Virus record (IMG/VR): IMGVR_UViG_3300023235_000012
Coordinates: 1 to 64,000 of that record
Source: a virus
Reading direction: 5' to 3' (one strand)
DNA: 64,000 nucleotides
In this document: one piece after another, positions 1-64,000 of the stretch
Layout: each line of letters begins with the position of its first letter
How positions within the stretch are numbered: the first letter of the stretch is position 1
Translations under genes and position numbers: made by a program
Notes under the pieces: model-generated
Database searches by the model: none
Told to the model about the DNA's origin: nothing
The model's input: the letters and a program-made list of their open reading frames with translations, nothing else

Positions 1-81
1 TCGCGCAGAGTCTTTAGTGAGGGATGAGCGAACGTCTAGGCCTCAGTTATATAACTAATGTATAGTTTTTTGAAGAAGGAA

Positions 82-615
82 TCAATAATTGATTCGTCTG
101 ATTACTATCTCATCAGAGCGTTCTAGCAATGAAGGTTCTTCGGGGATTTCTGGGAGTTGATTAAATTTCTTAATACGAATGTTGCTTTTTAGTTCTCTTC
201 CTGATAAGGTTCGAGAACCTGCCATCTTATAGGCCAAAAATTTCCAATCTTTCATCTTTCTTTTAGCAAGATTATTGATCTTCTTCATAAGAAGTAAGAA
301 GTTTTTGATGAATTTTTTGTCTCTCTTCATCTCTAGGAAAAGCAGAAACATACCATCATCTGCAAGTCTATCGGAAACCTCAGTATCAAGTACTGCAAAT
401 GGACCTCGCTCAATGAAACTTGAAAGATCATATGCCGCATCCCTGTTCTCGGTACGAAAGACAACTACGATCGATTCATCATCATCTAGTATCTTACTCT
501 TATATTCATCGATGCTGATTTCATCCGAAATGACATCCAGAAGATCACCTTGAAAGAGACCTTCCGTTAAAGTCTTTTCTTTTTGATTAGATTTCAAAAT
601 CATCATCTTCTCCAA
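82..615 (-). CDS. hypothetical phage protein
   Basis: 177-aa ORF overlapping the end of 587..1129; exact start uncertain. Confidence 0.65.
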   Translation of the reverse strand: MEKMMILKSNQKEKTLTEGLFQGDLLDVISDEISIDEYKSKILDDDESIVVVFRTENRDAAYDLSSFIERGPFAVLDTEVSDRLADDGMFLLFLEMKRDKKFIKNFLLLMKKINNLAKRKMKDWKFLAYKMAGSRTLSGRELKSNIRIKKFNQLPEIPEEPSLLERSDEIVIRRINY

Positions 616-1129
616 TGTCTACCGGTGCGTCGTCTGAGAAACCTTCTGATTCAAGGTTTTGATCTTCTGCTTCTCCGACGTCCCTTGTTTCAATCTTATC
701 ATCAAACATAGTCATGTCTTCAATGTCAACTTCATCAATGAAACGACGTGGGACACTAATCTCAATGAACCAAACTGGATCCTTCTTCATCTTAGGCTTC
801 TTAGAGCCATCTTCTCGATAATCATCCGGTGTGCGCACCTTAATAGCATCAATTGAATGTCCTTGCTTAAATTTTACCTTACATCCATGTTTGATAAGAG
901 CCATGCCTGCCATTGGATCAGGTAATTGATGGAACATCAAAACAACTCTAATCCAAAAACGCTCGACTTTAGGGCCAGCAACCACTTCACCTTCATACCA
1001 TCCCTGATATGAATACAGATGAAAATTGTCAAGAAATCTTTCAAACTCGACCAATGAATCAAGCAAAGATTGATGCTTGAACAATTTCTCAATTGTTTCA
1101 ATAGAGTTTAATTCTGATCCAGCCATCAT
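587..1129 (-). CDS. hypothetical phage protein (late-promoter associated)
   Basis: 180-aa ORF, AAGGA SD, TAAATA motif at 1163-1168 (minus). Confidence 0.75.
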   Translation of the reverse strand: MMAGSELNSIETIEKLFKHQSLLDSLVEFERFLDNFHLYSYQGWYEGEVVAGPKVERFWIRVVLMFHQLPDPMAGMALIKHGCKVKFKQGHSIDAIKVRTPDDYREDGSKKPKMKKDPVWFIEISVPRRFIDEVDIEDMTMFDDKIETRDVGEAEDQNLESEGFSDDAPVDIGEDDDFEI

Positions 1130-1162
1130 TTTTTCCTTTTACTATTCTATTATTCTTATTCT

Positions 1163-1212
1163 TATTTATGCCGGTGTTTTCATGACTCAATTTTTTCGGA
1201 TTTGACTAAATA
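1163..1212. promoter_or_regulatory. divergent pair of T4-late-like TAAATA promoter motifs
   Basis: TAAATA on minus (1163-1168) and plus (1207-1212), each facing a gene start; arrangement recurs in the window. Confidence 0.6.
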
Positions 1213-1217
1213 ATCAT

Positions 1218-1309
1218 GACGGCCGGCCGTCTTCCTTTACTCTCAAAGATTAAGTTTTGAGGGTTTAATATCTAACTCACGTCTGTGAATAGGGAGGACA
1301 TTAAATGTC
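1218..1309 (+). promoter_or_regulatory. structured 5' leader of phoH with SD-sequestering stem
   Basis: GUCUUCCUU (1229-1237) can pair with AGGGAGGAC (1291-1299), enclosing two hairpins; competing GACGG-CCGG-CCGUC hairpin (1218-1231). Confidence 0.5.
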
Positions 1310-2015
1310 ACGAGCATCCAGAAAACAAAGAAAATTCCACGATAAATCATCTGAAGTTATTGACTTTCCCGCCTACCAAAGAAAAAAACAAATCCAAATT
1401 CTTCCCAAAAATCTAGAGCAAGAGGAACTCTTAGCCAAACTCGAAGATGAAAAATTAGATTATGTCGTAGCATATGGTATTGCCGGTTCAGGAAAAACAT
1501 ATATTGGTTGTGGATTCGCCGCTAATCAATTATTGACGAAACAAGTCAAGAAAATTGTTTTCGTTCGGCCAAATATTTCAATTGAAGGTGAATCGATTGG
1601 TTCTCTTCCTGGTGATCTTCTAGAAAAGATGAGGCCATGGATTGCACCTCTTATCGATGCTTTGATCGAACAAGGATACACCAAGACGGAACTCGAGAAG
1701 ATGATAAAGAATGACATCATTGAGATTGTTCCAGTGGCTTTTCTTCGTGGGCGATCTTTCAAAGACATCTTTGTTATAGCAGACGAAACACAGAATCTTT
1801 CATCAAAAGCAATGTTAAGCTTGCTTACTCGACTAGGTGAAAATAGCAAAATGATCATCATGGGTGATACCGATCAAACCGATCGAAAAGGTTCTAATGG
1901 TCTAGAAAAAATAATTAGAGAGTGTGATCATATTCGTTCTTTTGGGAAAGTAGAACTGATTGAATCAGTAAGAAATCCAGTGATAGAAGAAATCACTAAA
2001 TGTTTCATGCAGTAA
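1305..2015 (+). CDS. phoH: PhoH-family ATPase
   Basis: GIAGSGKT Walker A; IGSLPGDLLEKMRPW, FLRGRSF, DETQN, LTRLGENSK, GDTDQTD motifs. Confidence 0.95.
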   Translation: MSRASRKQRKFHDKSSEVIDFPAYQRKKQIQILPKNLEQEELLAKLEDEKLDYVVAYGIAGSGKTYIGCGFAANQLLTKQVKKIVFVRPNISIEGESIGSLPGDLLEKMRPWIAPLIDALIEQGYTKTELEKMIKNDIIEIVPVAFLRGRSFKDIFVIADETQNLSSKAMLSLLTRLGENSKMIIMGDTDQTDRKGSNGLEKIIRECDHIRSFGKVELIESVRNPVIEEITKCFMQ

Positions 2016-2018
2016 AAT

Positions 2019-2052
2019 TATTGAGGAGAGATGTCAAAATCTCTCCTCAATA
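2019..2052. terminator. probable bidirectional intrinsic terminator
   Basis: ATTGAGGAGAGAT...ATCTCTCCTCAAT inverted repeat between convergent genes. Confidence 0.7.
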
Positions 2053-2348
2053 TATTTCAACAATGCTTCTATTGATGAAGCCGATTTTCTAATAAAACCA
2101 ATTGGCGTGTCAGGATATCAATGCAACGTCCAAATTCTTTTGAGTTCGCATGCCTTGTTTTTCTCTTCTTCACTCACCCAATCAATGTCGAAATCATATC
2201 CTCTAGGATTGGTAACAACGTCTAGAACATTAGTATAATCAGGACCGATTTCTTCATTAAAAGATAAAGAAAGACTAGAAAACTCACCATTGAGTAGTTT
2301 CAAAAGGCTCTCTTCCATTGTCATCTCTTTTGTCTTTTCGATGCCCAC
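2034..2348 (-). pseudogene. small phage gene with one in-frame TGA (nonsense or read-through)
   Basis: ...IWTLH[TGA 2118-2120]YPDTPIGFIRKSASSIEALLKYIEERF* continues in frame. Confidence 0.55.
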
Positions 2349-2487
2349 TTAAAGAAATCAACAGCTTTAGGATAAGACAGTAAAGACTTGTTCATATTTG
2401 AAAGGTCTTTTTTCATCTGAGCCATTTCTTCTTTACTGAACCTCTTATTCGTGAGTTCGATTTTCTTTTTTCGTAGCCAATCTAGCA

Positions 2488-3078
2488 TTATTTTCTCATT
2501 GTTATCGTTGATTCAATCTCTTCCCAATCCTTACACCAAGTCACTCTATCCTTAGTTTCATTCTTAAATCTTACATTTCGTAGATTTTCGATGACTATCG
2601 GAGTATGTCCATATTCCAAACCAAGCAGGGCATTCTTGACATTATCTTCAATCCAGAAGGTAGGAAAATAATCTGCTAGAAGAGTGCTTTTTGATTCACC
2701 TAACTCAACACAATGTACCTCTTTAAAAACGTCACCAAAGATATGGAATAAATTCGTTCTTCGGAGCGCTATTGTTTGAAGATTTGTCGAGCACGATGAG
2801 ATAACAACAAATTCAAACTTATGAAGATCATTAAGCTTCTTTATTGCTTCGATGGCACCGGCAATAGGAGGAAGACAACCAAACTCCCACGAATAAAGAT
2901 TGAATTCGTTTATTTCTCGACTAACATCGTAAACATCTAAGCCTAACCACTCCTTTAGATCCCAATCAGCGTTTCCTCTGGGATCTAAAGTAGTCTGATG
3001 GCGATGCTCGAAAAATAGACGAAATCCTTCTGACCATTGTAGAAGGACGTCGTCACAGTCTATTAATATCGTTTTCAT
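2488..3078 (-). CDS. HAD-family nucleotidase/phosphatase (T4 gp30.2-like)
   Basis: DCDDVL motif I, ISSC motif II, WIEDN motif IV; start at MKTIL after purine-rich SD. Confidence 0.8.
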   Translation of the reverse strand: MKTILIDCDDVLLQWSEGFRLFFEHRHQTTLDPRGNADWDLKEWLGLDVYDVSREINEFNLYSWEFGCLPPIAGAIEAIKKLNDLHKFEFVVISSCSTNLQTIALRRTNLFHIFGDVFKEVHCVELGESKSTLLADYFPTFWIEDNVKNALLGLEYGHTPIVIENLRNVRFKNETKDRVTWCKDWEEIESTITMRK

Positions 3079-3089
3079 TTCTTTCCCCC

Positions 3090-3376
3090 TTAGAAGAATA
3101 CAACCATATAAAGCCAACCAAAACCTAACATTATCAATGGTCCAACGAAACTTTGCAGGATGGCGTGGGTTGTTTTTTATAGGTTAAGAGTTCTTTGACA
3201 TCTTCTTGCTTCAAAGTAACCGATCCGGTTAAAGCACGAAACACAAGACTGACACCAATTGCTTGAGCTACCGTTAAGAGTGGTAGATTAAAGGTTAAAA
3301 CAATGAACCACTCCCAAAGTTGCGATAGTACGAATCCACTCAACGCTGCTGCTGGCAACCAAAATACACACATCAA
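3090..3376 (-). pseudogene. small membrane protein, frameshifted at an A6 run
   Basis: Hydrophobic ORF; a final TM helix (AILQSFVGPLIMLGFGWLYMVVFF*) lies in another frame after run 3173-3178. Confidence 0.45.
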
Positions 3377-3426
3377 ACAATAGCAAATGAATCCTGTTCG
3401 TTTTTCTAGAGTATCTAATATCAGAT

Positions 3427-3915
3427 CTAATTCCTTTCGTTTTGAATTTCATCAAAACCCTCTGATTTTGATGGTGGAACGTAACCACGAGCCATAGAAT
3501 CAACCACGAAATCAGGTACCGACTTTCCTGTGGCGTCGAACCTGTCTTTCATCCTTTTCTTCAGAACTGCGGCAGGGACAATGAAGTTCACCGCTACCTT
3601 CCGATAACCTTTTTCATCTGCGGAACGAATGTAATCACGCCGATTTTTCTCCGTCATGTTCGTCCGATCAATAATGAAATCGTCACGGTTATCAAAAGCT
3701 TTCTTTACATTCTGTTTGAACGCATTAGTAGCCGCAACCACAAACCGCTTGAAACCTTCATTGTATGTCAATCCAGCTTCTTCGCATTTTCTGTCAATGA
3801 TGTCATCAGACGACAATGCATAGAAATTTGGGTTCTTCTTAATGAAGGCTTCTCGCCAGGTACTTTTGCCTGAAGCAGGAAGGCCGATAAGAATATAGAC
3901 TGTAGGCTGTTCCAT
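3427..3915 (-). CDS. polynucleotide kinase-like P-loop kinase (AAA_33)
   Basis: GLPASGKST, SSDDI, IIDRTN motifs as in the T4 Pnk kinase module. Confidence 0.85.
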   Translation of the reverse strand: MEQPTVYILIGLPASGKSTWREAFIKKNPNFYALSSDDIIDRKCEEAGLTYNEGFKRFVVAATNAFKQNVKKAFDNRDDFIIDRTNMTEKNRRDYIRSADEKGYRKVAVNFIVPAAVLKKRMKDRFDATGKSVPDFVVDSMARGYVPPSKSEGFDEIQNERN

Positions 3916-4057
3916 TATTCTTCCTTATTTTACTTTGTTATTTTATAATAACACACCATCAAAACATTTCAGGTTTATTTGCCAATTTATTCTATATTAT
4001 AACATCTTTTTGTAAGAAGTCAAGAGATATTTGGTGAAGATATTTATAGAATAAAAA

Positions 4058-4312
4058 ATGGGAAAGCAGAAAACAACTGAAGAATTTATCGAATTAGCTC
4101 GTGTTCGACAATGGGAATCAATATCAATATCAGAAAACTGTCTATAAAAGACAAGAATTCCACGGAGATTTCTGGCATGGAAATCCCAGAGTGTTCGATA
4201 AAGATAAAATTCATCCAATAAAAGGAGTCACTTTTGGAGAGATATATGAAGCATCATGTGCTAAAGATCAAAAATCTTAGAAAAAGGATTTAATCTTGTT
4301 GTGAAGTAGGAG
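4058..4312 (+). pseudogene. decayed homing endonuclease (DUF723-like repeat plus Vsr-like nuclease)
   Basis: MGKQKTTEEFIELAR / frameshift / GNQYQYQKTVYK..EFHGDFWHGNP / frameshift / ILEKGFNLVVK*E. Confidence 0.65.
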
Positions 4313-4979
4313 ACGTAAGAATATTCCATTGCCAGTTTCGAGTCCAATGTTCGTCGGTTTGGACATGCTTGGCTCGGACAAATTTGGCAACATTCTGTGA
4401 GAAGTCGTTAGCTGGAAAAGAATCGGCTGTTCGCATTACAAAACCTTCTTTTTCTGGTCCAAATGCTGAATGTTTCTTTCTCTCTTCAATAAAGAACTCA
4501 GTTATGTCCTTAATTTTTGAAAACGAGCCCTTGAATATCACTGGAACCGTAGGAAGATCGTAGTGTTTTGCGTACGATTCAACACCATCCCAGGAACAAA
4601 AAATATCATCTACTTGTTCAACCGAAATTCTAGCTGCGAATAAATAAAAAGTTTCATCCATAGGAATGGTGTAAGAAATACTATGGCGTGCTGCAATGTC
4701 CTCTCCGAAAAGAGTCAACCATTCAGTGTCACGATCAACCTTCCATGCGTGATTCTTTCGGACCATTGCCATCCAACCATCGTGACTAGGCCTCAACGTA
4801 GAGCGAGCATAAACCTCTCCGCGATAAAGAGCAGTGTTCCCACCGTCGATTTTTTCGGTTACTACGACTTCTTTATCTAAGAAGAATTCTGGATCTTGAT
4901 GATAGGAATCATCTCGATGCACCGTTTCTGACCAAGGCCAATGCGGAGTTTTAGGATATCTAGATGGTCCTTGTAGCAT
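4290..4979 (-). CDS. ATP-dependent RNA ligase family protein (Rnl2-like adenylyltransferase domain)
   Basis: YPKTPH, TEKIDGGN (motif I), FGE, EGFVMR, AKFVR. Confidence 0.88.
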   Translation of the reverse strand: MLQGPSRYPKTPHWPWSETVHRDDSYHQDPEFFLDKEVVVTEKIDGGNTALYRGEVYARSTLRPSHDGWMAMVRKNHAWKVDRDTEWLTLFGEDIAARHSISYTIPMDETFYLFAARISVEQVDDIFCSWDGVESYAKHYDLPTVPVIFKGSFSKIKDITEFFIEERKKHSAFGPEKEGFVMRTADSFPANDFSQNVAKFVRAKHVQTDEHWTRNWQWNILTSPTSQQD

Positions 4980-5016
4980 CTCATTCGTTCCTCGAAAGAG
5001 AGATTTTGATTTTCTG

Positions 5017-5517
5017 TTAAATGCCCATCTTCTTCAAAAGGGCTAGAGTACTAGCAGTGCTAGTATGCAGAAGGAAAACACCGCCAGATTGTTCCCAAGC
5101 AGCTTTGGTCTTTTCCCGGTCATCAATCAAGATGGCACCATTTAGATTATCGGTACCGCGAAGATTCATTGCATCAATGTGTTTCTCTTTTGCCCAACCA
5201 GTAATCACTGGAACATCCCAGCCGAGCTCTCGCCCGCACCAATTCCTCTTTTGGCCAGAAGCCCATCGCCCCATTGGAACGCCAGTCAGGATAGTGGGAT
5301 TAAACTTCTTGACAAAGTCCCAGAGATTTTTTCCATCTGACATCCAATCTAGATTGGCATAGAATTCATCGGTTCTTGCCAATGCTGACCACATATCCTT
5401 CATCTTCTGTTCGTGTGGAAACTTGCCCGTGACCTCTTTAACACCGCGTTCGAAATCTGCCAGACACCCGTCGAGGTCCTGGAAGATTACTGGATCTTTA
5501 AGTTCGTTCATCATCAT
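5017..5517 (-). CDS. HAD-family 5'(3')-nucleotidase-like phosphatase
   Basis: DLDGCLADF, ILTG, ILIDDR motifs. Confidence 0.85.
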   Translation of the reverse strand: MMMNELKDPVIFQDLDGCLADFERGVKEVTGKFPHEQKMKDMWSALARTDEFYANLDWMSDGKNLWDFVKKFNPTILTGVPMGRWASGQKRNWCGRELGWDVPVITGWAKEKHIDAMNLRGTDNLNGAILIDDREKTKAAWEQSGGVFLLHTSTASTLALLKKMGI

Positions 5518-5548
5518 TTATAATACTTTCATTTTTCTCTATAGTTTT

Positions 5549-5577
5549 ATAATACTTGCATTTTTCTCTTTTGTCAA
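5549..5577 (-). promoter_or_regulatory. sigma70-like early promoter
   Basis: TTGACA-N17-TATTAT on minus, upstream of the HAD/ligase genes. Confidence 0.65.
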
Positions 5578-5585
5578 GAAGAAAA

Positions 5586-5882
5586 TCAAGAATCTTTTTC
5601 TGCAGGATCAACGAGTTCTGGCAGAGAAAATTGACCCCATGCTTCTCCTTCGAAGACTACGCAAGTTGTGGTTTCTTCTCCGCCGGTCTGAAGAAGAAAC
5701 CAATGGCCTTCCTTGTCAGCGAAAAGTTCTACTAATGTACCACCTGAAACACCAGCATCGATCCTTTCCATTCCTTCAAATACCATAATCTGATACGCAC
5801 GTTCTGTAGGTGCACACCGTTCATCAGCAGAAGCCAAAGCTGGAAACAAAGAGATGCAAATTACTAGAAGAAGATACTTCAT
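5586..5882 (-). CDS. hypothetical exported protein
   Basis: Signal-peptide-like N-terminus, two Cys in mature part. Confidence 0.6.
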   Translation of the reverse strand: MKYLLLVICISLFPALASADERCAPTERAYQIMVFEGMERIDAGVSGGTLVELFADKEGHWFLLQTGGEETTTCVVFEGEAWGQFSLPELVDPAEKDS

Positions 5883-6048
5883 TTCAATTCTTCCAATTTT
5901 TGCTTCAATTGTTCAATCTTTTCTTCGTGTTCGGTTTGTGCTTCGAATCTATAGGTCGCATATTCACCAGAATCCAAGAATTTTTGGAGTGAAGATTGAA
6001 GCTTTTCAATTTGTTGCTCAAGATTTTTCATAAAAGTATTTACTCGGA

Positions 6049-6315
6049 TTATCTATGTGGATCTTCTGGATCTTCTGGATCTTCTGGTTCTTCAAGGTAA
6101 GCGCTCTTTTCATCAGGTTTGAAATCACCATCCGCGTCAAGATACGGAGGAGGCCATCCATGCGAACGGATATTCATTCCTCTGATTATCATCTTAGGCA
6201 ATAAGTAAAGCGCCATCTTGATAGTATAAAATATTGCGCAAATCAGAATGAAGGCGAGAAAACCAAGCATTGGAGATGATACAAGTAAATCTAAGAACTT
6301 TCCTATTTCAATCAT
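6049..6315 (-). CDS. hypothetical membrane protein
   Basis: TM helix, GWPPPYLDADGDF motif, (EDP)3 tail from a 9-bp tandem repeat. Confidence 0.6.
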   Translation of the reverse strand: MIEIGKFLDLLVSSPMLGFLAFILICAIFYTIKMALYLLPKMIIRGMNIRSHGWPPPYLDADGDFKPDEKSAYLEEPEDPEDPEDPHR

Positions 6316-6496
6316 TTTTTTAAGAACTCCTTAGGAAGAAATATTACGAACCATCCGAATACCAAGAAAAACAAGAAGAAGATTAAGACGAATCCATTGG
6401 ATTCATCAAAATTTGCCGAAATATATGGATACAGTATGATCTGTTGATAAGTCCAGACAACACAAAACCAAATCTTTGCGATATAAAATAAAGCAT

Positions 6497-7810
6497 TCAT
6501 TTTTCGGAAACCTCCCAACGGACATCGTTCATCAATTTACGAACACGATCAATCTTGGATCCAGTCGTGGTTTGCTTGATCAGATAATTTCGAACAACTT
6601 CAAATGCATCCTTACCATCGTACAAAGCAAACATCAGATTCTGGATTTCTGGTTCTAATGCATCGTTGTTCTTAACGAAATCCAGAGCAAACATCTTCTT
6701 GCGTTCGTGTTCACCATTTTCGAACATTTCAAAGTTCTGTTCGTCTAAAGCAAAATCTGCACGATTATATTCGCTCATCAACTTACGACCTAAATCGAAG
6801 CACGCTTCGTTCAATTCTTTCTGGAACGTGTCGAGTCGATCTCGTTGATCTTCCATTAAAATCGCCTTCAGGTCATCGGCCTTGTCTTCAAGAACAATGC
6901 GCCAAACATCTTTCTCCTGCTGAAGGTGCGAAACAGCCTTATGCAATGAAAGATAGATGTCAGCCTTCACCTTCAGCATGTGACCATCTTCAAATCGAAT
7001 CACATAACCTTCGATTTCTTTATCTTCTCGAGCTTCCTCGATAAATTTTTCCATGGTTTCTATCGTGCCAGCGTATTGTCGAACTACTTCTACATCTAAT
7101 GCTTCACCGACACGCAAAAGAGTTTCGTGGGGCTCGTATTCACCAGTCTGATTGTCGCGGATTGCTAATAGGACCAAACGATCCTTTGGATGGTCAACTA
7201 CTATTCGATTCTTGCGTGAACAAAACTCAAAGATTGGAGTCTTCGCAATTGCAATAATTAGCTTACAAAATTCTTCGTAACCATTGTAACCGTCTTCTTC
7301 GTCTTGCTTTTCAACAAAACTATAGACTAAACTAGCTACATCAGTTGCACCCATTTTGGTGTGCCACTCAATTTCACCATTCCGTAGGAAAGGAGTGATC
7401 ATGCTGCCGTCGAGCTTTTCGAGGATCACGTGATTTTTGTCCCAGTCAATCTTCTTGAACTCCGTCTCCCGACGTTCGCCAAGATTAAAAAATTTGTGGA
7501 ACTTTCGAGCAGCGACCGTACCGTCTGGATAAAAGGTCAAACCGCGAAGTTCACGTAATATCTCAGAAAAATTTGCTTCACACGATTGAATCATCGCATT
7601 ACCGGTTTCTGAATCAACTCCTTCGATATCAAAAACCACTAAGCCCGTATCCGGGAACGTAGTAGGCATATTCACCAGATAATTGAACACAATAAAGCCG
7701 TCGCGCTGAGCTTCAATGAATTCGGTCTTACCGTCATTCAAAGAAGCATGCCAATCGATAGCATCGCGAACCTGCTGTATATTTGTAATCTCTGGAAATT
7801 CGTATTTCAT
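6497..7810 (-). CDS. rnlA: RNA ligase 1 (T4 RnlA family)
   Basis: ELRGLTF, KFHKFFN, EKLDGSMI, FEFCS, EGYVI, KVK motifs. Confidence 0.92.
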   Translation of the reverse strand: MKYEFPEITNIQQVRDAIDWHASLNDGKTEFIEAQRDGFIVFNYLVNMPTTFPDTGLVVFDIEGVDSETGNAMIQSCEANFSEILRELRGLTFYPDGTVAARKFHKFFNLGERRETEFKKIDWDKNHVILEKLDGSMITPFLRNGEIEWHTKMGATDVASLVYSFVEKQDEEDGYNGYEEFCKLIIAIAKTPIFEFCSRKNRIVVDHPKDRLVLLAIRDNQTGEYEPHETLLRVGEALDVEVVRQYAGTIETMEKFIEEAREDKEIEGYVIRFEDGHMLKVKADIYLSLHKAVSHLQQEKDVWRIVLEDKADDLKAILMEDQRDRLDTFQKELNEACFDLGRKLMSEYNRADFALDEQNFEMFENGEHERKKMFALDFVKNNDALEPEIQNLMFALYDGKDAFEVVRNYLIKQTTTGSKIDRVRKLMNDVRWEVSEK

Positions 7811-7860
7811 TGCTCTCCTTTATGTCAGTAGTATAATAGAATTTCGGAAAATGCCAAGCA

Positions 7861-8142
7861 TTAATTCGAAGAAAAGTCTCTAATCAGGCAATAATTTTTC
7901 CATGCTTCTGCTAGACTAGGGTTTCCTTTGTGCCTATGCCGATCAATTTCACTGATCAGAAGGAGATTATTATGATTTTTCACCCGTGATTGACGAACAT
8001 TAGAATCCTTTTTGATGATAACCGTATCATCTTCAAAATTCTGGATGATTGCGTGATCTTTCCCAATATACGAACCGGACAATGTAAAATGTAATACCAC
8101 ATCGCCGATTTTAAGTTCATTCCCTAATGCATCAATTATCAT
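7861..8142 (-). CDS. hypothetical protein
   Basis: 93-aa ORF coupled to upstream gene; DALGNELKIGDVV start common in phage SH3-like proteins. Confidence 0.55.
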   Translation of the reverse strand: MIIDALGNELKIGDVVLHFTLSGSYIGKDHAIIQNFEDDTVIIKKDSNVRQSRVKNHNNLLLISEIDRHRHKGNPSLAEAWKNYCLIRDFSSN

Positions 8143-8575
8143 TCTTCAATTCTTCTCGGACATGCATCAGAAGAACACCTAGACGATTTCGCCCATTTCC
8201 ATTCTTTCCAAGTCCCCAATATTCGTCCCACGGCGCCCACTCTGCCAAGATAGAATCTTCGGTCAAAAGCAACATTTTTGCAAAATTCGAACCAGCTTCG
8301 AATTTAAAGTGTAAAGCACGAAGCATCACGTCTTCTTTGATTTCTTCCCAATCATGTCTGATTTTCATTCTTCTTCCAAGTCTTTTTGATTTCCCAGGAG
8401 TTTCGGCCTTTCTTATCTTCTCTTGATCTGAAAGATCGATGGTTTTCATAGCCTGATAGAAATGCTCCACGGTCGGCCACATGACACCATCGACTTTAAT
8501 CTCAGATGGAAAGAAATTAGACATGAATCTAAAATCTTTGAAATCTTCATGTCCAAATTTTATAATATCATCCAT
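8132..8575 (-). CDS. NADAR (YbiA-like) family protein
   Basis: FMSNF, WPTVEHFYQAMK, KRLGR, DEYWG, GRNRLGVLLM. Confidence 0.92.
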   Translation of the reverse strand: MDDIIKFGHEDFKDFRFMSNFFPSEIKVDGVMWPTVEHFYQAMKTIDLSDQEKIRKAETPGKSKRLGRRMKIRHDWEEIKEDVMLRALHFKFEAGSNFAKMLLLTEDSILAEWAPWDEYWGLGKNGNGRNRLGVLLMHVREELKNDN

Positions 8576-8781
8576 TTTTTGATTCCTTCATCCTTTCGAG
8601 AGAATGCTTGAGAACCTTAAGCCTTTGAGCTTGTGGATGTTCTTTCCCACCGAAAACTCGAACCATCTTTGTTCCATTTGTGTTTACGATGCTTCCACAT
8701 GATCCTGGTGGTCCTTTAAGAGTAAAGTGCCAGCTTTCGCCTAGAAATTCAAGTGCCTCTAAAATCGTTAACCATCGATCT

Positions 8782-9121
8782 TCAACCATCTTTTTGTTCC
8801 ATTGAGTTATCAAAAATACCTAGGAATTTATTCCCGTCACAGTGAGTGTCCATGCAGATCATTGTGTTTTTTATCGGTTCGGTACACCCATTTCGGAGGG
8901 TGTCTTTGTTTATAGATTTCTGCCTCATAATATTTCAGACTTTCTAACAGCTCTTCCGTTAGTGGATCTTCTGAATAAATTACCACACCTGATCCATTTT
9001 CATCTTGATGAAGCTGCCAATAAAATTCACGGTGATCAACTAAGGGAATCACCGACCAATCTTCCACATAATCAAAATGTTCATGTATCTTAGTCTGCAA
9101 GTCAAAATATTCGTTAAACAT
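8782..9121 (-). pseudogene. small phage gene frameshifted at an A6 run
   Basis: MFNEYF...KWVYRTDK continues in +1 frame as TMICMDTHCDGNKFLGIFDNSMEQKDG* after run 8867-8872. Confidence 0.5.
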
Positions 9122-9122
9122 T

Positions 9123-9914
9123 TTAAATCTCCACCAAAAGGTTAGGATCAAACCCGGGATTGATTTCTCCGGCTGGTAGATCCGGACAAGCCGGATAACC
9201 ACGTGGATTAGCAACAACCCGAACGTCACCTAGGTTATAATCACTTGAGTGATGAATATGCCCATGAAACCAAAGATTAGGATTTAGATCCATTGCAAAG
9301 TATTCGTATCTACTCGCGTAGCACGAATTCAACTCTTCACCTGCATAGATATCAGGTACACTCTCTTCGCTTGGAGCGTGATGAGTCACCACTACCGTCT
9401 TTTCATCCTGCTTTCCATCCAAAGCTTCCTTCAAGAAAAACTTCGCCATTAGGTTTTCGCTCACCAGATCCGCCGGTTTTAGCTTTCCAGGACGTTCTCC
9501 CGACTTTCCATAGTTGATTCTCCGATAATCATTCATACTGGATAGGGCCTGAATCTGCGCAAGTGGAGCTTTACCGTAAAGATCATAATCGGTCCACAGC
9601 GTAGTCCCAACGAAAAGGACGTCGTCAATCTTCACTGAATCGTTCTGCAGAAAATGAACATGAGTTCCTTCTGTTTCGGCACGAAGCGTGTCGTACAATT
9701 TTGGAATCTTCCATTTGTTCCCGTAGGCTTCATGATTGCCGGCGATAATAACAACCGGCACATCAAAGGTTCGAAGAGCCCATTGGACTCCCTGTCGACC
9801 TACGCCGATATCACCTGCCAAGACGACCACGTCCGTTCCTTTGGGTGTCTTATAAGGCAGATTCCCATTTATGAATTCAATATGAAGATCACTGGTTGCA
9901 TGTATTTTCATCAT
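9123..9914 (-). CDS. calcineurin-like metallophosphoesterase
   Basis: SDLH, AGDI, GNHE, THH, HGHIH motifs. Confidence 0.92.
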   Translation of the reverse strand: MMKIHATSDLHIEFINGNLPYKTPKGTDVVVLAGDIGVGRQGVQWALRTFDVPVVIIAGNHEAYGNKWKIPKLYDTLRAETEGTHVHFLQNDSVKIDDVLFVGTTLWTDYDLYGKAPLAQIQALSSMNDYRRINYGKSGERPGKLKPADLVSENLMAKFFLKEALDGKQDEKTVVVTHHAPSEESVPDIYAGEELNSCYASRYEYFAMDLNPNLWFHGHIHHSSDYNLGDVRVVANPRGYPACPDLPAGEINPGFDPNLLVEI

Positions 9915-9993
9915 TTTCTCCTATTTTTAATAGTAACAAATTGTCAAAGAGAAAATACATTTCATTTTGATTAATTTGAAATTTATATCAAAT

Positions 9994-10347
9994 TCAGCGT
10001 CCAAAACCTTTTATAACGATGTCGTTTGGAAAAACTCCATGCCTTTGAGCTGATTCTAGAAAAGAAGAAATCTGTTCAGCACCTATTGGATTCATTGAAT
10101 GAACCCTAATTTCTTCGAGCTTATTAAATTCACAGCCCGAATCCATTAGTTCAATTAGAACTTTTGCACAATCAAAACCGTCTTTTAATGCACCGTTGGG
10201 TCCAGAACCGAGATCATGATCAAAGCTAATAAGTTCGATGCTATTACAGTTAGCTCGAGCCAAGACGGCGAAATCACCGATTCCTCTAGCTACTAACCAT
10301 CCCTCTTCTTCAGGAGGATAGCGTTCATCGTCTAGGAACAGCTTCAT
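9994..10347 (-). CDS. cyclic-phosphate-processing receiver-like domain protein
   Basis: LFLDDERYPP, ISFDHDLG, VHSMNPIG. Confidence 0.75.
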   Translation of the reverse strand: MKLFLDDERYPPEEEGWLVARGIGDFAVLARANCNSIELISFDHDLGSGPNGALKDGFDCAKVLIELMDSGCEFNKLEEIRVHSMNPIGAEQISSFLESAQRHGVFPNDIVIKGFGR

Positions 10348-10700
10348 TCTTCTTTTTCCTTATCTGCCTTCTTCTGAGCGTTTTCTTCTTCTTGAGCCTT
10401 CTTCGCAGGATCAACCCACGCCCCGGCGATCTTATCATCCATCTCTTGTTTGTATTCCAGATTCGAATTACGCTTTCGCAACAATTCGAAAAACTTTTCA
10501 GGGTCGAAACCTACTGCTGACTTCCCCCTGGTTAATTTCACGAGAAGATCTTCAATCTCGCTATTGACTTTGTGCCTTTGATCAAAAGGCACAGTGTCGG
10601 AAAAATAAAGCTGTTCTAACTTTGTCACATACGTTTGCATCGCAACCATTCGTTCGGCGTTTGCAAAATGACTAAAATCACCTTTGACATATTTTGGCAT
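10344..10700 (-). CDS. hypothetical protein
   Basis: 118-aa ORF, AAGGA SD, downstream of sigma70-like promoter. Confidence 0.65.
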   Translation of the reverse strand: MPKYVKGDFSHFANAERMVAMQTYVTKLEQLYFSDTVPFDQRHKVNSEIEDLLVKLTRGKSAVGFDPEKFFELLRKRNSNLEYKQEMDDKIAGAWVDPAKKAQEEENAQKKADKEKEE

Positions 10701-10735
10701 ATTAAATTTCCTTTTTGTTTCTGACTTAGTATGTT

Positions 10736-10764
10736 ATTATAGTAAGAAACTTGTAGATTGTCAA
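10736..10764 (-). promoter_or_regulatory. sigma70-like early promoter
   Basis: Consensus TTGACA-N17-TATAAT on minus. Confidence 0.75.
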
Positions 10765-11057
10765 GAACTCTTTGCTAAAATCATCTGAATTTGATCTTTA
10801 TATTGCTGGATATATTTGGCTAGATAAGCCATGTGATGAGCAGCAGAAAGTTTTGATTCAGCTTGGAATCTATTTTTCTCAAACTGCTGTTCCATCACGT
10901 TAATTATTACTGAAGCATTTTCCTTATGTTTTTTTCGAAGGTTTTTAGTAACTTCAACTTCTTCCACGGTATTCCATGTTCCGTTTTCAAGCTTACGAAA
11001 ATGTGTGATAGAGATATAGCATCTCTTCTTCTGTGATTTTTCTGCTTGATTTTTCAT
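10761..11057 (-). CDS. hypothetical protein
   Basis: 98-aa ORF, TAATG-coupled to the clamp loader gene. Confidence 0.65.
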   Translation of the reverse strand: MKNQAEKSQKKRCYISITHFRKLENGTWNTVEEVEVTKNLRKKHKENASVIINVMEQQFEKNRFQAESKLSAAHHMAYLAKYIQQYKDQIQMILAKSS

Positions 11058-11992
11058 TACAATTCACCTTTTAACATTGCGAGAGAATCAAGCGTCGCTG
11101 CAAGATTGATCTCTGGATCTGCTATTATTGCATGATTTAATAACCCATCTCGGATTATTATTGTAGCCTTAACCTTTCCCATTTCTTCCTCTGCCCAAAG
11201 ATCAAGATTTCGATACATAAATCTAAAAAACTCTTCAAACTCGGAATCTTGAATATGAGAACAAATCAATTCGCGACCTTTCAAAATTCGGCCGTCTTTA
11301 AACAATTCAATTGCCTCAAGCATATAATCACTATTAGACTCTTCACCTGAAGCAGACAGCAGCTTTCCGCCTTGGCTGTTTTCTTGCAAGAAATTTATCA
11401 TCTTCCTCAAATCGGGATAAGCCGCTCGGATGTAGCTGTCCAAGTCTTCAATCTCAAAATCAATCTGTTCGTCAACAAGGATTTGTGCTGCTCGAAGTTG
11501 AAACTCTTCAGTGTCCAGTCGATCACAATGCACTTCAGTAAGCCTTGAACGGATTGGAGCGATGATCTTATTTGGATTGTTGCTCGTCAACACAAAACGA
11601 GCGGCATTAGCATAATCTTCCATAATTCGTTTGAGCATTGGTTGAGCTGTTGCGTTGATTTGTTCTGCTTCTTCCAACAATACGACTTTGAAATCACCAA
11701 AGCCAATCGTCTGCACAAAATTCAAAACCTTGGTTCGAATCATGTCTACATTGCGATCTTCTGATGCATTGACATAGAGGATGTCACCTTTCTCAACCTC
11801 AAGTTCGTTCATCAGAACGTTGACAATTGAACTTTTCCCTGTACCGGCCGGACCGTGGAACAGAATATGGGGAATATTTTTTTCAGCTATCCATCCTTCA
11901 ATTGTCTTGCGTTGGCGTTGATCTTTGAAGACATAGTCTTGCATATTAGCTGGGCGATATTTTTCTGTCCAGAGGAATTCTTCTTTTTTCAT
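11057..11992 (-). CDS. sliding clamp loader AAA+ subunit (T4 gp44/RFC-like)
   Basis: WTEKYRP, GPAGTGKS, NASE, IRSR. Confidence 0.95.
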   Translation of the reverse strand: MKKEEFLWTEKYRPANMQDYVFKDQRQRKTIEGWIAEKNIPHILFHGPAGTGKSSIVNVLMNELEVEKGDILYVNASEDRNVDMIRTKVLNFVQTIGFGDFKVVLLEEAEQINATAQPMLKRIMEDYANAARFVLTSNNPNKIIAPIRSRLTEVHCDRLDTEEFQLRAAQILVDEQIDFEIEDLDSYIRAAYPDLRKMINFLQENSQGGKLLSASGEESNSDYMLEAIELFKDGRILKGRELICSHIQDSEFEEFFRFMYRNLDLWAEEEMGKVKATIIIRDGLLNHAIIADPEINLAATLDSLAMLKGEL

Positions 11993-12225
11993 CTACATAA
12001 ATCCTTCAATGCTAAGAGGGTTGTTAATTTTTCACGTAAGACAGGATATCGATCAAGCAAATAATCTTCATCGAATTGATACGCGTCTGCATAATCTTCT
12101 TCCAATGAAGTTTTTTCAGAATTTTCAGCTTTATTCAATTCAGACATATAAACATGAAAAGCCTGCTTGATTGTCGGGTTTTCTTGCATATAATTATATG
12201 CTGCTTTTAAACTTTTCATAAACAC
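11989..12225 (-). CDS. hypothetical protein
   Basis: 78-aa ORF; ENPTIKQAF motif shared with neighbour. Confidence 0.55.
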   Translation of the reverse strand: MFMKSLKAAYNYMQENPTIKQAFHVYMSELNKAENSEKTSLEEDYADAYQFDEDYLLDRYPVLREKLTTLLALKDLCR

Positions 12226-12539
12226 AAGCCTTTTATTCGCTGATAATCATCCCAGGCGCGTTGAAGACTTGGATTTTCTTTCCGGAGCTCTTCATCTTCT
12301 CCTATTGACCTTGCTATTTCTGCAATAACTCTAAATTTTGAAGCATCACCAATTAATATTGCTTGTTTCTCTTCGCTTGAAAGCTTCACAGCACCGGTGA
12401 ATTTGAAATAAATTTCTTTTTCTAGCGGAGCAGAAATAGATTCAACTCCGTGTAAATCCAATCCTAATGTCTGAAAAATAGCATTCAGACATACTTTGAT
12501 CATTGGACAATACTTTTGATGATTTGGTAATGCTGTCAT
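12216..12539 (-). CDS. hypothetical protein
   Basis: 107-aa ORF, GGAGG SD, C-terminal ENPSLQRAWDDY motif. Confidence 0.6.
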   Translation of the reverse strand: MTALPNHQKYCPMIKVCLNAIFQTLGLDLHGVESISAPLEKEIYFKFTGAVKLSSEEKQAILIGDASKFRVIAEIARSIGEDEELRKENPSLQRAWDDYQRIKGLCL

Positions 12540-12629
12540 GCTTCCTCCAATGATGGATTATTTTATCTAAGAGTAACATCTTTCGGGTGATAAGTCAAAA
12601 TGTCGTTGGCTTCTTCGATCCCTATCTCA

Positions 12630-12812
12630 TTAATAACGTTTCTTTGGTGCGTCATTAAAATTCACATTCCCAGTTTGCGATTTCATAAAATCTTTTCCTT
12701 TTACTCAAATCTGACCGTCAAATGTAATTTCCGGATGATCTATAGGAATTAATTTTTCTCCCAAACTGAAATAATGAGAAGAACCATCAGCGATGAACTG
12801 TTTTAAGAGCAT
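12630..12812 (-). pseudogene. remnant resembling the tail-protein N-terminal module, with in-frame TGA
   Basis: TAATG-coupled to GroES gene: MLLKQFIADG...FDGQI[TGA 12705-12707]VKGKDF..VNFNDAP. Confidence 0.35.
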
Positions 12813-13435
12813 TAATTAAAAGAATTGGAGCCATATCTTTTCAAGTGATCGGGTTTTTCTTCTAAGACGCCAAGCACTCCTCTCCGAACACTTTTCTCTT
12901 CGATAATTTGCATATCAGCTGTGCTTCCATACTTCGTTGTTAGTGTGATGATATGGCTCCAGTTCCCATGTTCCAATAACACCCATTGACCAGGACTCAA
13001 TTCATCTTCCCACATTTTACCAACCTGCCAAATCTGAGCCCAACGTGGACGAATTCCACGTTCTTTCATGTGATCATCAGTGATGATAATACCATTGCGG
13101 GTTTTATACTCACCCTTTTCAAGATTAGTAACATAAAGACCAGTATCTGGCACCTTAAAGAAACCTTCGGATTTTTCTGGACGAACACCAAGAACATGCT
13201 CTTCTTTTACCACATGGTATTTTTCATCGTTGATAGTGACTTCTTCACCTGCAGCAAATTGATAAAGAATACTATCGGTTTCTGATACCGTCAATTCTTC
13301 CATATTACCACTCGCAACAACGTCACCTTCCACGGCTTGGTTTGGATTGAAATTGACAAGCAAAATACCAGACGCTGTCCGGTCCGGTAAGTCTTTAGGT
13401 TTAATTAAAAGGTTTCCTTTTAAGGGTCGAAACAT
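12812..13435 (-). CDS. groES: tandem two-domain GroES/Cpn10 co-chaperonin
   Basis: Domain 1 RPLKGNLLIK..TASGILL..GDVVASG; domain 2 KTRNGIII..RPRWAQIWQVG..PGQWVL. Confidence 0.85.
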   Translation of the reverse strand: MFRPLKGNLLIKPKDLPDRTASGILLVNFNPNQAVEGDVVASGNMEELTVSETDSILYQFAAGEEVTINDEKYHVVKEEHVLGVRPEKSEGFFKVPDTGLYVTNLEKGEYKTRNGIIITDDHMKERGIRPRWAQIWQVGKMWEDELSPGQWVLLEHGNWSHIITLTTKYGSTADMQIIEEKSVRRGVLGVLEEKPDHLKRYGSNSFN

Positions 13436-13444
13436 TGCTACTCC

Positions 13445-13840
13445 TTAGTTGAAATTGATTTTGTCTTCTAATACATCTTCTTGGACTTCTTCTTGGACTT
13501 CTTCTTGGACTTCTTCTTGGACTTCTTTAGTAGCTTTTGCTTTAGAAGTATTAGTCGACTTTTTTTCTTTTACCACGGACTTAGAAAGCTCAATGAACTC
13601 TTGTTCTGCTTTCTTATCTTCTGTTGGATTAGAATGAATCGAAACTTTAGCTACTGCTTTAGGATCGTTCTCGTGATATTCACGAATAAGGTCTTCGCGT
13701 CTACGGACTACTTTTCCGCCATGGCCTATTTTATCACCTCGCGCGTTCATATTAGCGTTTCCTATAGCAACGTCCTTTTCATGACGCATCAATAATGCAT
13801 TCATGTCTATACTCTTTCCTCTATATGATTTTGATTCCAT
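13445..13840 (-). CDS. hypothetical protein
   Basis: AIGNANMNARGDKIG motif; (EEVQ)n tail. Confidence 0.7.
   Translation of the reverse strand: MESKSYRGKSIDMNALLMRHEKDVAIGNANMNARGDKIGHGGKVVRRREDLIREYHENDPKAVAKVSIHSNPTEDKKAEQEFIELSKSVVKEKKSTNTSKAKATKEVQEEVQEEVQEEVQEDVLEDKINFN
13477..13525. repeat. 12-bp coding tandem repeat, about 4 copies
   Basis: (TTCTTGGACTTC)n encoding EVQE repeats. Confidence 0.8.
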
Positions 13841-13850
13841 TTTGGATCTC

Positions 13851-14363
13851 CTATCTTAAAAACTCGCTTATCGGTATTCCGTACGCATTACTATTTATTT
13901 GATGGATACCGATCAAAAATAAACAAAAGCTAGCAACAGAAGATCCTCGACCTACACCATACACGATCTTATTTTCTTCCATAAAGTCAACCAGATAAAT
14001 CAAAAAACGCAAAAATACTTCCATGTCGCGTTCTTTAAACATTATTAATTCTTGTGCTACTCTTTCGAGTTCTTCGTCTGTCTCACATCTGGATGCAAAG
14101 AATTCCTCTAAATTTAATTCTTTGTATTTTTCTGGCATTTCCCAATTAGATTGATTTTCTTCGTGATTAATATCTAAATTGGATTTCAATTTCTTTTCTT
14201 TGAAATACTCTGCCCAGTGATTGAACAACAAGACATCATCATGTTCGCCGAAATCGGCTTGGTCATTTGGATTTCCACCAGCGTACAGAAAATCAATCAG
14301 ACCTTGTTCAGAATAATGAACTAAACCTTGATCATCAATCGTTCTGTTTTCAAGTTCAATCAT
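13851..14363 (-). CDS. DnaE (Pol III alpha)-like N-terminal palm fragment
   Basis: ERVAQEL...YLVDF...IVYGVGRGSSVASFCLFLIGI...EFLR matches the DnaE GxGRGS region; ends just before PDxDxD. Confidence 0.85.
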   Translation of the reverse strand: MIELENRTIDDQGLVHYSEQGLIDFLYAGGNPNDQADFGEHDDVLLFNHWAEYFKEKKLKSNLDINHEENQSNWEMPEKYKELNLEEFFASRCETDEELERVAQELIMFKERDMEVFLRFLIYLVDFMEENKIVYGVGRGSSVASFCLFLIGIHQINSNAYGIPISEFLR

Positions 14364-14682
14364 TTCTCATCAAAGATCCATATCGATTATGGAACTCTGA
14401 AACATAATCAGTCTTAACAGCCTGAACACATGCGGACCAGGTTGCAACTGAAGAATACCGACTGAATAATCCCTGTGCTGTATTGAAGATTGAATCTTCC
14501 TTGGCATATTGTTCAGCTAGCTTTCCACGAGCATTAGCCCGGTGCATGGCCCGCTGATTAAGACTAGCATTACTAGGATTTTCACGGCGATCTCGACGCA
14601 TAGCGTTACGGATTTTCCGTGAAACGTTTGGTCGTTCTCCCTTAGAAACCAATCCTGAAGACTTTCCTGCTTTCTTACCCAT
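14356..14682 (-). CDS. basic hypothetical protein
   Basis: 108-aa K/R-rich ORF coupled to neighbours. Confidence 0.65.
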   Translation of the reverse strand: MGKKAGKSSGLVSKGERPNVSRKIRNAMRRDRRENPSNASLNQRAMHRANARGKLAEQYAKEDSIFNTAQGLFSRYSSVATWSACVQAVKTDYVSEFHNRYGSLMRND

Positions 14683-14923
14683 TTCTTTTTTCCTTTTCGT
14701 ATCCGCCTGATTCCAGGACTGTTCCTCGATTTTTTTGAGCTTCTTCTTTGAGCATACGCTCTTGCATCTCCAAGTAGATTGAATCCCTAATCGATTTCAT
14801 CTGGTTTATTAACATTACATTACCTGGAGAATGATTTACAATAATAATTTTCTTATTAATGTCTTCTAATTTTTGATCTAATTCTTGATCAGATAGAGTG
14901 ACTGGATCAAACAAAGCATTCAT
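14675..14923 (-). CDS. hypothetical coiled-coil protein
   Basis: Probable start MNALFDP with GAGGT SD. Confidence 0.55.
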   Translation of the reverse strand: MNALFDPVTLSDQELDQKLEDINKKIIIVNHSPGNVMLINQMKSIRDSIYLEMQERMLKEEAQKNRGTVLESGGYEKEKRNG

Positions 14924-14924
14924 T

Positions 14925-15377
14925 TTACACCTCGAGGTAAATGTTTTTGCCTTCATAGTTCGGATCCGATTCTCGATCTCGCACTTCCGAACGTTCGATA
15001 GAAAATTTTCCACCTGGATAGCGTGACTCCAGCTTATGGATGTTATCTTCGATGACTTTCGTTAAAGGATGATCTAGTTGCTTCATCAACTTTGAAAGAT
15101 ACCACAAAACGTCACCGCATTCGTCCTTCATTGCTCTGATAGAATTAACATCCCATTGCTTACCGTGGAATTTAATCTTCTTCCAAAGATCTGCGATTTC
15201 TCCTGCTTCACCAGCAAGACCGGTGATTGCTGTATCTGTTGCTGCGAAATTTAGACCAATCTTTTCAATTTCGCGAATACGCTTTATGAAAGATTCGCTA
15301 TCGGTGCTATCTGGACTGGTGACCTGGTCTACGAAACCTTGATACTGTCCAAAATATTCATCTACTTCTTTTTCCAT
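14925..15377 (-). CDS. mazG: MazG-like NTP pyrophosphohydrolase
   Basis: GLAGEAGEIADLWKK, DECGDVLWY, NIHKLESRYP. Confidence 0.9.
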   Translation of the reverse strand: MEKEVDEYFGQYQGFVDQVTSPDSTDSESFIKRIREIEKIGLNFAATDTAITGLAGEAGEIADLWKKIKFHGKQWDVNSIRAMKDECGDVLWYLSKLMKQLDHPLTKVIEDNIHKLESRYPGGKFSIERSEVRDRESDPNYEGKNIYLEV

Positions 15378-15886
15378 TTTAACTCCACTAATTTTTTTTG
15401 GGCATATTCTTCATCGCAGAGTTTTCTACTCGAAAACTCACTGTTCTTCTCCACTTTCTTAAGTATCAGTTCTTTTGGAATCCAGCTTATATCCGGAATT
15501 TCTTCTTCGTATTCAACTTCGAGCATGACAAATTCCGTTTCGCCGTATTGGAAAATATCCAAATCCCAAATGATTCCAGTCGTTTGTTGATTAGTATATC
15601 TTGTCTTTGAAAGACTCTGGATACTATATTGCATTAATCTTCCAAATTCTTCTTTTGTTATTTCTCTTTCAAATTCAATTGCGCTGTTTTTTCCGTGTGG
15701 AATCTTATAAGTGAAAGTGAATTTGAAACTTCCATCAATCATGCTCTCCCTAGATCGAATTCTAGTTCTTCCATCTAAATAGAATTGTTCTATTCTTGAT
15801 GACCACCAACCCATCTTCTGAGAAAATTCAGTTAGGACCTGAACCGAATTTGGAATCAAAACTATTTTCGTCTCTTGTTCGATCAT
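15362..15886 (-). CDS. CYTH (triphosphate tunnel) domain protein
   Basis: EQETK (ExExK), IEQFYL, RIR, EFEREI, KTRY, LEVE. Confidence 0.85.
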   Translation of the reverse strand: MIEQETKIVLIPNSVQVLTEFSQKMGWWSSRIEQFYLDGRTRIRSRESMIDGSFKFTFTYKIPHGKNSAIEFEREITKEEFGRLMQYSIQSLSKTRYTNQQTTGIIWDLDIFQYGETEFVMLEVEYEEEIPDISWIPKELILKKVEKNSEFSSRKLCDEEYAQKKLVELKWKKK

Positions 15887-15910
15887 ATTGTTAATATAAC
15901 AAAGAAAAGA

Positions 15911-18049
15911 TTAAGAGTCAATATTGGTTCCAATAATAAAAGACCTGCTTCGAGAAAATCCTGAAGAACTGTTAGCTGAGATAATGAAGCTCCAATATTT
16001 TTCTTCGTCAGTATCAATCACTCCAGCGATGATACCGTTAGAAGCAAGTAGCAAGCCCGTAGGTAAGGTTCCACTTGACAAGCTATAGTCTCTAGGTAAA
16101 TCATTTGGATCATTTGCCTGGACTGCGATACTCACAACATCAGTGTCATCAAAACTATCTAACAAACCAGGTAAAGTCATCCAAATCGGTGCATTGGAAG
16201 CCAGCTCTTCTTGATCCTCCTGTGTCTCTAACAATGAATGGAAATGAACCGAGAAATCTTGAGGAAGATCGTCATCGACACTTGTCTCAAAATTGATGGA
16301 CGTAAATTTTATTCGCTCACCCTTGACATTACTTCCGAAAACTTCATCGGCTAAGAGATCAGCGTAAAGCTGTTCTCCCTCGCCCGGCTGCATGAAAACA
16401 ATGGTAATAGCGGGCAAGAAGTCAAGTACGCTGGTGCTATCGTTTTGTATCTGTTCGCTGGTCATCCATAGAGGAAGGGTATCAGTCCCTCCTGAAATTC
16501 CCGGAAAGGTATTTGTGAACAGATCGCGGAAGGTGTTTAAAGAAGATGGATAGATCGTCTTCTGCGTCTGTGGAGTAACGAAGCTAGTCAATGGATCGGT
16601 GACGAGCTCTACAATCTCTCTGTAAAGAACCTCGTAAAGAACGAAACCGTCCGTATCTCTAGCGTAAGCTAGTTTCAGGTCACCTACAATAATTTCCATG
16701 GGAATCATTAGCTTTTCATATCTGCTTTTGAATTCTGCTGGCCCTGCTGTCTTGAGATTTTCTTGAACAAGAATACGAGGGAACTCTTGTACTCCAAACC
16801 GTTCATCATAAGGCCGGAATAACTTTTCCCTGTCTATTGTTTCTCCTTCGATTATTTCTCGATACTCATCAATAAATTGGTAGGGGATCTGAAAATAAGC
16901 TCTAATTGCTCTTTCTTCATATCCGGCTTCAATTTCAATATTGAATTGCCTGCTAGCTTGGACAAAATCATTCTCGGCCAAGACTGTGAAGGTGTAAGTC
17001 CCAGAAGATTGAAACTGAACGTCATCATATATTGTTGCTTCTGATGGATGAAGCTGAAGACCCTGAGGAAGAGAACCTAAAGAGATAGAAAATCGGATAG
17101 GATAATTACTGTCTGCGTCAAGAGAAAGAAGACTATTTTCACCTACCTTCAACGTTCCAATGTTTCCAGCTTCTGTCACCCAGGTGATTGAAGCGTCGAA
17201 GTTTTCATTTGTAGTGATAGAAAAATTTCTTATTCTGATATTAGAACCATCAGAGACTAGTACGGTGAAAGGCCACGAACCTTGGACGACCGTCGAGCAA
17301 ACGCCTTCGATTGCACCCGTACTAGTATTTAGCGTCAATCCATCAGGAAGAGAACCCGCCGTCAACGTGAAGGTCAACGCATCCCCGTCAGGATCGAAGG
17401 CGTTCAAGACGATGCTCGATGTTTCGCCGTTGTTTATCAATCCAGCAATGCCGGATGAAGTCAACCAAATCGGGGATCGGTTTCCTGTGGCGTTCTGCAC
17501 GAGGATCTCAAAATCTTTATCAATGGTCGTTCCTTCACTTGATTCAGCGCGCATTGTGAAAGAATAAAGAGTATCTACATCGATTTCGCCTACTCTTCCT
17601 TTAAGGAGACCGGTGGCGTTGATAGATACACCTGGAGGAAGAGTCCCTGCAATTTTGGTGAAGGTAGAGATTCCACCTGGATCAGCTAATTGAAACTGAT
17701 GCTCTACCGTATCGAGTTCGACGATGGTAGCTAGCCTGGTATTAGTCAACCAAAGAGGAGCAACTTGCGAAACTAGAATTCCGAAGCCTCGTTCAATCTG
17801 TCCATCGACATTGGTAACTCTGACGGTGAAAAAATATTCTTTTTCAGTTGGAATTGCCGCAACAGTTCCAGTGACTTGATAAGAGGTATTTGATATTTGA
17901 TTGATTACTGTTCCATCTGGAATTTCACCAGAAATAATCTCTACTGTGGCGGTTACGTCACTTGTGAACTCAAAAGACGTCAGAAGAGTATCGCCTTCTA
18001 AGACCTCTGCTATTCTTCCTGATGGTGTTACCCAAACTGGTGATGTCAT
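15911..18049 (-). CDS. Ig-like (He_PIG) repeat virion/baseplate protein
   Basis: Repeated GxLPxGLxL...GxIxG modules and PxWxT motifs; TAAATA at 18074-18079. Confidence 0.8.
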   Translation of the reverse strand: MTSPVWVTPSGRIAEVLEGDTLLTSFEFTSDVTATVEIISGEIPDGTVINQISNTSYQVTGTVAAIPTEKEYFFTVRVTNVDGQIERGFGILVSQVAPLWLTNTRLATIVELDTVEHQFQLADPGGISTFTKIAGTLPPGVSINATGLLKGRVGEIDVDTLYSFTMRAESSEGTTIDKDFEILVQNATGNRSPIWLTSSGIAGLINNGETSSIVLNAFDPDGDALTFTLTAGSLPDGLTLNTSTGAIEGVCSTVVQGSWPFTVLVSDGSNIRIRNFSITTNENFDASITWVTEAGNIGTLKVGENSLLSLDADSNYPIRFSISLGSLPQGLQLHPSEATIYDDVQFQSSGTYTFTVLAENDFVQASRQFNIEIEAGYEERAIRAYFQIPYQFIDEYREIIEGETIDREKLFRPYDERFGVQEFPRILVQENLKTAGPAEFKSRYEKLMIPMEIIVGDLKLAYARDTDGFVLYEVLYREIVELVTDPLTSFVTPQTQKTIYPSSLNTFRDLFTNTFPGISGGTDTLPLWMTSEQIQNDSTSVLDFLPAITIVFMQPGEGEQLYADLLADEVFGSNVKGERIKFTSINFETSVDDDLPQDFSVHFHSLLETQEDQEELASNAPIWMTLPGLLDSFDDTDVVSIAVQANDPNDLPRDYSLSSGTLPTGLLLASNGIIAGVIDTDEEKYWSFIISANSSSGFSRSRSFIIGTNIDS

Positions 18050-18073
18050 AATTTACTCCAAAATTCTACCTAG

Positions 18074-18093
18074 TATTTATTTTGAACTAAATA
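18074..18093. promoter_or_regulatory. back-to-back TAAATA late promoter motifs
   Basis: TAAATA minus 18074-18079 and plus 18088-18093 between divergent genes. Confidence 0.65.
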
Positions 18094-18117
18094 CCCGGTA
18101 AGATTTTGGAGAAAACC

Positions 18118-20115
18118 ATGAAACTCAATGAATTATTCAGCGGTGAAAGTTTTGGAGTGACTACTCCTTCCGCCAAGGAAGTCGCTAAGAAGCACCGCGT
18201 CCCATTGGAGAAGATTCTTTCCCAGCTTGAGAAAGGTGTAGCAGCGGAAAAAGAGCACACAGAAGATGAAACCATGGCAAGGGAGATAGCTCTTGATCAT
18301 TTAGCAGAAACACCTGATTATTATGATCGTCTAGAGGACATGGAAGATGAGATAGATGAAGAGCTAACCAGACCCGACATCAGAAAGATTGAACAGGACG
18401 TTGACCCCGAATTCGATAACGTTGATATTGACGTGGATCTCGGCGGAAATCATTTTGTTCAAAGAGCAAACGATAGAAGAAATAGACCAGAAATTTCTGC
18501 TGGCGAAATCAAGGATGTCTTCCTTAAAACTCTAGATCAAAATGAAGATGACTTTGATCAAATGAAATCAGGTGATGAAGTCGTCCTCACAGACAAAGGT
18601 TCAGATCTCAATGTCCCAGTTTTATTCAAAGGTCGACGAAGACCAGGTAAGAGTACTAATCGTGAAGAATTAGACATGATTGCTAAGACAATTATGCGCA
18701 AGCCGAATTTCAAAACCAACAATCACCGGATCACCGCACCGAGAATAACTGAACTAGTTGAATCTTTCTCTTTAAATGAGGTTCGAATTATTGGGAAGGT
18801 TGGTTCAGAAGACAAATCTTATGTCTTCTTAGGAACTGAAAATGAAATCGGTTATGCTTTCTTTTTCCCTCAAAATTTATCATCGGTCGATCTAGTGGCA
18901 AATGAGCTTTTCAAAAAGAAACTAGCAAAATATATTAGTGGACTAGAGTTTACTGCTGAATATAAGAGTTTTGCTAATGCTATTCTTCCCGACAAAGAAA
19001 AACTCAAAAAACTTTTTCTAGAAAATAGCAACCTTACAGCTTTTTATGTTGGCGGAGGAAATGAGGATTTAACCGGACCGATTGCAGAATTTATTATGAA
19101 GAAACTTCAGAACCAAGATGCAGATAAATTTGTTTCAGTTATAGATTCCACCGTGTCGTATCGGGCACAAATCAAGTCACCTGATCAGGCAGAACAGATT
19201 CTAGATAAACGATTACGATTACATGGTATATCTCTTAATCAATATGTCATTGTAGATCATAAAAACAAGACAATAGAAAGAGAAGATAAAAGCCGATCAT
19301 CTGATTCAAGCATGCAAAATTATAAACAGACTATTCAATACTTATTGCCTAGAGGAGCATTCTCAATTGATCGCAGACAATATCAAAAATTAATTAAGGA
19401 TCTTTTAAAGAAGTTTCCAAAATATCACGTAAAAGAGAAAGAAACAATAGATTCCCAGGCAAAAAGTATTCATAAAATTTTACAACAATCTTCGGATTCA
19501 ATCATCGCTTATCACGGAACATCGGAGTCTATTGCTAAAAAAATCAAAGCAAAGGGAAGAATGATTCCTGGTCTTGGTCCTGAATATTCTGATAAAATTG
19601 CTGGTCACAGTGAACAAATGATATATTTTACTCTGGATCCCGATGTTGCTAGACGATTTGCAATTAGAGCAGCAAACGGAAAGCAATATGTTATTTTTAA
19701 GGTCGCGTTGAAGGATCTTTCAAAGATAAGATTTGATGAAGATTCGATAAAATCCCAGATTACGCAAATTCTCAATTCGGAAAGAAAAACCGATAAAGCT
19801 ATTGTAAGATATGCTGGGAAGGTAGCAGAGCAAGAAGGAAATGATGGAGGATACTCTGCAATTCTTTGGAACGTAAGGCACCGGATGGATAACGGAGATG
19901 AAATGCCAGAATCCTGGAAACCTATCGAGAAATTCATAAAATTAAGAGCCTTTAAGAAACTAGAAGAAGGTAGTTTTGCGTATGAGGGAACAATTTCATT
20001 CGATCAGCTAGAAGTTTACGAACGAAATAAAAGCAAGAAGATCGATCCAGAGAAAAAAATTGATCCTGAAGAGTGGGATCAGATTGAAGCCGGTGTTACC
20101 GATGAAAATAAATGA
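18118..20115 (+). CDS. multidomain putative internal virion protein with C-terminal ADP-ribosyltransferase-like domain
   Basis: Starts MKLNELF after GGAG; EKEHT..AREIALDHL.E.PDYY domain; AYHGTS...IYFT.D ART-like motif. Confidence 0.65.
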   Translation: MKLNELFSGESFGVTTPSAKEVAKKHRVPLEKILSQLEKGVAAEKEHTEDETMAREIALDHLAETPDYYDRLEDMEDEIDEELTRPDIRKIEQDVDPEFDNVDIDVDLGGNHFVQRANDRRNRPEISAGEIKDVFLKTLDQNEDDFDQMKSGDEVVLTDKGSDLNVPVLFKGRRRPGKSTNREELDMIAKTIMRKPNFKTNNHRITAPRITELVESFSLNEVRIIGKVGSEDKSYVFLGTENEIGYAFFFPQNLSSVDLVANELFKKKLAKYISGLEFTAEYKSFANAILPDKEKLKKLFLENSNLTAFYVGGGNEDLTGPIAEFIMKKLQNQDADKFVSVIDSTVSYRAQIKSPDQAEQILDKRLRLHGISLNQYVIVDHKNKTIEREDKSRSSDSSMQNYKQTIQYLLPRGAFSIDRRQYQKLIKDLLKKFPKYHVKEKETIDSQAKSIHKILQQSSDSIIAYHGTSESIAKKIKAKGRMIPGLGPEYSDKIAGHSEQMIYFTLDPDVARRFAIRAANGKQYVIFKVALKDLSKIRFDEDSIKSQITQILNSERKTDKAIVRYAGKVAEQEGNDGGYSAILWNVRHRMDNGDEMPESWKPIEKFIKLRAFKKLEEGSFAYEGTISFDQLEVYERNKSKKIDPEKKIDPEEWDQIEAGVTDENK

Positions 20116-20824
20116 GCTATTTGAAGGTGCTCTTCTTCCAAAGAATGAATACCTGACTCAATTAGCTGAAGTCTTAGAAAGAGCTCGAACTACCTACAGA
20201 AAAGTTCAAAAACAAGAAGCCGAAGAAGAGCCCGACTATGATTCAAGCGAATTTGACGTAGATCTTTGGTTCAATGCAATTCAATTCGAAACCAATCGAA
20301 TGGAAGCTCCGTTCCGCTGGTCTTTAGCTGGAGAAGACCAGGGCTCAAAACCAGTGAGTCTCTATCTACATTCGGGACACGCTAACGATGACGGCACTGT
20401 AAGCTTTAACCTCTATTCTCCTCACATGGAAGATGGATTAAACTTTGATGATTTCAAGATGATTCTCTTACGGTTTGTAGAACATGAAGCAGTCCACATG
20501 GCTCAGCGGGATAAGATGGGAGCTGGAACCTACGCTAATCGTTTCACCGGGTTTCAAAAGGCGGCACCACATTTTAAAGAAAACCCTAAGAAAGCTATGA
20601 AGATTTATCTTTCTGATCCTCAGGAGATCATGGCTCACGCTCGTGATTTGTATAATGAGATTAATCAAGCTGACGATCCATTGGCGGCATTGCGAGAAAT
20701 AGATAAATACAAAGCAAACCTTCCTACCTGGCAAAAATTCATGAAGGCTGGTTTTACAAAAGATGACAAAGTAATAAAGAAGCTACTGAAATATGTAACT
20801 GGGTACCTGAACAATAAAGTTTAA
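20102..20824 (+). CDS. zincin-like (HExxH) putative internal virion protein
   Basis: Starts MKINELFE; HEAVH plus YLSDPQEIMAHA. Confidence 0.65.
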   Translation: MKINELFEGALLPKNEYLTQLAEVLERARTTYRKVQKQEAEEEPDYDSSEFDVDLWFNAIQFETNRMEAPFRWSLAGEDQGSKPVSLYLHSGHANDDGTVSFNLYSPHMEDGLNFDDFKMILLRFVEHEAVHMAQRDKMGAGTYANRFTGFQKAAPHFKENPKKAMKIYLSDPQEIMAHARDLYNEINQADDPLAALREIDKYKANLPTWQKFMKAGFTKDDKVIKKLLKYVTGYLNNKV

Positions 20825-21037
20825 TAAACTTTTTAACGAATACGATGAAGTCAAGGAAGAAAAATCCAGAATTTAAGATCATAAAATAACTTGAATTCTT
20901 AAGGTGCAAGAGGTCTATCTTGCAATTTTCACAATGCTTGATGAGAGAAAAAGCAAATAGATATAATAAATACTTTGAAAGTAAGTAGCAAAACTATTCG
21001 ACGCGTTAAAAGAATATGATTATCCAAAGAGTGATAG

Positions 21038-22786
21038 ATGAGAATCAAAGAAATAACAGAGGAAATGAATCTTAGAGCTTATCACGGTTCAAGTGCGGAT
21101 TTTGATTCCTTTGACAATGAGTTCGCTTTTGGAACCTTACATTGGTTTACTGACCAAAAGGACCTAATAAAGCAAGGTGAAGTTGGCGCTGGTACAAAAG
21201 GCTTCATCTACACGGTACTGCTCGATATCAAAAATCCTGCTGGATGGGATGAGTACGATCGATATGGAATTGAAGAACTGATTGGTCAAGGTTATGATGG
21301 GCTCGCCTTACCTGACGGTCCTCAAACAACCTTCGTCGCTTTCTCCGATGATCAAATCCAGATTATCGATAAAGAAAAAATGATTGATGAAGAAAAAGAA
21401 GATAGCCTTCAGCTTCCAAAGCTAAACGTCGGTGATGAATTGATGGTAGGCAAATTCAAGAATAGAAAAGCAACAATCAAAGGTTTTGATACCGAGAAGA
21501 AGACAGGACAGCCGATAGCCAAGACAGACAAAGGCCCGCAACAAATCTTTAAAGGTCGTGTCAAAAAGCTGATGCCAGAAGATTTAGATGAATCACTTGA
21601 AAAAGCGTATTCGTATGAATGGAACACGCAAGACGCTTCAGATTGGTTCGGTGACTTTAAAACACAATCTGGCAAGAAAGTTGCTGTTAGTATTTCGATA
21701 TATGAGTATGCATCTGGAACATGGATTGTCAATTTTGATACTGATAACTCGATGTCAAAGACAGGAGATGGAGATCAATTTAGAATCTTCGCAACTGTAA
21801 TTGCAATGATTAAAGAGTTTGTGTTGGAGATACAACCAAAAGAAGTCATGTTCGTTGCCGAAAAGGATCCAAAGCCAAAAGGTCGCACTAATAGTCGCAT
21901 TGATCTTTATAACAGTTTTTTGAATCGTTTCGCTAAAGATCTTGGATATTCTTTCGAAAAACAAAATAACGGATACAAGATTACTTTCAGAATGCATAAA
22001 AATGAAAAATTAGATGAAGATATAAATGCGATTGAAATTGAAAACATCGTGAAGCCAATTGTTCGTAGACTTCTTAGCCGAAGAAAATCATGGGAAACTC
22101 CAGGATCAATGACCGGAGAACTTCGTAAAGGTCTTGGTGATATCGTCAAAAATTATCTCAGAGAGTTAGGTATCAAAAAGACAGATACCTTAATTGAGAT
22201 AAATCTTTCAACAAAAGAAAATATGACTGGTTCCATGATCTACAATCATGATTATAAAAGGGCGATGTTCACTCTAAATATTCCACGTTCACAATGGAAA
22301 GCAGTCAAAGATGAAAAAAATTCATTCGATCTTTGGGAAGACTTGGTTGAAGATATTCAACAAATCGCAGTGCATGAATTAATGCATTCTAATCAATGGG
22401 TGATGTCCAAAGGAAAGATGGCGAATAGAACAGGATTTCTTGGAAAAAGAGATTATGAGAACGATGATAAAGCCGTTTATCTTTCGGATAAGCACGAGAT
22501 CAGCCCATTTGCAGCGAATGCTGTTCAAGAGCTAATACACAAAGACTTCAGTCTTTCAAAAATAGCAGATAGGATAAATGAGAAAGAGATCCATTATCTT
22601 CTTGCAAATCAATCATCTACTTTCAACAGCTTCTTTCAATTATTCAGAAAGAACAAAGATAGTCACGAGCATCAGATGGTCTATAAGAGATTCTTGAAGA
22701 AATTCCTCCAGCACCTTAATGATAGACTTGATGTCGAACAGAAAAAACTAGAAAGAGCAAAAAGAAAAGGCTGGGTTCATCCTTAA
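21038..22786 (+). CDS. polyvalent putative internal virion protein (ART-like N-terminus, zincin C-terminus)
   Basis: Starts MRIKEI; AYHGSSADFDSFD..HWFT; HELMH..YLSDKHEISPFA. Confidence 0.68.
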   Translation: MRIKEITEEMNLRAYHGSSADFDSFDNEFAFGTLHWFTDQKDLIKQGEVGAGTKGFIYTVLLDIKNPAGWDEYDRYGIEELIGQGYDGLALPDGPQTTFVAFSDDQIQIIDKEKMIDEEKEDSLQLPKLNVGDELMVGKFKNRKATIKGFDTEKKTGQPIAKTDKGPQQIFKGRVKKLMPEDLDESLEKAYSYEWNTQDASDWFGDFKTQSGKKVAVSISIYEYASGTWIVNFDTDNSMSKTGDGDQFRIFATVIAMIKEFVLEIQPKEVMFVAEKDPKPKGRTNSRIDLYNSFLNRFAKDLGYSFEKQNNGYKITFRMHKNEKLDEDINAIEIENIVKPIVRRLLSRRKSWETPGSMTGELRKGLGDIVKNYLRELGIKKTDTLIEINLSTKENMTGSMIYNHDYKRAMFTLNIPRSQWKAVKDEKNSFDLWEDLVEDIQQIAVHELMHSNQWVMSKGKMANRTGFLGKRDYENDDKAVYLSDKHEISPFAANAVQELIHKDFSLSKIADRINEKEIHYLLANQSSTFNSFFQLFRKNKDSHEHQMVYKRFLKKFLQHLNDRLDVEQKKLERAKRKGWVHP

Positions 22787-22899
22787 TAGATAAAACCGGC
22801 CAACAAGACTAGCTTCTCCAAGCATAATTCCTGATAATCTTTTTTTCTCTTCTCAGGTTTAAAATCTTCAGGGATCCTAATGTCCATTGTTTCTTCCTT

Positions 22900-23136
22900 T
22901 TAAGGTTTATTTGATTTTCGTTTAGATCTTCTTCGTGAAGAAACTACGTCGAGTCTACCTTCTCTGCGCCGTTGTTTCAGTTTCTGCAATATCTCGTAGC
23001 GCTTTTCGTTCGTCACGCCCGGCCAAACCGTTATTTCCATCGGCGTGCGCATACACCCGACACAAAGGCCGGATGACGGGTCCAACGTACAGACGCCAAC
23101 GCAGGGTGACGGAAGATCGGGAAGCTTTGTAGGCAT
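22900..23136 (-). CDS. DUF1289 family Cys-rich protein
   Basis: SPCVGVC.LD...GLCVGCMRT..EI..W; locally GC-rich. Confidence 0.85.
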   Translation of the reverse strand: MPTKLPDLPSPCVGVCTLDPSSGLCVGCMRTPMEITVWPGVTNEKRYEILQKLKQRRREGRLDVVSSRRRSKRKSNKP

Positions 23137-23140
23137 CTTC

Positions 23141-23770
23141 TTAAATGCGTGCACCAACTATTTCCCAGTCCACTATTTTCCAGAACTCATCCACCCATTT
23201 GTTCTTATCTTCTTTGTAATCAAAAAGATAAGCGTGTTCCCACATATCAATCACTAGCACCAGATTAGACACCACTTTATGATTTGATATCTGTGTGATT
23301 GTCCCTGAACGGGTAAGGGCGGTCCATCCATCTCCTTGAATAGAGGTAGCTTTATCCTTGAACTCTTTTTTAAACTTCGAAAAGGAGTCGAAGTTTTTCT
23401 TGATGAAAGCCAGCGACTGCATATTTTTCAAAGAACCATCGTGCGGAACAGTAAGCTGCTCAAAGAACTTCTGATGAAGGAAAGCACCAGCTCGTTGGAA
23501 CTCGTCACCGGTTTGATTGAATTTTTCGACATAATTCTTATAAAGCTTGTTGTAATGTAGATCGACTGTTTCTTCTGAAGAAACCGGATCCAATTCATCT
23601 ATCTGGAAACCCAAGGTTGTTCTTCGAAGTGGTTCGGGTGCTTCGAAGATGAAGTCTTCAAACTCAGCCGAAAGCTGTTCTATTAGACCAGTTGCCCGCT
23701 GTTCTTTGTTTTTCTTTTCTTGTCTCTTGAAGAGACCATAGACGTCATCAAAATCCAAATCTTTTTTCAT
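23141..23770 (-). CDS. sod: Fe/Mn superoxide dismutase with N-terminal extension
   Basis: LHYNK, FLH, QGDGW, IDMWEHAY; TAAATA at 23776-23781. Confidence 0.88.
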   Translation of the reverse strand: MKKDLDFDDVYGLFKRQEKKNKEQRATGLIEQLSAEFEDFIFEAPEPLRRTTLGFQIDELDPVSSEETVDLHYNKLYKNYVEKFNQTGDEFQRAGAFLHQKFFEQLTVPHDGSLKNMQSLAFIKKNFDSFSKFKKEFKDKATSIQGDGWTALTRSGTITQISNHKVVSNLVLVIDMWEHAYLFDYKEDKNKWVDEFWKIVDWEIVGARI

Positions 23771-23813
23771 ATTCTTATTTAACCTTTAGGTCAAATTTAG
23801 ATGGTCTGTCATC

Positions 23814-24269
23814 TTATTTCGTGACCTCTATTCTGATCTTCTTCTTCGTTACCGTAAACACTCCTTCTTCGATTGGTCGATCCCAACCGTTCTTTCTCGC
23901 CTGACCAACGCTTGGAAAAATATTAGCCTTCGCCATCACGTGAGCCATCAATGCGTTCTCTGGGAAATCATCCAACTTGAACGAATGACCCTGAACCGAG
24001 GCTTTGCTTCCTAATGAATGGATCCTGATGGTAGGCGGACCGAAAGCTGTAACACTTCGATCCTTACCGCAACCAGAACAATCCCACCAAAAAGGTTTAC
24101 CATTGGAAAAGGTGACGATCGAACCTGCTCCTTGACAAGGGCATTTCATCTTCCTTGCTTGAGCTCGATGAGCATCCGAAATTTCGATCTCGTGTTTCAT
24201 CCACCAACGACCAACATCAACCAACCAACGCCAAAAAGCATCACGAGAAAAAGGATCCCGCCTATCCAT
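23814..24269 (-). CDS. hypothetical protein with S4-like C-terminal motif
   Basis: IFPSVGQARKNGW resembles the S4 motif; CPC..CSGC; start uncertain. Confidence 0.45.
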   Translation of the reverse strand: MDRRDPFSRDAFWRWLVDVGRWWMKHEIEISDAHRAQARKMKCPCQGAGSIVTFSNGKPFWWDCSGCGKDRSVTAFGPPTIRIHSLGSKASVQGHSFKLDDFPENALMAHVMAKANIFPSVGQARKNGWDRPIEEGVFTVTKKKIRIEVTK

Positions 24270-24308
24270 TCTACGATTAATTCTTTACGAGACATTCTTC
24301 TTCCTTTC

Positions 24309-24653
24309 TTAAAGCTGTTCAAAACCAAACATAGCAACGGCGAATTTATTTTCTTCTTCGTCTTCGATAACATCACCGACGCTAATGCTAGACATTGGAC
24401 CAAAGCGTTCAATGTTTTCTTCTGGACCAACATTTCCAATTTCGAAAACACTTTCTAAACCTTCAGCTTCAATATTAGCAACGTGGTCATAAAAGTTTTC
24501 AGCCAAAGCTTCTTTTGCCTTTTCAGCAACCTTATCCACAGACAGCAGCTTCATTCGAACAACCTGTTTTGCAACCACAAGATGAGATTCAAACTGATTA
24601 ATCTTGTCAACTTCTTCATCTGTCAAGTGAATCTGAAAAATCTTGTATTTCAT
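24309..24653 (-). CDS. YodL-like hypothetical protein
   Basis: YKIFQI...LESVFEIGN...MSSISVGDVI. Confidence 0.6.
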   Translation of the reverse strand: MKYKIFQIHLTDEEVDKINQFESHLVVAKQVVRMKLLSVDKVAEKAKEALAENFYDHVANIEAEGLESVFEIGNVGPEENIERFGPMSSISVGDVIEDEEENKFAVAMFGFEQL

Positions 24654-25062
24654 AATGTGTTTCCTCTTTGTTTACCTTATTATAATAACATCTTTTGATG
24701 ATAAATCAACAGGTTTCTGACACCTTTTTAGAAAAAAAGTGTAATCAAATCAATAGGAACCAAATTGATTTTTGGCTCACGGCTACCTAATGTCATTTCG
24801 GATAAAAACCGCCTTTTTTCGGATCTAGAGGAACAAATAAATCATCAATTGTTAAGTGCATGAACAGAGAATTTTCTATTGCTCTACTAATTTTTTCTTC
24901 CTTCGTTTTCATGTAAATCAGATCTAATCGGATTGTCTTTTTGTCTGATTTCTTCATTTCGTTTCTAGCTTTCGAGCGGTTTTAATTTAGCTTCTTCTAT
25001 CGAATACCAATCAACCGATGAGTTTGGTATTGATGGTTCCAGTGGTCCTATAAACATCATAC

Positions 25063-25557
25063 CTATTTCGAATCGCCTTGATCGAAGTCATCACCAATCT
25101 TAGAGTCTCCATGAATTGGGCATCCCCCATTGATAATCTTGCCCCGCCCTCGATAGGCGATATCAAGGTTGTCCATCTTCGCACAGGAGCATCCCGGGAT
25201 CCTCAGCCAGTGCGTGTGAAACCTGGCGTCCTTCGGGAATCCCCAAGCCTCCTGGAGCTCGAACTCCGTGTCTTCAATCAGATCCATGAGATTTCGTGTC
25301 TTTATTTTGTCAGCACCAAGATCGATCTTCTTAACCTCTTCGAAGAAATCACCGAGTAAACAATGCAGGTCTTTAATTTTCTGGATGGTTTCGGGAGAAA
25401 GGTCTTTCTCCCGAACCATCGTCGGGCTAAGGTAATGAGCTTTACCTTGGTTGTCAGTAAAAACTAAGCCTTGATCTTCGGCAAGTGACTGCGTAGCTTT
25501 CCGTTGGTTCTCAACCATCCAAAGGACATCTTCTAGCTGCTTGTTAATCTTGTTCAT
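25063..25557 (-). CDS. hypothetical protein with Cys/His cluster
   Basis: LQEAWGF, HTHW, CSCAKMDN, CPIHG. Confidence 0.7.
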   Translation of the reverse strand: MNKINKQLEDVLWMVENQRKATQSLAEDQGLVFTDNQGKAHYLSPTMVREKDLSPETIQKIKDLHCLLGDFFEEVKKIDLGADKIKTRNLMDLIEDTEFELQEAWGFPKDARFHTHWLRIPGCSCAKMDNLDIAYRGRGKIINGGCPIHGDSKIGDDFDQGDSK

Positions 25558-25836
25558 GATTTGCCTTTGTTGAAGTCTTCGAATTGGATTTTTTCTTTTT
25601 CTTCTTTATGAAATTCATAGACAACAATTTCACACTCATCGTAAAACCCCGTGATTTTTACATTCCCGGCCACGCGCAGCCTGCTTTTCATAATCAAAAT
25701 TATTCAAATGGGAAGTAAGACCACCTTTCTTCCACCAAACCTTGCCTTGGGAATTGAATTTAGGATCACTTGTGCCAGTACTGAAAAGTCCATCACTCTT
25801 TTGACGAATTTTAAAACCAATTTCAACATTGCTCAT
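25554..25836 (-). pseudogene. small phage gene with +1 frameshift
   Basis: Removing one base near 25643-25660 gives ..FYDECEIVVYEF..KS*, ending in an ATGA overlap with the next gene. Confidence 0.5.
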
Positions 25837-26015
25837 CGTACAATATCCTTTATGTTTCCCGAAAAGACCTTAACCATTTTGCATGTCCAAGACGAACAGA
25901 ATAACAAGGGCAGCGACGAAAAAGTACTCCCACCAATCTAGTCTGCCTAAAAATTCTAGGACATTAAAATAAACTTTGCGGCAAAAACCATCGAAATCCA
26001 TGATCTTTCTCCTAT

Positions 26016-26504
26016 TTAAGGGTGAAGCTTGAAATTTCCAACCACTGCCGAAAGCATTGGATCGTTCTTGTCCCCAAAGATAAACCCGCAGGTATCTTCC
26101 ATCCGGAACGTCACTGTCTTATCTCCAGCCGGGATACAAGGACTAGTCCAACGAACATCGTCGATGTTCACTGCTTCCTTGTCTAGAAACGCAGGATAAG
26201 TCGGATCAGTTACAATATCAGCAACGAAACCTAGTTTATCTGCAACCAAATTCGCTGTACGCATCTGTGCCTCAGTTACACCCAGAACCAGAACCGTACC
26301 AAAACCTTGGCTAGTTTCATTCGTCCATTTGTTGAACAACTCGTCGCTTTTACTCAACTTTTCTCCGAGATATTCTTTATCTCCTGTGTCCATCATATGC
26401 ACGAAAGCATTCGATGCGTGACTTGCCTGTGCCATCGCCTTGCCTGGATTCATGCTTGGCAGATCAGTTCTCATCAATATATATAGTACCGGAAATTCTT
26501 CCAT
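26016..26504 (-). CDS. peptidyl-tRNA hydrolase 2 (Pth2)-like protein
   Basis: YILMRTDL.SMNPGKAMAQASHA, W, D.T motifs. Confidence 0.8.
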   Translation of the reverse strand: MEEFPVLYILMRTDLPSMNPGKAMAQASHASNAFVHMMDTGDKEYLGEKLSKSDELFNKWTNETSQGFGTVLVLGVTEAQMRTANLVADKLGFVADIVTDPTYPAFLDKEAVNIDDVRWTSPCIPAGDKTVTFRMEDTCGFIFGDKNDPMLSAVVGNFKLHP

Positions 26505-26728
26505 CTTTGCTTCCTCTTAATTTCTTTGTCTTATGAGTTAAGGACAACCATGATTGTTACTGGGTTTCAGTTTCAAACCAAGTTCCTTGCATTTGTCTTC
26601 CATTTGTTTGAGATTCAATTGAGAAGTGTCGACGCCAACTTCTGAAAGCATCTTTCTCCGCTTAATTACGTGCTGTACGAGCCAATTACAATTTTGCATC
26701 TCAACGTCCTTTCCTACAATGTACCTTT

Positions 26729-26757
26729 ATAATACACTCTATTTTGGCTTTTGTCAA
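26729..26757 (-). promoter_or_regulatory. sigma70-like early promoter
   Basis: TTGACA-N17-TATTAT on minus. Confidence 0.6.
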
Positions 26758-27194
26758 GGAGAATTTGCAAGCATTTCGAGTTCAGGATGGCGATAGACGC
26801 TTTTTCGAAACTCTTCTAGGAAATTGTCCATTACGTCGCGGCCATCTGCATAGATTGGCCAATCTTGACCAGTGAGTAATTTAGCGAAATTACTCAGGAG
26901 CAAATCACGAGGACTGCTGTCAAAAATACCACCGCCGTTTACTTCGTTTTCGAAAGTCCACCATTCTTCGTTTTTTGGCGTTTCTGAGAAACCTTTCTGA
27001 TAGGCAGGATCATCCGCAAGTGGAAAACCAGCAGATAATGCTTCGTAATTCTGATCAATGAATTTTTTAGTTGCTTTGATCAAAGCGTATTCATCGAAGA
27101 TTTCAAGAAGATTGGAGTAACCTTCATCAGTTAACGAATTTTGCATTGAATTACCTTTCTTTACATTTCTTTCAATATTTTCGTAATTTAACAT
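26754..27194 (-). CDS. hypothetical protein
   Basis: ORF; probable true start MQNSL. Confidence 0.6.
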   Translation of the reverse strand: MLNYENIERNVKKGNSMQNSLTDEGYSNLLEIFDEYALIKATKKFIDQNYEALSAGFPLADDPAYQKGFSETPKNEEWWTFENEVNGGGIFDSSPRDLLLSNFAKLLTGQDWPIYADGRDVMDNFLEEFRKSVYRHPELEMLANSP

Positions 27195-27214
27195 CTTTTA
27201 GGTGAGAAGTCAAA

Positions 27215-28372
27215 TTAAAGAAGGTCTTCTTTTTTTGATTTGAAGTCAGAAGCGATCCATTTCGCCTTGAGGTCCCGCAGAGTCATACCTAGTTCTTTAC
27301 CTGGTTTCATACCTCTATCAAGTAGATCTTGGCCAGTTACAGGGAAAATAGGAATCACCCAGTTTTCAATTTCATCTGGATTCTTCTCCTGAATCCTCAA
27401 AACATCGGCGAACAACTCCTTGATCCATTCTGGTCTCTTGTGCTTGACAATCTCTTCTTTCATCTTTGAAAGATCCCAAGAGTCACTTTTGAGTGTAGTC
27501 AGATTTTGCAGACGTTCGTGTTCGTCAGTGCTTAGTTTCCATTTCTTATTGAGAACAGATGGCTGATCTTTATTTACAATTGCAGCCAGAGTCAAAATAG
27601 CATCACCTTCCTTCGAAAACTTCAATCCATCGAAATTATCAATATCCAAACCAATCAATTGATCAACTCCGGTATGAATCATAGGTTCCAATGCTTTCTC
27701 TGCATTCGGAGTAGAAAGGATTTTCTTCATTTCCGTCCATACCCGTTCACCACTGATATTCTTGAGGCCCGGTGCATGTCTTGTAATTGCATTGAGTTCA
27801 TCTTCGGCCAGATTATGATTGTATCGAGCCGCGAAACGGAACATTCGCAAAATTCGCAGATAGTCTTCTTCAAAGCGTTGATTTGGGTCACCTACTGCTC
27901 GGGTAATGTTGTTCTTGAGATCATCCATTCCGCCGAAGAAATCATGAATAGTACCGTCCAAATCCATAAACATTGAATTGTAAGTAAGGTCTCTTCGAGA
28001 AGCATCCTTCTTGAAATCTTTGGTCCATTCGACTTCTGCGTGGCGTCCATCATGGTTTTTGTCGATACGAAGAGTAGTGATTTCATATTCTTCTTTTGTC
28101 TTGGGACCTAGAACGGTGATCGTTCCATGCTGCAGACCAGTATCAATAGTTCTGAAGCCTTTGAGGATTTTTTTCATCTCGCTGGGCGTGGCAGTTGTTG
28201 CAAGATCAATGTCTTTTGGTTTCTTTTTTAAAACTAGATCACGCACCGCTCCACCGGCAAGCTTGATATCATGGCCATTGGTCTTAAATTTTTTGAAAAT
28301 AAGACGAAGATCATCGTTAACAAACGATGCTTCTGCATTTTCCAGTAGATTGAAAATTTCTTTAATCTTCAT
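27215..28372 (-). CDS. cca: CCA-adding tRNA nucleotidyltransferase (class II)
   Basis: GGAVRDL, DIDLAT, EITTLR, DASRRDLTYNSM, EDYLRILR.FRF, SGERVWTE; start MKIKEI after GGAGAG. Confidence 0.93.
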   Translation of the reverse strand: MKIKEIFNLLENAEASFVNDDLRLIFKKFKTNGHDIKLAGGAVRDLVLKKKPKDIDLATTATPSEMKKILKGFRTIDTGLQHGTITVLGPKTKEEYEITTLRIDKNHDGRHAEVEWTKDFKKDASRRDLTYNSMFMDLDGTIHDFFGGMDDLKNNITRAVGDPNQRFEEDYLRILRMFRFAARYNHNLAEDELNAITRHAPGLKNISGERVWTEMKKILSTPNAEKALEPMIHTGVDQLIGLDIDNFDGLKFSKEGDAILTLAAIVNKDQPSVLNKKWKLSTDEHERLQNLTTLKSDSWDLSKMKEEIVKHKRPEWIKELFADVLRIQEKNPDEIENWVIPIFPVTGQDLLDRGMKPGKELGMTLRDLKAKWIASDFKSKKEDLL

Positions 28373-28387
28373 CTTTCTCTCCATTGT

Positions 28388-28436
28388 TATTTATTGTAAC
28401 ACATAAAGTCTCTATGTAAAGCTTTTCTATTAAATA
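28388..28436. promoter_or_regulatory. back-to-back TAAATA late promoter motifs
   Basis: TAAATA minus 28388-28393 (cca) and plus 28431-28436. Confidence 0.6.
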
Positions 28437-28474
28437 CAACCGTTAAGACCCATTACCTTAACGATGAGGAAAAG

Positions 28475-28756
28475 ATGGAAACTATTTTAAAATTCTTTTT
28501 AGTTATAATAGATGGAAATCCTACCATCACTCTTATCGGTATTTTATTCCTAGTTATTTCGGGATTAATTTTTGCAATAAAAAAACTCTGGGACAAGAAT
28601 AAATTTTATGAAACTCATGCTCTTCAACTTACATCTGAATATGTCGAACGGTTAGATAACATGGTTAAAGAATATCTTAGGCAGCAAGAAATTACTGCTG
28701 ATGCTTTGAAAAATGTCCAACTCGTTTTGGCAGAAATTAAAGGAAAGATAAGATAA
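28475..28756 (+). CDS. single-TM coiled-coil protein, putative holin
   Basis: N-terminal TM (ITLIGILFLVISGLIFAI), basic stretch, coiled-coil tail; GAGGA SD. Confidence 0.5.
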   Translation: METILKFFLVIIDGNPTITLIGILFLVISGLIFAIKKLWDKNKFYETHALQLTSEYVERLDNMVKEYLRQQEITADALKNVQLVLAEIKGKIR

Positions 28757-28757
28757 A

Positions 28758-30110
28758 ATGTTATCAAAAGCTGTTACAAAATTCCCAATGATAAATCAAA
28801 ATCAAGATTTATTACGAAGACTAGAAGATAGCAATCAGAATTTAGAAAGATTGGCACTAAAGACAAGAGATATGTCTGATGATTTAGTATCTAATCTCAA
28901 AAATAAGAATAGAGACATTAAAAGACAATTTTTTGAGCTTGCAGCTGTCGTTCAAGATGGTCTAGTGATACTAAACAAAGATGGGATTATCACAGATTTT
29001 AGTCCACCGAGTGTCAAAATCTTTGGCTATTCCAAAGAAGAAGCATTAGGGAAGAAAATTGATCTTTTCTTGGAAAAAGATCTTTTAGAAACATTCAATC
29101 AATTACTAAAAAATATTACTGATCCGAAGATCAGTATGAAAAATGGTTACGCTATTCGAAAAGATGGAAACAAGATCAATATTGAATTTACTGTTTCAAA
29201 ACTTACACTAAATGATGAACCTTATGATTTTATCGTTTTTCGAGACGTGACCAAACAGATCCAATATCAATTAGAAATTGAAACTACGAACAAAGTTCTG
29301 ATTGTTGTTGCCGAATGCTCAAAACTTTGGACAGTAAATGATTGGAGAGATTCAATCGATTTGGGATTAGAGAAATTAGGTTTAGCTATTGATGCATGTG
29401 CTGTCGGCGTTTATGAGATTAAAGGAGAAATCTGTAAACTCCAAAATATTTGGAAATCAGAAGACAATGATTTAGACTTAGAAGAATTCAAAGATGTCGA
29501 AAAAATCAACACTAAATCTTTAAATAAGAAGCTGTTTAAAAAGCAAATCATAACTCTAGATATTGAAAATCAAGACGATGCAAAAATACTCAAAGGGACA
29601 AAGCACAAATCTCTGCTAATTGTTCCAATCATTTCAAATGAAAAATTGTGGGGATATTTCACTGTTCACTTTACAAAAGAACGAAAAGAATGGTTTAGTC
29701 AGGTGATTCATTCAATTGGAACTTTGGCAGATATTTTAGGTTCTGCGTTAGAACGAAAAGGTCGAAAGAAAGAAATTCATATCCTCCAAGAGACTCTTAA
29801 TAATCTATCGGATTCTCTTCTTATCGCTAATTCTGAAGGCGATATTCTTTTTACGAATAGAGCCTTCTGTAAAGAAATTGGAAAAGATTACAAAGACATC
29901 ATCGGAAAGAATTTCTGGAAAGGAAATAAATCACTTCCTGAAGACTTTTGGACGACACTTGAGCAAGGAGAAACTTGGCAAGGTCCAATTAATCTCCAAA
30001 GTGGCAGAGGAAATATGACGACTGATTCGGTTGTTGTTCCAGTCTTGAACGGTAATCGACAAAAGCCATCATATTTCATCGCAATAAAAACTCCTTTTAG
30101 AAGGAATTAA
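28758..30110 (+). CDS. PAS-GAF-PAS sensor protein with no output domain
   Basis: PAS (IFGYSKEEALGK..RKDG..FRDVT), GAF (SLLIVPI..LWG), PAS (FTNRAF..FWTTLEQGETWQG); no kinase/GGDEF. Confidence 0.85.
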   Translation: MLSKAVTKFPMINQNQDLLRRLEDSNQNLERLALKTRDMSDDLVSNLKNKNRDIKRQFFELAAVVQDGLVILNKDGIITDFSPPSVKIFGYSKEEALGKKIDLFLEKDLLETFNQLLKNITDPKISMKNGYAIRKDGNKINIEFTVSKLTLNDEPYDFIVFRDVTKQIQYQLEIETTNKVLIVVAECSKLWTVNDWRDSIDLGLEKLGLAIDACAVGVYEIKGEICKLQNIWKSEDNDLDLEEFKDVEKINTKSLNKKLFKKQIITLDIENQDDAKILKGTKHKSLLIVPIISNEKLWGYFTVHFTKERKEWFSQVIHSIGTLADILGSALERKGRKKEIHILQETLNNLSDSLLIANSEGDILFTNRAFCKEIGKDYKDIIGKNFWKGNKSLPEDFWTTLEQGETWQGPINLQSGRGNMTTDSVVVPVLNGNRQKPSYFIAIKTPFRRN

Positions 30111-30348
30111 AATATAGATCTATTCCTCTAAGAAAAGAGGCTGAATTTTCACTGTTAATCTTGACTTCGAAAGGAAGAACACGTCCATCTTTAAAACCGT
30201 GACGAGCAGTTACTCGACCAGCTACTCGAAGGTGAGATCCGTCGTCATCTGTGATTTGAACAGATGCAGTCCGAAAACCTTCTCGGGTAACTTTGCCTAA
30301 ATTAGCACGGGAAATTTTACCGTTCGGAAGTTTTACTCTTACACTCAT
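30097..30348 (-). CDS. hypothetical protein
   Basis: 83-aa ORF, AGGAG SD. Confidence 0.65.
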   Translation of the reverse strand: MSVRVKLPNGKISRANLGKVTREGFRTASVQITDDDGSHLRVAGRVTARHGFKDGRVLPFEVKINSENSASFLRGIDLYFNSF

Positions 30349-30409
30349 TTTGAACTCCTATTGTTGTAAAATACAATAATAACAAGATCTATAGATCTTT
30401 TCAATAATT

Positions 30410-31264
30410 TTAAAACCACATCGTGTTGATCTGCATTGGCGGTAAGCTTTCTTCTATAAACTTCTTGTCTTTTCGGACAATAGGAAACAGAGCACTATCT
30501 ACCTGATAAGGAAAGATATTATTCCTCTTCGCAAGCTCGTCGGCAATGTCAATAGCAGCTGAACGGAAAGCAGTGACTTCAGCAGACGATGGATCTAGCA
30601 GCTTTTTGTTGATCAGCTTGGCTTTGAAATCATCATCGATCTCTATCAAGCCAAAATACTCAAAGATTCTCGGCATCTGATAATCTGAGGGAATCGGAAG
30701 CGGATTTTTAACCCGATGACCCATATAAGACAACCATTCAGAAGCGAACAATAAAACCAACAGAGCCTTCTTCTTTAAGGGATCTTCACCAAACGATTCT
30801 GGATAAATTTCAATCAATTTATCAAGCTCTGTTCTTCCGAAGAAGAAACTTTTAGTAATCAGACCCTCACCTATGATGGTATTATATAATTTTCTTTTCT
30901 TCACAGGATCCATGAATTCCTTGATAATAGCTTTCCTTTTTTCCAGGTAAGGCTGGCCTTCCATGGTTTCGAAAACCTTTTCATCGAGGGCAGGGAACAT
31001 TTTTTTGTTTCGAAGATCGTTGATCCAGGAATTAACAGCTTCAGATCCTGAACCATTCTTTTCCCATTTCCAAATTTTTCCGTCTCTTTCTTCAAAGAAC
31101 CCACCTTGCATCGCTGCGTTAAAGGCGAAAGAAAAAGGCATTTCAAAAACAGTGACTGAATCACCTAAGATCCACGACCAGGCAACCGGCAGCGGTGCTT
31201 TATTTTTAAAATATTCATCCAGAATTCCAATTCGATCTAAATTTATCATCTTAATACCTGCCAC
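30410..31264 (-). CDS. queuosine salvage (DUF2419/QNG1)-like protein
   Basis: DPLKKKALL, PSDYQMPRIFEYFGLI, EVTAFRSA, VDSALF. Confidence 0.7.
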   Translation of the reverse strand: MAGIKMINLDRIGILDEYFKNKAPLPVAWSWILGDSVTVFEMPFSFAFNAAMQGGFFEERDGKIWKWEKNGSGSEAVNSWINDLRNKKMFPALDEKVFETMEGQPYLEKRKAIIKEFMDPVKKRKLYNTIIGEGLITKSFFFGRTELDKLIEIYPESFGEDPLKKKALLVLLFASEWLSYMGHRVKNPLPIPSDYQMPRIFEYFGLIEIDDDFKAKLINKKLLDPSSAEVTAFRSAAIDIADELAKRNNIFPYQVDSALFPIVRKDKKFIEESLPPMQINTMWF

Positions 31265-31767
31265 ATTTCCGAAACGTATTTTGCTTGATAAATCGCATCA
31301 TCAAGAGCATCATGTTGAACACCTTCAAAAGAAATTTGGTCTTTTTCTAGAATCCCTCGAGCCATATGAACTACGGTACGAACATCACGTGTATTCCAAA
31401 ATTTCCATGGTGCTTGATCTCGACCATAAGCATTTTCCAAGATTGTGATATCAAATGTTGAACCATTTCCCCACACGTATGGATTAGCCCATCCACAAAA
31501 ATTTGAAAGATCCCTCAAGGCAGTCTCGACTGGAACCGTCGGTAAATTGAGAAGTCGTTCAATGGCTGATGGTTCTTGCGCAAACCACCATCGCAATGTA
31601 TCACCCGAAACCGTTCCGCGTTTAATGGCATCATTCCAATCTATACCGATATGGAATTTGTCTCCGATTTCACCTGTTTCTGGATCAAAGAAACACGCAC
31701 CGATAGAAATAATGGCTGCGCGAGGACCAGTGTCAAACGTCTCCAAATCAATCATGACGTGTCGCAT
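31246..31767 (-). CDS. DEDDh 3'-5' exonuclease
   Basis: MIDLET, WGNGSTFD, RDVRT, HDALDDA. Confidence 0.9.
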   Translation of the reverse strand: MRHVMIDLETFDTGPRAAIISIGACFFDPETGEIGDKFHIGIDWNDAIKRGTVSGDTLRWWFAQEPSAIERLLNLPTVPVETALRDLSNFCGWANPYVWGNGSTFDITILENAYGRDQAPWKFWNTRDVRTVVHMARGILEKDQISFEGVQHDALDDAIYQAKYVSEMWQVLR

Positions 31768-32033
31768 TATAATAACTCCTTTTTCATTTTTTGGATTTGA
31801 CCGAAAGTACACTCTCCGTGAATCTCAATCTCTTCTTCTGTTTCAATCCAAAGCTTCGCACCACAGCTTAATGGATTGTCAGAATCATAAATCATTCTAC
31901 TTGGACCTTTGATGTCGATCGAATTACCATATCAAACTTTGGATCCTTCTTGTACTCTACATACTGGCAACTTCGTACCATTTTTCGAATTATATTGAAT
32001 CACGTTCTTATTGATGTGTATTAATTTCTTCAT
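31767..32033 (-). pseudogene. phage gene with one in-frame TGA at codon 34
   Basis: MKKLIHINKNVI...SKV[TGA 31932-31934]YG...PLSCGAKLWIET...ELL*; TAATG-coupled to next gene. Confidence 0.65.
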
Positions 32034-32043
32034 TGTTTTCCTC

Positions 32044-32304
32044 TTAAAAACACGGATCGCCACAGTTTTCGCACCATCCGCTCATGTTTCGTTTTTCATT
32101 CGCGCAGCAAGGATACTTTCCCTTGGCGTGTCCGAGTTTCTTAATATGAGCCCATAACCATTCTGGTCTTTTTTCATTTCTACATTCAAGATCAAGTGCA
32201 AAAGAATGAACTAATTTTGAATATTCAGCATGTGTCAATGTAAATGTGACGTCATCGATTAAAACATCAAGGTTAGTCGTCCAATCGTTTGAATATTCAA
32301 CCAT
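32044..32304 (-). CDS. hypothetical protein with C-terminal Cys cluster
   Basis: CC...CENCGDPC. Confidence 0.55.
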   Translation of the reverse strand: MVEYSNDWTTNLDVLIDDVTFTLTHAEYSKLVHSFALDLECRNEKRPEWLWAHIKKLGHAKGKYPCCANEKRNMSGWCENCGDPCF

Positions 32305-32731
32305 TCATCTTTTCCTTAACAAATGTTCCAGCGAGCTTCATGTCGATGGAAGAGCCATGCTCTTTCTTTAAATAGCCCATCACCTTGCCCATATCTTTAA
32401 TAGATGAGGGGTTGGTCGCTTTGATAGCTTGCTCTACTATCTTAAAGGTTTCTTTCTCATCCATCTGCTTTGGCAGGAAACCCTCGAGAACGCTGATTTC
32501 AAAATCAGGCTCATCTGTCGACCGACCGGCCTGATCCAAGAGATCACGGTTTCCAAGAGCTCCTTTCATGAACTTTTCTGCGAGCTTATGGACGTCTTCA
32601 TCTGTCGCTTCTCGGTTATTGTCGTCTTTTGCTTTGGTCTTGACTTCAGAAAGCAAGGTGCTAAGAAGAATTGCTTCTCTACTCTTGTTCTTCCTTGCTT
32701 GGATACTTCTTTTCTTTAGTTCTTCAAACAT
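32297..32731 (-). CDS. GatB/YqeY domain protein
   Basis: EISVLEGFLPKQM, KDMGKVMGYLK. Confidence 0.88.
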   Translation of the reverse strand: MFEELKKRSIQARKNKSREAILLSTLLSEVKTKAKDDNNREATDEDVHKLAEKFMKGALGNRDLLDQAGRSTDEPDFEISVLEGFLPKQMDEKETFKIVEQAIKATNPSSIKDMGKVMGYLKKEHGSSIDMKLAGTFVKEKMNG

Positions 32732-33023
32732 CTTTTCTTTCTCCATCAACCCAGACACCATCGTCTGTTACTTTTATTCTTTGTCCTTGGTGCTTCATCC
32801 CGTTTATTGTTGTGGAAGCTTTTCCATCGTTTGAGTTCTGCTCGACACTGAACAGATCAAACTTGTGGTCATGAAAGACCGCGTTTTTTACTGTCGGCGG
32901 CAAATCCGGGTGCCAAACATTGAGTCGAAGGTTCTTGGTAAGATAGAGCTGAACGAAACCAACACCATGGAACCGAGGTTTGTGTTCTCGTGTCCGCAAA
33001 AAATTATAATCGGCTTGTGTCAT
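32724..33023 (-). CDS. chimeric ORF: cupin-like N-terminus fused to an unrelated tail
   Basis: HGVGFVQL..RLNVWHP..FHDHKFD then abrupt change of sequence character. Confidence 0.45.
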   Translation of the reverse strand: MTQADYNFLRTREHKPRFHGVGFVQLYLTKNLRLNVWHPDLPPTVKNAVFHDHKFDLFSVEQNSNDGKASTTINGMKHQGQRIKVTDDGVWVDGERKDV

Positions 33024-34204
33024 TAGGCGAGCTCCGTCCCTCCTTTTCTCAACAAATATTTCGGACTGACGAATTTCAATTGAACTCGGCCGATAGTGTC
33101 ATCTTGACGCTCTTCTTTAGGGCGGATGACGATACCTTCACGAATGTTCGAACCACTAAAATCTTTTCCATCTCGGATTTCTGTCATCTTCTCCATAGAA
33201 AATGGTCCGCTATACAGAATAGGAACTGTCTCAATTTTCAAGCTATTAGCAAGGAAATGTAAATCAATTGGATCTAGATAACGTCCTTGGCCCGGCTTTC
33301 CAACATAAACATCAAACAATCTAAATTCAGGCATTGAGGTTCCGTAAACTAAATCCTGAACACCTCTACCGAAAACTTCTCCGAGCAGATAGATCGGCTC
33401 CGCTCGATCTGAAAGGTTAATCAGACGTTCAAGAAGATCGAAACCTTGTTCATCTCTTGAACGTTCAAGAACCTGAAGGTAAAGATTCTTTGTCATGTTT
33501 TCTTCATCCATTTCGAACGCTAAACCGCGAGCCGATAGTCCTTTACTGGAAACCACCTTGACTGCACTTGAATCTTCGTTCGGATAGAAACCATAACAGC
33601 ACCAGGTTCCGTGAAGCTTTTCTGTTACACTGACACATTCATCTTCTTTGAAGACATTGGGATAACGTTGAATGTTTTCAATGTCATATTTCAACGTCTT
33701 TCCAGATGCATTCCAAACCTTCCCAGACATTGAGGCAGGGATTGGAGGCTCATATTTGGTGACACCAAGCAAGTCAGAAACATCAACTCCAATTGCTTCT
33801 TCAAAGGCATTTTTCCCCTCAGCAATAATATATCTCTGATCAGATCCCTGAACCGTAACAAAATGATAATCATCTTCTGTTTCAATGATTACAGGCATCA
33901 AAATTCCCTGTGAAAATATTCCCCTTAATTTGATGGCCTTTACCCGATCACCTCTGGATCCAGCGAGACCACCTTTGCCTTTTTCTTCGTCCCAGAAACC
34001 CATTTTTTTCAAGAGCCATTCAGGTACTAGAGCCTGTTCTGGAATATAAACGACCAGATCATCTTTCTGATAGCGCCATGATCCATCTTCTTTCTTATTG
34101 GCGATACAATTATACCCACCAATCTTGACAATGGTCAAGCGATCTGCATCGGGATGTTCAACGACATCATCGATCCGAACCACATTAACTTCAAATTCAG
34201 CCAT
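33023..34204 (-). CDS. RNA ligase, DRB0094/Rnl5 family
   Basis: N-terminal OB (HPDADRL, LRGIFSQG), TEKLHGT, GEVFG, REGIVIRP, QLKFVS. Confidence 0.92.
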   Translation of the reverse strand: MAEFEVNVVRIDDVVEHPDADRLTIVKIGGYNCIANKKEDGSWRYQKDDLVVYIPEQALVPEWLLKKMGFWDEEKGKGGLAGSRGDRVKAIKLRGIFSQGILMPVIIETEDDYHFVTVQGSDQRYIIAEGKNAFEEAIGVDVSDLLGVTKYEPPIPASMSGKVWNASGKTLKYDIENIQRYPNVFKEDECVSVTEKLHGTWCCYGFYPNEDSSAVKVVSSKGLSARGLAFEMDEENMTKNLYLQVLERSRDEQGFDLLERLINLSDRAEPIYLLGEVFGRGVQDLVYGTSMPEFRLFDVYVGKPGQGRYLDPIDLHFLANSLKIETVPILYSGPFSMEKMTEIRDGKDFSGSNIREGIVIRPKEERQDDTIGRVQLKFVSPKYLLRKGGTELA

Positions 34205-34408
34205 TTTCTTTATCCCTCATTTCATTGATTTGGATTGCTTTTGTCAAAAAACCTGATGGATCATTGCATGGGCAAAAAGAAATGCTTCCCGAAGTAGAAT
34301 CTCTCAAAAAGAATCCAGTTTCGGTTGCTAGAAAATGAGTGTAGTCATCAAACCAATTCCATTTCTTTGCCCAGAATTGTCCTTTTTTTGTCACGTCGCG
34401 ATCAACCA

Positions 34409-34855
34409 TTATTTTTCTTCTTTCAAATTTCGAACAGTCAGTTCTTTTCCAATCATTTCAGCTAAGTCTTTCAGCTTTTTCATATTGGAATGATTGAACT
34501 CATAACCTTCAGCTTCTATCCCATCAACCCACATTCCAAGCCTGAGCCATCCTTGTTCATAAGCTTTCAGTGTGATTCCTCGGCGTGCTTCATCTCTTGC
34601 CGGCTCATGATAGATTTCAAAAATGTGCCACGCTGGATGTTCGTCTGGCGTATCTTCATTCCAATGATCGTACTCATAGTCAACCCTATCAATCTCACTT
34701 AGAAGATCGCCAACGCCATCCAGAAATTCTGACACTGTATCACAATGTTCGTAAATTTCACACGAGATTAGCTGCCCTTTGGGACTCAGCCATCCGCCTC
34801 CTTTTTCGTTAAACTCTTTGATCTCTTTTTCAAGAATGTCCATCTCAAAATCCAA
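34409..34855 (-). CDS. hypothetical protein
   Basis: GWLSPKG..C..YEH, GWLR motifs; TTG start. Confidence 0.6.
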   Translation of the reverse strand: MDFEMDILEKEIKEFNEKGGGWLSPKGQLISCEIYEHCDTVSEFLDGVGDLLSEIDRVDYEYDHWNEDTPDEHPAWHIFEIYHEPARDEARRGITLKAYEQGWLRLGMWVDGIEAEGYEFNHSNMKKLKDLAEMIGKELTVRNLKEEK

Positions 34856-34991
34856 TCTTCTTAATTCTTAATTACTTTAACACGCTTACTATCACATGTC
34901 AAGAAAAATCATTAAGTCTTTCCAGCTTCTAGAAAAACAACCGAAGGGATCAAATTTTTGACTTCATCGTTTAGTTCTGTTTTAAATTTCA

Positions 34992-35240
34992 TCATGATTT
35001 TTCTTTCTGATGTTTTGTACATAAGGCTTGATAGAATCCATTTTTTGCGTAGATCTTACCGTGATCACCACAGATTTCACATGTTCTCCTTGATAGATCT
35101 CCAATAACAGTGATGTATTCGCCGAGTTTTCCTTTATTCATAAAACCCTCGTCAGTTAGCGGTTCGGGATGATGAACATAGAATCTAAGTGATCCAAACT
35201 TTTCCTTTACCTGGCGAACATTCAAGAGAGCTATGTCCAA
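34992..35240 (-). CDS. hypothetical zinc-ribbon protein
   Basis: QVKEKFGSLRFY..CEICG..LCTKH. Confidence 0.65.
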   Translation of the reverse strand: MDIALLNVRQVKEKFGSLRFYVHHPEPLTDEGFMNKGKLGEYITVIGDLSRRTCEICGDHGKIYAKNGFYQALCTKHQKEKS

Positions 35241-35322
35241 ATCTCCGCTTAAACTAAATCCAATCTTCCGATTACTGCAATCATTCCTGCGAGAGTACCG
35301 GTCAAAATAACGTTCTTCATTT

Positions 35323-36198
35323 TCACATCTTCTTTACAATTTTTTGATCAACAGCTGACCAAAACTTTTCAACAAAATCGTCTTCATACATGAATAATAT
35401 TTCATCGTAATTTTCCCAGGCGAAATTCCGAAACCATCCCGATGTGATGCTAGTGCAGACCTTTTTCAATGCAATCTCAAAGCTCTTTTTCGGAGGAATC
35501 TTTTCTCCATATGGAATCTGAGATCGTTCAAGGGCTAGAACGTACGACTCTTCAAGAACTCCACGGAGCCTCATGTAGTTTGAAAGATCAAAAAAGAGTT
35601 CTTCACTGCTTTGAACTTCAGCACCAGGTTTCATATAATAATGATAGGCTGGTTTATCAAAGACCTTCATTGCTTCATGAATGCTATCATGATCATATAC
35701 ATATTCTATGGTGTCCGTGAAGAAATCCTTCTTGGATTTCTTCAGATTAGGATGTTCGTAGTAATACGTTTCTTTCTTGCGTCGTTGATACCATGCTTGA
35801 TATTCAGTATGGATGGTTATACCTAATGAGCGCATTAGATGAATATCTTTCATCGTTTTAAGAAAAGCTGGGCTGTTTCTCAAAAAACGATGACTCATCT
35901 TTAGAGCATAGAGACCATTGAGACTTGCGTATTTACTGTTTCCAAAATTTCTTTTTTCAAGTTGTATGAACTCCTCGGCTGTCGAACCTTCCCAAGCTAT
36001 TTCAGCCTCGAAAATAGTTGTCCCTTTGAAAGCAACGATCTTCTTACCTTCATTAATGGGATAGCATTTATACAACTCTCCAGGAGACGATTTGATGAAA
36101 TCCATGCATTCATCGTAAGTCCCCATGATATCAATATCACGAGGAGTACGATTAATATCGCAGTAATTTCGAAGTGCATCAGATCCGACAATAAGCAC
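35323..36198 (-). CDS. putative nucleotidyltransferase (Pol-beta-like) with uncharacterised C-terminal domain
   Basis: IVGS.A..PRDIDI, FEAE, LYALKMSH; C-terminal HDSIHE and ESYVLALER. Confidence 0.72.
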   Translation of the reverse strand: MLIVGSDALRNYCDINRTPRDIDIMGTYDECMDFIKSSPGELYKCYPINEGKKIVAFKGTTIFEAEIAWEGSTAEEFIQLEKRNFGNSKYASLNGLYALKMSHRFLRNSPAFLKTMKDIHLMRSLGITIHTEYQAWYQRRKKETYYYEHPNLKKSKKDFFTDTIEYVYDHDSIHEAMKVFDKPAYHYYMKPGAEVQSSEELFFDLSNYMRLRGVLEESYVLALERSQIPYGEKIPPKKSFEIALKKVCTSITSGWFRNFAWENYDEILFMYEDDFVEKFWSAVDQKIVKKM

Positions 36199-36212
36199 GA
36201 TTTATTCCTTTC

Positions 36213-36464
36213 TTAGGAAGTACAGCCTGAATCGTCCCAGTCACTGGTTTCCCAGTCTGCTTCTTCATCATCGTCTTCATCGATCGAACAAACCGAATCA
36301 TTCCAATTGTTAACTCTAGCTGTTCTACTTTCTTTGAAGCTTTTAGGCACTTCAAAGATAAATGGAATGTTTTCTTCTTGGGCGAGTTTTGTCGCTTTGT
36401 TCAATGCTTCCGTGGCAATCCTTGAAAGTTCTTCAATCTTTGCCAAATCTTCACGCGATGCCAT
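36213..36464 (-). CDS. small acidic protein with repeated W-x-x-S motifs (paralog A)
   Basis: Helical N-terminus then WNDSVC, WETSDW, WDDSGC; 14 bp upstream of the NTase. Confidence 0.72.
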   Translation of the reverse strand: MASREDLAKIEELSRIATEALNKATKLAQEENIPFIFEVPKSFKESRTARVNNWNDSVCSIDEDDDEEADWETSDWDDSGCTS

Positions 36465-36514
36465 TTCTAATTCTTTCTCTATAAATCATTCTTAGTATGA
36501 TGATCAATATCACC

Positions 36515-36676
36515 TTAAAGTTCTAATTCTGCGGCGTTCCATCCTTCGATCCAAGGATAGAATTGTGGGTGATCTTCTGGGTAAGGACAGTAATCTTTGT
36601 TGAGTCCCTCACAGAAAGCAGTACGACCTTCCCAAAAAGCGTTGTCATCTTCGACTTCTACATAACCGCTCGACAT
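36515..36676 (-). CDS. ribosome modulation factor (Rmf)-like peptide, 53 aa
   Basis: AFWEGRTAFCEG..CPY..WIEGW pattern; AAAGGA SD; below ORF-track cutoff. Confidence 0.72.
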   Translation of the reverse strand: MSSGYVEVEDDNAFWEGRTAFCEGLNKDYCPYPEDHPQFYPWIEGWNAAELEL

Positions 36677-36703
36677 AACAAATCCTTTCCTTTATTATCC
36701 TTT

Positions 36704-36732
36704 ATTTTAACACCTATTTAGACAGAAGTCAA
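36704..36732 (-). promoter_or_regulatory. sigma70-like early promoter
   Basis: TTGACT-N17-TAAAAT with TG extension, upstream of Rmf-like gene. Confidence 0.6.
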
Positions 36733-36839
36733 GTTCTTTTTGGTTTTATTCGACGTAACAAGATATTCCGTGCTTTTATTGAAAAGCAGTCAAAATTTCT
36801 TCCTATAGAATCATTTATATTCCACTAATTCTTCAAGAC

Positions 36840-37082
36840 TTAACAACCCTGTGAAGAAGGATTCCAGAAACCTTGGCCGTCTTCGGCATCTGTATAGTCT
36901 TCATCGAATATTTCGTCACGTTCTGGATGATTGGCGCCAATATAATAGCCACCCATTCCATAAGCCGGATAAAATGAGAATTCGAGCCCATTTTCATCGG
37001 CGAAATTTTCAGCCTTTTTCAGGGCGGTGGATGCTGCTTTTACCAGTGCACTCAATTCTGCTACTTTTTCTTTGTCAGTCAT
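36840..37082 (-). CDS. small acidic protein ending WNPSSQGC (paralog B)
   Basis: ELS..A..AL.KA...A.E....F.F helix shared with 36213..36464. Confidence 0.75.
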   Translation of the reverse strand: MTDKEKVAELSALVKAASTALKKAENFADENGLEFSFYPAYGMGGYYIGANHPERDEIFDEDYTDAEDGQGFWNPSSQGC

Positions 37083-37398
37083 TTGTTTCTTCCTTGTCTG
37101 TTAATTTGATTTGAAGTTCCTTCACTTCTCTTTCTAATCTTTCTGTCTTCTTCTTAGCCTTTTCGAGCTCTTCTTCTAGCAACTCGGTGTGGCTAACGGC
37201 ACCGGCTTTAACAATCTTGAGTTCAATCAATAATTCTCGAAACTTTCCTTTCCATTTTCGAAGATCTTCAAGCATTTCATTATTTGCTTCAATCAATTCT
37301 TTTGCTCTTTGTGAACTTAATTTCTTCACGGAAGCTAATTCTTCAGAAGGAGTCAATAAATGTTCCACTTTTTGTTCTTCTTTCTTCTTACCAAACAT
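37075..37398 (-). CDS. coiled-coil hypothetical protein
   Basis: K/E-rich heptads. Confidence 0.6.
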   Translation of the reverse strand: MFGKKKEEQKVEHLLTPSEELASVKKLSSQRAKELIEANNEMLEDLRKWKGKFRELLIELKIVKAGAVSHTELLEEELEKAKKKTERLEREVKELQIKLTDKEETND

Positions 37399-37435
37399 CT
37401 TTTCTTGTCCTGTTCTATTTCTTGTTCAGAAATAT

Positions 37436-37666
37436 TTATTTAGCACAATCTGAACGGATTCCTAATGACTCTAAAGTACATTCATTAGGAACCGTTAGAA
37501 TTTCATAATGGAATCCATCTCCATCAACACCAAGCGCGAATTCATAATCAAGTTGATCGTTATCGTGTTTTTCTGTTTGAGATTTGATCCATTCAGCGTT
37601 GAACGTGTACCTAGTAAAATAAGAACCATCACCGCCATCGGCTACTAAAACAAATAAATTTTTCAT
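37436..37666 (-). CDS. hypothetical protein
   Basis: 76-aa ORF, GAGGA SD, DGGDGS motif. Confidence 0.6.
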   Translation of the reverse strand: MKNLFVLVADGGDGSYFTRYTFNAEWIKSQTEKHDNDQLDYEFALGVDGDGFHYEILTVPNECTLESLGIRSDCAK

Positions 37667-37708
37667 TTTTTCTATTCCTCAAATTCACGAACGATGCTTT
37701 CTCAGATA

Positions 37709-37993
37709 TTATCCGTTCCGGTTGCACCGATCCCTATCACTATTCTTTCGTTGTTTAGCTTTTATCATTCGCTCTTTCTTTCGTTCTAGTGTGTTCAGAA
37801 TATGCGGTCGCAGTGCAAGTTCTTCGTATAATTGGCTTTGAGTGATTTCTTCATTATTATTCTTACTCCAAGTTTTGGGAAAATCCCATTCTCCCATTTC
37901 TTGATTCCATTCCATACGAAAGAAATAGGACCGAAGATCTAAAAGCTGTTGGGTTGAAATTTCTTTAATCGTCTTCTTTTTTGTCTTTTCCAT
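37709..37993 (-). CDS. hypothetical protein
   Basis: EELALRPHI motif; start uncertain. Confidence 0.55.
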   Translation of the reverse strand: MEKTKKKTIKEISTQQLLDLRSYFFRMEWNQEMGEWDFPKTWSKNNNEEITQSQLYEELALRPHILNTLERKKERMIKAKQRKNSDRDRCNRNG

Positions 37994-37998
37994 AATCT

Positions 37999-38889
37999 TC
38001 ACCTGTGACATTTGATAATTTCTTCAAGTTCTCGAACCAATCGGCCGTGCTTATCTTCTTCGCTAACCGCGGCACTCAGACTTCCGTAATGAATTTCCAA
38101 ACATTCCAATAGCAAGGTTTTAATCTTCTCTTCGTCAGGTTTGATCGGCAGAGTGCTATTGGCGAACAAAGTCTCCAAGCTCTTTTCCTTCTCATCTGCC
38201 CACGTATTGAGTTTTTCGAGACTCCATTCGCCTCTCCGAATAGCTCGATAAACTTCACCATCACGGTCGAGAACCAAATCACCAGTGCTCAGGATCTGCT
38301 CTGCTTCTAGCAGCAGCCGTACGACATGGTATCCGAATTTCAGATCCCAGCCATGCTCGTCAATGCTTGCCTGGCGTTTAGGGTTAGCTCTGTTGCTGCC
38401 CTTATTGATCTTGCTCATCTGTGAAAAGCTATATCCTCGAAATTTATGATACGCCCCTTTGTGAAGGAACATCTTCCTCTTTTCACGAATCCGTTCATAG
38501 ATTTCCGTACTATGAAGCACACAGCGTCGAGGCAGGAACAGGTTGTCCACCATGTTTGGGTTGTTTTCCATTACAAGATTAAAGAACTTAACGATGCTGA
38601 AAATCGTCAGATCGTATTCTTTCCGTTCTTCAGGAACCTTAATATGATGCTGCTGATATTGATAAAATCGTTTGATCTGTCGACCAAAGCCTGGAATTTC
38701 ACCCGCAAGATGGGGGAAAACTAGGCCCTTAGGCGGCATACAAAAACCAACGATATCAACATCACTGTTATCAGTGCTTGCACCATAAGCAACACTCCCG
38801 GTCCAACCTTCAAACATCGTGTTGTTAGGCAACCAAGCCGGAGCGTTGATCAAATTCTTGTTAGACAGTTTGGCTAGTACGCTTGCCAT
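37999..38889 (-). CDS. nucleotidyltransferase, YcgL/RlaP-like
   Basis: GSVAYG.STDNSDVDI.G, NNPN, KFGYHVVRLL. Confidence 0.85.
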   Translation of the reverse strand: MASVLAKLSNKNLINAPAWLPNNTMFEGWTGSVAYGASTDNSDVDIVGFCMPPKGLVFPHLAGEIPGFGRQIKRFYQYQQHHIKVPEERKEYDLTIFSIVKFFNLVMENNPNMVDNLFLPRRCVLHSTEIYERIREKRKMFLHKGAYHKFRGYSFSQMSKINKGSNRANPKRQASIDEHGWDLKFGYHVVRLLLEAEQILSTGDLVLDRDGEVYRAIRRGEWSLEKLNTWADEKEKSLETLFANSTLPIKPDEEKIKTLLLECLEIHYGSLSAAVSEEDKHGRLVRELEEIIKCHR

Positions 38890-39128
38890 TTTAATCTTTT
38901 CTCGCTGCAATCATATGTTTGAAATCAAACTTTGGAATTAAATCTGGATTCTCAAATCAAGGGTTACAAACCGATAATCGTCATCGTCTTCGCAACAGAC
39001 AGTAAGTGCCTTGCCAAAGTCTTCGTACATTGCTTCGATTAAATTGGTCATTGACTTTCTCCTTCATCTTATTCATTATAGTAACACAACCAGGAGATTT
39101 GTCAAGCGTTATTTTCGATTATTTTCGA

Positions 39129-39410
39129 TTATTTTCGTTCTTCTGGCTCACCACAGATCAGACATTCATCATTAAGTGGATCTTGAATATAATCATATAC
39201 GCATGTTCCACTTGGACTTTCTTCACACTTCCAATGACCAATCATTAATCTTTTATGATTTTCATGCATGCCGAGATTGGACGCAATTTCTTGACGAAGA
39301 TTCTTATTATGATATTCAATCACTTCGATTAGAGGAGCTATCTGTTCGACTTCGATCTTGCGGAGAGCTTTTTCCGCAATGTTAATCTGCTCTTGTGAAT
39401 TACTGATCAT
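39129..39410 (-). CDS. hypothetical Cys-containing protein
   Basis: C..SP.G.CVY..CLICG.PEERK. Confidence 0.6.
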   Translation of the reverse strand: MISNSQEQINIAEKALRKIEVEQIAPLIEVIEYHNKNLRQEIASNLGMHENHKRLMIGHWKCEESPSGTCVYDYIQDPLNDECLICGEPEERK

Positions 39411-39628
39411 TTCTTTTCCTTATTTGGATTAGTCATTTTTTCGGTTGCTCTGCTAGGGCGACTCTTTTCCCTTCTTCAAAAGATTGTCTAAGTAAATCAA
39501 CAATCATATCTTCAACTGTTAGCATAGTGTCATGAACAATTGCGATGCGGGCTAGATTACTCACAAATCTAGCTTTTTCTTCTGGTGTCTTCTTTGCCAA
39601 ATTAGGCATAAACTTTCTTTCTTTTGTT

Positions 39629-39947
39629 TTAATTACATCTAATCTTGAAACATTTCAAGCATAATTCTCCACCTGAAACCGTACTATTTTGTTGCATCCA
39701 CCCAATTATGATTACATTCGTTTGAACAATCTTCAATCATTCTGCGATAGATATTATTTATGGTTTTGGGTTTATTGAAAAGATCACACCCTAATTTTGT
39801 ACGTTGAGATTCTACTCCTGCCTCGATGCCATTTTGCAACATCTCCTCAGTCGGTTCAAGCGGAACAATTACAAAACCCTGTCGATGAAGTTCATCGACA
39901 TCAATATCCAATGCTTTTATCAATTCTTCTTTATTGAACATCGTCAT
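39629..39947 (-). pseudogene. small gene with +1 frameshift splitting a zinc-ribbon motif
   Basis: CNHNWVDAT continues as NSTVSGGELCLKCFKIRCN* if one A of run 39687-39690 is removed. Confidence 0.5.
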
Positions 39948-39998
39948 AAAATATCTTCTCCTCAGTTTCCAAGTTAATGAATCAGTTGGTAATGAATA

Positions 39999-40580
39999 TT
40001 AATCTTGTTTTGATTCCGGCACGTCGACATATTCTCTTTTCGGAATATATGGAAAAGCAATGTTTACTCGACTATCTCGATTGGTGAAACACATACCGTC
40101 TGGTTCACGGAATACTCTTCCATCAATGTCATATGCTTGATCGTTTTCTTTGAATACGTGACTGCATCTTTTATTTTGGAAAATGCCTTCGCCGCACTCA
40201 ATCCATTCGTCATCACCACCGGTAAGTGGAGTTAATGGTTCGAACATGGCCAAATCTTTGAATAAGTTTACTGCGATACCAGCGCTCATACCTGAATGAC
40301 CTTCATCACTAAATTGACGTATCATCGATAAAACTGCATTGGGCATCATATCTCCGTACATTGCATCATCATCAAACCAGCCCGCGCGTTGCAGCTCTTC
40401 ACGAGCATAAATCTCTGAATTACCAGGTTTATAACCAATCCATTTTAGACGTTCGCATGCATTGCGCATGTTATGTACCATACCGTCCCGAATGTCAAAT
40501 AACATCCGTTGAATTTTTGACGAAATAGTTTCTTTATATTCACATCTTTCGGCTGAAGCTGCAATTTGGTTTGACATCAT
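39999..40580 (-). CDS. hypothetical phage protein
   Basis: GHSGMSA, PLTPLTG.DDEW, QNKRCSHVF. Confidence 0.75.
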   Translation of the reverse strand: MMSNQIAASAERCEYKETISSKIQRMLFDIRDGMVHNMRNACERLKWIGYKPGNSEIYAREELQRAGWFDDDAMYGDMMPNAVLSMIRQFSDEGHSGMSAGIAVNLFKDLAMFEPLTPLTGGDDEWIECGEGIFQNKRCSHVFKENDQAYDIDGRVFREPDGMCFTNRDSRVNIAFPYIPKREYVDVPESKQD

Positions 40581-40653
40581 TTCTCCATCTGATGTTTAAC
40601 TATATTTTCTTTTAAAGGTTAACACAGAACAAGATAGATATCAAAATATCATT

Positions 40654-41307
40654 TTATGTCCAAAGTGAATGGAAGTATTTCCCGAACAAAAGGAAACCAT
40701 TGGCCATCCGTTCTTGATGAGCTCTGATTCCTTTTTCGTCGTGTTTACCTTCTTCAATCCAACGAACAGGTTTAGATTTTTTGCCTTCATCTTCAGGATA
40801 CTTCTTGTCGTCTAATTCTGGGTATTTTTCCCAGAATTGATCTTCCCAGTCAATAGTGTTCTGTTCGAAGGCCCAGATCATTTCGTCCAAAATCCATTCC
40901 CATCGTTTGAAAAAATTATCATCTGTATCCCATTTGTTTTTTAATGCTGAAGTATTAGTTGAACGAAGCTCTTCAGGAACGTCTTCATCGTTGACGAATG
41001 GAGCACCGACCTTCCTTTCTTTCAACTGCTTAAGCAGTGGGAGGATGATAATGGAAAGTGTGTGGTCCATTGACCAGATGTCATATGGATCAATTCGGAT
41101 TTTGATTTTTCGTTCTCGTCTTTCGTGAATCCAATTGCACCAATCACCTAGCCGACTATCAGCAAGTTTTTCACCGAAAGCATGGACCCAATCTGGCTTT
41201 TCCAAAATTCCGAGCTCATCTTTCTGCAATGGTACCCAAAAACAGAGCAGATCAGCTATTTGATAAGGTCCCCAATATTTTAAAAACGGGCCTATTCTGA
41301 CTTTCAT
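40654..41307 (-). CDS. hypothetical phage protein
   Basis: DIWSMDHTL, RWEWILDEMIWAF, LFGKYF. Confidence 0.8.
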   Translation of the reverse strand: MKVRIGPFLKYWGPYQIADLLCFWVPLQKDELGILEKPDWVHAFGEKLADSRLGDWCNWIHERRERKIKIRIDPYDIWSMDHTLSIIILPLLKQLKERKVGAPFVNDEDVPEELRSTNTSALKNKWDTDDNFFKRWEWILDEMIWAFEQNTIDWEDQFWEKYPELDDKKYPEDEGKKSKPVRWIEEGKHDEKGIRAHQERMANGFLLFGKYFHSLWT

Positions 41308-41537
41308 GTTCCTATTTCTTCTTTCTCAAAGTTCATAATTGCTAGTTTCATCTGAAGAGTGTCTTCGACGCCATCGTCATCAACTTCAAGTGACCATTTT
41401 TCGATGATTTCGAGTGGATCCCATCCTCGCTTTTTTAGCAGGCGCATCGCTTGAATCGTTTTATAATAGCTCTGATTTTCTGCCATTTCTATTCTCCTTA
41501 ACTTATAATATAAAGTAGAACAAGGAGATTGTCAATA

Positions 41538-42008
41538 TTATTGAACAAGCCCCATCAAATAGCCTTCACCTTTAACTAACGAGATAGATTCTTTTCTGTT
41601 GATTTTGGGAGAGACATAAGAGCAATGAACCCATCCTGCGGTTGGGACTCCTCGTTGCGCAAATTCAAGGATGAGCTGATCGAAGTCTAAATAGTTTTCT
41701 ATAAAACTAGCAAGATCAAAATTTGAAATCCCTGGGATTTCAAAATCTACTGCCTCACCCTTGGCGTGTTGACTAGTATCTTTTGAACCAATTTTTCTGT
41801 TAAGTTCTAAACAACGGAAACCAGAATTAGGCGAGAATGGAATCCCAAAATGATCCCGACATGGCTGAAGAATATTAATAGCAATTAATTTGAGTTTTTG
41901 GATGATGAGTTTATCAGTTGGCCAGTTGTCAATTCCGTGACGATCAGCGGTGCTTGACTTAACCATTTCGGCTAGAGTAAAATTAGAAGATAGGCGAATA
42001 TTTTCCAT
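41538..42008 (-). CDS. peptidase M15A family endolysin
   Basis: LSSNFTLAEM, SGFRC.ELN..IG, SQHAKGEAVD, WVHCSY. Confidence 0.88.
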   Translation of the reverse strand: MENIRLSSNFTLAEMVKSSTADRHGIDNWPTDKLIIQKLKLIAINILQPCRDHFGIPFSPNSGFRCLELNRKIGSKDTSQHAKGEAVDFEIPGISNFDLASFIENYLDFDQLILEFAQRGVPTAGWVHCSYVSPKINRKESISLVKGEGYLMGLVQ

Positions 42009-42023
42009 TGTATCCTCGTTTGG

Positions 42024-44498
42024 TTATTTTGCTAAAGCAGAGACTCTGCTAAGAATAGGTAAATCATTGTGGTTGTTCTGGCTTACCGTTACATCTGATT
42101 CAGTTTTTAATGCAATATCGGCCATCGCCAAGAAGATATAATCACCACCATTGCGGTTTATCTGATCATCAGCTGTTCTAATTTTGAAACCATTGAAGAG
42201 AAAATCTATTTCTTCACTTCCAGTAGTCTCAGCGGTGTTGATTTCAGCTAGTAGCTGATCGTCCATCTCGTTAAATGTACTTCTAGATGTATCATACATG
42301 AACCAAGATCCAATCACATCCAATCTTTTGATAAGAACAAATCTTGATTTGAAACCCGTATGAGCGTAAGCGCCGTCGACCAAACCATTACCAGTATAGC
42401 TTCCTACTTTGCAAACTCCATCAACTGATCGAAAAGCATAGCAGATTATAGGATCCGGTGACCCGTTGGATCTATTATGGGTTCCTAAGGTGATAACACT
42501 GGCATCTGCATCAATATCATTGAAAAGCTGTGAACTTACATTCGTAATGGCGCTAGTGGTAGGAGTCAAATAATTAGTTCCGCCATAAATCAAGGTTTCT
42601 TGTGCAGTCCAATCTTCTACATCACTTAAATTCTTGAACATCATAAATTGTGGTACACCCTGAAGACCATGACCTATAGTCGCACCGCCTGTTCCATTAC
42701 CCGTATAACTGATAATACTGAAATGACCAGGTTCAGCTACGCTAACGGTGCTAGTGATAGAGCCCGAAGAGTTGGTAACTCCTGTTCCGCCACCTGCTAA
42801 CCAATTCCAAGAAACATAATCTTCTAAATTAGTGTTTACTTTGACATCGGCACCTAAAGAAAAACCATCACTGTCAAATGACGTGATCGTATCAGCGTCT
42901 GTTGCTTCGGCTATCGTGGTATCGATACTGATTATTTCTCCGGCTCCTCTTATAGAATCGGTTAGAACATGACTGTCGGCGGCTGTGCGATTTTTGATCC
43001 AAATCAAATCGGGTTGAAAACCCAAACCAGTGATGCTTTTTGTTGAACCGTTTCCTTCATAAGTGCTAGCTTGAAAATAATCATTAGCAAGATATGCTGC
43101 TTTCGGAATACTTGAGATTTTTAAAATTTTCTCATTACTTGGAGCAGTTGCACCAAAATCCCAATCTTGAATTGAAGATCCACTACCATCAGCATATCCA
43201 CTTGCAAAGGTTACCGCCACCGTATTATCAAAGCTAATAGGTCCCTGGCTACTGCCATTCTTCCAGAAGGTCACTTCACCATTATCAGTATCTATTTTAA
43301 TACCGATAAGAGTAAGTGTTCCATAGCTTTCACCATATGTTGTACCAGTCCCATTAATATATTTTTTTCCATTTAAGGAATATCCGATAGAAACTAAACC
43401 TGTCGCTGCATCTCCTGGATAACGAGTGATGGTGCTTCTATAATAGAAACCTTCTCCAACGATTCCAACCATTGCTCCAGATACATTAGTCGTCATTGTT
43501 ACTTCGGCATAATAACTTCCAGAATTTGGAGGAGCAAAAATTGAAGCTTGAGCACATCCTTGCCGTGAACTGCGCCATCGCAATGCACCGTCCGAAATCG
43601 TACCGTCATTAGTCAATATATTGAGAACTGTTTTTTGATTTGACGGAGTGTCGTCTGTTCCATTAGTAGCATGATCCATTATGGTTGGAGTAAATCCATT
43701 CCCATTTCCACTTGCATCAGTTCCGTCACCTATTCCATCTGTCAAACAGAACGCATTGCCACCTAAAGAAGTAGCTAAGGCCGTTATTTCTTCATCTGAC
43801 CGTGGAGTCCATTCTTGTCTTCCGGAGCCTACTGTTCTAAAAATTCCGAAATCAGTCACAGCGTGATCACTATTCTGAATTGACACCTGCGGTAATCCTA
43901 AAACCTGAGAGATGTATATCGCTCCAAAAGCTGAAGCACTATCTTTTCCGATGCGGATTTTATTGACTGTATTGAACCAAGATGGGTTCGCTGTAATCGC
44001 TACGTCTGTTCCCCAAGTTATTTCTAAACCATTAACATAAACAGAAAGATCAGGAGATCCACCTTGTTCTACACTTACAACGAAATGATACCAACCAGTA
44101 TCTCTAAAGACTTGATCACTGACATGGGCATTATTATTTAGATTGACTCGTAGCTTATCATCGGCATCAAATCTAATAATTTCTTCATTGCCACTGACAT
44201 CAGTGCAGATAATTGGAGAAGTTCCTGCAGCCGAAATTTCTGTTCTTTTTACCCAAAATGAAAGGATAAATCTGACGCTTTCTTCATCGACGCCAAAAAG
44301 ACTAGTCTGCTCTAACATCTCATCAGTTCCGTTAAACCAGGCCGATTGATTAATCTCACCCTGGTTTAACGTATTCCATACTCCAGCTTCTTGATATTGC
44401 TGAACCCTGGACAAACCCCAAGGTCTTGCGAAATTTCCACTAACTTGATCCTGGAGTTCTTTAGCCTGAGAAGCTGTCAATACTGTCTTTTGTGTCAT
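42024..44498 (-). CDS. tail fibre/receptor-binding protein with LamG and SPRY-like domains
   Basis: FRDTGWYHFVV, YYAEV, GFQPDLIWIKNR, YTGNG repeats. Confidence 0.8.
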   Translation of the reverse strand: MTQKTVLTASQAKELQDQVSGNFARPWGLSRVQQYQEAGVWNTLNQGEINQSAWFNGTDEMLEQTSLFGVDEESVRFILSFWVKRTEISAAGTSPIICTDVSGNEEIIRFDADDKLRVNLNNNAHVSDQVFRDTGWYHFVVSVEQGGSPDLSVYVNGLEITWGTDVAITANPSWFNTVNKIRIGKDSASAFGAIYISQVLGLPQVSIQNSDHAVTDFGIFRTVGSGRQEWTPRSDEEITALATSLGGNAFCLTDGIGDGTDASGNGNGFTPTIMDHATNGTDDTPSNQKTVLNILTNDGTISDGALRWRSSRQGCAQASIFAPPNSGSYYAEVTMTTNVSGAMVGIVGEGFYYRSTITRYPGDAATGLVSIGYSLNGKKYINGTGTTYGESYGTLTLIGIKIDTDNGEVTFWKNGSSQGPISFDNTVAVTFASGYADGSGSSIQDWDFGATAPSNEKILKISSIPKAAYLANDYFQASTYEGNGSTKSITGLGFQPDLIWIKNRTAADSHVLTDSIRGAGEIISIDTTIAEATDADTITSFDSDGFSLGADVKVNTNLEDYVSWNWLAGGGTGVTNSSGSITSTVSVAEPGHFSIISYTGNGTGGATIGHGLQGVPQFMMFKNLSDVEDWTAQETLIYGGTNYLTPTTSAITNVSSQLFNDIDADASVITLGTHNRSNGSPDPIICYAFRSVDGVCKVGSYTGNGLVDGAYAHTGFKSRFVLIKRLDVIGSWFMYDTSRSTFNEMDDQLLAEINTAETTGSEEIDFLFNGFKIRTADDQINRNGGDYIFLAMADIALKTESDVTVSQNNHNDLPILSRVSALAK

Positions 44499-44506
44499 TT
44501 TCTTCC

Positions 44507-45202
44507 TTACTTATTTCGGCCGGAAAGGATTGCGTCTAATCTGTTTGCGTCGCCTGCTTGAACCTGAACAGTATCTCCTGACAGAATTGCCTTCGGCTTT
44601 TCTAGGATTTCAATAGAGCTGTTTGCAGGGATGATCAGAGTTTTGACCCAATCGATTAAAGTTGCGGCAGAGTTGGTTGTCCATGTAACCGTTCCGGTCG
44701 TATCAGAACCAGAATCGTTCACCAATATCAATGATTCTAACATCTGACCGGTCCCAGTTCCAGTGAATAAAGTGGTCAAGGTGGTGTTCGCCAGGCTTAA
44801 GCTGGCATTAAAATGTTCAGTGTCTGCCGCCAATTCAATACCTGAAACAGAAATATCAATGACGCTTGTAACAGAACCTAGTGCTCTGATTTTATCACTG
44901 GTTTCTAGAACCTTTGGTTTTACCAAAAGCTCAATCGTTTCTCCTGCAGCAAGTGGCATTTCATGTGCTAGTTTGTATTCAACCGGTCCAGCACTATTGT
45001 CAGAAAGGGTTACCGTAAAAGTCCTGGAAATAGTGTCAGTGTTCGTGACCTGGATACTATAAACAAGAGTACGAGTAGAAGCTGGTGTGGTATAAACATC
45101 AGCGTTTGATCCCGTAAGAGTAGCCTCTCCTAAATCAGAAACATTCGTATTAAAGTGATCGACTTGGACATCAACCATTGAATTGTGGATTCTTTCTAGC
45201 AT
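44507..45202 (-). CDS. tail-associated structural protein (two internal repeats)
   Basis: Duplicated KPK.L..GD.I module; TAAATA at 45281-45286. Confidence 0.7.
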   Translation of the reverse strand: MLERIHNSMVDVQVDHFNTNVSDLGEATLTGSNADVYTTPASTRTLVYSIQVTNTDTISRTFTVTLSDNSAGPVEYKLAHEMPLAAGETIELLVKPKVLETSDKIRALGSVTSVIDISVSGIELAADTEHFNASLSLANTTLTTLFTGTGTGQMLESLILVNDSGSDTTGTVTWTTNSAATLIDWVKTLIIPANSSIEILEKPKAILSGDTVQVQAGDANRLDAILSGRNK

Positions 45203-45280
45203 TTTCTTCCCTCTTGGAGTTAGACACCATTCGTATTAATAGTTCATGTGGTTTCATTCTGTTTTGAAACCTTCTAACCT

Positions 45281-45302
45281 TATTTAGTCGATACAATAAA
45301 TA
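45281..45302. promoter_or_regulatory. back-to-back TAAATA late promoter motifs
   Basis: TAAATA minus 45281-45286 and plus 45297-45302 between divergent tail gene sets. Confidence 0.65.
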
Positions 45303-45330
45303 CAGTTAGAATCAAATAATAGGGGACACT

Positions 45331-46290
45331 ATGTCTTATATTGGGATAGCAAAAGAATCATCTTTACATCTTGGAAGAACTGATTTTGGCAGAGATCGGA
45401 CCAGTAATATGGTCATCGATCGCTTCACTTCAGATGGAACAATTGGACCCTACGTCCTATCAGAATTCGTCCCTTTAGGTGATTTCAATTCTACCACGAA
45501 AGAAGATGGGGTCGATGTTTGGGTTGGCGGTGCTTTTCAAGCATCTGACGGTTATTCCATTGACGGATTGAGCCTAACTTTTGATAACGTACCATCGTTT
45601 GGGCTCGATATTGTTGTCAAACATCGATTTGTAAAATTAGCTGAAGGCTCTGTCGCCAAAAGATCAGTAAGTGACGATTCGATTGCCGACGATGCACTGA
45701 CACTCGTAAAGATGAAGAATCAAACGAGCGATGGTCTGTTGGGTTGGGGAGCTGATGGAACGGCCGCATTGATTAATCTTCCAGGAACTACGGACCAGAA
45801 CAAAACAAATATAGCATTGAATAAATTTCGTACCATCAGAAACAACGGACTGACGGTTCAAGGAATGATCGACGGTATCGCAGATGAATTCAATGATGAA
45901 ACCGGCATTGACACTACAACATCAACCAACGAAACTTTCGTGACTGGTTATTACATCAACTCTTCTGGTATTGTTATGAATCTAGCTTCAATCCTCTTTA
46001 CGGCAAATAATCAACCCGAAGAAGCTTATGTTGTCGTCTCACATGAATTTATTGATTCAGGAAACATCAATTCTGACTTTGTCATTGAAGCTTCTAGAGA
46101 CAATGGAACAACTTGGACAACGGCAATTTTAACCGATACTTCGCTTGATGTTGATGGGACTGGGATAAAAACACTGTCTAGTTTTATCGATCTCTCATCT
46201 CAACCAGTCGGAACTTACATGAAGTACCGGATAAAGACGGCGAATAGCGTCGAACAGAAATTTCACGGCGTCAGCCTTCAGTGGAGATAA
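45331..46290 (+). CDS. tail-associated protein, paralog 1
   Basis: DVWVGG.FQ N-module; SRDNG.T and HGVSLQWR C-module. Confidence 0.75.
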   Translation: MSYIGIAKESSLHLGRTDFGRDRTSNMVIDRFTSDGTIGPYVLSEFVPLGDFNSTTKEDGVDVWVGGAFQASDGYSIDGLSLTFDNVPSFGLDIVVKHRFVKLAEGSVAKRSVSDDSIADDALTLVKMKNQTSDGLLGWGADGTAALINLPGTTDQNKTNIALNKFRTIRNNGLTVQGMIDGIADEFNDETGIDTTTSTNETFVTGYYINSSGIVMNLASILFTANNQPEEAYVVVSHEFIDSGNINSDFVIEASRDNGTTWTTAILTDTSLDVDGTGIKTLSSFIDLSSQPVGTYMKYRIKTANSVEQKFHGVSLQWR

Positions 46291-46293
46291 TAT

Positions 46294-47190
46294 ATGCCTT
46301 TAATGGGAAGACAACCAATCAGGAAAAAATTAGACCATGGTGTCACGGTGGTAACTGGTTCTGGCAGTACCGGGCCTTTTACCACACCAAAAACAGGATC
46401 AGATGAATCGTTTGATGTTTGGGTTGGTGGAGCATGGCAATCGCCAGCGGCTTATAGTGTGACTGGTACCAACTTGACAATGTCTGAAGCTGTTCCTACT
46501 GGTATGTCGATAGTTATCAAGACCAGAGAAGGTCGTCAAGGGACTGCTGTACCGAACGTTGGTATGGTTTCTACTTCAATGATACAGGATGGCGCTTTTG
46601 ATCTTTCCAATTTGGCAGATGGCACGGCAGGTTTCGTTGTTCAGTTTGTTGGTGGAAATCCAACCGGCGTTGACCCAATTGCAGAATCTAGAGAAGATCA
46701 ACGACGAATCATGATAAATTCTATGCGGATTGCAGAGAACAGCGGGCAAGCCATCTATGGAATGAAAGACGGTATATCGGATGTTTTCAACGACGCTACT
46801 GGGTATGATGCCGCTGGCTCGACTAATGAGACTTTTTTTGGTTCAGGGATTACAAACACCTCTCTTGCAATGGTCTTACTATCTGAAGTGTTCACTGCTT
46901 CTGTACAACCAGACGAAGCTTACGTCGTCGTTCAACATAAGGCTTTGGCTGCGACCACCATAAATACTGACATCATAGTGGCTGTTTCAAGGGACAATGG
47001 AGTGACTTTCACAAACGCTACGCTAGTAGATGACGGAACGCTAAGCACTGAAGAATCCGACGGGACTCACAAGATTTTTTCAGCCACTGTTGATATTAGT
47101 GGCCAACCAGCCGGAACGTCAATGCTTTACAGAATTACAACCACCACAGTAGATCAAGAGATTCACGGTGTTGGTCTACAATGGAGATAA
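46294..47190 (+). CDS. tail-associated protein, paralog 2
   Basis: Same N- and C-modules as 45331..46290. Confidence 0.75.
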   Translation: MPLMGRQPIRKKLDHGVTVVTGSGSTGPFTTPKTGSDESFDVWVGGAWQSPAAYSVTGTNLTMSEAVPTGMSIVIKTREGRQGTAVPNVGMVSTSMIQDGAFDLSNLADGTAGFVVQFVGGNPTGVDPIAESREDQRRIMINSMRIAENSGQAIYGMKDGISDVFNDATGYDAAGSTNETFFGSGITNTSLAMVLLSEVFTASVQPDEAYVVVQHKALAATTINTDIIVAVSRDNGVTFTNATLVDDGTLSTEESDGTHKIFSATVDISGQPAGTSMLYRITTTTVDQEIHGVGLQWR

Positions 47191-47195
47191 CATAG

Positions 47196-50100
47196 ATGAC
47201 TTACGTCGGAAACTCAAAGACAGCAGGCTTGGATTTTGGTCAGCTAACATTCTCGGCGACGGGTAATGGGATCTTAGTCGATTTTACGCTTCCAGAAAGC
47301 CCTGGAGCTGATGGAGCAATTGACGTCTGGGTGGGTAACGTCTTCCAGTCTTACGATGCTTATTATACCAACGGGACCATGCTTACCTTCACTGAAGCAC
47401 CAGCAGATGGTGCTCCTATCTATGTAAAATATCGAGGGAAGGGTTTTGGAATTGATGTCAGTTCAGATGTTATCTCCGATGGTGATTTTAAGAAAGGAAT
47501 AACACTCGATAAATTAGCGTCAGGGACAGCTGGCAACGTCATTAGGTATGTTAATGGTGTAGCAACATCGCGACCTGAAGAAGAATTAGCTGATCCAAAC
47601 GATAGAAAAGAAATTTTCTTGAACAGCAAGATGATAGCCGAGAACGCCGGTTTCGCTGTCCATCAAACTGTAGATGGCATTACAGATTCATACACCTTCT
47701 CAGATGGTGTTGTAAATTTAGAGAATTGGGTTTCCTCTGATTATGATAGAGTAAGCCAGTCGGCTTGGTTAGACGGTACGGCTGATAATCGAACGAAAAC
47801 TTACGGTGGTGCTGGTGATCAGACGAAATGGATCATGAGTGCATGGATTCAACGAACTGAATTTAGTATAGATTCTTATTTTTTAACTGCAGACACTACT
47901 AGCCGTTCTATTATTGGTTTTGACAGCAGCAACAGGTTGCATTTTAATAACCATACAGGCGCGGCGGACAGACTTCGTGTTTCTTCTCGAGTGTTTCGAG
48001 ACACCGAATGGCTTCACGTTTTAATCTCTTGGGATACAGACGCCGCCTACGTAGGAGACGCCAAGCTAGAAATTTATGTTAATAATGAAGCTATTACAGC
48101 TTTTGACACTTCAACTGGAGTAATAGGTGATGCCGATACCGGAAAGATTCTAGGTACTGCAATACATCATCTAGGTGGAAATTCTACAGAAACTTTTGCT
48201 GGGTTTATTTCTCAATTCAGTATAATGGATGGAGTATCTTTACAAGCAGGTGATTATTCTACTACTGATTTCGGAGAATCAATCATCGTCGGAAGCAAAA
48301 CGATAGAATGGGTTCCGAAAACAGACGCCAGTGTCGTCGCTGTGGCGACTGCTGCCGGTGGTAATTCAGTCTGCATGACGTCAGCAATTGGAGATGGAAC
48401 TGACGCCAGTACCAATGCTAATAATTTCACTGCTGCTGGTGGAAGTATGGATCACGCAACCAATGGATCAGATAATTCACCGTCAAATACTCTGTCGATT
48501 TTTAATATTATTCATCCTACTGATTCAGGTTTTGCTTATGCAGATAAAATTCGCACAATTACCTCGTCGGGAACTGGAGGATTTGCAGTAACGACTATCC
48601 CGTTCGATGTTGAAAGAAATTTCTATTGTGAATTTGATTGTTCAACTATGAGCGGTTCAAGCGCTAACATGGGAGTTGGCATCATTTCGGTCGATGCGTA
48701 CAACATTGGCGATCTGCCTGCCGTATCAGCTAATGCTTATGGTTATAATACTGACGGAACACTTCGCAACAATAACAGTACTAGTGCTTATGGTAATAGT
48801 TGGATAGCAACTGATGTTATCGGTATTCATGTTTCAGGTGGTACATTGGTGTTCGAGAAGAATGGTGCCGGACAAGGAAATGCTGTCACTGGATTGACTG
48901 GAAAATGGTTCATTGTTCTTTGGGATGATTCAGCTAATACTCTTGCTGGAACGTTCTACTTTGATGTTGTTGAATGGACCCAGGCATCGCCTAGTGGAAC
49001 TTTACCAATTGATACAAAACATGCGACTTCATCTCCAGAAAACCAAGGATTTGGTTGGTTCAATACAGTAACCTATACTGGAACCGGGGCTTCACTTGCA
49101 AACTCTGATGTAGGATTTGAACCTGCATTGGTTTGGATAAAAAATCGAGAGACCGGTACAACAGATAGTCATCAAATTTATGATTTTATCAGAGGATCTC
49201 AACAATCTTTAAGTTCTGATGTTGATGCTATAGAAACAACGGTTGCACAAGGATTAACCAGTTTTGATGTTTCTGGATTCACCGTTGGAACCGATGTTGC
49301 TCACAATACAGTAAGTGAAAATTATGTAGCTTGGTGTTGGAAAGCTGGTGAAACCAGCGAAGCAAATACAGATGGCACAATCAATACGACAATAAGTGTT
49401 GCAAAACCAGGACATTTTAGTATTGTAAGAATGCTTTCGGCTGATGCTACAGGAGCGAACGCAACTCTGGGTCATGGTCTTGGTGGTACACCCGAATTGA
49501 TTATAGGTAAGAGGACTAGTTCTGCAACACAATCTTGGCCAGTCTATTCGGAATATCTTATCGCGGGAGATACACTCTATCTTGACACTAATGCATTAAC
49601 AACGACATCTGCTACTACCTGGAACAGCGGAAGCGGTATTAACAGCACCGTGTTTCCGGTTGGAAGTAGTAATGATACCAATAATTCTAGTTCTGATTAT
49701 GTTTTCTATTGCTTCCGATCTGTTGATGGAGTTTGTAAAGTAGGAAGCTATACTGGTAATGGTGCTGTTGACGGGCCATTTGTTCATCTTGGATTTAAGC
49801 CACGCTTTATATTAATCAAGCGAACAGACGTCGCTGGTTCTTGGTTCATGTATGATACAGCTAGGAGTATTTTCAACGAAATAGATGATCAGCTTTTAGC
49901 TGAAATCAACACTGCTGAGACCACTGGAAGTGAAGAATTAGATTTCCTTGGAACTGGTTTCAAAATCAGAGCAGTTGACGCTCAGATAAATGCTACTGGT
50001 GGTGATTATATCTATCTAGCAATGGCTGATTTTGCTGAACAGAAAGATAGACATTTGATCGAGTCTGGAAGTGAAATGACGTTGATTTCGATGGCTCAGA

Positions 50101-50615
50101 CAGCGTCGAGCCAACCAAACAAAGGGTGGATGGTTATTGAACATGAAGCGATTGATTCAGTGATTGTCAACACCGACGTCAAAGCTTGGATGACAAGAGA
50201 CGATGGACAGACGGTGACTACCAATTTCGCTGTGAACAGTAAATTTTCACTGTCTTCTCATCCTTTCGTTGCTGGTGATAGGGTCATCTTAACCAGCACC
50301 GGGAACCTTCCTGCTGGGTCGTCCGCAACGACCCTCTACTATATCGTCAACACCGCTGCAAACGATTTTGAACTTAGCTTGACATCGGGCGGTGCGACAA
50401 TCACGCTGACCGGAGATGGGACCGGGACACATGAAGTGGTTCAGTTCGAGCAAGGAACCTTAGAGGAAGCAAACAACGTTTACGATGATTTGAAAATTCT
50501 CTCGGCGTACGTCGATTTCAGTAACCTTCCAATCGGTACTTCTGTTCGTTATCTGGTCGAAACGTTGAATAATAAAGGACAAGCAATTTTATCGGCTTCT
50601 ATGCAATGGGGTTGA
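47196..50615 (+). CDS. long tail fibre, paralog 3 with LamG/SPRY insert
   Basis: Same terminal modules plus a central cassette homologous to 42024..44498. Confidence 0.8.
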   Translation: MTYVGNSKTAGLDFGQLTFSATGNGILVDFTLPESPGADGAIDVWVGNVFQSYDAYYTNGTMLTFTEAPADGAPIYVKYRGKGFGIDVSSDVISDGDFKKGITLDKLASGTAGNVIRYVNGVATSRPEEELADPNDRKEIFLNSKMIAENAGFAVHQTVDGITDSYTFSDGVVNLENWVSSDYDRVSQSAWLDGTADNRTKTYGGAGDQTKWIMSAWIQRTEFSIDSYFLTADTTSRSIIGFDSSNRLHFNNHTGAADRLRVSSRVFRDTEWLHVLISWDTDAAYVGDAKLEIYVNNEAITAFDTSTGVIGDADTGKILGTAIHHLGGNSTETFAGFISQFSIMDGVSLQAGDYSTTDFGESIIVGSKTIEWVPKTDASVVAVATAAGGNSVCMTSAIGDGTDASTNANNFTAAGGSMDHATNGSDNSPSNTLSIFNIIHPTDSGFAYADKIRTITSSGTGGFAVTTIPFDVERNFYCEFDCSTMSGSSANMGVGIISVDAYNIGDLPAVSANAYGYNTDGTLRNNNSTSAYGNSWIATDVIGIHVSGGTLVFEKNGAGQGNAVTGLTGKWFIVLWDDSANTLAGTFYFDVVEWTQASPSGTLPIDTKHATSSPENQGFGWFNTVTYTGTGASLANSDVGFEPALVWIKNRETGTTDSHQIYDFIRGSQQSLSSDVDAIETTVAQGLTSFDVSGFTVGTDVAHNTVSENYVAWCWKAGETSEANTDGTINTTISVAKPGHFSIVRMLSADATGANATLGHGLGGTPELIIGKRTSSATQSWPVYSEYLIAGDTLYLDTNALTTTSATTWNSGSGINSTVFPVGSSNDTNNSSSDYVFYCFRSVDGVCKVGSYTGNGAVDGPFVHLGFKPRFILIKRTDVAGSWFMYDTARSIFNEIDDQLLAEINTAETTGSEELDFLGTGFKIRAVDAQINATGGDYIYLAMADFAEQKDRHLIESGSEMTLISMAQTASSQPNKGWMVIEHEAIDSVIVNTDVKAWMTRDDGQTVTTNFAVNSKFSLSSHPFVAGDRVILTSTGNLPAGSSATTLYYIVNTAANDFELSLTSGGATITLTGDGTGTHEVVQFEQGTLEEANNVYDDLKILSAYVDFSNLPIGTSVRYLVETLNNKGQAILSASMQWG

Positions 50616-50651
50616 TAACTAAATATACAAAAGAACTTGAGGAGAACAACC

Positions 50652-50903
50652 ATGGCAGTTACAAGACTTCGCCCTGTTGAAACACTGGCACAGAAGAAAG
50701 CGGAAAGAAACCGTCGTCTATTGGAATGCGACTGGACTCAGTTACCAGATTCTCCACTATTAAAGAAAGATCAGGACGCGTGGAAGAAGTACAGAAAAGA
50801 ACTTCGAGACATAAAATTTGATGGTACTTGGCCGGTAACCCCAGATCAGAAGAAGGCGTCTCCTCCTGCTAGAAAAAAACCTACTCGCAAAAAGAAAGAC
50901 TAA
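50652..50903 (+). CDS. tail fibre assembly chaperone
   Basis: RNRRLLECDWTQLPDSP..W..YR..LRDI..WP; TAAATA at 50620-50625. Confidence 0.85.
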   Translation: MAVTRLRPVETLAQKKAERNRRLLECDWTQLPDSPLLKKDQDAWKKYRKELRDIKFDGTWPVTPDQKKASPPARKKPTRKKKD

Positions 50904-51154
50904 GCTTCCAATTCTTCAAAATAGCATTGTAAATGGACGCTGTCGAACTGAGCAAGATATATAAGCTCGGCTACTTTTTGTTCAGCAAATTGAAAAGGAA
51001 GGGTATCCAGCACTGAGAATCCGTTCTGTTTTAGCTGAATTGACATCAATTCAGCTTCCTTTATTTCTTTATGGAAGGCATTCACAAGAATAGCAGTGAC
51101 ATAATCAGCCGATAGATTGTCATGATTTTCTAAAATAACTTGATATAATTTCAT
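50900..51154 (-). CDS. clpS: ClpS-like adaptor (divergent)
   Basis: YQVILENHD..DYV..L..F..A..M..G..AEQK. Confidence 0.7.
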   Translation of the reverse strand: MKLYQVILENHDNLSADYVTAILVNAFHKEIKEAELMSIQLKQNGFSVLDTLPFQFAEQKVAELIYLAQFDSVHLQCYFEELEA

Positions 51155-51171
51155 GTTCGCCCTCTCTCGAA

Positions 51172-51204
51172 AATAGAAGTGTCAGTTTCCCGACACTTCT
51201 ATTT
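51172..51204. terminator. probable intrinsic terminator after hsp20
   Basis: AAATAGAAGTGTC...GACACTTCTATTT inverted repeat. Confidence 0.65.
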
Positions 51205-51221
51205 ATCTTTTTTCGAAAAGT

Positions 51222-51638
51222 TTACTTGATTTGTAGGATCTTTGGTTTCTTTTCTTCCGGGATTTTCTTCTCAAGGAAGACAGTCAATAGACCATTTTCA
51301 AGAGAAACACCAGTTACTTCAACTAAAAGATCAAGTTTGAATTCGCGGTCGAAATCACGAGTGGCGATACCGAAATATACAAAATTAGTGGGATCATTTA
51401 CTTCTTCTTTGTGACCTTTAATTGTAAGCTTCCCTGGTTGTGCAGTCACCGTCAATTCATCTTTGGAAAATCCTGCCACTGCTAGAGTGATTTCAAAATT
51501 TTCATCGTTAAGCTTTGCGATATTATACGGTGGATAACTGTTTACTCTCGCGGAAGCTGCGCGATCCCAAAGATCGTCAAAGCCTACTGTCATGCGATTT
51601 AGTCCGGGAAGAAGTGATGATAATTGTCTGTTTGTCAT
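51222..51638 (-). CDS. small heat-shock protein (Hsp20/IbpA)
   Basis: YPPYNI, LAVAGF, GIATRDF, LENGLL; start MTNRQ after AGGAGG. Confidence 0.93.
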   Translation of the reverse strand: MTNRQLSSLLPGLNRMTVGFDDLWDRAASARVNSYPPYNIAKLNDENFEITLAVAGFSKDELTVTAQPGKLTIKGHKEEVNDPTNFVYFGIATRDFDREFKLDLLVEVTGVSLENGLLTVFLEKKIPEEKKPKILQIK

Positions 51639-51722
51639 AATTGACCTCCTAAGTTTAGCAAGGTAATGTTTTGGTCCTCGACATAGAGCGACCGGTAAAT
51701 GAACCCTTTTGGCGTTCACTAT
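51636..51722 (-). ncRNA. ROSE-like RNA thermometer in hsp20 5' UTR
   Basis: Three hairpins; the last, ACCUUGCU-AAACUU-AGGAGGU, pairs the SD with a UUGCU motif. Confidence 0.75.
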
Positions 51723-51765
51723 TACATATAGTAATTCGAAAGGGTTTTGTCAAGGTTTTTTTGAA

Positions 51766-51795
51766 AAAATAGAGGGGAAATTTCCCCTCTATTTT
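51766..51795. terminator. probable intrinsic terminator after rpsU
   Basis: AAAATAGAGGGGAAA-TTTCCCCTCTATTTT. Confidence 0.75.
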
Positions 51796-51803
51796 CGATT
51801 ATT

Positions 51804-52205
51804 TTAGTAATTTACCTGGTTATAATCCCCCAGGTAATGTGTTTCCCGATTGGGGATCAATTCTCCCCTCTTTTCGGCCATATGACTCACTTGAATCTTA
51901 CGATCCCGTTCGCGGCGAGCCTTTCGGGTTCGTCCCCTCTTAAGGGCTGAAAGATGATGGATTGTATCATGATCCAGTTCTTGCTCTTCTTCGCGTAGCA
52001 TCTTCTGTTGCCGTCGTCGGGCAGCAGCCGTTGCTTTTCTCGTCTTCTCACCTTTTCCAATAAACGCTTCTTTAGAGCGGATATCAGTAATCCAACGTTC
52101 TTGAACTAAGAGTCGTCGGAGACGAGAAAGGCCCTTATCTACTTCGTTGTTAAAGACTTTTACGGTGGTGGAAAAATCGCCCATTCCCTTGTGCTTGTTG
52201 CCCAT
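51804..52205 (-). CDS. rpsU: ribosomal protein bS21 homolog with C-terminal extension
   Basis: VKVFNNEVDKGLSRLRR..EAFIGKGE..AAARRRQQK. Confidence 0.75.
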   Translation of the reverse strand: MGNKHKGMGDFSTTVKVFNNEVDKGLSRLRRLLVQERWITDIRSKEAFIGKGEKTRKATAAARRRQQKMLREEEQELDHDTIHHLSALKRGRTRKARRERDRKIQVSHMAEKRGELIPNRETHYLGDYNQVNY

Positions 52206-52211
52206 TTTGAA

Positions 52212-52703
52212 TTATTCTCCCTTGGCAATGGTGGCACTCAACGCTCGACCTTCGAACGTCTTATTTTTAATATAACGTAAACCATCAATCATATCAATAA
52301 GTTTCTTGAATGTTTCTTCTCCTTGTGGTTTGTTTGCCAATTCTCTTCCACGAAAGCGCATTGTGATCTTAACTTGGTTTCCTTTTTTTAGAAATTCAGA
52401 AATACGCTTAGCTTTGATTTGAAGATCATGTTTGTCGGTTACTGGCCTGAGTCTGATTTCTTTGGTTTCAATCCGAGATTCCGCTTGTTTCTTCTTGCTC
52501 TCTTTCTCTTTTTTCTGAAGTTCGTATTTGTATTTTCCAATATCAGCTAATCTACAGACTGGTGGATCTGCTTTTTCTGTGATTAAAATTAAATCCAATC
52601 CTTCTCTAGCTGCTAAATTTTTAGCTTCGTTGATTGAAAGAATTCCATGATTACTTATTCGTACTTTTTCGAATCTGATTTGATCATTTATTATTATCTG
52701 CAA
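52212..52703 (-). CDS. infC: translation initiation factor IF-3
   Basis: INDQIR, DPPVCRL.D.GKYKYE, KEIRLRP, FRGRE; TTG start. Confidence 0.95.
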   Translation of the reverse strand: MQIIINDQIRFEKVRISNHGILSINEAKNLAAREGLDLILITEKADPPVCRLADIGKYKYELQKKEKESKKKQAESRIETKEIRLRPVTDKHDLQIKAKRISEFLKKGNQVKITMRFRGRELANKPQGEETFKKLIDMIDGLRYIKNKTFEGRALSATIAKGE

Positions 52704-52715
52704 TTTTTGAGTCCT

Positions 52716-54143
52716 TTAAGTAGCAAGCCAACTTCCTTTTTTAGGTTTTTTGGGATTAATATCTTCTTGGGGTTTGATTACATCTTTTTTATCGAGGTAT
52801 TCATCTAGACGAGATCTCAAATCACCGTCTTGATCTAGAACATGCTGAATTTCGAGATTGTCTAACATTTTTGGATTATTGACAATCTGCTCTATCAATT
52901 CGTCATCTTTCAATACAGGCTCGGGTTCAGGCTCGGGCTCGACCGTTAAACTTTCTTCCACAAAAGAATCTTTTCTTCCATCTTCTAGGTTAAGAAGTTT
53001 TTCTTTGGATTCTTCTTTCTCGTCCTTATACCAATTGAAAGTGTATTGGCTCGCGATCAATAATACCACTGCCAACGGATCGAAGACAACAACGATCATT
53101 ACGATAAACCAAGTGACTGCTCTTTCAAGTAAATTGGAATCCGATTCTCCATAAATCGCTTCTGCGATGAATTTTATCGGCCCCACTTTAGCTTCTAGCT
53201 CTCTATTGACCGACTCCAGCTGAAATTTTTCCTGTGTCAACGAATCAAGATCGACATTGGCTTTTCGTATTTTTTCTTGTTGACTGTCAATAATTTTATC
53301 AAGATCATCTGTTTCACTGTGTCCCAGTTTAGCACGAAGACGATTGATCAATTCATTAGAGTCTTCGATTTGAGTCTTCGCCAAAGTAATTGCCAGGTTA
53401 CCTGTTCGAATTTTATCGATTTGTTCTTGGAGTTCCTGTCTTCTTTCTTGTTTCTGCGCTCTAAATGATTTTATTGCCGCGGCAGTAGCTGGACCATATT
53501 GACCATCCGGATTTGTTCCTACTATCTGTTGTGATTGTTTTATGTTCTGAGAATTAATAGAGGATTGCAATTGACCCAAAATAGATTCGATTTCGTTTAG
53601 TTCTTGCTGGAAAGGTTCGATACGAGCATTCTGAGATTGCTCTGCGTCCTTCAATCTTTGTAGAGAAACGTCTATTCTATTCTGTTCTTTATCAATTTGT
53701 GATTGAATGTTGACATCGGCACCAGAACCAACAGTCTGAGTTTGCTCTATTCGTTGTGTTGCTCGTTGGATGATTGATTCTTGTCTAGCGATCTCCGAAA
53801 TCACTCTTTCAATTTGAGCGATGCTTTCAGTTCCTGCTGCTTTCTGATCCGTGTGTGCCTTGGACAAGAAACCAAAGATTCCAGTCGATGTAATAATCAT
53901 CAAGATTACTACGCTCGAAACCAACCATATCTTGATCGGTTTAGAAGCTTTTCCCCAGAAATGATGAAGCCATAAAACGGCGGTTAGCTTTGAAAATTCA
54001 ATGATGCCACCCATGATAATAGCGGCGATTGGTGCGGCGGCAAAAATAGCAACGATTCCCGACACAGAATAATAAATGGCGACGGTGCTCAAAAGCAATG
54101 CCGTAATCAATGTCAGAAATGCAAAGAAAAACGTTTCGCGCAT
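52716..54143 (-). CDS. multi-TM coiled-coil protein with peptidoglycan-binding-like motif
   Basis: TM helices, GIFGFLSKAH, DGQYGPAT, VGPIKFIAE, VFDPLAV. Confidence 0.7.
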   Translation of the reverse strand: MRETFFFAFLTLITALLLSTVAIYYSVSGIVAIFAAAPIAAIIMGGIIEFSKLTAVLWLHHFWGKASKPIKIWLVSSVVILMIITSTGIFGFLSKAHTDQKAAGTESIAQIERVISEIARQESIIQRATQRIEQTQTVGSGADVNIQSQIDKEQNRIDVSLQRLKDAEQSQNARIEPFQQELNEIESILGQLQSSINSQNIKQSQQIVGTNPDGQYGPATAAAIKSFRAQKQERRQELQEQIDKIRTGNLAITLAKTQIEDSNELINRLRAKLGHSETDDLDKIIDSQQEKIRKANVDLDSLTQEKFQLESVNRELEAKVGPIKFIAEAIYGESDSNLLERAVTWFIVMIVVVFDPLAVVLLIASQYTFNWYKDEKEESKEKLLNLEDGRKDSFVEESLTVEPEPEPEPVLKDDELIEQIVNNPKMLDNLEIQHVLDQDGDLRSRLDEYLDKKDVIKPQEDINPKKPKKGSWLAT

Positions 54144-54195
54144 TTAAAGGTTCTTAGCTGTCATTTCGATATCAAATTCATATTTTATTTAGACG

Positions 54196-54795
54196 TTAAC
54201 CTACGTTGACGACTTGGGTAACCGTGACGTTAGTTTCTGCGTCTGTGATTCTTAATGTCAGCGTTCCACCTACAGCATCTGCGTCGACATCTTCCTCTGT
54301 GATAACCTGTCCGGCGTCTCTAGCATTAGATTTGGTTGGATCATACCAATAAAGATTGGTATTGTAATTGTAGCAGAAGACTCTAGCAGCCATTCGTCTC
54401 ACCGCATTGACCCCAGTCAATTGATCTCCAGGATTAAGCTCATCATCAGTGTGGATATCGGTCAATTCTTTATCATAACCAACGGTGAAATCAATACGAT
54501 CTGGCGGATTATCAATCGTTCCATTTGTTGACTGACTATCGTCAACGTTGCCAAAATAAGCCACGACCTGTCCATCTTGAAGATGGTTCTGCAGAAGCTT
54601 CCAACGATATGCGCCACGACCTTTTCTTTTGCCTGCTACATCATTAGTTGGTACTGCTGTGCCTGGCGTTCCTTCAGGAGCAAAACCTGATTCTTCCCAG
54701 ACGTGAGTGTTATCAATAAAGCCGTCAGCCGGTGCCGTGGTTGAAAAACCTGTATCAACAATGCTAACTCTGAAAAAGATTCTGTCAAAAGACAT
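54196..54795 (-). CDS. putative virion protein
   Basis: 199-aa ORF, AGGAG SD, TAAATA at 54828-54833. Confidence 0.6.
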   Translation of the reverse strand: MSFDRIFFRVSIVDTGFSTTAPADGFIDNTHVWEESGFAPEGTPGTAVPTNDVAGKRKGRGAYRWKLLQNHLQDGQVVAYFGNVDDSQSTNGTIDNPPDRIDFTVGYDKELTDIHTDDELNPGDQLTGVNAVRRMAARVFCYNYNTNLYWYDPTKSNARDAGQVITEEDVDADAVGGTLTLRITDAETNVTVTQVVNVG

Positions 54796-54844
54796 GTTAT
54801 TCTCCTATAGTGGATTTCCCTTTGTTTTATTTATTAGTTTCCAA

Positions 54845-55276
54845 TCAAACAAGAAGCATCTCTTCAAATCCACCATTAATATCCAGCGAATAGACTATTC
54901 TTTTCAATTTATAGTGCTTAATAGCACCCATGCAACCAGCACAAGGTTTCGCAAGACCCCAATCATCTTTCTTACCTTTCACCCTACCAATATAAATTGT
55001 GGCTTTTTTCAGATCTTCTGGGTTAATTCCTTTCAATGCTCGATGAATACATTGAGTTTCCGCATGAGAATAGATAGCTTCTTTATGTTTTGCGAACCGT
55101 GCACAAAAAGGATGAGTCTTGTCAGAATTAAAACCGATCGAAACCAGTTTATTGCGGATTGTAATTATCGCGCAAAGCTTTGCCTTCTTTTTTATTCCGT
55201 TGCCGGGTACATGATCTTTTGCAAGATCAGTAATCATTTTCATGAAATGCCGATCGTGAATCAATCGAGTGTCCAT
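54845..55276 (-). CDS. zinc-dependent deaminase (CDA/dCMP deaminase fold)
   Basis: HAE and KPCAGC motifs. Confidence 0.85.
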   Translation of the reverse strand: MDTRLIHDRHFMKMITDLAKDHVPGNGIKKKAKLCAIITIRNKLVSIGFNSDKTHPFCARFAKHKEAIYSHAETQCIHRALKGINPEDLKKATIYIGRVKGKKDDWGLAKPCAGCMGAIKHYKLKRIVYSLDINGGFEEMLLV

Positions 55277-55365
55277 GCTTTTTCTCCATTTTCATTCTTG
55301 AACTTACTAAATCATCTTTTGATAGTGATGATAATGATAATGAAAATATTGATTGTCGCATGTTC

Positions 55366-55638
55366 TTACTTCCGTCCAAATCTATTTTTAAATGACAAAT
55401 TTTGCTCAGCAAATTGTTCTTTTGTTGAGATTTCTGTTCTAGTTTCTGATAGTGTCTGTATGCCGAAATGCTTCCTTGGATTCCCACAACCACAACACGA
55501 ACAAGGTGTTCTTCTGCTATGCAATCTTAGAGCAGTTCTAGTCGTCTGCTCTTCATCAAAATTACAAAGCCGGATCCATTTCTTATATTCTGCTTTAATT
55601 CGCCTTTGCCGATGATGACGTCTTAATGCTCTTTTCAT
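55366..55638 (-). CDS. small basic Cys-rich protein
   Basis: RALRRHH..PCSCCGCGNPRK. Confidence 0.65.
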   Translation of the reverse strand: MKRALRRHHRQRRIKAEYKKWIRLCNFDEEQTTRTALRLHSRRTPCSCCGCGNPRKHFGIQTLSETRTEISTKEQFAEQNLSFKNRFGRK

Positions 55639-55709
55639 TTTCTTCTCCTAAAAGTACCGGCACCACCGGCGTGATTAAGTTAGGAGAATACGTTAAATGT
55701 TTCATGTTC

Positions 55710-56240
55710 TTATTTAATCACCATATAGATATGATCACCAAGACGATTTGTCCAGACTGCTCTCTTTGTCCAAGGAACATCATTGAAAATGTCATGTCGA
55801 ACATAATGAGTAGCACCATTGGTTGGATCGTCAAGGTCGAACCTATCGGCCCAGAAAACCATCAAAGCAACAAATTGGGCTTCAATCCACGCTTGGTCAT
55901 CTTTCGGAAAATCCGAACGGCCATCATTCGTCCAGCTAAATTGACTTGATTGCCAAATCACATCACAGATGGTTTTGGCGCCTCGATAAGCTTTGGTCAA
56001 TCTATTCATCGCAACAAAAGCTGTTCCAACCTTATCGATAAGAACAGATCCACGAGATTCGTGATAGACGTTCAACGCCAGGCATGCCAAGTCCTTTCTG
56101 ACATCTTCCGGTGCCTTCGTTAGGGGACTGATCATATCAGTCTCGGACCATATTCGATCCATTACTGTTTGATCGACGTCGGAACTAGCTATTGCAGGGC
56201 ATGCTAGCAGAACAAAAACTACTGTCAGAATTTTTCGCAA
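55710..56240 (-). CDS. SleB-like cell wall hydrolase
   Basis: CLALNVYHESRG, ICDVIWQ..QFSW, DPTNGATHY; signal peptide. Confidence 0.9.
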   Translation of the reverse strand: MRKILTVVFVLLACPAIASSDVDQTVMDRIWSETDMISPLTKAPEDVRKDLACLALNVYHESRGSVLIDKVGTAFVAMNRLTKAYRGAKTICDVIWQSSQFSWTNDGRSDFPKDDQAWIEAQFVALMVFWADRFDLDDPTNGATHYVRHDIFNDVPWTKRAVWTNRLGDHIYMVIK

Positions 56241-56474
56241 AGGATCATCCTCTTTTTTAAATACCTTTTATCTTAACATTTTCGAAAGAGAAATGCAAAA
56301 TTTACGCGAAGCTATGTTCCCGACGGAGTTTGTCGGCCAATTGCTGTGCTTGCAACCACATCACCACGATTCACCAATTTATCTAATGATTCTTTTGTTA
56401 CTACTGTCTTCATTGAAAATCTCCTTCCTAATTACCCTTACAGTATAACATAGGAAGGAGATAAGTCAAGCGTT

Positions 56475-56780
56475 TTATCGTAATGAATAAGCTCTTGTGA
56501 TCGAATCATAAAAATCATCAATAAAACGTTCAAAGATGAAAACCGTATGCTTGATCTTTTCTTTTTTTGGTTTGATTTTTGATTCAATTTCGTTTCGAGT
56601 GATCCCGATGTCCTTCAATTCATAATCAGTCATGCTATTTAAGCTATTACGAGCTCTATTTAGTTCATTGTGTGCTTTAATTGGTGACATTATTCTATTA
56701 AACAGATTAATTATCATCTGTTTGATTGTTGCAGTTCGATTTGCCTTTGCGGCGATTAATCTTTTTTCGATTGTGTTCAT
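56475..56780 (-). CDS. DUF1127 (YjiS-like) protein
   Basis: LNSMTDYELKDIGITRNEI. Confidence 0.85.
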   Translation of the reverse strand: MNTIEKRLIAAKANRTATIKQMIINLFNRIMSPIKAHNELNRARNSLNSMTDYELKDIGITRNEIESKIKPKKEKIKHTVFIFERFIDDFYDSITRAYSLR

Positions 56781-56938
56781 GTCCTAGTCCTTCTTTCAGT
56801 AAAAATAATTGAAACCTACGATTAGCATTTCAACACCTTTCTATGTTGCGGTGCCACATATATTTAACATCTTAAGGACTAAAATTTGTATATTATTTTT
56901 ACATGTCACCTATGTGATTTTCACATAAGTCTGAATGA

Positions 56939-57730
56939 TTAAACTCGATAAAGAACTTGATCGAATGTACCTAAGTTTGCGACATCAGGATCATAGGCGA
57001 ATCTAACCCATTGAGCGTTGACATTGAAGTCAAGATTTTGAATGTCTGACTCAGAGACGTAATCGATAAAATCAGTGGCTCCACCGACATTAACGTTAAA
57101 CCACTCAGAGTTTGCGGCAGGTGCAGTGTTATCCAGTGAGGCTTGAACCCAAAATCGACCAGTGAAATTCGTCAAATAAGCTACTAAGCTATGCAATCCA
57201 TCATGACGACCTTCTTGTGCGTCTCCTGGATAAGCACTAGAGTAATAAACTCCACTGCTCAAACTCCAAACTGTTGCGTCACTGATTGTTGCGGCTTTAA
57301 AGGAAGGCATTGCATTATCCAACAACCAAACTTCTGCGATAGCACTGTAATCGGTGTCACCATAAAGATTGTATTCATCTTGGTTTTCATCGAGGATCGT
57401 TACAACCATTCTGTAGGTTCCTGGTCTCCACTCTGCAGTTTCACCTTCTAGCATGGTGAGTTCCCATTGTCCTTTAGCTGCATCTATTTCATCGAGCTCT
57501 CTTTGAAGAACCAATTCTTCGGTTTCGTTTGAAACCAAGTAAGCAGTGAAAACTTTTCCGGCGGCGGGAATAACTTTTTTGTCACTGTTCTTTATCGTGA
57601 CATAGATTCTAGAAGCCACACCTTGATAGATCTTAAATTTTCGTTGTGTCATTGGTAGGTTCTCCAACAGTCCTGCCGTCGAATACAATAGTTCCAAGTT
57701 TTGTCTATATGAATAAAAATCAATCTTCAT
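56939..57730 (-). CDS. putative virion structural protein
   Basis: Beta-rich; TAAATA at 57771-57776; probable start MKIDF. Confidence 0.6.
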   Translation of the reverse strand: MKIDFYSYRQNLELLYSTAGLLENLPMTQRKFKIYQGVASRIYVTIKNSDKKVIPAAGKVFTAYLVSNETEELVLQRELDEIDAAKGQWELTMLEGETAEWRPGTYRMVVTILDENQDEYNLYGDTDYSAIAEVWLLDNAMPSFKAATISDATVWSLSSGVYYSSAYPGDAQEGRHDGLHSLVAYLTNFTGRFWVQASLDNTAPAANSEWFNVNVGGATDFIDYVSESDIQNLDFNVNAQWVRFAYDPDVANLGTFDQVLYRV

Positions 57731-57792
57731 TTGTACCCGTTTTTTCAGCATTAAATAACTTTGTACTTAATATTTATTAGAAAGAAAGAAAG

Positions 57793-58182
57793 ATGACAAA
57801 CGAATTTAACAAATTACATGATCGATTTCCGTTCCTCTCTTTAGGAGTTTTTAAGACCACCGACTATCATGTCGGTATCGTCTTAAATCAGACCCGACAG
57901 TTCATTGGTATGTATCTCTTAGAAGATTTGAAAACTACTGCTGAGAAAAAGCATTTCTTGGAACTTGGTGAAATATGGTGGTGGGAATCAAATCGAATGC
58001 TTCCAATCTCTATTTTCCTAAAACAAGAATTCAAACCGTTTAGATATGTTTTAAGGAATTTTGCAAATAAGGATTTCAAAATTCTTCAAGGGCCTGTCAC
58101 CAGTTTACAGAATGTAGTACAGAAGAGAATCAAACGAAGAACGATAAACCTTGAAGCAAAGAACAGGAAGAAAAGAATCTAA
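57793..58182 (+). CDS. hypothetical phage protein
   Basis: FPFLS, WWWESNRMLPI; TAAATA at 57752-57757. Confidence 0.75.
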   Translation: MTNEFNKLHDRFPFLSLGVFKTTDYHVGIVLNQTRQFIGMYLLEDLKTTAEKKHFLELGEIWWWESNRMLPISIFLKQEFKPFRYVLRNFANKDFKILQGPVTSLQNVVQKRIKRRTINLEAKNRKKRI

Positions 58183-58432
58183 GAGATCATCGCTCTGATC
58201 GTCTTTATTTCTTCTTCGTTTCCCTGTTCTTTTGTGGCTTTATAAGCTGGATAATTTTCCTCAAGATTTTTCTCATATTCTTCCAGTGTCATATGAGAGT
58301 ATTGTGGTTAAGGTAAAAATCGATCCCACCACATTATTCATCGACTGAATATTTATAATTTCTATTGTTATTTCAGAAGACATCACTTTTCGAATTACAT
58401 CTTTTAATCCATCTTCAGAAAGAGTGTCGATG

Positions 58433-59014
58433 CTAGCCATTTAATTCTTCCATCAAAAGATTCAGCTGGACGATAATAACCAATGCGTACCCAAAACTAT
58501 GACTCATTTTAAACTGATACCGTTCTTCGCCAACATCCTTTTGCCAAATTTCTGCACGGATCTTCTCCCAAGATTCACCGATCAAGTGTTTCTTCGCTGG
58601 ACGAATTATCGCGATAGTCATCGCCAATTCGCTAAGAGAACAAGGTTTCATCTGCTTCACCACTTCATAATGATCATGTAATTGAAACAAGGTCTCAACT
58701 ACTTCTTTATGATCCAATAGACTCCAATCAGGATCCGTTTTGGTTAGACTACGTAGGTGATCGGGATCTCGGACGGCCTTGTAAACACCGTTATGAAGCA
58801 AGTCAACCTTGACGTAACCAAGCTGTTCTGATCTTTTATAGTCGAGTGAGCACCATCCAGTGATATGATCTTTTGGAACCTTCTGGAAATATACTCCTGA
58901 CTTGTGCTTTTCTATATTGGGTAATCTGTGTATTGACGCCGGTACATGAGGAAGCTTAGAAAGAACCTCTTCTCTGTTTTTTAAATCAATATCTACGTCA
59001 GGAATATCACGCAT
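58433..59014 (-). CDS. DnaE (Pol III alpha)-like catalytic palm/fingers fragment
   Basis: Starts MRDIPDVDID; KHKSGVY, KVDLL, LFQL, AIIRP, FKMSHSFGYA. Confidence 0.88.
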   Translation of the reverse strand: MRDIPDVDIDLKNREEVLSKLPHVPASIHRLPNIEKHKSGVYFQKVPKDHITGWCSLDYKRSEQLGYVKVDLLHNGVYKAVRDPDHLRSLTKTDPDWSLLDHKEVVETLFQLHDHYEVVKQMKPCSLSELAMTIAIIRPAKKHLIGESWEKIRAEIWQKDVGEERYQFKMSHSFGYALVIIVQLNLLMEELNG

Positions 59015-59327
59015 TATTAATCATGATTTGCTGTTGATACCTTTTCAATTTTTCTAGTTCGATTGATAATCGAGAAAACACTGAATGTAAGCGTTCAATT
59101 CGTCGACGCATTTCTTGATTTTCTTTTTCGAGTGCATTAACATGTTCAACTGATGGAACGTTAATTGTTTTTCCATCTACGTTGATTGCGACCGTCTTTT
59201 TGTTCGGAGATTGAACCTCAACTTTAGGGATAGATTCTGTTTTTTTTCTAGGCTTCTTACGAGAAGTAGAGTACATCGACAAATCTTCTTCTTTAATCTT
59301 CTTCTTAATTGCTAAGCCTTCGTTCAT
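59007..59327 (-). CDS. hypothetical coiled-coil protein
   Basis: 106-aa ORF, AGGA SD, TAAATA at 59349-59354. Confidence 0.65.
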   Translation of the reverse strand: MNEGLAIKKKIKEEDLSMYSTSRKKPRKKTESIPKVEVQSPNKKTVAINVDGKTINVPSVEHVNALEKENQEMRRRIERLHSVFSRLSIELEKLKRYQQQIMINNA

Positions 59328-59366
59328 ATTTCTATCCTCTGTTTACCTTATTTAAGCTGCTTAATG

Positions 59367-60032
59367 TTATATGCCAGCCTCTCTTAATTCTTTTTTCAAA
59401 TGCGGTACTTTCGGGTCGGATTTGACTCTCATTCTCCAATATAATGGATTGATAAGTTCTTTAATTGAATCCAATTCTTCTTGATCTAATTTTCCTAGAA
59501 GGTTTTCAGTTTGTGAGCACAAAATTACAAACCAAGGTGAAATTCTTCCTGTTCTAAGCCAAAGGCATAATCGATGTCCGGTTAGATTTAAACATACCTC
59601 TTGAAGTTCTAGTTCGTGCTCTATAGAATATTCTTGTAAGGTCTCTATAGATCTACTTACCGCAATATCAGAGTCCTCTGTCATTATTTTTTCATGAGCC
59701 CATTTGAAATAATGATTCTCGCTTGTCCATTTCCTAAACGGAGCGCCCGAACGCATCAAATAAGAAAAATATTCGTTTATATTCAATGGATTAATAGTCA
59801 TAAAAAACTTCGCTAGTGTCTCGTATGCTCTATATTGTTTTGATTCAAGAAACACGGTCTGAAGGTCTTTTTTGCTTCTTATTCGATGGAATTTTTTGAA
59901 TTCTGAGAACAATTCAAAGGCCATCATTCCTATCTGGTCGTGTCGTTGATTCCATCTTCTTTTCGGCTCACATATATGCTTTTCGAATGCTTCTTCTCTT
60001 TTGTATTCTTTCTTGCAGAAATCACACTTCAT
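59367..60032 (-). CDS. hypothetical protein with N-terminal zinc finger
   Basis: CDFC..H.C; GRISPW. Confidence 0.7.
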   Translation of the reverse strand: MKCDFCKKEYKREEAFEKHICEPKRRWNQRHDQIGMMAFELFSEFKKFHRIRSKKDLQTVFLESKQYRAYETLAKFFMTINPLNINEYFSYLMRSGAPFRKWTSENHYFKWAHEKIMTEDSDIAVSRSIETLQEYSIEHELELQEVCLNLTGHRLCLWLRTGRISPWFVILCSQTENLLGKLDQEELDSIKELINPLYWRMRVKSDPKVPHLKKELREAGI

Positions 60033-60179
60033 ATCAATCTGCCGGCATCCGCATTACTTTGGGAAGATTAAAAGATGTTATTTTTCCCGTCTCATCACAT
60101 TTTGGACAATCTCTAATAGTTGCGCATGAACCGTTAGGATATGGACCTACCGTTCTTTCTCCTTTACACCTATCACACC

Positions 60180-60662
60180 TCATTTGGTTTCCTTCTTGTA
60201 TTGTTTAACCAATTCTTTCTCTTCTTTTTCTGGCATGGCGTAATCAATCAACATCCTTCTAAATTGATCAGGTGTCATATTCTTCTTAATGATCCGAAGT
60301 TCAGTTTCATTCACTCCTTGAAAATATTCTTTCAAGACAGCGTCAATCTTTGATTTCACTCCACGAGAAGGTCCTTTGATCCATTTATGTTGTTGTCTCT
60401 TACCAACACCACAAGAAGCCATCAAACCCCAGATCAGTTCATCATGATCTTTTAGATCCCAAAGGTTTTTGTTTACTAACTCATTCGTCGTCTGAAGATA
60501 GAACGAATGCAGGCCTCCTTGATCTGGTGCTCCACTCATCCATCTCATAATTACGAAAGAAGCAAAAGCCTTCTTTTCATCATCATTTAATTCGGCATAG
60601 AAATCGTAGTTTCTATGATCAATATTGTCTAATGTTCTGAATATATCTAATTTAACTGCCAT
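60180..60662 (-). CDS. putative clamp loader small subunit (gp62-like)
   Basis: Size and F.IMRWMS..N..H..L..KWIK pattern; tentative. Confidence 0.45.
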   Translation of the reverse strand: MAVKLDIFRTLDNIDHRNYDFYAELNDDEKKAFASFVIMRWMSGAPDQGGLHSFYLQTTNELVNKNLWDLKDHDELIWGLMASCGVGKRQQHKWIKGPSRGVKSKIDAVLKEYFQGVNETELRIIKKNMTPDQFRRMLIDYAMPEKEEKELVKQYKKETK

Positions 60663-60769
60663 GATGTTAATATAAATTATTCTAGGTTGTTTGTCAATTA
60701 TCTTTTGATAGACTAAATAAGAATAAGGCTTCGATGCCTTTAGTTATAAACTCTAATAGGAGAAAGACG

Positions 60770-61585
60770 ATGGGACGCCCTTTACATTCAAAATTAGGCG
60801 GGAACGTCACAGGAAGTGGAAATCAACTTCGTGTTATGGCACATCTTGATGCTGTAATTGGTCCAGAACCTTGCTGGATTAACAAACAAACGGGATCAAC
60901 TCGTTTCAATGTCAGTTCAGTAGCTGGTGGTGCAACGCCGACAAGAACCGGTACAATTTATCTTGTTGGCAATGATGAACCAGCTCTAAACGAAGGTTAC
61001 ATCAAAGTTCTACCGGTTGCAATTGACGACGGTGGTGGTGCATTGTTTACCGCCACAATGCTAGTAGTGGGTGCAACAATCGTTGATGGTGGAACCGGAT
61101 ATGCCGGAACCGATACCTTAACTGTTGTTGGTGGAACGGCTGGAACAGCCGCGACATTGACAGTTGATACGGTTAGCACTGGAGTAATTACTGTAATTAG
61201 TATAGCTGACGGACAGGATTATACTGTCCTTCCAACTAATCCGGTTTCTGTGACCGGTGGTACTGGAAATGATGACGCAACATTCAATTTGACATACGGC
61301 ATTGAAAGTGTAGCAGTTGATCAAGGTGGAGATGATTGGAGTACTGCACCAACTCTTCAAGTTATTGGTAACGGTTCATCGGGTGCAGTTTCTGCTACAT
61401 TAACAAGTGACGTGATCACTTCGGTTGCAGTTGATACTATCGGAACCGGCTACACTAGCATTCCTAGAATTGCTACAGCAGTTGCTGGAACGAGATTTGC
61501 TACGAAACTTCACGATAATATTGTGAAGACCACGGATGGAACAATTTACAGTTATCCGGGTGAAGCAGTATTTGATCAAGACTAA
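60770..61585 (+). CDS. virion structural protein (Gly/Thr-rich beta repeats)
   Basis: MGRPL start after AGGAG; GGTGY/GTGYTSIP repeats; TAAATA at 60714-60719. Confidence 0.75.
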   Translation: MGRPLHSKLGGNVTGSGNQLRVMAHLDAVIGPEPCWINKQTGSTRFNVSSVAGGATPTRTGTIYLVGNDEPALNEGYIKVLPVAIDDGGGALFTATMLVVGATIVDGGTGYAGTDTLTVVGGTAGTAATLTVDTVSTGVITVISIADGQDYTVLPTNPVSVTGGTGNDDATFNLTYGIESVAVDQGGDDWSTAPTLQVIGNGSSGAVSATLTSDVITSVAVDTIGTGYTSIPRIATAVAGTRFATKLHDNIVKTTDGTIYSYPGEAVFDQD

Positions 61586-61613
61586 TATGATTGATGACTA
61601 AATTGATCGAAAT

Positions 61614-61644
61614 AAAAGGAGAGGATTAAATCCTCTCCTTTTTT
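61614..61644. terminator. bidirectional intrinsic terminator
   Basis: AAAAGGAGAGGAT-TAA-ATCCTCTCCTTTT between convergent genes. Confidence 0.8.
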
Positions 61645-61665
61645 CAAAAGCAGATATTAAATATC

Positions 61666-61944
61666 TTAAGAGTAAACGATAATAGCTTTCTTTGCTTTTT
61701 CTATTTGGGTTGCAAGCTGTAAACGAGCTTCCATCTCTGCGTCTTTGAGGTTGCTGAAAAAAACTTCTTCTCCTTCAACTTTAAAAACTTGACACATTCC
61801 CAATGGATGCGGCCGAATATTTTCAGAAAACCTTCGATTTCCAGTCTCTATTGTGATATCATGAAGGCCATAACGGATATTGACCTTTTTCTCCGAAAGG
61901 TTAGTCTGGATTACTCTAGCTTCTGGCGCTGTTCTTCGCTCCAA
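61666..61944 (-). CDS. hypothetical protein
   Basis: 92-aa ORF; start uncertain. Confidence 0.4.
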   Translation of the reverse strand: MERRTAPEARVIQTNLSEKKVNIRYGLHDITIETGNRRFSENIRPHPLGMCQVFKVEGEEVFFSNLKDAEMEARLQLATQIEKAKKAIIVYS

Positions 61945-62083
61945 AAGACATTACCCATCTTTTCACGAAACGACATAACGCGCTTCCTAAATTCTTCAAC
62001 TGAAATTTTCTCGGACACCGTATCTTCCTTTTCTTTATTACTCATAATAATAACACAGAAAAGGAAATTGTCAAGCGAAAAGT

Positions 62084-62632
62084 TTAAAAAACATCCATAA
62101 TATCCAGAACATCGTTCATCTTGTCTGAATCATCGACGAAATAAACGCATTCGGGATAGCTAGTTTCTTTTCCGGTTATCATATCTTTCCTGCTAACCCA
62201 TTCTGACGGGTTCCCTAATGGAACGGCAAGAAGCTGCTTCTTCTGGAGTCTAGGAGTAAACCAACTGGTGACGCTAGTATAGCTATTTGAAATCTGTACA
62301 GGCTGAAATTTTGGAACATAGCTCTTGAACGGATTGAGAACATATGCTTCATAATCAAAGTTTGGTAATTCTTCGATGTCGACTAGTTCCAATTCACCCT
62401 GAATAGCATCACCTGTCAAAATCCTCCAGTTCATCGGTACTTCGAGTTGATACTTTCCAATCGAAAGTTGAACAGCAGGATATTCATATTCGTTGAACAT
62501 CGTCAGGTTAACAAAATAATAGTCAATATCATCCGGATTGGATGCATCCAAAATTGCACATTTCTGCTTACTTATCCCGTCAACTATTTGAGTGATATCA
62601 AAAACGGTATTTTCTGGTGTTAAAATTCGGAT
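62084..62632 (-). CDS. hypothetical phage protein, probable ATC start
   Basis: Frame open 27 codons upstream of the called TTG, to an ATC 6 nt after GAGGAG. Confidence 0.65.
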   Translation of the reverse strand: MRILTPENTVFDITQIVDGISKQKCAILDASNPDDIDYYFVNLTMFNEYEYPAVQLSIGKYQLEVPMNWRILTGDAIQGELELVDIEELPNFDYEAYVLNPFKSYVPKFQPVQISNSYTSVTSWFTPRLQKKQLLAVPLGNPSEWVSRKDMITGKETSYPECVYFVDDSDKMNDVLDIMDVF

Positions 62633-62699
62633 AGTGATCTCCTCTAACTAAACACAAATAATAACGATAATAACAAAGAAGAGTGTCAATGTCAATAAA

Positions 62700-63269
62700 T
62701 CAATAGACTTCTTTGACTTCGTCACAGCATTTCAATTTCTTTGCTTGTTTAGCTGACAACCAGACATCGTGTGCAGGTAACAGATACTCTCTGATTTTCT
62801 TTTCTGTCATCCCATCGATGCATTTCATATAATGCTTTAAGATACGCTCACTTGTCAGTTCAAAACCTTTCTGTGAAGCGTAAAGGTCATGTTCTTTCCC
62901 ACTGCTTCCAGCAGAATATTGATGAGACAAAATACTGGTATTCGGCGTTAGGATCCGATGTCCTTTCTCACCAGCGATGAATGCAATAAAACCACAGCTA
63001 GCAATTTGACCTATAGCGACTGTTCGGATGGGGATTGCGCTTCCTTTCATTGTGTCTACCAATGCAAAGCAAGTCGATACCAATCCACCTGGAGAACAAA
63101 TCACTAAAGTTAGAAATTCTTTACGATCTGTTTTTCGAAGATTTTCAGTTATGATCCATCTGATTGCTTTCTCACAAGATTGATAATTGAAATTATCCAT
63201 AAAAAGATAATATCCATTATCTCGAATTGGATCGAAATCAGTCTCAGTTGATGGATTATTGCTGGTCAT
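62700..63269 (-). CDS. clpP: ClpP-family serine protease
   Basis: ICSPGG, IASCG (Ser), SHQ (His), HDVWLSA (Asp); start MTSNN after AAGGAG. Confidence 0.92.
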   Translation of the reverse strand: MTSNNPSTETDFDPIRDNGYYLFMDNFNYQSCEKAIRWIITENLRKTDRKEFLTLVICSPGGLVSTCFALVDTMKGSAIPIRTVAIGQIASCGFIAFIAGEKGHRILTPNTSILSHQYSAGSSGKEHDLYASQKGFELTSERILKHYMKCIDGMTEKKIREYLLPAHDVWLSAKQAKKLKCCDEVKEVY

Positions 63270-63286
63270 TTTTTCTCCTTTGGACT

Positions 63287-63541
63287 TTACTTGATTCTTT
63301 GATTGTCTATTAGGTTTGGGAGTTCCATCCAATGTGTTGGATTTCTGAGTAATCGTCCTCCGACCCATTTGTTTATTCTTCTATTATATGATCCTAACCC
63401 AATCCAAGCAACGTGTTTTTCTGATCTGTCAGAACTCATCCATGTTATAGGATTAAAAATTGATTTTTCTTGAATTGAAAGCACAATGACTTTTCTATTA
63501 GAATTAGGTATTTCTGATATTGGATATAGATCATTAAACAT
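63287..63541 (-). CDS. hypothetical protein
   Basis: PTHWMELP C-terminal motif (DUF551-like). Confidence 0.5.
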   Translation of the reverse strand: MFNDLYPISEIPNSNRKVIVLSIQEKSIFNPITWMSSDRSEKHVAWIGLGSYNRRINKWVGGRLLRNPTHWMELPNLIDNQRIK

Positions 63542-63568
63542 AAAAATATTTACTGATTTTATGAAATT

Positions 63569-64000
63569 CTAAGCATGAAGCCTCCAATCAGCAATCTTAT
63601 AAACCGTGTGTTTTTGGATTTTTTCACGATAATATTTACAGCGTTCATTCTTGTGCCTGTTCGAGTATTTGGTTGATGAGCAGATATCAAACACCTGAAC
63701 GTCTTCCTTATCAGATCCTTTTCTAAGTCCACGACCAAGAGACTGTATCACTCTCGTGAAGGCTCGTCCCGATTCAATCATCACTAAATTATGAATCCGC
63801 TGAATATCAATGCCTGTAGAGGCAACACCATATGTAGCAACAGTGACAGTATGATTTCCGGCCTGTACTTCAGCATATCGATCTTGACGATCTTTACTTT
63901 TCATTGCACCTCGGACGAACTCTGCGTCTAATCCTAGCGCTTTAAGTTCTTCGGTTAGCGCTTTTCCGGGATCAACCCTATCGATGAGTATCAAGGTGTT
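63569..64000 (-). CDS. uvsW: SF2 DNA helicase (UvsW-like), C-terminal part; start lies outside the window
   Basis: ATYGVASTGIDI, IQSLGRGLRK, HKNER..YY. Confidence 0.88.
   Translation of the reverse strand, partial: NTLILIDRVDPGKALTEELKALGLDAEFVRGAMKSKDRQDRYAEVQAGNHTVTVATYGVASTGIDIQRIHNLVMIESGRAFTRVIQSLGRGLRKGSDKEDVQVFDICSSTKYSNRHKNERCKYYREKIQKHTVYKIADWRLHA

Follow-up and report, generated by a model that had tools for sequence, protein, structure and literature searches.

The viral DNA analysed here (a 64,000-nucleotide stretch of IMG/VR record IMGVR_UViG_3300023235_000012, hereafter the window) encodes a PAS/GAF sensor that lacks any enzymatic or DNA-binding part, directly behind a small single-pass membrane protein. 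Judged by sequence comparison, the two genes are a real, conserved and translationally coupled unit. The pair appears to constitute a self-contained accessory cassette of some T4-related jumbo phages, both Rak2-like and Atu_ph07-like. Because the sensor has no output part of its own, the membrane protein is taken to be its output. The explanation considered best is held tentatively, at a little under an even chance: a late, membrane-tethered sensor whose output is only possible via the membrane protein, and which most likely tunes lysis or membrane timing.

The isolated plus-strand two-gene unit behind a TAAATA element that the earlier note described is confirmed, in its open reading frames and coordinates alike. 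Both flanking genes lie on the minus strand, one encoding a CCA-adding enzyme (27215..28384) and the other an 83-aa open reading frame (30097..30348), and a single base separates the small gene from the sensor gene (TAA-a-ATG). The features of the locus are as follows.

28431..28436, plus strand: TAAATA, a T4-late-promoter-like -10 element, read directly, 38 nt before the small-gene ATG
28439..28465, plus strand: inverted repeat (hairpin) in the presumed 5' untranslated region, lying after TAAATA and before GAGGA (terminator-like scan)
28466..28470, plus strand: GAGGA ribosome-binding site of the small gene, read directly
28475..28756, plus strand: small gene, encoding a 93-aa single-pass membrane protein (ORF list, TM prediction, AlphaFold2)
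28758..30110, plus strand: sensor gene, encoding a 450-aa predicted cytoplasmic protein without an output domain (ORF list, Pfam, AlphaFold2)
28785..28949, plus strand: N-terminal helical region of the sensor, residues 10-64 (AlphaFold2; position conserved in all five homologues)
28953..29255, plus strand: PAS1, residues 66-166 (Pfam; similarity to the heme PAS of DosP/FixL)
29256..29753, plus strand: linker helix and GAF, residues 167-332 (Pfam, AlphaFold2, alignment)
29796..30089, plus strand: PAS2, residues 347-444 (Pfam; nearest to the flavin-type PAS of MmoS, NifL and Aer)
30125..30140, plus strand: weak terminator-like hairpin just past the sensor stop, with a 5-pair stem and a T-poor tail (weak match)

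The hairpin at 28439..28465 has an 11-pair stem and was listed on the minus strand by the terminator-like scan; since it precedes both divergent genes, a terminator role is not favoured. Four DNA read runs matched to the locus returned only identical contig pieces, with no variants.

The same arrangement recurs in each of the four independent loci that were read, namely the window, a metagenome contig (L002), Sinorhizobium phage Phosso and Agrobacterium phage Atu_ph07 (gp048/gp049), the last two being cultured jumbo phages. In every case an output-less multi-PAS gene starts -4 to +2 nt from the end of the small gene, and the pair stands as a lone unit on the strand opposite to its neighbours. 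It is also AT-richer than its surroundings throughout (GC of 0.323 against 0.40, 0.385 against 0.422, 0.474 against 0.494 and 0.321 against 0.373). TAAATA precedes the small-gene ATG by 36 nt in L002, 38 nt in Phosso, 48 nt in Atu_ph07 and 38 nt in the window. Conservation of the pair, and of the TAAATA element upstream of it, is therefore borne out. Since genomic context covers 4 of roughly 24 family members, pairing may prove looser than it now appears. We infer a fifth lineage with the pair, as P0027 and P0003 both have a longest contig of 10,840 bases.

The link to Phosso first came from the small protein, at E 0.3, and was then borne out by hhalign; a tblastn search of cultured phages with the window sensor returned nothing at 1e-3, and BLASTP of the window sensor against the Phosso sensor gives E 5e-9 over residues 15-176. 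Profile and sequence searches found no further loci in viral contigs or genome contigs, and metagenome contigs gave L002 only; one viral contig (L007) was discarded as a TM-only partial match. As positive controls, the family profile finds the small gene in Phosso (2.9e-19) and Atu_ph07 (5e-15). It has no true match in three of three Rak2-like relatives, the closest cultured phages tested, chosen by portal similarity, and this absence argues that the pair is accessory. Gene g093 of fHe-Yen9-04 (E 8e-4) was rejected as a family member, its translation being without the family motif.

Two features might suggest a recently captured, truncated fragment of a host sensor kinase, lying with a chance upstream open reading frame in decaying DNA: the low GC of the pair relative to its flanks, and the fact that Atu_ph07 gp049 has been annotated as a fragment of a histidine kinase. 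The probability of such an origin is next to negligible. The same full-length architecture is found in five sensor homologues, which share 16-45% identity, have intact frames and all end right after the last PAS domain, and the open reading frame upstream likewise belongs to a conserved family. Among 5.8 billion proteins there was no close cellular donor; the best cellular match reached E 3e-12 over 28% of the query, the closest cellular homologues covering under a third of the sensor. The sensor is thus not a recently truncated host kinase. Neither HisKA nor HATPase_c was found in the window sensor, P0002, P0003, the Phosso protein or Atu_ph07 gp049; accordingly, gp049 is not a histidine kinase, and its annotation is corrected here. 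Across 137 kb of the contig no other PAS domain and no receiver were found and the sole HATPase_c belongs to topoisomerase II, so that this sequence holds no phosphorelay partner.

In the sensor, Pfam places PAS_9 at residues 67-166 (E 4e-21), GAF at 255-331 and PAS_4 at 347-391; the family profiles considered were PF13426 and PF00989 for PAS and PF01590 for GAF. The PAS_9 match reaches 75.6 bits against a cut-off of 27 over two stretches of the sensor; in the genome search this profile covers the second PAS too, both PAS domains lying above the cut-off. The GAF match is marginal in the window sensor (23.4 bits against a cut-off of 22.4) and reaches 29.4 bits in the homologue P0002. AlphaFold2 models PAS folds at 68-163 and 353-444 and a GAF-type helix/strand pattern at 196-332 with pLDDT of about 80-90, and the chain stops 6 residues past the last PAS strand. 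No kinase, cyclase or DNA-binding family was found by Pfam, and no TM segment is predicted. The N-terminal helices (10-24 and 29-64) are modelled at low pLDDT, about 50-55. Thus, of the N-terminal coiled coil followed by PAS, GAF and PAS domains without an output that had been read from the sequence, the domains and the missing output stand, and the coiled coil is predicted only as helices. Among the homologues the middle domain differs, being GAF, PAS or an extra domain, and the N-terminal helices and PAS1 are kept.

Both PAS domains resemble those of bacterial sensors with known cofactors. PAS1 matches the heme PAS domains of DosP and FixL at E 1e-8 to 1e-11, and PAS2 matches the flavin PAS domains of MmoS (3ewk, E 7.8e-14), NifL (2gj3, 3.2e-6) and Aer (8dik, 0.0019). 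In contrast to these multi-domain proteins, the window sensor carries no kinase, phosphodiesterase or other output. When PAS1 is aligned with DosP by phmmer, without gaps, Phe113 of PAS1, a residue invariant in the three close homologues, stands opposite the His of RPAH in DosP, which we take to be the proximal heme-iron ligand on the F-helix. Oxygen sensing via heme is therefore unlikely. Past GK(N), PAS2 has a segment that falls 5 residues short of its counterpart in the alignment with MmoS. The only invariant Cys (Cys187) lies in the PAS1-GAF linker helix, the GAF body is without Cys, and an LWG..H motif occupies the last GAF strands. The C-terminal half of the GAF domain (about the last 50 residues) is weakly like cyanobacteriochrome GAFs, at E 0.012 and weaker. 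Whole-model Foldseek searches matched phytochrome sensory cores, PpsR and DosP best, with TM-scores of only 0.22-0.30; the phytochrome PAS-GAF-PHY cores were the top matches, at only 0.23-0.30.

With the expected PAS1 cofactor ligand absent and no ligand assignable, the PAS/GAF domains might sense nothing. The folds could then form a structural scaffold that the small protein holds at the membrane and that acts in the assembly or localisation of late processes there, for instance the building of virions or the packaging of DNA. Canonical cofactor ligands that are missing or not demonstrable would fit, as would the late-type motif upstream and the virion structural proteins among the Atu_ph07 and Phosso neighbours. 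Such a role is nevertheless very improbable: the middle domain is swapped between lineages (GAF against PAS), which is typical of modular sensors and not of fixed scaffolds, the PAS and GAF cores are strongly conserved, and the distribution is accessory.

A single hydrophobic segment, at about residues 17-35, is seen in the small protein, which AlphaFold2 models as one long helix (residues 16-92, mean pLDDT 89.8), giving a predicted order of short N-terminal helix, TM and long cytoplasmic helix. The earlier description as a single-TM coiled-coil protein holds for the one TM and the long helix, the coiled coil being seen only as helix. A profile search of 1.84 billion representatives returned 22 matches at E <= 1e-3, comprising 21 of 81-122 aa and, no length limit having been set, one 603-aa protein in which only repeated TM-like stretches align. 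No fusion of the small-protein TM to a PAS domain was seen in the same search. Weak matches aside, the small protein and the 23 family members scanned match no Pfam or PHROG family. Conserved within the family are G30xxxA34 in the TM and a C-terminal motif, VLAE(I/L/M)KGK(I/L). In 22 of 23 members, with one tie, Lys and Arg residues are more numerous behind the TM than ahead of it, which argues for an N-out/C-in orientation and so places the conserved helix and its VLAEIKGKL end in the cytoplasm, beside the TM-less sensor. The short N-terminus is thus predicted to lie outside the cell and a helix of roughly 55 residues within the cytoplasm.

This topology recalls the BhlA/TpeE/UviB proteins (PF10960, TCDB 1.E.27; SPbeta BhlA is yomB), which are likewise phage-borne and, in the available text of PMC9527704, combine one N-terminal TM with a helical, partly amphipathic cytoplasmic tail at a size of about 8-10 kDa. 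The BhlA-type topology had been recognised beforehand and is indeed present, with the TM at about 17-35 and the helix over 16-92, but the identity as a BhlA-type holin is not supported, since the small protein matches neither BhlA nor any other holin family. PF10960 is not listed by Pfam for the 93-aa protein at E <= 1, nor is it among the best 25 of 65 families matched by the 23 members at E <= 0.1, whereas the control, SPbeta BhlA, matches it at 3.3e-25; hhalign of the small-protein family against SPbeta BhlA gives a probability of 14%. The BhlA-type PHROGs 1625 or 2429, whose PHROG-style product name SPbeta BhlA shares, are weakly matched by 3 of the 23 members (best E 0.0034). An Atlas feature search offers, as a lead only, a cluster at rank 26 (score 0.89) with PF10960 in 64% of its members. 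The small protein further differs from BhlA in its longer tail (about 55 residues) with a conserved end motif of its own and in its pairing with a PAS protein in all four loci read. Its hosts are Gram-negative (Agrobacterium, Sinorhizobium) in contrast to the Firmicutes of BhlA, and its gene has no endolysin as neighbour; SPbeta bhlA, for comparison, is flanked by bhlB and blyA.

The M15 endolysin of the window (41538..42008) is as first identified, matching Peptidase_M15_3 in Pfam and the endolysin family phrog_894. It lies 11.4 kb from the pair, which itself sits in a tRNA/RNA-repair cluster. Neither an endolysin nor a spanin adjoins the pair in any of the four loci, no lysis gene is in view at L002, and none of ten Phosso and Atu_ph07 neighbours belongs to a lysis PHROG. 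An Rz-like i-spanin was considered and rejected, the predicted N-out/C-in orientation being opposite to that of i-spanins and a lipoprotein partner lacking; spanin PHROGs are weakly matched among the 23 members, phrog_214 by 2 and 5151, 2466, 1152 and 739 by 1 each. Seven other small TM candidates of the contig include no Pfam holin, and PF11031 (T holin) has no match in 137 kb, but control genomes are equally silent. In the available text of the Atu_ph07 paper, lysozymes are placed at gp141 and gp699 and the lysis mechanism is called unknown by the authors. Given that statement and the lack of a Pfam holin among the seven candidates, a membrane role in lysis is not already taken.

These data bear on whether the 93-aa protein is a true BhlA-type holin that releases the M15 endolysin, the sensor being a cytoplasmic antiholin that times lysis by oxygen or redox state. 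The N-terminal TM and long helix shared with BhlA/TpeE, the Atlas lead, the weak PHROG matches and the want of another Pfam holin in the contig speak for it. It is distinctly unlikely, however, because the BhlA profile goes unmatched, the pair adjoins no endolysin and the heme ligand of PAS1 is replaced by an invariant Phe. The sequence at hand is 37% of the genome, so the real holin may lie elsewhere. An essential holin would moreover be expected in close relatives, and as all three closest cultured ones lack the gene, the small protein cannot be the essential holin of the lineage. Of the environment-gated lysis module first proposed, the conserved coupled pair and the BhlA-like topology remain; the missing holin-family match, the missing lysis neighbours and the absence from three of three relatives count against it.

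TAAATA was rejected as a late-only marker. It occurs within 80 nt upstream of 31 of 180 crude open reading frames in the contig of the window, and it also precedes the DNA polymerase, topoisomerase and QueE genes. Because it also precedes replication genes, it is no clean late marker, and late timing of the pair is not established.

The separation of the pair from lysis genes would also suit a decoy for host signalling, in which the small protein does no more than anchor the PAS/GAF protein at the inner membrane and the PAS domains form mixed dimers there with PAS-containing membrane sensors of the host (kinases, chemoreceptors or cyclases), blocking or hijacking their signalling during infection. 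PAS domains commonly dimerise, the output-less multi-PAS design is conserved, PAS1 and PAS2 are nearest to the bacterial sensors DosP, FixL, MmoS, NifL and Aer, and the cassette is accessory and AT-richer than its flanks, like many host-takeover morons. Yet even the closest cellular proteins are very remote, the sensor imitates no particular host sensor, and a shared target would be needed in hosts as unlike as rhizobia and salt-lake bacteria. In addition, a late-type promoter motif fits host takeover poorly, and passive anchoring alone would not readily explain why the C-terminal motif of the small protein is so strongly conserved. A decoy is therefore unlikely.

In the favoured explanation of a membrane-tethered sensor acting through its partner, the pair would probably have a late-type promoter of its own, and translation of its two genes would be coupled. 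The sensor would dock via its N-terminal helices onto the cytoplasmic helix of the membrane protein, and the ligand or redox state of its PAS/GAF domains would change the oligomerisation or action of that protein in the inner membrane. The most likely effect would be a changed timing of late membrane permeabilisation, and the pair would be an accessory holin-like or antiholin-like timer rather than the main holin of the phage. We infer physical binding, late expression, a ligand and the link to lysis in this scheme. A complex prediction of the full sensor with small-protein residues 36-93 gave scores of 0.00 and 0.00, which speak neither for nor against binding. The more specific claim, that the tail of a single-pass holin-like protein is bound by a cytoplasmic PAS/GAF sensor, which directly controls how that protein assembles in the membrane with neither a phosphorelay nor a transcription step, is possible but doubtful. 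If it were true, lytic jumbo phages would possess a new class of lysis control, in which the infected cell's metabolic or redox state sets the moment of bursting or depolarisation and sensor domains are swapped between lineages (GAF against PAS) for different cues.

Two known systems come close to such an arrangement in part. In the T4 system, as presented in the available text of PMC8385771 and PMC11413866, the single-TM holin T is timed by signal-sensing partners, the periplasmic antiholin RI and the cytoplasmic RIII, the latter acting from the cytoplasm. No sequence relation to T, RI or RIII is seen; T has a large periplasmic domain where the small protein has almost none, and RI and RIII are both without PAS or GAF. 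The signal in T4 lysis inhibition is superinfection, whereas a cytoplasmic ligand or the redox state would take that place here. VqmA_Phage of vibriophage VP882 is, in the portion of PMC8284805 available, a phage PAS receptor that reads a chemical cue for the lysis decision. Belonging to a temperate phage, VqmA_Phage is a transcription factor and carries a DNA-binding domain; the present sensor lacks such a part, comes coupled with a membrane protein and occurs in apparently lytic jumbo phages.

The literature searched yielded no paper linking PAS domains with jumbo phages, or with holins or antiholins in phages. The terms PAS, GAF, holin and sensor do not occur in a comparative paper on jumbo phages (PMC7824862), nor do histidine kinase, signal transduction, PAS, holin and sensor in the AP-J-162 paper. 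The statement in the earlier note that no phage system like this has been described accordingly stands for the literature searched, but the gene pair itself is present, unremarked, in two published or deposited phage genomes.

To our knowledge, lysis timing in large lytic phages is mostly unknown outside T-even lysis inhibition. The cassette offers a conserved phage sensor without enzymatic output that is presumably wired only to a membrane protein, and it could link host physiology directly to a late membrane event. A role other than lysis would still leave the cassette of interest for sensor engineering, as a compact signalling design that couples an exchangeable PAS/GAF sensor to a one-pass membrane helix. 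The small membrane proteins are themselves a new family of at least 22 clusters without a Pfam or PHROG entry. The pair is present in two cultured and genetically accessible systems, Atu_ph07 with Agrobacterium tumefaciens C58 and Phosso with Sinorhizobium meliloti.

The gene pair of the small protein and the sensor is conserved, and this is the main result of the analysis. The earlier note had read it as an isolated plus-strand two-gene unit, the genes one base apart, and had put forward its conservation in phages as a check; the description is right in all points checked, minus-strand genes flank the unit on either side, and the pair recurs in a metagenome contig (L002), in Sinorhizobium phage Phosso and in Agrobacterium phage Atu_ph07.

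28475..28756, plus strand: small gene, open reading frame of 93 aa
28758..30110, plus strand: sensor gene, open reading frame of 450 aa
26016..34204: tRNA/RNA-repair cluster around the cassette, with PTH2 peptidyl-tRNA hydrolase, CCA-adding enzyme, Q_salvage-like, Rv2179c-type 3'-5' exoribonuclease, YqeY-like and RNA ligase genes

The window makes up the first 64 kb of a viral record that has 137,267 bases and a CheckV completeness of 37%; the sequencing runs that contain this stretch are labelled salt lake metagenomes. Its PHROG matches include a T4-type DNA polymerase, topoisomerase II, portal and virion proteins, the portal being 47-48% identical to those of the Rak2-like jumbo myoviruses (~350 kb).

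Among 5.8 billion proteins, the sensor has two full-length relatives, P0002 (45% identity) and P0003 (38-39%). The remaining matches are partial, with E values of 3e-12 or weaker, and most cover one third of the query or less; one weaker match, P0006, spans 91% of it at 21% identity (E 1e-6). In L002, which encodes P0002, a 93-aa member of the small-protein family ends 2 nt ahead of the sensor gene, and the neighbours are those of the window: upstream lies the gene of a CCA-adding enzyme in divergent orientation, downstream a small minus-strand gene homologous to that of the window, and both are syntenic between the two loci. For P0003 and the small-protein relative P0027 alike, the longest contig listed has 10,840 bases, which suggests a third paired lineage. 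A weak tblastn match of the small protein (E 0.3) pointed to Phosso (469 kb). An 81-aa protein of this phage clearly belongs to the family (hhalign 99.2%, E 1.6e-19), and its gene shares one base with the start of the next, whose 434-aa product, named "PAS domain S-box protein", carries three PAS domains and lacks an output. The Phosso proteins, used as queries, led in turn to Atu_ph07 (490 kb), in which gp048 (81 aa) overlaps gp049 (536 aa; L019 4947..6557; NC_042013.1 36599..38209) by 4 nt. In Pfam, gp049 consists solely of PAS domains, with neither HisKA nor HATPase_c found, and judged by these domains its annotation as "multi-sensor signal transduction histidine [kinase]" is misleading. 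The window sensor aligns with the Phosso protein over the N-terminal helices and PAS1 (residues 15-176, E 5e-9). Taken over these relatives, the cassette thus keeps the small protein, the sensor N-terminal helices, PAS1 and the output-less end, while the middle domain varies. That the sensor is a decaying kinase fragment is contradicted by this conservation and is extremely improbable.

At all four loci the pair is an isolated plus-strand unit amid minus-strand genes, and TAAATA lies 36-48 nt ahead of the ATG of the small gene; in the window's contig, this motif occurs within 80 nt upstream of 31 of 180 crude ORFs. The cassette is also AT-richer than its surroundings at each locus (window 28475..30110; L002 9696..11314; L018, Phosso, 5001..6550; L019, Atu_ph07, 4705..6557), a richness matched in the window by just 1% of equal-sized stretches and fitting a unit that is mobile or evolves separately. 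Its neighbours in the window and L002 are tRNA/RNA-repair genes (PTH2, CCA-adding enzyme, Q-salvage-like, exoribonuclease, YqeY, RNA ligase), and in Phosso and Atu_ph07 virion structural genes and genes of unknown product. With unit features in common and neighbours that differ, the cassette therefore behaves as an autonomous insert. Between TAAATA and the small gene's ribosome-binding site lies a hairpin of approximately 11 pairs (28439..28465), a candidate regulatory structure of the 5'-UTR.

The small protein belongs to a new family of small membrane proteins. It has a single hydrophobic segment (approximately residues 17-35), and its AlphaFold2 model, built from a 23-sequence alignment, shows a short helix (2-12) followed by an unbroken helix (16-92), with a mean pLDDT of 89.8. 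No meaningful Pfam or PHROG family match was obtained, Holin_BlyA reaching merely E 0.09. A word-based search returned three close relatives, each of exactly 93 aa, and a profile search of 1.84 billion representative proteins gave 22 matches at E <= 1e-3; 21 have 81-122 aa, and the other, a 603-aa protein, matched solely via repeated TM-like stretches. In the family alignment, the N-terminus is short and acidic, the TM segment keeps a small-residue motif (G30xxxA34 among the close relatives), and conservation is strong at the extreme C-terminus, which reads VLAE(I/L/M)KGK(I/L). Lysine and arginine are more numerous after the TM segment than ahead of it in 22 of 23 members, the other being a tie, and the positive-inside rule accordingly predicts a cytoplasmic tail.

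The earlier note had proposed a holin-like protein with the topology of BhlA-type holins in a possible environment-gated lysis module, of which the topology stands: it is that of the BhlA/TpeE holins as described in PMC9527704. Also in favour of a holin, 3 of 23 members weakly match PHROGs whose names resemble that of SPbeta BhlA, none of seven other small TM candidates in the contig has a Pfam holin match, and the authors who described Atu_ph07 found no holin there; an Atlas feature search ranked a BhlA-rich cluster 26th (score 0.89), which is a lead only. Against a holin, the BhlA profile is absent from the Pfam matches listed for the family (SPbeta BhlA control, 3e-25), and hhalign against SPbeta BhlA gives 14%. 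Nor does the pair adjoin an endolysin or spanin at any of the four loci, the M15 endolysin of the window lying 11.4 kb away. The family profile finds no match in any of three Rak2-like relatives, although it picks up the positive controls, Phosso and Atu_ph07, at 1e-15 to 1e-19, and so sporadic a presence would not be expected of an essential holin. From profile, linkage and distribution, the small protein is therefore read as belonging to an accessory module, in which it would be both membrane partner and effector, rather than as the holin of the lineage, and a strict holin/antiholin version, for which the topology speaks, is improbable.

The sensor contains PAS (67-166), GAF (255-331, scoring just above the cut-off) and PAS (347-391, stretching to ~444 in the model) domains, with no further Pfam domain and no TM segment. 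Its AlphaFold2 model (mean pLDDT 74) begins with low-confidence helices (10-24 and 29-64); then come PAS, a long linker helix, GAF, a further helix and the second PAS. The top Foldseek matches are phytochrome PAS-GAF-PHY cores, PpsR and DosP at TM-scores of merely 0.22-0.30; the likeness is therefore in the string of domains, not their arrangement. The sequence of PAS1 comes nearest to heme-binding PAS domains, those of DosP and FixL (E 1e-8 to 1e-11). In an ungapped alignment, Phe113, invariant across three close homologues, stands opposite the His of the DosP segment RPAH, which we take to be the heme ligand, and canonical heme binding is accordingly unlikely. PAS2 is nearest to the flavin-type PAS of MmoS (3ewk, E 7.8e-14), NifL and Aer, with a pocket segment five residues shorter than in MmoS, and the final 50 GAF residues bear a weak likeness to cyanobacteriochrome GAFs (E 0.012 and weaker). 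The sole invariant Cys, C187, lies within the linker helix. A rival reading of the protein as a scaffold that senses nothing is quite improbable. A phage-encoded Fe/Mn superoxide dismutase (23141..23770, minus strand; Sod_Fe_C E 8.5e-24, Sod_Fe_N E 3e-7), 4.7 kb from the cassette, is a second redox-related gene in this part of the genome.

Apart from its sensor domains, the cassette conserves only the membrane protein and the sensor N-terminal helices. Since the sensor lacks an output and neither a kinase nor a receiver nor another PAS protein was found in the 137,267-base contig, a two-protein, membrane-tethered sensor would be the simplest mechanism. We infer binding, timing, ligand and phenotype along these lines: the PAS/GAF state would be relayed by helix-helix contacts to the single-pass protein, altering its inner-membrane oligomerisation or activity. 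Owing to the late-type motif and the membrane target, the most likely effect would be to tune the timing of membrane permeabilisation or lysis. As a whole, this statement has somewhat less than an even chance of being correct. A membrane-anchored decoy for host PAS sensors, which the output-less PAS domains would also suit, is unlikely.

The tethered sensor can be likened to known kinds, namely a single-pass lysis or membrane protein controlled by a partner and a phage-encoded PAS receptor. In the literature searched, neither PAS proteins of jumbo phages nor holins or antiholins linked to PAS domains are the subject of any paper, in keeping with the earlier claim that no such phage system is described; the pair itself, however, is already deposited and published for Atu_ph07 and present in the deposited Phosso record. 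Neither has been interpreted so far, the available text of the Atu_ph07 paper making no mention of gp048, gp049, PAS or kinase.

The M15 endolysin (Peptidase_M15_3) lies directly downstream of an 824-aa virion/tail-fibre-like protein (phrog_19943/24898; together 41538..44498, minus strand), and because of this neighbour it may be a virion-associated lysin, instead of or besides an end-of-cycle endolysin. A second cell-wall hydrolase of the SleB type (55710..56240, minus strand; Pfam Hydrolase_2, E 4.8e-14) has a hydrophobic signal-like segment at its N-terminus and thus may reach the periplasm without a holin. Two large proteins on opposite strands (42024..44498, minus; 47196..50615, plus) have virion/tail-fibre PHROGs 19943 and 24898 in common and look like paralogous receptor-binding proteins.

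Follow-up and report, generated by a model that had tools for sequence, protein, structure and literature searches.

A conserved phage module of two parts is present once in the 64,000-nt window, the whole stretch of DNA analysed here. The first part is a nucleotidyltransferase-fold enzyme of 291 amino acids with a GTG start (35323..36198, minus strand), in which DUF7277 spans residues 1-76 and DUF7275 residues 96-272. The second part comprises, across phages, one to six small acidic proteins (hereafter referred to as Cys-tailed proteins), which are encoded mostly on the same strand and just upstream of the enzyme. Two are present in the window: pA (83 aa, pI 4.1; 36213..36464, minus strand) and pB (80 aa, pI 4.2; 36840..37082, minus strand). 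The first-pass annotation had listed these ORFs and all were found at the same positions, with pA adjoining the enzyme. The pA stop codon and the enzyme GTG are 14 nt apart, with AAAGGAA between them, and pA is probably translationally coupled to the enzyme. The families to which the window genes belong, phrog_2141 (enzyme), phrog_899 (small proteins), DUF7277 and DUF7275, are each annotated as of function unknown; neither PADLOC nor NCBIfam gave a match for the enzyme, pA or pB.

A 53-aa Rmf-like gene lies between pB and pA (36515-36676). As had been noted earlier, the gene is real: it matches NCBIfam Rmf_CrpP_fam (NF041886; 30.1 bits, cut-off 28, E 2.7e-7) and falls under the Pfam RMF cut-off (18.6 versus 27.9). 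However, it is not part of the module, with 0 homologues in the other loci scanned. A 107-aa coiled-coil ORF (37075-37398) and two ORFs downstream of the enzyme were also rejected as module parts, because they have no homologue in other loci. A sigma-70-like promoter candidate (TTGACT-17-TAAAAT with TG; 36704..36732, minus strand) lies ahead of the Rmf-like gene, pA and the enzyme; it has 10 of 12 consensus matches, and the region holds 11 such sites against 8.2 expected from shuffling, which is no real excess. The module is flanked by an RNA ligase (33023-34204) and a RlaP nucleotidyltransferase (37999-38910), both recognised by Pfam. In the part available, PMC7824862 covers RlaP plus other nucleotidyltransferases, and not the DUF7277/DUF7275 family.

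The Cys-tailed proteins

Proteins of the phrog_899 family have a helix at the N terminus, continue through an acidic middle that varies between members, and normally finish with the tail W-x-x-S-x(1-3)-C. With a median pI of 4.4 and a median net charge of -8, they are strongly acidic. W-x-x-S is present in 158 of 159 unique family members and 143 of the 159 end in Cys, which is more than chance would give; the invariant positions cluster in this very short nucleophilic motif, which follows the variable acidic stretch. pB is a canonical member, with both a phrog_899 match and the terminal motif W73-N-P-S76-S77-Q-G-C80 directly followed by the stop codon (36843..36866, minus strand); W73 and S76 are invariant and C80 is at least 90% conserved in alignment A2. 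Among the 472 ORFs of the window, one has the strict terminal motif. pA is a divergent member with a weak profile match. Its tail (36222..36305, minus strand) carries WNDSVC (36288-36305) and WETSDWDDSGC (36222-36254), the latter comprising WETSDW and WDDSGC. It counts two complete W-x-x-S-x(0-3)-C motifs, both internal, and the protein is not Cys-ended but terminates in ...GCTS. The repeated core proposed by the first-pass annotation is thus present in pA, but it is a rare variant: two complete motifs occur in 7 of 212 unique members, the usual layout being one motif at the very C terminus. An internal W-x-x-S was followed by Cys in 9 of 50 cases (about 3% expected), and duplications of the motif sometimes include the Cys.

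pA and pB are paralogous, as had been proposed. BLASTP aligned them over the N-terminal helix region (19 of 68 residues identical, 28%; E 7e-4), and each matched the C-terminal part of phrog_899 (pB, E 2.1e-18; pA, E 3.2e-4) as well as the family HMM (pB, E 4.5e-21; pA, E 2.8e-7), with pA also matching the A2 profile (E 1.0e-15). The family HMM finds no further member in the 64-kb window, nor anywhere else in the 137,267-base record. pB is nearer to proteins of other phages (51-53% identity) than to pA. Using tblastn, matches to pB were found in 130 phage records and matches to pA in no phage record, and a word-indexed homologue search with pB returned just 3 proteins. The family is too divergent for these two kinds of search, and profile and motif scans were therefore used. 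Pfam gave no match for pA or pB.

In its AlphaFold2 model (pLDDT 84.5), pB is composed of a helix (residues 3-31) and two strands (45-48 and 72-75), and the tail strand is packed on the YGMGG segment and strand 45-48 (pLDDT 67-79 as means of 10-residue blocks). pB is thus predicted to be a small folded protein, the tail of which is not a free peptide in the model, and the invariant Trp could therefore be structural. A VIA search with this model returned single helices only (best Z 4.5), a protein atlas search gave no match at >=0.9, and the A2 profile matched only designed helical proteins among solved chains.

A layout of leader plus modified core had been suggested for the two proteins. In RiPP clusters such as those of lanthipeptides, many precursors are served by one synthetase. 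The module resembles such clusters in that short, tandem paralogous genes adjoin one putative modifying enzyme, the tail conserves Ser and Cys, and the conserved N-terminal helix could be a leader. Maturation of this kind, in which the small proteins would be precursors from whose C terminus a processed core peptide is cleaved and set free, is nevertheless very improbable. The loci share no conserved RiPP-type protease, exporter, RRE or known maturase family, and the products look like folded proteins of 60-110 aa. Moreover, the tail is conserved and the part between helix and tail is variable, the reverse of the usual RiPP logic of conserved leader and variable core. The characterised carriers among those listed are also all large tailed phages, which we take to be lytic. 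A literature search combining RiPP, nucleotidyltransferase and bacteriophage found nothing related to the module.

Linkage of the two parts across phages

Co-occurrence of the nucleotidyltransferase family with small W-x-x-S...C ORFs, the check proposed in the first-pass annotation, is strong in both directions and is found in other phages. In an enzyme-centred set of 80 viral loci (8,496 ORFs), ORFs ending in W-x-x-S-x(1-3)-C are present in 74 loci; there are 167 such ORFs, of which 164 lie on the enzyme's strand, and in 68 of the 80 loci one of them is on that strand and ends at most 3 kb upstream. Among the 75 loci with 1.5 kb or more of sequence upstream, the iterated family HMM placed a member within 2 kb in 63, and matches were distributed very unevenly (141 upstream versus 10 downstream of the enzyme). 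The nearest upstream member ends at most 60 nt before the enzyme in 36 of the 63 loci that have one. In the opposite direction, starting from the YGMGG motif of the small proteins, the enzyme lies downstream on the same strand in 42 of 44 loci; the other two are contig ends, which stop less than 0.9 kb past the small gene. The same layout was seen in annotated phages of six lineages (6/6). Three of the 80 loci (L055, L074 and L076) have full flanks and no partner. The gene linkage is thus close to obligate.

The linkage is not block synteny, because in BLAST clustering the small family reaches 63 of the 80 loci and the next families just 13, one of these being another Cys-tailed branch; no third gene family is common to more than 13 loci. 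Each locus holds 1 to 6 diverged copies of the small gene, and copy number and middle regions differ between phages. Such variation, together with the strong acidity of the proteins and the early-type sigma-70-like promoter candidate that precedes the unit, would suit host-directed effectors (acidic decoys or nucleic-acid mimics, with a tail that binds a host protein) that share only an early transcription unit with the enzyme and are chemically independent of it. We consider this improbable. Co-transcription alone cannot explain linkage across such different neighbourhoods, the presence of the enzyme in the loci seeded with the small proteins would be left without explanation, and no family member lies away from the enzyme in the record. 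Because the pairing is kept in nearly every phage that carries the enzyme, the enzyme and the small proteins very probably cooperate.

A putative fused form was found once: in P0004, a pA-like part is in frame with the enzyme, and pA is 36% identical to the N-terminal 72 residues (E 8e-12). A Rosetta-stone argument from P0004 was set aside, as it is a singleton on one contig of 3,754 bases and 0 of the 139 enzyme ORFs in the loci are fused. A complex prediction for the enzyme (A1) and pB (A2), run without controls, gave ipSAE values of 0.00 and 0.00 (mark 0.32) and speaks neither for nor against binding.

The enzyme family is common, being present in 733 of 50,697 phage records and in 1,307 representative clusters of metagenomic protein space. 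It is carried by phages; all nine matches (9/9) in 185,579 species genomes are on MAG or bin contigs. Carriers include T4-like coliphages, Phapecoctavirus, and Acinetobacter, Pseudomonas and jumbo phages, and E. coli phages that can be cultured are among the carriers of the module. A literature search found no published account of the pairing, and a full-text search found no paper naming DUF7275, DUF7277, phrog_899, phrog_2141, PF23940 or PF23942, although supplementary files might list them. The module is also absent from the titles and abstract openings of the MenT/AbiEii and phage-encoded nucleotidyltransferase papers among the matches listed. A near-constant partner family with a C-terminal Trp/Ser/Cys tail as its sole invariant feature points to a specific chemistry, which is unstudied in the literature found.

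The enzyme and its structural relatives

The enzyme matches DUF7277 (E 7e-11, 43.1 bits) and DUF7275 (E 9.2e-69, 231.6 bits; cut-offs 27), and phrog_2141 across residues 1-290 (E 3.1e-101). The Pol-beta nucleotidyltransferase signature reads hG[GS]-x(9-14)-D-x-[DE], and its counterpart in the enzyme is G5-S6-x14-D21-I-D23 (36130..36186, minus strand). In an alignment of 66 homologues (A1; 39-53% identity to the window's enzyme), G5, D21 and D23 are invariant and S6 and E64 are at least 90% conserved, E64 being the third carboxylate, on strand 61-67 of the model. Also invariant are K100, H103, E216, E217, E224 and R225, and H170, D171 and H174 of the DUF7275 segment H170-D171-S-I-H174 (35677..35691, minus strand). 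The AlphaFold2 model (mean pLDDT 95.9) has the alpha/beta nucleotidyltransferase fold, with residues 1-131 aligning to ANT(2'') (Z 9.0), LnuA (Z 7.6) and JHP933 (Z 7.8). Conservation, model and structural matches thus agree with the GS..DxD nucleotidyltransferase core described in the first-pass annotation; the enzyme, as judged from them, retains a complete Pol-beta-type catalytic set and is predicted to be active.

The best solved match in the VIA search was MenT1 (8an4_A; Z 10.0, r.m.s.d. 4.4, 148 residues aligned), and TglT/MenT3 (6j7n_A, Z 8.8) and MenT4 (6y56_A, Z 8.1) were also retrieved. As in MenT and AbiEii proteins, the nucleotidyltransferase core of the enzyme precedes a C-terminal domain built of helices. 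At the sequence level it differs from them: neither phmmer nor the A1 profile matched any solved chain (none at E <= 10 for the profile), and 0 of the 66 A1 members match Pfam AbiEii/DUF1814 at E <= 1. Foldseek against the PDB likewise gave nothing at E <= 1e-3, the top entry being MenT1 (8an5_B, 2.2e-3). According to the available part of PMC7450476, DUF1814/AbiEii/MenT proteins have four motifs, of which I and II are of Pol-beta type, III is tRNA-nucleotidyltransferase-like and IV is unique to the family. Motifs I and II are present in the enzyme; K100-x-S-H-R and the later invariant residues may be motifs III and IV, a correspondence proposed without residue-by-residue alignment. The extra 'HDSIHE' domain reported earlier is DUF7275, and the MenT matches run into it (model residues 1-264). 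An HD-phosphohydrolase assignment for its H...HD...H residues was set aside, as residues 154-286 alone reached at most Z 4.1, with no HD domain among the matches listed.

The relationship to MenT suggests that the enzyme might act on RNA (for example on tRNA 3' ends, as MenT does) and that the small proteins, docked on it by their N-terminal helix, serve to inhibit, stimulate or redirect it, in the manner of an antitoxin. This is the main rival to the reading that we prefer, and we regard it as unlikely. It is in keeping with the top structural matches, with the flanking RNA-repair genes and with the position of the small genes, since MenAT1, too, pairs the enzyme gene with one for a small helical protein, the antitoxin gene lying directly upstream of the toxin gene. 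The close coupling of small gene and enzyme fits as well (14 nt for pA; at most 60 nt in many loci), as does the confidently predicted helix of about 30 residues in pB, which recalls residues 1-32 of MenA1, the active part of that antitoxin in the portion of PMC11375011 that was available. Enzyme homologues without such partners also exist: three distant ones, from Streptomyces, Gordonia and Vibrio phages, share 25-33% identity and the same catalytic residues, retain even H170, D171 and H174, and have a Cys-tailed ORF within 4 kb in 0/3 cases. DUF7275 proteins occur in giant viruses too. Some other substrate, RNA for instance, is therefore probable for the enzyme core, either now or in the past.

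By contrast, antitoxins are typically paired one-to-one with toxins, whereas here up to six diverged paralogues accompany a single phage-carried enzyme, each with the invariant tail; we know of no W-x-x-S...C tail in MenA antitoxins. The invariant residues of the small proteins lie in the C-terminal tail and not in the helix, the enzyme family, with a median pI of 6.0, is mildly acidic, and the lack of AbiEii/DUF1814 matches also argues against an antitoxin-like role. In the available part of PMC11375011, MenT1 moves phosphate from a bound nucleotide onto a protein hydroxyl group, and the phosphoacceptor is T39, just before D-x-D. The equivalent position in the enzyme, two residues before D21, is Pro19 in a by-eye alignment on DxD, with a family consensus of R-x-P-x-D-x-D; most enzymes checked have Pro there, and Thr occurs in four members of one sub-clade (L077, L087, L097 and L098). 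If the small proteins were regulators, the module would be a case of phages deploying a MenT-like RNA-modifying enzyme themselves instead of being its target.

Putative modification of the tail

The reading that we prefer, with a probability of about 0.45, is that the small proteins are clients of the enzyme and are modified on their tails. It is favoured because the catalytic residues are kept, the linkage runs both ways, one enzyme accompanies many diverged copies and the invariance of these copies is concentrated in a nucleophilic tail; the joining of a pA-like part to the enzyme in P0004 and the precedent of phosphate transfer to a protein hydroxyl by MenT1 (PMC11375011, in the part available) point the same way. 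Against it speak the predicted packing of the pB tail, the distant enzyme homologues that lack partners, the three fully flanked loci with no partner and the single occurrence of the fused form. The N-terminal helix and small folded part of the client would dock on the enzyme, which would use NTP to modify the tail W-x-x-S-x(1-3)-C. The invariant Ser would most likely be O-nucleotidylated or O-phosphorylated; the Trp would anchor recognition, and the Cys would provide another group for reaction or recognition. Once modified, the acidic proteins would engage host targets at an early stage of infection. In the window, pB would be the canonical client and pA a divergent client with two motifs. 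If so, both the protein modification and this class of phage effectors would be new. Nucleotidylation on Ser/Cys, a protein-primer role and an anti-defence function, as suggested in the first-pass annotation, are likewise putative.

Modification of a partner protein by an enzyme of nucleotidyltransferase fold is known from MntA-HepT and GlnD-PII, in which a Pol-beta-fold enzyme acts on a side-chain hydroxyl of a dedicated small partner encoded nearby. The module differs from both in that its partners have neither a HEPN nor a PII fold (no Pfam match, and structural matches to a single helix), in that the candidate acceptor is Ser in the W-x-x-S...C tail and not Tyr, and in that there are several partners per enzyme. 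A literature search on protein nucleotidylation and bacteriophages found nothing related to the module.

A more specific proposal, which we find doubtful, is that lytic phages encode a dedicated protein-tail-modifying system, in which the MenT-like nucleotidyltransferase recognises the helix of its 1 to 6 clients and activates the tail Ser with a nucleotide. The Ser would then keep a stable O-NMP or oligonucleotide tag, or would undergo elimination and be attacked by the nearby Cys to form a thioether ring, and the modified acidic clients would be effectors of early host takeover or anti-defence. Tail modification would then be a class of post-translational modification for which no enzyme of the nucleotidyltransferase fold has been described.

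Cys248 of the enzyme is nearly invariant. Its pairing with the partner Cys was rejected as a strict rule: 94 enzymes have both Cys248 and a partner, and 8 have a partner but Ala or Ser at this position, so that a fixed Cys-Cys relay is unlikely.

Gene layout in the window

Every element listed in the first-pass annotation was recovered at its coordinates by an ORF list and a translation check, within an IMG/VR virus record of 137,267 bases. All genes described here lie on the minus strand. First in transcription order is a 107-aa coiled-coil ORF (37075-37398), which matches no Pfam or PHROG family and shares 8 nt at its end (ATGACTGA) with the start of the gene for the 80-aa small protein pB (36840-37082). 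Phage nieznany has a different 96-aa gene (phrog_4991) that likewise overlaps its first small gene. The 163-nt gap after pB holds a candidate sigma-70-like site found by a site scan (TTGACT-17-TAAAAT, minus strand). The second small protein, pA (36213-36464; 83 aa), adjoins the enzyme gene on its upstream side at a spacing of 14 nt, and AAAGGAA precedes the GTG start of the 291-aa enzyme (35323-36198).

A 53-aa Rmf/CrpP-family gene (36515-36676; NF041886, 30.1 bits, cut-off 28) is inserted between the pB and pA genes, the sigma-70-like site just described being its own promoter candidate. Its product is acidic (pI 4.05), which is odd for an Rmf copy since cellular Rmf is basic. Directly 3' of the enzyme, an 82-aa ORF (34992-35240) carries a C-x-x-C ... 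C-x-x-H pattern resembling a zinc ribbon and matched no family in Pfam or PHROG. None of the other loci scanned has a homologue of the Rmf-like gene, of the 107-aa ORF or of either of the two ORFs that follow the enzyme; we therefore ruled these four out as parts of the module and regard them as local insertions. RNA-repair genes stand on either side: an RNA ligase with a PHA02142 OB domain (33023-34204; PF09414, E 1.1e-22) and an RlaP-family nucleotidyltransferase (37999-38910; PF10127, E 1.6e-16). Erwinia phage Kaldavass and Streptomyces phage Beuffert likewise have an RNA ligase close to the enzyme.

Fold and conservation of the enzyme

The enzyme matches DUF7277 (residues 1-76, E 7e-11), DUF7275 (residues 96-272, E 9.2e-69) and phrog_2141 (E 3.1e-101), all annotated as of unknown function, and an exhaustive profile-free search related it to 1,307 representative clusters at E ≤ 1e-3. 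Across 66 aligned homologues, 39-53% identical to the window enzyme, residues G5, D21, D23, K100, H103, H170, D171, H174, E216, E217, E224 and R225 are invariant, and conservation is at least 90% at S6, E64 and C248. These residues form a Pol-beta signature, GS-x14-DxD...E, and beyond it lies a second domain that is also densely conserved.

A confident AlphaFold2 model (pLDDT 95.9, pTM 0.91) gave no PDB match at E ≤ 1e-3 in Foldseek, the best being MenT1 (8an5_B, 2.2e-3). In an exhaustive structural search, the top match was again MenT1 (8an4_A; Z 10.0, r.m.s.d. 4.4, 148 residues aligned, model range 1-264), followed by ANT(2'') (Z 9.0), TglT/MenT3 (Z 8.8) and MenT4 (Z 8.1), and by JHP933, a Megavirus poly(A) polymerase and LnuA. 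These matches identify the protein as a nucleotidyltransferase-fold enzyme, with the DUF1814 tRNA-modifying toxins nearest to it among solved structures. At the sequence level, none of the 66 homologues matches the DUF1814 family at E ≤ 1, and the enzyme matches no PDB chain. Unlike MenT1, in which T39 is the phosphoacceptor according to PMC11375011, the enzyme has a proline at that position when the two are aligned by eye.

The partner family and its linkage to the enzyme

An intact nucleotidyltransferase core is accompanied by a near-constant partner family in which invariance is confined to a Trp/Ser/Cys tail. The two window members, pA and pB, are 28% identical across the N-terminal helix (E 7e-4), and both match the C-terminal part of phrog_899. 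They are the only matches in the 64-kb window to a family hidden Markov model (HMM) built iteratively from fetched enzyme loci, and the only matches in the entire 137,267-base record to a profile of pB-type proteins. In 159 unique members, an amphipathic helix of about 30 residues is followed by a G-h-x-F segment, often also by YGMGG-x-Y, and then by a variable acidic stretch (median pI 4.4 and net charge -8 for the family). The tail Trp and the Ser three residues on hardly vary, each being present in 169 of 171 aligned sequences. Cys is the last residue in 143/159 members. The last Trp stands 8 residues from the C-terminus in 112 members (W-x-x-S-S-x-x-C) and 6 residues from it in 36 (W-x-S-S-x-C); just one Cys is present in 113 of 212 unique members. 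pB is canonical (…FWNPSSQGC). pA, with two complete short motifs (WNDSVC and WDDSGC), one partial motif and the C-terminus …GCTS, is a rare variant, two complete motifs occurring in 7/212 members. Internal W-x-x-S is followed by Cys within four residues in 9/50 cases against about 3% expected, so the motif tends to duplicate as a unit. In the pB model (pLDDT 84.5), helix 3-31 precedes a strand (45-48) paired with a second strand (72-75), and the tail packs back onto the YGMGG segment with moderate confidence; against solved folds, pB matched nothing beyond a single helix. That the tail is a RiPP-like released peptide is highly improbable.

Co-occurrence of the enzyme with such small ORFs across phages, proposed as a check in the first-pass annotation, was borne out from both sides. 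We retained the best 80 of 218 viral stretches encoding an enzyme relative, with 6-kb flanks, and scanned them without homology for ORFs of at least 35 aa ending W-x-x-S-x(1-3)-C. Such ORFs numbered 167 of 8,496, spread over 74/80 loci; 164 of the 167 lie on the enzyme's strand, and nearly all end ≤ 1.5 kb upstream. Under the strictest rule (same strand, upstream, with an end ≤ 3 kb from the enzyme ORF as called), 68/80 loci carry one. Among the other 12, three have < 400 nt of upstream sequence (L011, L026 and L036), one is a technical failure in which the enzyme ORF was called too long (L025), three have copies downstream only (L033, L040 and L082), two have the Cys near rather than at the end and are both HMM matches (L027 and L067), and three have no tail-motif ORF (L055, L074 and L076). 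An HMM member lies ≤ 2 kb upstream in 63 of the 75 loci with at least 1.5 kb of upstream sequence, and all 151 HMM matches are on the enzyme's strand (141 upstream, 10 downstream). Upstream copies in these 75 loci number none (12 loci), one (18), two (23), three (16), four (2), five (3) or six (1). At one locus (L066:4453-5999, plus strand), five small ORFs directly ahead of the enzyme, the second overlapping the first, each end F-W-[IV]-P-S-S-M-[ES]-C; this array was missed by the iterated HMM and detected by the motif scan alone.

A scan seeded with the YGMGG motif only yielded 44 loci, with the enzyme downstream on the same strand in 42, many of these contigs overlapping the enzyme-seeded set, so that the two scans are only partly independent of each other; in the remaining two, the sequence stops < 0.9 kb past the small gene. 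Annotated phages chosen by a pB match have the enzyme 0.6-1.8 kb downstream in 6/6 cases (Phapecoctavirus nieznany, Otagovirus PHB09, Dhakavirus JS10, Hadassahvirus AbTZA1, Pseudomonas phage vB_PpS_SYP and the jumbo Erwinia phage Kaldavass). Among 185,579 species genomes, the enzyme is on only 9 contigs, all from metagenome bins, and 7 of them carry the partner. All-against-all BLAST clustering of same-strand ORFs made the small family the sole broad co-occurrer (63/80 loci), the next families, one of them another Cys-tailed branch, reaching 13/80; conservation of a larger syntenic block thus does not account for the pairing. Mere co-expression of enzyme and small proteins appears improbable; this explanation and the released-peptide one are both less likely than the two considered below.

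Clients or regulators

We tentatively favour the small proteins as clients whose tail the enzyme would modify, at a probability of roughly 45%. One enzyme serves one to six partners that diverged long ago (pB shares 51-53% identity with other phages' proteins, against 28% with pA), the universal partner residues are only a recognition-type aromatic and two nucleophiles at the extreme C-terminus, and the motif can duplicate within the tail. The closest structural relative, MenT1, also points this way, being able to transfer phosphate to a protein hydroxyl group according to PMC11375011.

The main alternative, that the small proteins are MenA1-like regulators of an RNA-directed enzyme, is unlikely. 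It would suit the fold match to MenT toxins, the gene order, the N-terminal helix and the flanking RNA ligase and RlaP genes, but it sits poorly with several partners per enzyme, conservation centred on the tail and the missing phosphoacceptor. A distant enzyme clade lacking partners would also fit regulation. The enzyme is present in 733 of 50,697 phage records, and three distant homologues (Streptomyces phage Beuffert, Gordonia phage Culver and Vibrio phage CZ01; 25-33% identical, about 250-263 aa) have no Cys-tailed ORF or HMM match within 4 kb. They retain K100, H103, H170, D171, H174, E216, E217, E224 and R225. BFVD matches to the enzyme model include giant-virus proteins (Sylvanvirus and Satyrvirus) that carry a DUF7275 domain and measure 508 and 571 aa, so the fold is not phage-restricted. 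Together, these homologues indicate that the catalytic core is older than the partnership or functional without it, which weakens the idea of the small proteins as the only possible substrate.

The nearest representative among metagenome proteins (P0004; 377 aa, 53% identity) joins, in one reading frame, the enzyme and a pA-like part that bears two tail motifs; as a lone singleton on a 3,754-base contig, it could be a true fusion or the product of a lost stop codon.

A nucleotidyltransferase with a dedicated small partner is likewise found in MenAT, and also in MNT-HEPN and GlnD-PII. Relative to these systems, the novelty lies in the partner family, its tail motif and copy number, and a distribution restricted to phages, and a full-text literature search returned no paper naming these families or describing the pairing. 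The bolder reading, that the module represents a new tail-modification chemistry, is rather doubtful. PADLOC gave no match for the window enzyme; in Acinetobacter phage phi1_092060 (PQ885451.1, 92659-93225), the depositor's label for the enzyme homologue is 'DefenseFinder protein'.

Follow-up and report, generated by a model that had tools for sequence, protein, structure and literature searches.

C-family DNA polymerases are large, multi-domain bacterial replicases. The 64,000-nt stretch of viral DNA analysed here (the window) encodes a protein of 193 residues with active-site motifs of these enzymes, raising the question of whether so small a protein belongs to a working polymerase and, if so, what that polymerase does. 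The window comprises positions 1 to 64,000 of the IMG/VR record IMGVR_UViG_3300023235_000012, a virus record of 137 kb with an estimated completeness of 37%. A first-pass annotation described the protein as the catalytic part of a split minimal C-family core, the other part being encoded 44 kb away in the window. The two ORFs are as follows.

58433..59014, minus strand: C-terminal half of a split minimal Pol III alpha, 193 aa, ATG start
13851..14363, minus strand: N-terminal half of the split minimal Pol III alpha, 170 aa, phrog_11127, PF07733

Identity of the two halves

The ORF of the catalytic half and its three motifs (PDVDID, KVDLL and FKMSHS.GY) were located as first annotated. The protein starts with M-R-D-I-PDVDID, in which PDVDID spans residues 5-10, and KVDLL and FKMSHSFGY occupy residues 69-73 and 168-176. 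Its recognizable features are the palm strands with D6/D8(/D10) and K69/D71, a reduced index finger (R138-P139-x-K141) and an FK(K/M)SHS helix containing H172. The search against PHROGs matched phrog_11778 ('DNA polymerase') with an E-value of 2.9e-69, residues 6-190 covering positions 8-194 of the 197-position profile. By this match, which is far above chance, the protein is a full-length member of phrog_11778. The nearest database cluster has an identity of at most 66%, and the best match among isolates is in Agrobacterium phage Atu_ph07 (49% identity).

In E. coli DnaE the catalytic aspartates on the palm strands are D401, D403 and D555. A profile of 49 homologues matched seven distinct PDB sequences at E<=10, every one a DnaE, and the three matched stretches run in the same order as their counterparts in E. 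coli DnaE (401-421, 596-641 and 752-767; best whole-sequence E-value 0.026). The profile aligned D6 and D8 with DnaE 401-403, and hhalign placed residues 49-141 on DnaE 536-642 (probability 10%), with K69-x-D71 on the KFD strand inside DnaE 536-560. The three catalytic Asp equivalents claimed for the protein are D6, D8 and D71 in these alignments. The 193-aa half lacks equivalents of ~115 DnaE residues from 421 to 536 (the thumb) and of a further ~110 from 642 to 752. The placement of residues 49-141 on DnaE 536-642 indicates that these large internal deletions, already pointed out in the first annotation, are real. The absence of the clamp-binding and OB regions was likewise borne out, as the profile and hhalign comparison aligned nothing past DnaE ~775; it also found no counterpart of the PHP domain. 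In Pfam, the 193-aa half had no PF07733 match and reached 13.4 bits for PF17657 (cut-off 22), and the finger match was below the Pfam cut-off in the genome search as well. Thus, the likeness of the 193-aa half to DnaE in sequence is weak by standard measures. The AF2 model of this half (pLDDT 92) was compared with the PDB using Foldseek, and the best 11 matches are all Pol III alpha (best E-value 3.3e-3, probability 0.98), with a query TM-score of ~0.3 for the best match.

The 170-aa partner matched phrog_11127 with an E-value of 8.9e-48 and PF07733 with 36.5 bits, above the cut-off of 23.9, and it is the sole PF07733 match across the virus record. A phage-specific N-terminal region of ~85 aa is followed by a palm segment with the triphosphate-binding loop GVGRGSS, and the protein terminates at EFLR, which corresponds to ERFLN of DnaE (residues 389-393). 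The partner was placed by hhalign on DnaE 323-394 (E-value 1.2e-6), and the best 16 Foldseek matches of its AF2 model (pLDDT 88) are all DnaE or PolC. The DnaE likeness of both halves in the PDB emerged from profile searches, beyond the reach of single sequences: a single-sequence PDB search reached DnaE only at an E-value of 1.6 for the partner, and returned nothing useful for the 193-aa half (best match CysN/CysC, E-value 0.61). PHROGs, the profile, hhalign and PF07733 agree on a split minimal C-family core made from these two ORFs, and the combined length of 363 aa (193 + 170) is in line with the ~360 aa first annotated.

The best structural matches are bacterial DnaE proteins, such as those of E. 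coli (2hnh, 5fkv) and Thermus aquaticus (2hpi, 3e0d, 4iqj). DnaE and the split pair have in common, in order, a Pol-beta-like palm with PDxDxD and KxD strands, a GxGRGS loop, an RP(G/A) index finger and an F(N/K)KSHS helix. However, the split pair has 363 aa in two chains, whereas DnaE has ~1160 aa in one chain. The PHP domain, the thumb, the middle, ring and little fingers, the HhH/beta-binding region, the OB fold and the tau-binding tail of DnaE are absent from the split pair, and the N-terminal region of ~85 aa in the partner half is its own. PolC of Firmicutes (3f2b) shares the C-family palm but ranks lower in both Foldseek lists and is a weaker match than DnaE; it differs from the split pair by the insertion of a proofreading exonuclease and by a permuted OB domain.

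A minimal, split DNA polymerase III alpha of the group 2.2 (Rak2-like) jumbo phages was described from sequence by Iyer, Anantharaman, Krishnan, Burroughs and Aravind (2021, Viruses 13:63; PMC7824862), who proposed a role for it alongside the family B polymerase. The window pair belongs to this published family. The same two proteins (phrog_11778 and phrog_11127), with the same break point and lengths, are found in the group 2.2 phages, and a family B polymerase of the T4 type and a clamp loader, in a jumbo myovirus-like genome, accompany the split pair there and in the window virus alike. The window copy, from an uncultured salt-lake metagenome virus, differs from the group 2.2 members in detail only (at most 66% identity and Met170). 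Because the family is already in print, the result for the window is mostly confirmatory. The two genes, 44 kb apart here, are 29-43 kb apart in CBB, RaK2, K64-1, PA5oct and Vibrio 2.275.O, 182 kb apart in Atu_ph07 and 224 kb apart in Phosso. That the family and its split had been published (Iyer et al. 2021, PMC7824862) was not mentioned in the first-pass annotation.

Conservation and selection across the family

Small ORFs with homology to parts of a large enzyme could be functionless remains of a phage DnaE that was once full-length and is now decaying, and the authors of the phage CBB genome annotated both pieces as 'truncated'. Conservation of the catalytic half was compared in 49 aligned homologues and in a set of 79 sequences, consisting of 78 IMG/VR ORFs and the window protein. 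D6, D8, K69, D71, R138, P139, K141 and H172 are invariant in the 49 homologues, and these eight residues together with D10 and R14 are retained in 79/79 sequences. Position 170 is unusual in the window protein, in which it is Met; it is Lys in 66 and Arg in 8 of the 79 sequences. The ORF is intact, with a length of 181-207 aa, in 78 of the 80 IMG/VR loci; in the remaining two it is clipped by the contig end in one and has a single in-frame stop in the other. The median dN/dS is 0.16 (range 0.02-0.53; Nei-Gojobori, 246 of 3081 pairs with 0.05<dS<1.5), a figure for the family as a whole, the nearest relative of the window protein in the set being only 51% identical.

The partner half is similarly conserved. 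In 48 homologues GVGRGSS is invariant or nearly so, and the terminus is EFL[RK] in all 48, showing the same break point throughout. The homologues of the catalytic and partner halves form 568 clusters (106-338 aa) and 2246 clusters, respectively, at 90% identity, and the family occurs in at least 579 IMG/VR stretches. Of the two halves, tblastn located the catalytic one in 96 phage records and its partner in 93. The counts of the two halves match in nine of the ten named genera, the exception being Klebsiella (11 vs. 10), and the halves occur together across phages of Escherichia, Pseudomonas, Klebsiella, Agrobacterium, Vibrio and others. The one in-frame stop and M170 are what decay might leave behind. 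However, the many clusters of conserved length, the retained catalytic residues, the low dN/dS, the constant break point and the co-occurrence of the halves across genera make decay highly improbable. Relaxed selection, which had been named as the sign of decay to look for, is contradicted by the same dN/dS and residue data.

Predicted assembly of the halves

Complex prediction for the two halves gave an ipSAE of 0.87 in three of three runs, compared with 0.00 for the best of three controls; the mark used is attained by 58 of 80 solved complexes and by 2 of 110 mismatched pairs. The predicted heterodimer has ~190 contacts, with a contact agreement between runs of at least 97% and a partner pLDDT of at least 87. 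The contacts with the lowest predicted error are between the partner strand residues 133-135 and residues 11-12 of the 193-aa half, so that the palm sheet forms in trans in the model. The phage-specific N-terminal region of the partner is also placed in the interface. The two halves are thus predicted to assemble into one enzyme, but the score may partly stem from the predictor's familiarity with DnaE structures, since the whole fold has been solved as a single chain.

A covalent route to one enzyme would be provided by a split intein. Cyanobacterial DnaE (e.g. of Nostoc punctiforme) is likewise a C-family polymerase from two distant genes, which are well known to be joined by trans-splicing inteins to restore the full-length protein. 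This precedent does not extend to the phage pair, which is broken inside the palm, between DnaE residues ~393 and ~399, at a site that presumably differs from the cyanobacterial one. No room is left for an intein, as the partner ends at the DnaE-homologous EFL[RK] and the catalytic half begins at most five residues before the DxD motif; neither half has an intein or Hint match in Pfam. On the EFL[RK] terminus and the Pfam result trans-splicing was excluded, and we regard it as scarcely conceivable. Assembly of halves that carry no intein must therefore be non-covalent.

Both halves are also found naturally in one frame. Three clusters (P0298, P0391 and P0392) encode proteins of 375-376 aa with the same halves as the window pair, all motifs and the phage-specific N-terminal region, but in one chain with a linker of ~10 residues. 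The fused forms are rare, occurring only on contigs of 2.4-5.9 kb. In a quick tree they form a single clade nested among the stand-alone forms, and the fused minimal form is thus probably a secondary fusion. A scan of viral contigs for the context of the fused form found no relative, and a scan of one metagenome found a split-type locus (L008) and bacterial dnaE genes (L009 and L010) but no fused locus.

Gene context and probable role

Both genes lie on the minus strand, each in an operon. The features around them, together with the predicted promoter-like sites, are as follows.

60669..60697, minus strand: sigma-70-type promoter-like TTGACA-17-TATATT, 11/12 matches, predicted from the consensus
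60180..60662, minus strand: first gene of the catalytic half's operon, 160 aa, phrog_11758, homologue of CBB_284 (BLASTP E-value 2e-15)
59367..60032, minus strand: 221-aa protein with an N-terminal C2H2-like zinc finger, phrog_11058, matching CBB_285 (E-value 1e-37)
59007..59327, minus strand: coiled-coil-like ORF, 106 aa, stop overlapping the start of the catalytic half by 8 nt (ATGCGTGA)
58273..58440, minus strand: 55-aa ORF, coding uncertain, start overlapping the stop of the catalytic half by 8 nt
57793..58182, plus strand: 129-aa protein, phrog_11637 (E-value 6e-28), convergent neighbour of the catalytic half
15893..15921, minus strand: sigma-70-type promoter-like TTGACT-17-TATATT, TG-extended, predicted by consensus match
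11057..11992, minus strand: clamp-loader ATPase, 311 aa, phrog_168 (E-value 2.5e-68)

The first gene (start 60662) of the catalytic half's operon, in which that half is the last ORF, follows the site at 60669..60697 by 7 nt; in the N-terminal half's operon, the first gene (start 15886) likewise follows the site at 15893..15921 by 7 nt. Six sigma-70-type sites are present in the window vs. 0.45 expected, and none of 100 shuffles attained six. The operons of both halves thus appear to be headed by near-consensus, host-type sigma-70 promoters. A late-type motif had been reported in the catalytic half's operon. The motif exists, but close to the gene the T4-type late sequence TATAAATA has just one exact copy, which is located at 58350-58357 on the minus strand, within the 55-aa ORF and 76 nt downstream of the catalytic half's stop, and therefore cannot drive this gene. 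Exact copies number two in the whole window vs. 2.7 expected, and ATAAATA occurs 16 times vs. 15.5 expected, showing no enrichment. A late promoter was accordingly rejected for the operon, in which the one-mismatch variants either coincide with a start codon or are farther upstream than the sigma-70 site. Late expression, hinted at in the first annotation, thus found no support, the first gene of the operon standing directly behind the 11/12 sigma-70-type site. No RNA data set containing 57700-60800 was found, and the main text of the PA5oct omics paper does not resolve gene by gene when the two halves are expressed.

Two neighbours are conserved. The phrog_11058 gene is upstream of the catalytic half on the same strand in 44 of the 47 IMG/VR loci with at least 3 kb of upstream sequence. 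The phrog_11637 gene is present and convergent in 79 of 80 loci, with at most 25 nt between it and the stop of the polymerase half in 69. Members of phrog_11058 are found only in phages. Pfam gave only sub-threshold zinc-finger matches for the conserved neighbours, and in the Atlas search the 221-aa protein matched only phage clusters without a name, while the 129-aa protein matched nothing. From its position, the phrog_11058 protein is a candidate accessory subunit of the split polymerase. The 8-nt overlap of the 106-aa ORF with the catalytic half suggests translational coupling. Its positional counterpart CBB_286 is reported among the proteins detected in CBB virions; the sequence similarity between the two is not significant (E-value 0.18).

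Downstream of the N-terminal half lies the clamp-loader gene, as in phage CBB (CBB_328 ... CBB_332), with a MazG-like pyrophosphatase and further nucleotide-handling genes beside it. In CBB, one half is between DnaQ/UvsW and primase/helicase genes and the other between topoisomerase and clamp-loader genes. This setting, together with the conserved neighbours phrog_11058 and phrog_11637, might suit a heterodimer that binds nucleotides as a non-catalytic regulator or scaffold of the replisome or of nucleotide metabolism. However, the three metal-binding Asp residues, the triphosphate loop and the finger Arg, Lys and His are strictly kept, as catalysis would demand, and binding alone would need fewer of them, so that a non-catalytic role is very unlikely.

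The first-pass annotation held that the split pair is not the replicase and asked for a separate family B enzyme. Such an enzyme was found in the same virus record, a family B polymerase of 936 aa with exonuclease and polymerase domains (phrog_262, E-value 7e-193), which is accompanied by the clamp loader and a DnaQ-like exonuclease. No further DnaE pieces were found in the genome of the virus record, and PF02811 and PF14579 had no match in any of the four records searched (the complete 378-kb CBB genome and three fragments). DnaB and Toprim (PF03796, PF13155) had no match in the 137-kb record either, a result of little weight at 37% completeness. The pair has no PHP, thumb, clamp-binding or OB modules and the virus has a complete family B polymerase, and thus an accessory function is most likely. 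Our preferred reading, with a probability of roughly 65%, is that the 193-aa protein is the C-terminal, metal-binding half of a group 2.2 split minimal Pol III alpha-like enzyme, a heterodimer acting as an accessory DNA polymerase or nucleotidyltransferase and not as the replicase.

In this reading, the Pol-beta-like palm would be a composite of the 193-aa and 170-aa proteins, which would pair as an obligate heterodimer and be inactive singly. The partner would provide a strand and the GVGRGSS loop that grips the triphosphate of the incoming nucleotide. The 193-aa half would provide the adjoining strands with the catalytic D6, D8 and D71, as well as K69 and the reduced finger with R138, K141, K169 and H172. 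Both genes lie among replication genes, in operons apparently headed by host-type sigma-70 promoters. The enzyme most likely acts distributively, either in repair or at the replication fork; short primer extension and gap filling are two conceivable tasks. A literature search, with supplements outside its scope, found no biochemical characterisation of the family and no report of a measured activity of any member, in agreement with the caution of the first annotation.

The split pair has none of the elements with which DnaE grips the duplex, and template-directed synthesis is thus not assured. The heterodimer might instead be an active nucleotidyltransferase that is not template-directed. It could, for instance, act on ends (as an end-processing enzyme or a terminal transferase), make primers de novo or synthesize a nucleotide product for conflict with the host. 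The Pol-beta-like palm fold is common to many non-templated transferases. The missing thumb, middle, ring and little fingers, HhH/clamp-binding and OB modules, the lack of PF14579 and PF02811 matches and the full family B polymerase already present in the phage would all fit such an enzyme. However, R138-P-x-K141 and the FKKSHS helix are invariant and collinear with the index- and ring-finger motifs of DnaE, and their retention would make little sense in an enzyme that needs no template; replication genes also neighbour both halves, in the window as in CBB. We consider a non-templated enzyme unlikely, and an accessory polymerase or nucleotidyltransferase of the split Pol III alpha family remains preferred.

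A more speculative possibility, which we hold to be doubtful, is a third, phage-specific polymerase system with the heterodimer as its catalytic centre, in which conserved partners of its own (candidates are phrog_11058 and possibly phrog_11637) replace the lost DnaE modules. In Bacillus, DnaE extends primers before hand-off to PolC. By such a scheme, the heterodimer might, for example, extend primase-made primers before hand-off within the family B replisome. No smaller C-family polymerase would then be known, and the heterodimer would be either a model of the ancestral form or a case of extreme reduction.

The conserved two-chain core of 363 aa under strong purifying selection bears on how little of the enzyme suffices for its reaction, and the split pair would be a tractable system in which to study a palm and an index finger by themselves. 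The family is widespread and, as it accompanies a complete family B replisome, its role in jumbo-phage replication can be tested directly. Similar fragments are annotated in other large phages, as first stated, under varied names: the isolate relatives are labelled 'DNA polymerase', 'DNA polymerase III alpha', 'hypothetical protein' or 'putative membrane protein'.

Relation of the two ORFs to bacterial DnaE

The C-terminal half (ORF 58433..59014, minus strand) encodes 193 aa from an ATG start, with MRDIPDVDIDL at its N terminus, KVDLL at residues 69-73 and FKMSHSFGY at residues 168-176. The partner, or N-terminal half (ORF 13851..14363, minus strand), has 170 aa and ends in ...GVGRGSSVASFCLFLIGIHQINSNAYGIPISEFLR; the two together comprise 363 aa. 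The ORF listing agrees with the first-pass annotation in its description of the ORF, its motifs and the partner. Its identification of the protein as half of a minimal split C-family polymerase was also right, as shown by the full-length match to phrog_11778 ('DNA polymerase', E 2.9e-69) and by collinearity with DnaE. The partner matches phrog_11127 (E 8.9e-48) and PF07733 (36.5 bits, cut-off 23.9). The sole Pfam hit of the C-terminal half, to the finger domain PF17657, is sub-threshold (13.4 bits vs. a cut-off of 22). A word-indexed protein search returned 568 clusters homologous to the C-terminal half and 2246 homologous to the partner, almost all equal in length, and 570 proteins passed E<=0.001 when 1.84 billion representatives were searched exhaustively with a profile.

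A profile of 49 homologues of the C-terminal half matched seven distinct PDB sequences at E<=10, every one a DnaE (best E 0.026). Three stretches of this alignment are collinear with E. coli DnaE residues 401-421 (DFDVDF), 596-641 (…ALFRPG) and 752-767 (GFNKSHSAAYAL). Comparison with the E. coli dnaE locus by hhalign placed residues 49-141 of the C-terminal half on DnaE 536-642, with KVDLL over KFDFL, at a probability of only 10%; partner residues 100-170 aligned with DnaE 323-394 (E 1.2e-6, probability 91%). The positions of both alignments thus put the break in the short loop that separates ERFLN from PDFDVDF. The AlphaFold models are confident (pLDDT of 92 for the C-terminal half and 88 for the partner). 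Foldseek searches of the PDB returned C-family polymerases as all top 11 matches of the C-terminal half and all top 16 of the partner, with modest E-values (best 3.3e-3 and 0.04, respectively) and query TM-scores of 0.3-0.45. In comparison with DnaE, the split enzyme retains the palm and index finger together with the first ring-finger helix, whereas the PHP domain, the thumb (between 421 and 536), ~110 finger residues (642-752) and all parts past ~775 are missing; these domain names are those of the published E. coli structure. A domain search found no DnaE PHP or HhH domain in the complete genome of phage CBB or in three fragments.

Predicted assembly and conservation of the halves

Complex prediction with both alignments as input gave an ipSAE of 0.87 in three runs (best of three controls, 0.00), a score that may reflect likeness to a solved fold because both chains are parts of a fold whose structure is known as a single chain. 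Of 80 solved complexes, 58 reached the pass mark, as did 2 of 110 mismatched pairs. The predicted heterodimer has ~190 contacts, with at least 97% agreement between runs and a partner pLDDT of at least 87, and the modelling supports binding of the two halves to each other. The lowest-error contacts in the model lie between partner residues 133-135, in the strand before GVGRGSS, and the strand of the C-terminal half that bears D8 and D10. Thus, both palm sheet and active site are predicted to be composite. The phage-specific N-terminal region of the partner (residues 2-36 and 65-75) contacts residues 43-68 of the C-terminal half in the model.

Three database proteins (P0298, P0391 and P0392; 3 clusters, 375-376 aa, 78-81% mutually identical) carry both halves in one frame. 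Their junction reads …EFIKDNKEGIYNIAD(F/L)D(I/V)D, with a linker of ~10 residues. These natural fusions are rare and come only from contigs of 2.4-5.9 kb, and they provide independent support for the halves working together. In a quick, midpoint-rooted ML tree of 63 rows, the fused forms make up one clade (SH-aLRT 100), and the other nine rows of the enclosing clade are stand-alone proteins of 206-222 aa. This nesting suggests that the fused forms arose by secondary fusion.

By tblastn, 96 phage records contain the C-terminal half and 93 contain the partner, with matching counts in nine of the ten genera named. The hosts of Rak2-like jumbo phages with both halves include Escherichia, Pseudomonas, Klebsiella, Salmonella, Erwinia, Xanthomonas, Yersinia, Agrobacterium, Serratia, Pectobacterium and others. 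The closest isolate relative of the C-terminal half is in Atu_ph07 (49% identity). The halves are separate genes in every phage record with matches shown for both. Their joining by intein splicing is unlikely, as no additional sequence flanks the break and neither half has a Pfam match to an intein or Hint domain. The gap is 29-43 kb in CBB, RaK2, K64-1, Serratia BF, PA5oct and Vibrio 2.275.O, 182 kb in Atu_ph07 and 224 kb in Phosso; in the 29-43 kb group, as in the window, the C-terminal-half gene lies upstream of the N-terminal-half gene. The partner lies within 4 kb of the C-terminal half in none of 80 IMG/VR loci. Two of five long IMG/VR fragments carry it elsewhere in the record, 44 and ~171 kb off, and it is absent from the other three, which are 25-60% complete. 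The window's own IMG/VR record (137 kb) is estimated to be 37% complete. The sequencing runs listed with this stretch are DNA runs from salt-lake metagenomes, with no RNA run among them.

The C-terminal-half ORF is intact (181-207 aa) in 78 of the 80 IMG/VR loci. In one of the other two (L073) it is truncated by the contig end; the other (L066, ~4001-4570) has a homologue whose otherwise conserved frame is interrupted by one in-frame stop, which may be a sequencing error or the sole pseudogene among the 80 loci. All 79 aligned sequences (the 78 intact ORFs and the window) keep D6, D8, D10, R14, H37, G40, K69, D71, R138, P139, K141, Y166 and H172, and a purely non-catalytic role appears unlikely. 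Decay of the family is likewise improbable. The first-pass annotation had named relaxed selection as its sign, and the 79 sequences showed none: the median dN/dS was 0.16 (0.02-0.53; Nei-Gojobori, 246 of 3081 pairs with 0.05<dS<1.5), a value that describes the family rather than the window's own branch, the nearest relative in the set being only 51% identical. The closest pairs gave 0.02-0.17. Residue 170 is Met in the window (FKMSHS), Lys (FKKSHS) in 66 of the 79 sequences and Arg in eight; E. coli has the Lys of FNKSHS at the aligned position.

Operon, neighbours and putative promoters

The C-terminal half is located in a minus-strand operon whose order is the same in CBB (CBB_284-287) and in a metagenome locus (L008).

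Features around the C-terminal half and sigma-70-type sites of the window
60662-60180 (-), 160-aa gene, first in the operon, phrog_11758
60183-60034 (-), zinc-ribbon-like ORF, 49 aa (ORF listing)
60032-59367 (-), 221-aa protein with an N-terminal C2H2-like zinc finger, phrog_11058
59327-59007 (-), coiled-coil-like ORF, 106 aa (ORF listing)
59014-58433 (-), C-terminal polymerase half; start overlaps the preceding stop by 8 nt
58440-58273 (-), 55-aa ORF; start overlaps the stop of the polymerase half by 8 nt
57793-58182 (+), 129-aa phrog_11637 protein with a WWWESNRM motif; convergent, downstream of the polymerase half
3996-4023, 10736-10764, 15893-15921, 34109-34138, 41507-41535 and 60669-60697 (all -), near-consensus sigma-70-type sites, most just upstream of a gene start

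Of the 47 IMG/VR loci whose upstream flank is at least 3 kb long, 44 encode the phrog_11058 zinc-finger protein upstream of the polymerase half and in its orientation. CBB and L008 do so too, and the protein could be an accessory subunit. The phrog_11637 protein, for which no Pfam family or Atlas match was found, is encoded next downstream, in convergent orientation, in 79 of the 80 IMG/VR loci, its 3' end lying within 25 nt of the polymerase stop in 69. Both proteins are phage-only and unannotated, and they may be partners of the enzyme or merely reflect stable synteny. The 55-aa ORF contains a TATAAATA motif and weakly matches the N-terminal part of the T4 Gp23-type major capsid protein (PF07068, E 0.0056; phrog_138, E 0.006). 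In L008, the polymerase half is followed at 10570-11392 (+) by P-loop kinase-like (141 aa), 134-aa and ferredoxin-like (119 aa) ORFs, named by eye, which are absent from the window.

The pattern TTGACN16-19TATAWT occurs six times in the window, always on the minus strand, vs. 0.45 expected, and none of 100 shuffles reached six; these sites are likely the phage's host-polymerase promoters. TTGACA-17-TATATT (60669-60697, 11 of 12 matches) lies 7 nt upstream of the operon's first gene, and TTGACT-17-TATATT with an extended TG (15893-15921) precedes the partner operon's first gene at the same distance of 7 nt. The sole exact T4-type late motif in the vicinity (58350-58357) falls downstream of the C-terminal-half ORF. 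Thus, the consensus matches point to transcription of both halves from host-sigma-70-type promoters, and the hint of late expression in the first-pass annotation, which noted a late-type motif in this operon, is not upheld.

Replication genes and predicted role

The partner lies upstream of a clamp loader gene (11057-11992, phrog_168), as in CBB, where the corresponding genes (CBB_328…332) come after those of gyrase B and topoisomerase II. CBB_287, the C-terminal half annotated as 'putative membrane protein', is located between DnaQ-like/UvsW genes and primase/helicase genes. The search for a separate family B replicase suggested in the first-pass annotation found a family B polymerase of 936 aa, comprising an exonuclease and a polymerase domain, in the window's record, which also has a DnaQ-like exonuclease.

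The evidence best fits an obligate heterodimeric C-family nucleotidyltransferase, in which the partner subunit would hold the triphosphate and the C-terminal half would contribute the metal ligands and a minimal finger. Since the duplex-gripping and clamp-binding parts of DnaE are missing and a full family B replisome is present in the phage, the split enzyme should act distributively in an accessory capacity and not as the replicase; on this last point the first-pass annotation agrees. Among its possible activities, the synthesis of short templated patches (primer extension or hand-off, gap filling, repair) is preferred, because DnaE's own finger motifs are strictly kept and the neighbourhood holds replication genes; a non-templated transferase is the main rival.

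The family, whose publication the first-pass annotation had missed, is known. Iyer et al. 2021 (PMC7824862) describe the split enzyme in group 2.2 jumbo phages alongside the family B polymerase, and propose that it may cooperate with the latter in one-strand synthesis or repair. They also regard it as a model of an ancestral form. The N-terminal half was recorded as a 'truncated' Pol III alpha in the CBB paper and listed as a predicted Pol III alpha subunit in the Atu_ph07 paper; later genome papers merely list the family. Literature searches covering main texts found no biochemical work on it. The window protein is thus a new, divergent member of a published family with a predicted enzymatic role.

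The operon with the N-terminal half opens with an unannotated 174-aa protein (15362-15886, minus strand) and a MazG-like pyrophosphatase (14925-15377, minus strand; phrog_229, E 4e-33). Between the N-terminal half and the clamp loader sits a 207-aa protein (12812-13435, minus strand) in which a GroES/Cpn10 domain (PF00166, E 3e-16) precedes a segment of head-morphogenesis type (phrog_931). A T4 RnlA-type RNA ligase (6497-7810, minus strand; phrog_562, E 2e-68) and a metallophosphoesterase (9123-9914, minus strand; phrog_1649, E 6e-56) are located downstream of the clamp loader.
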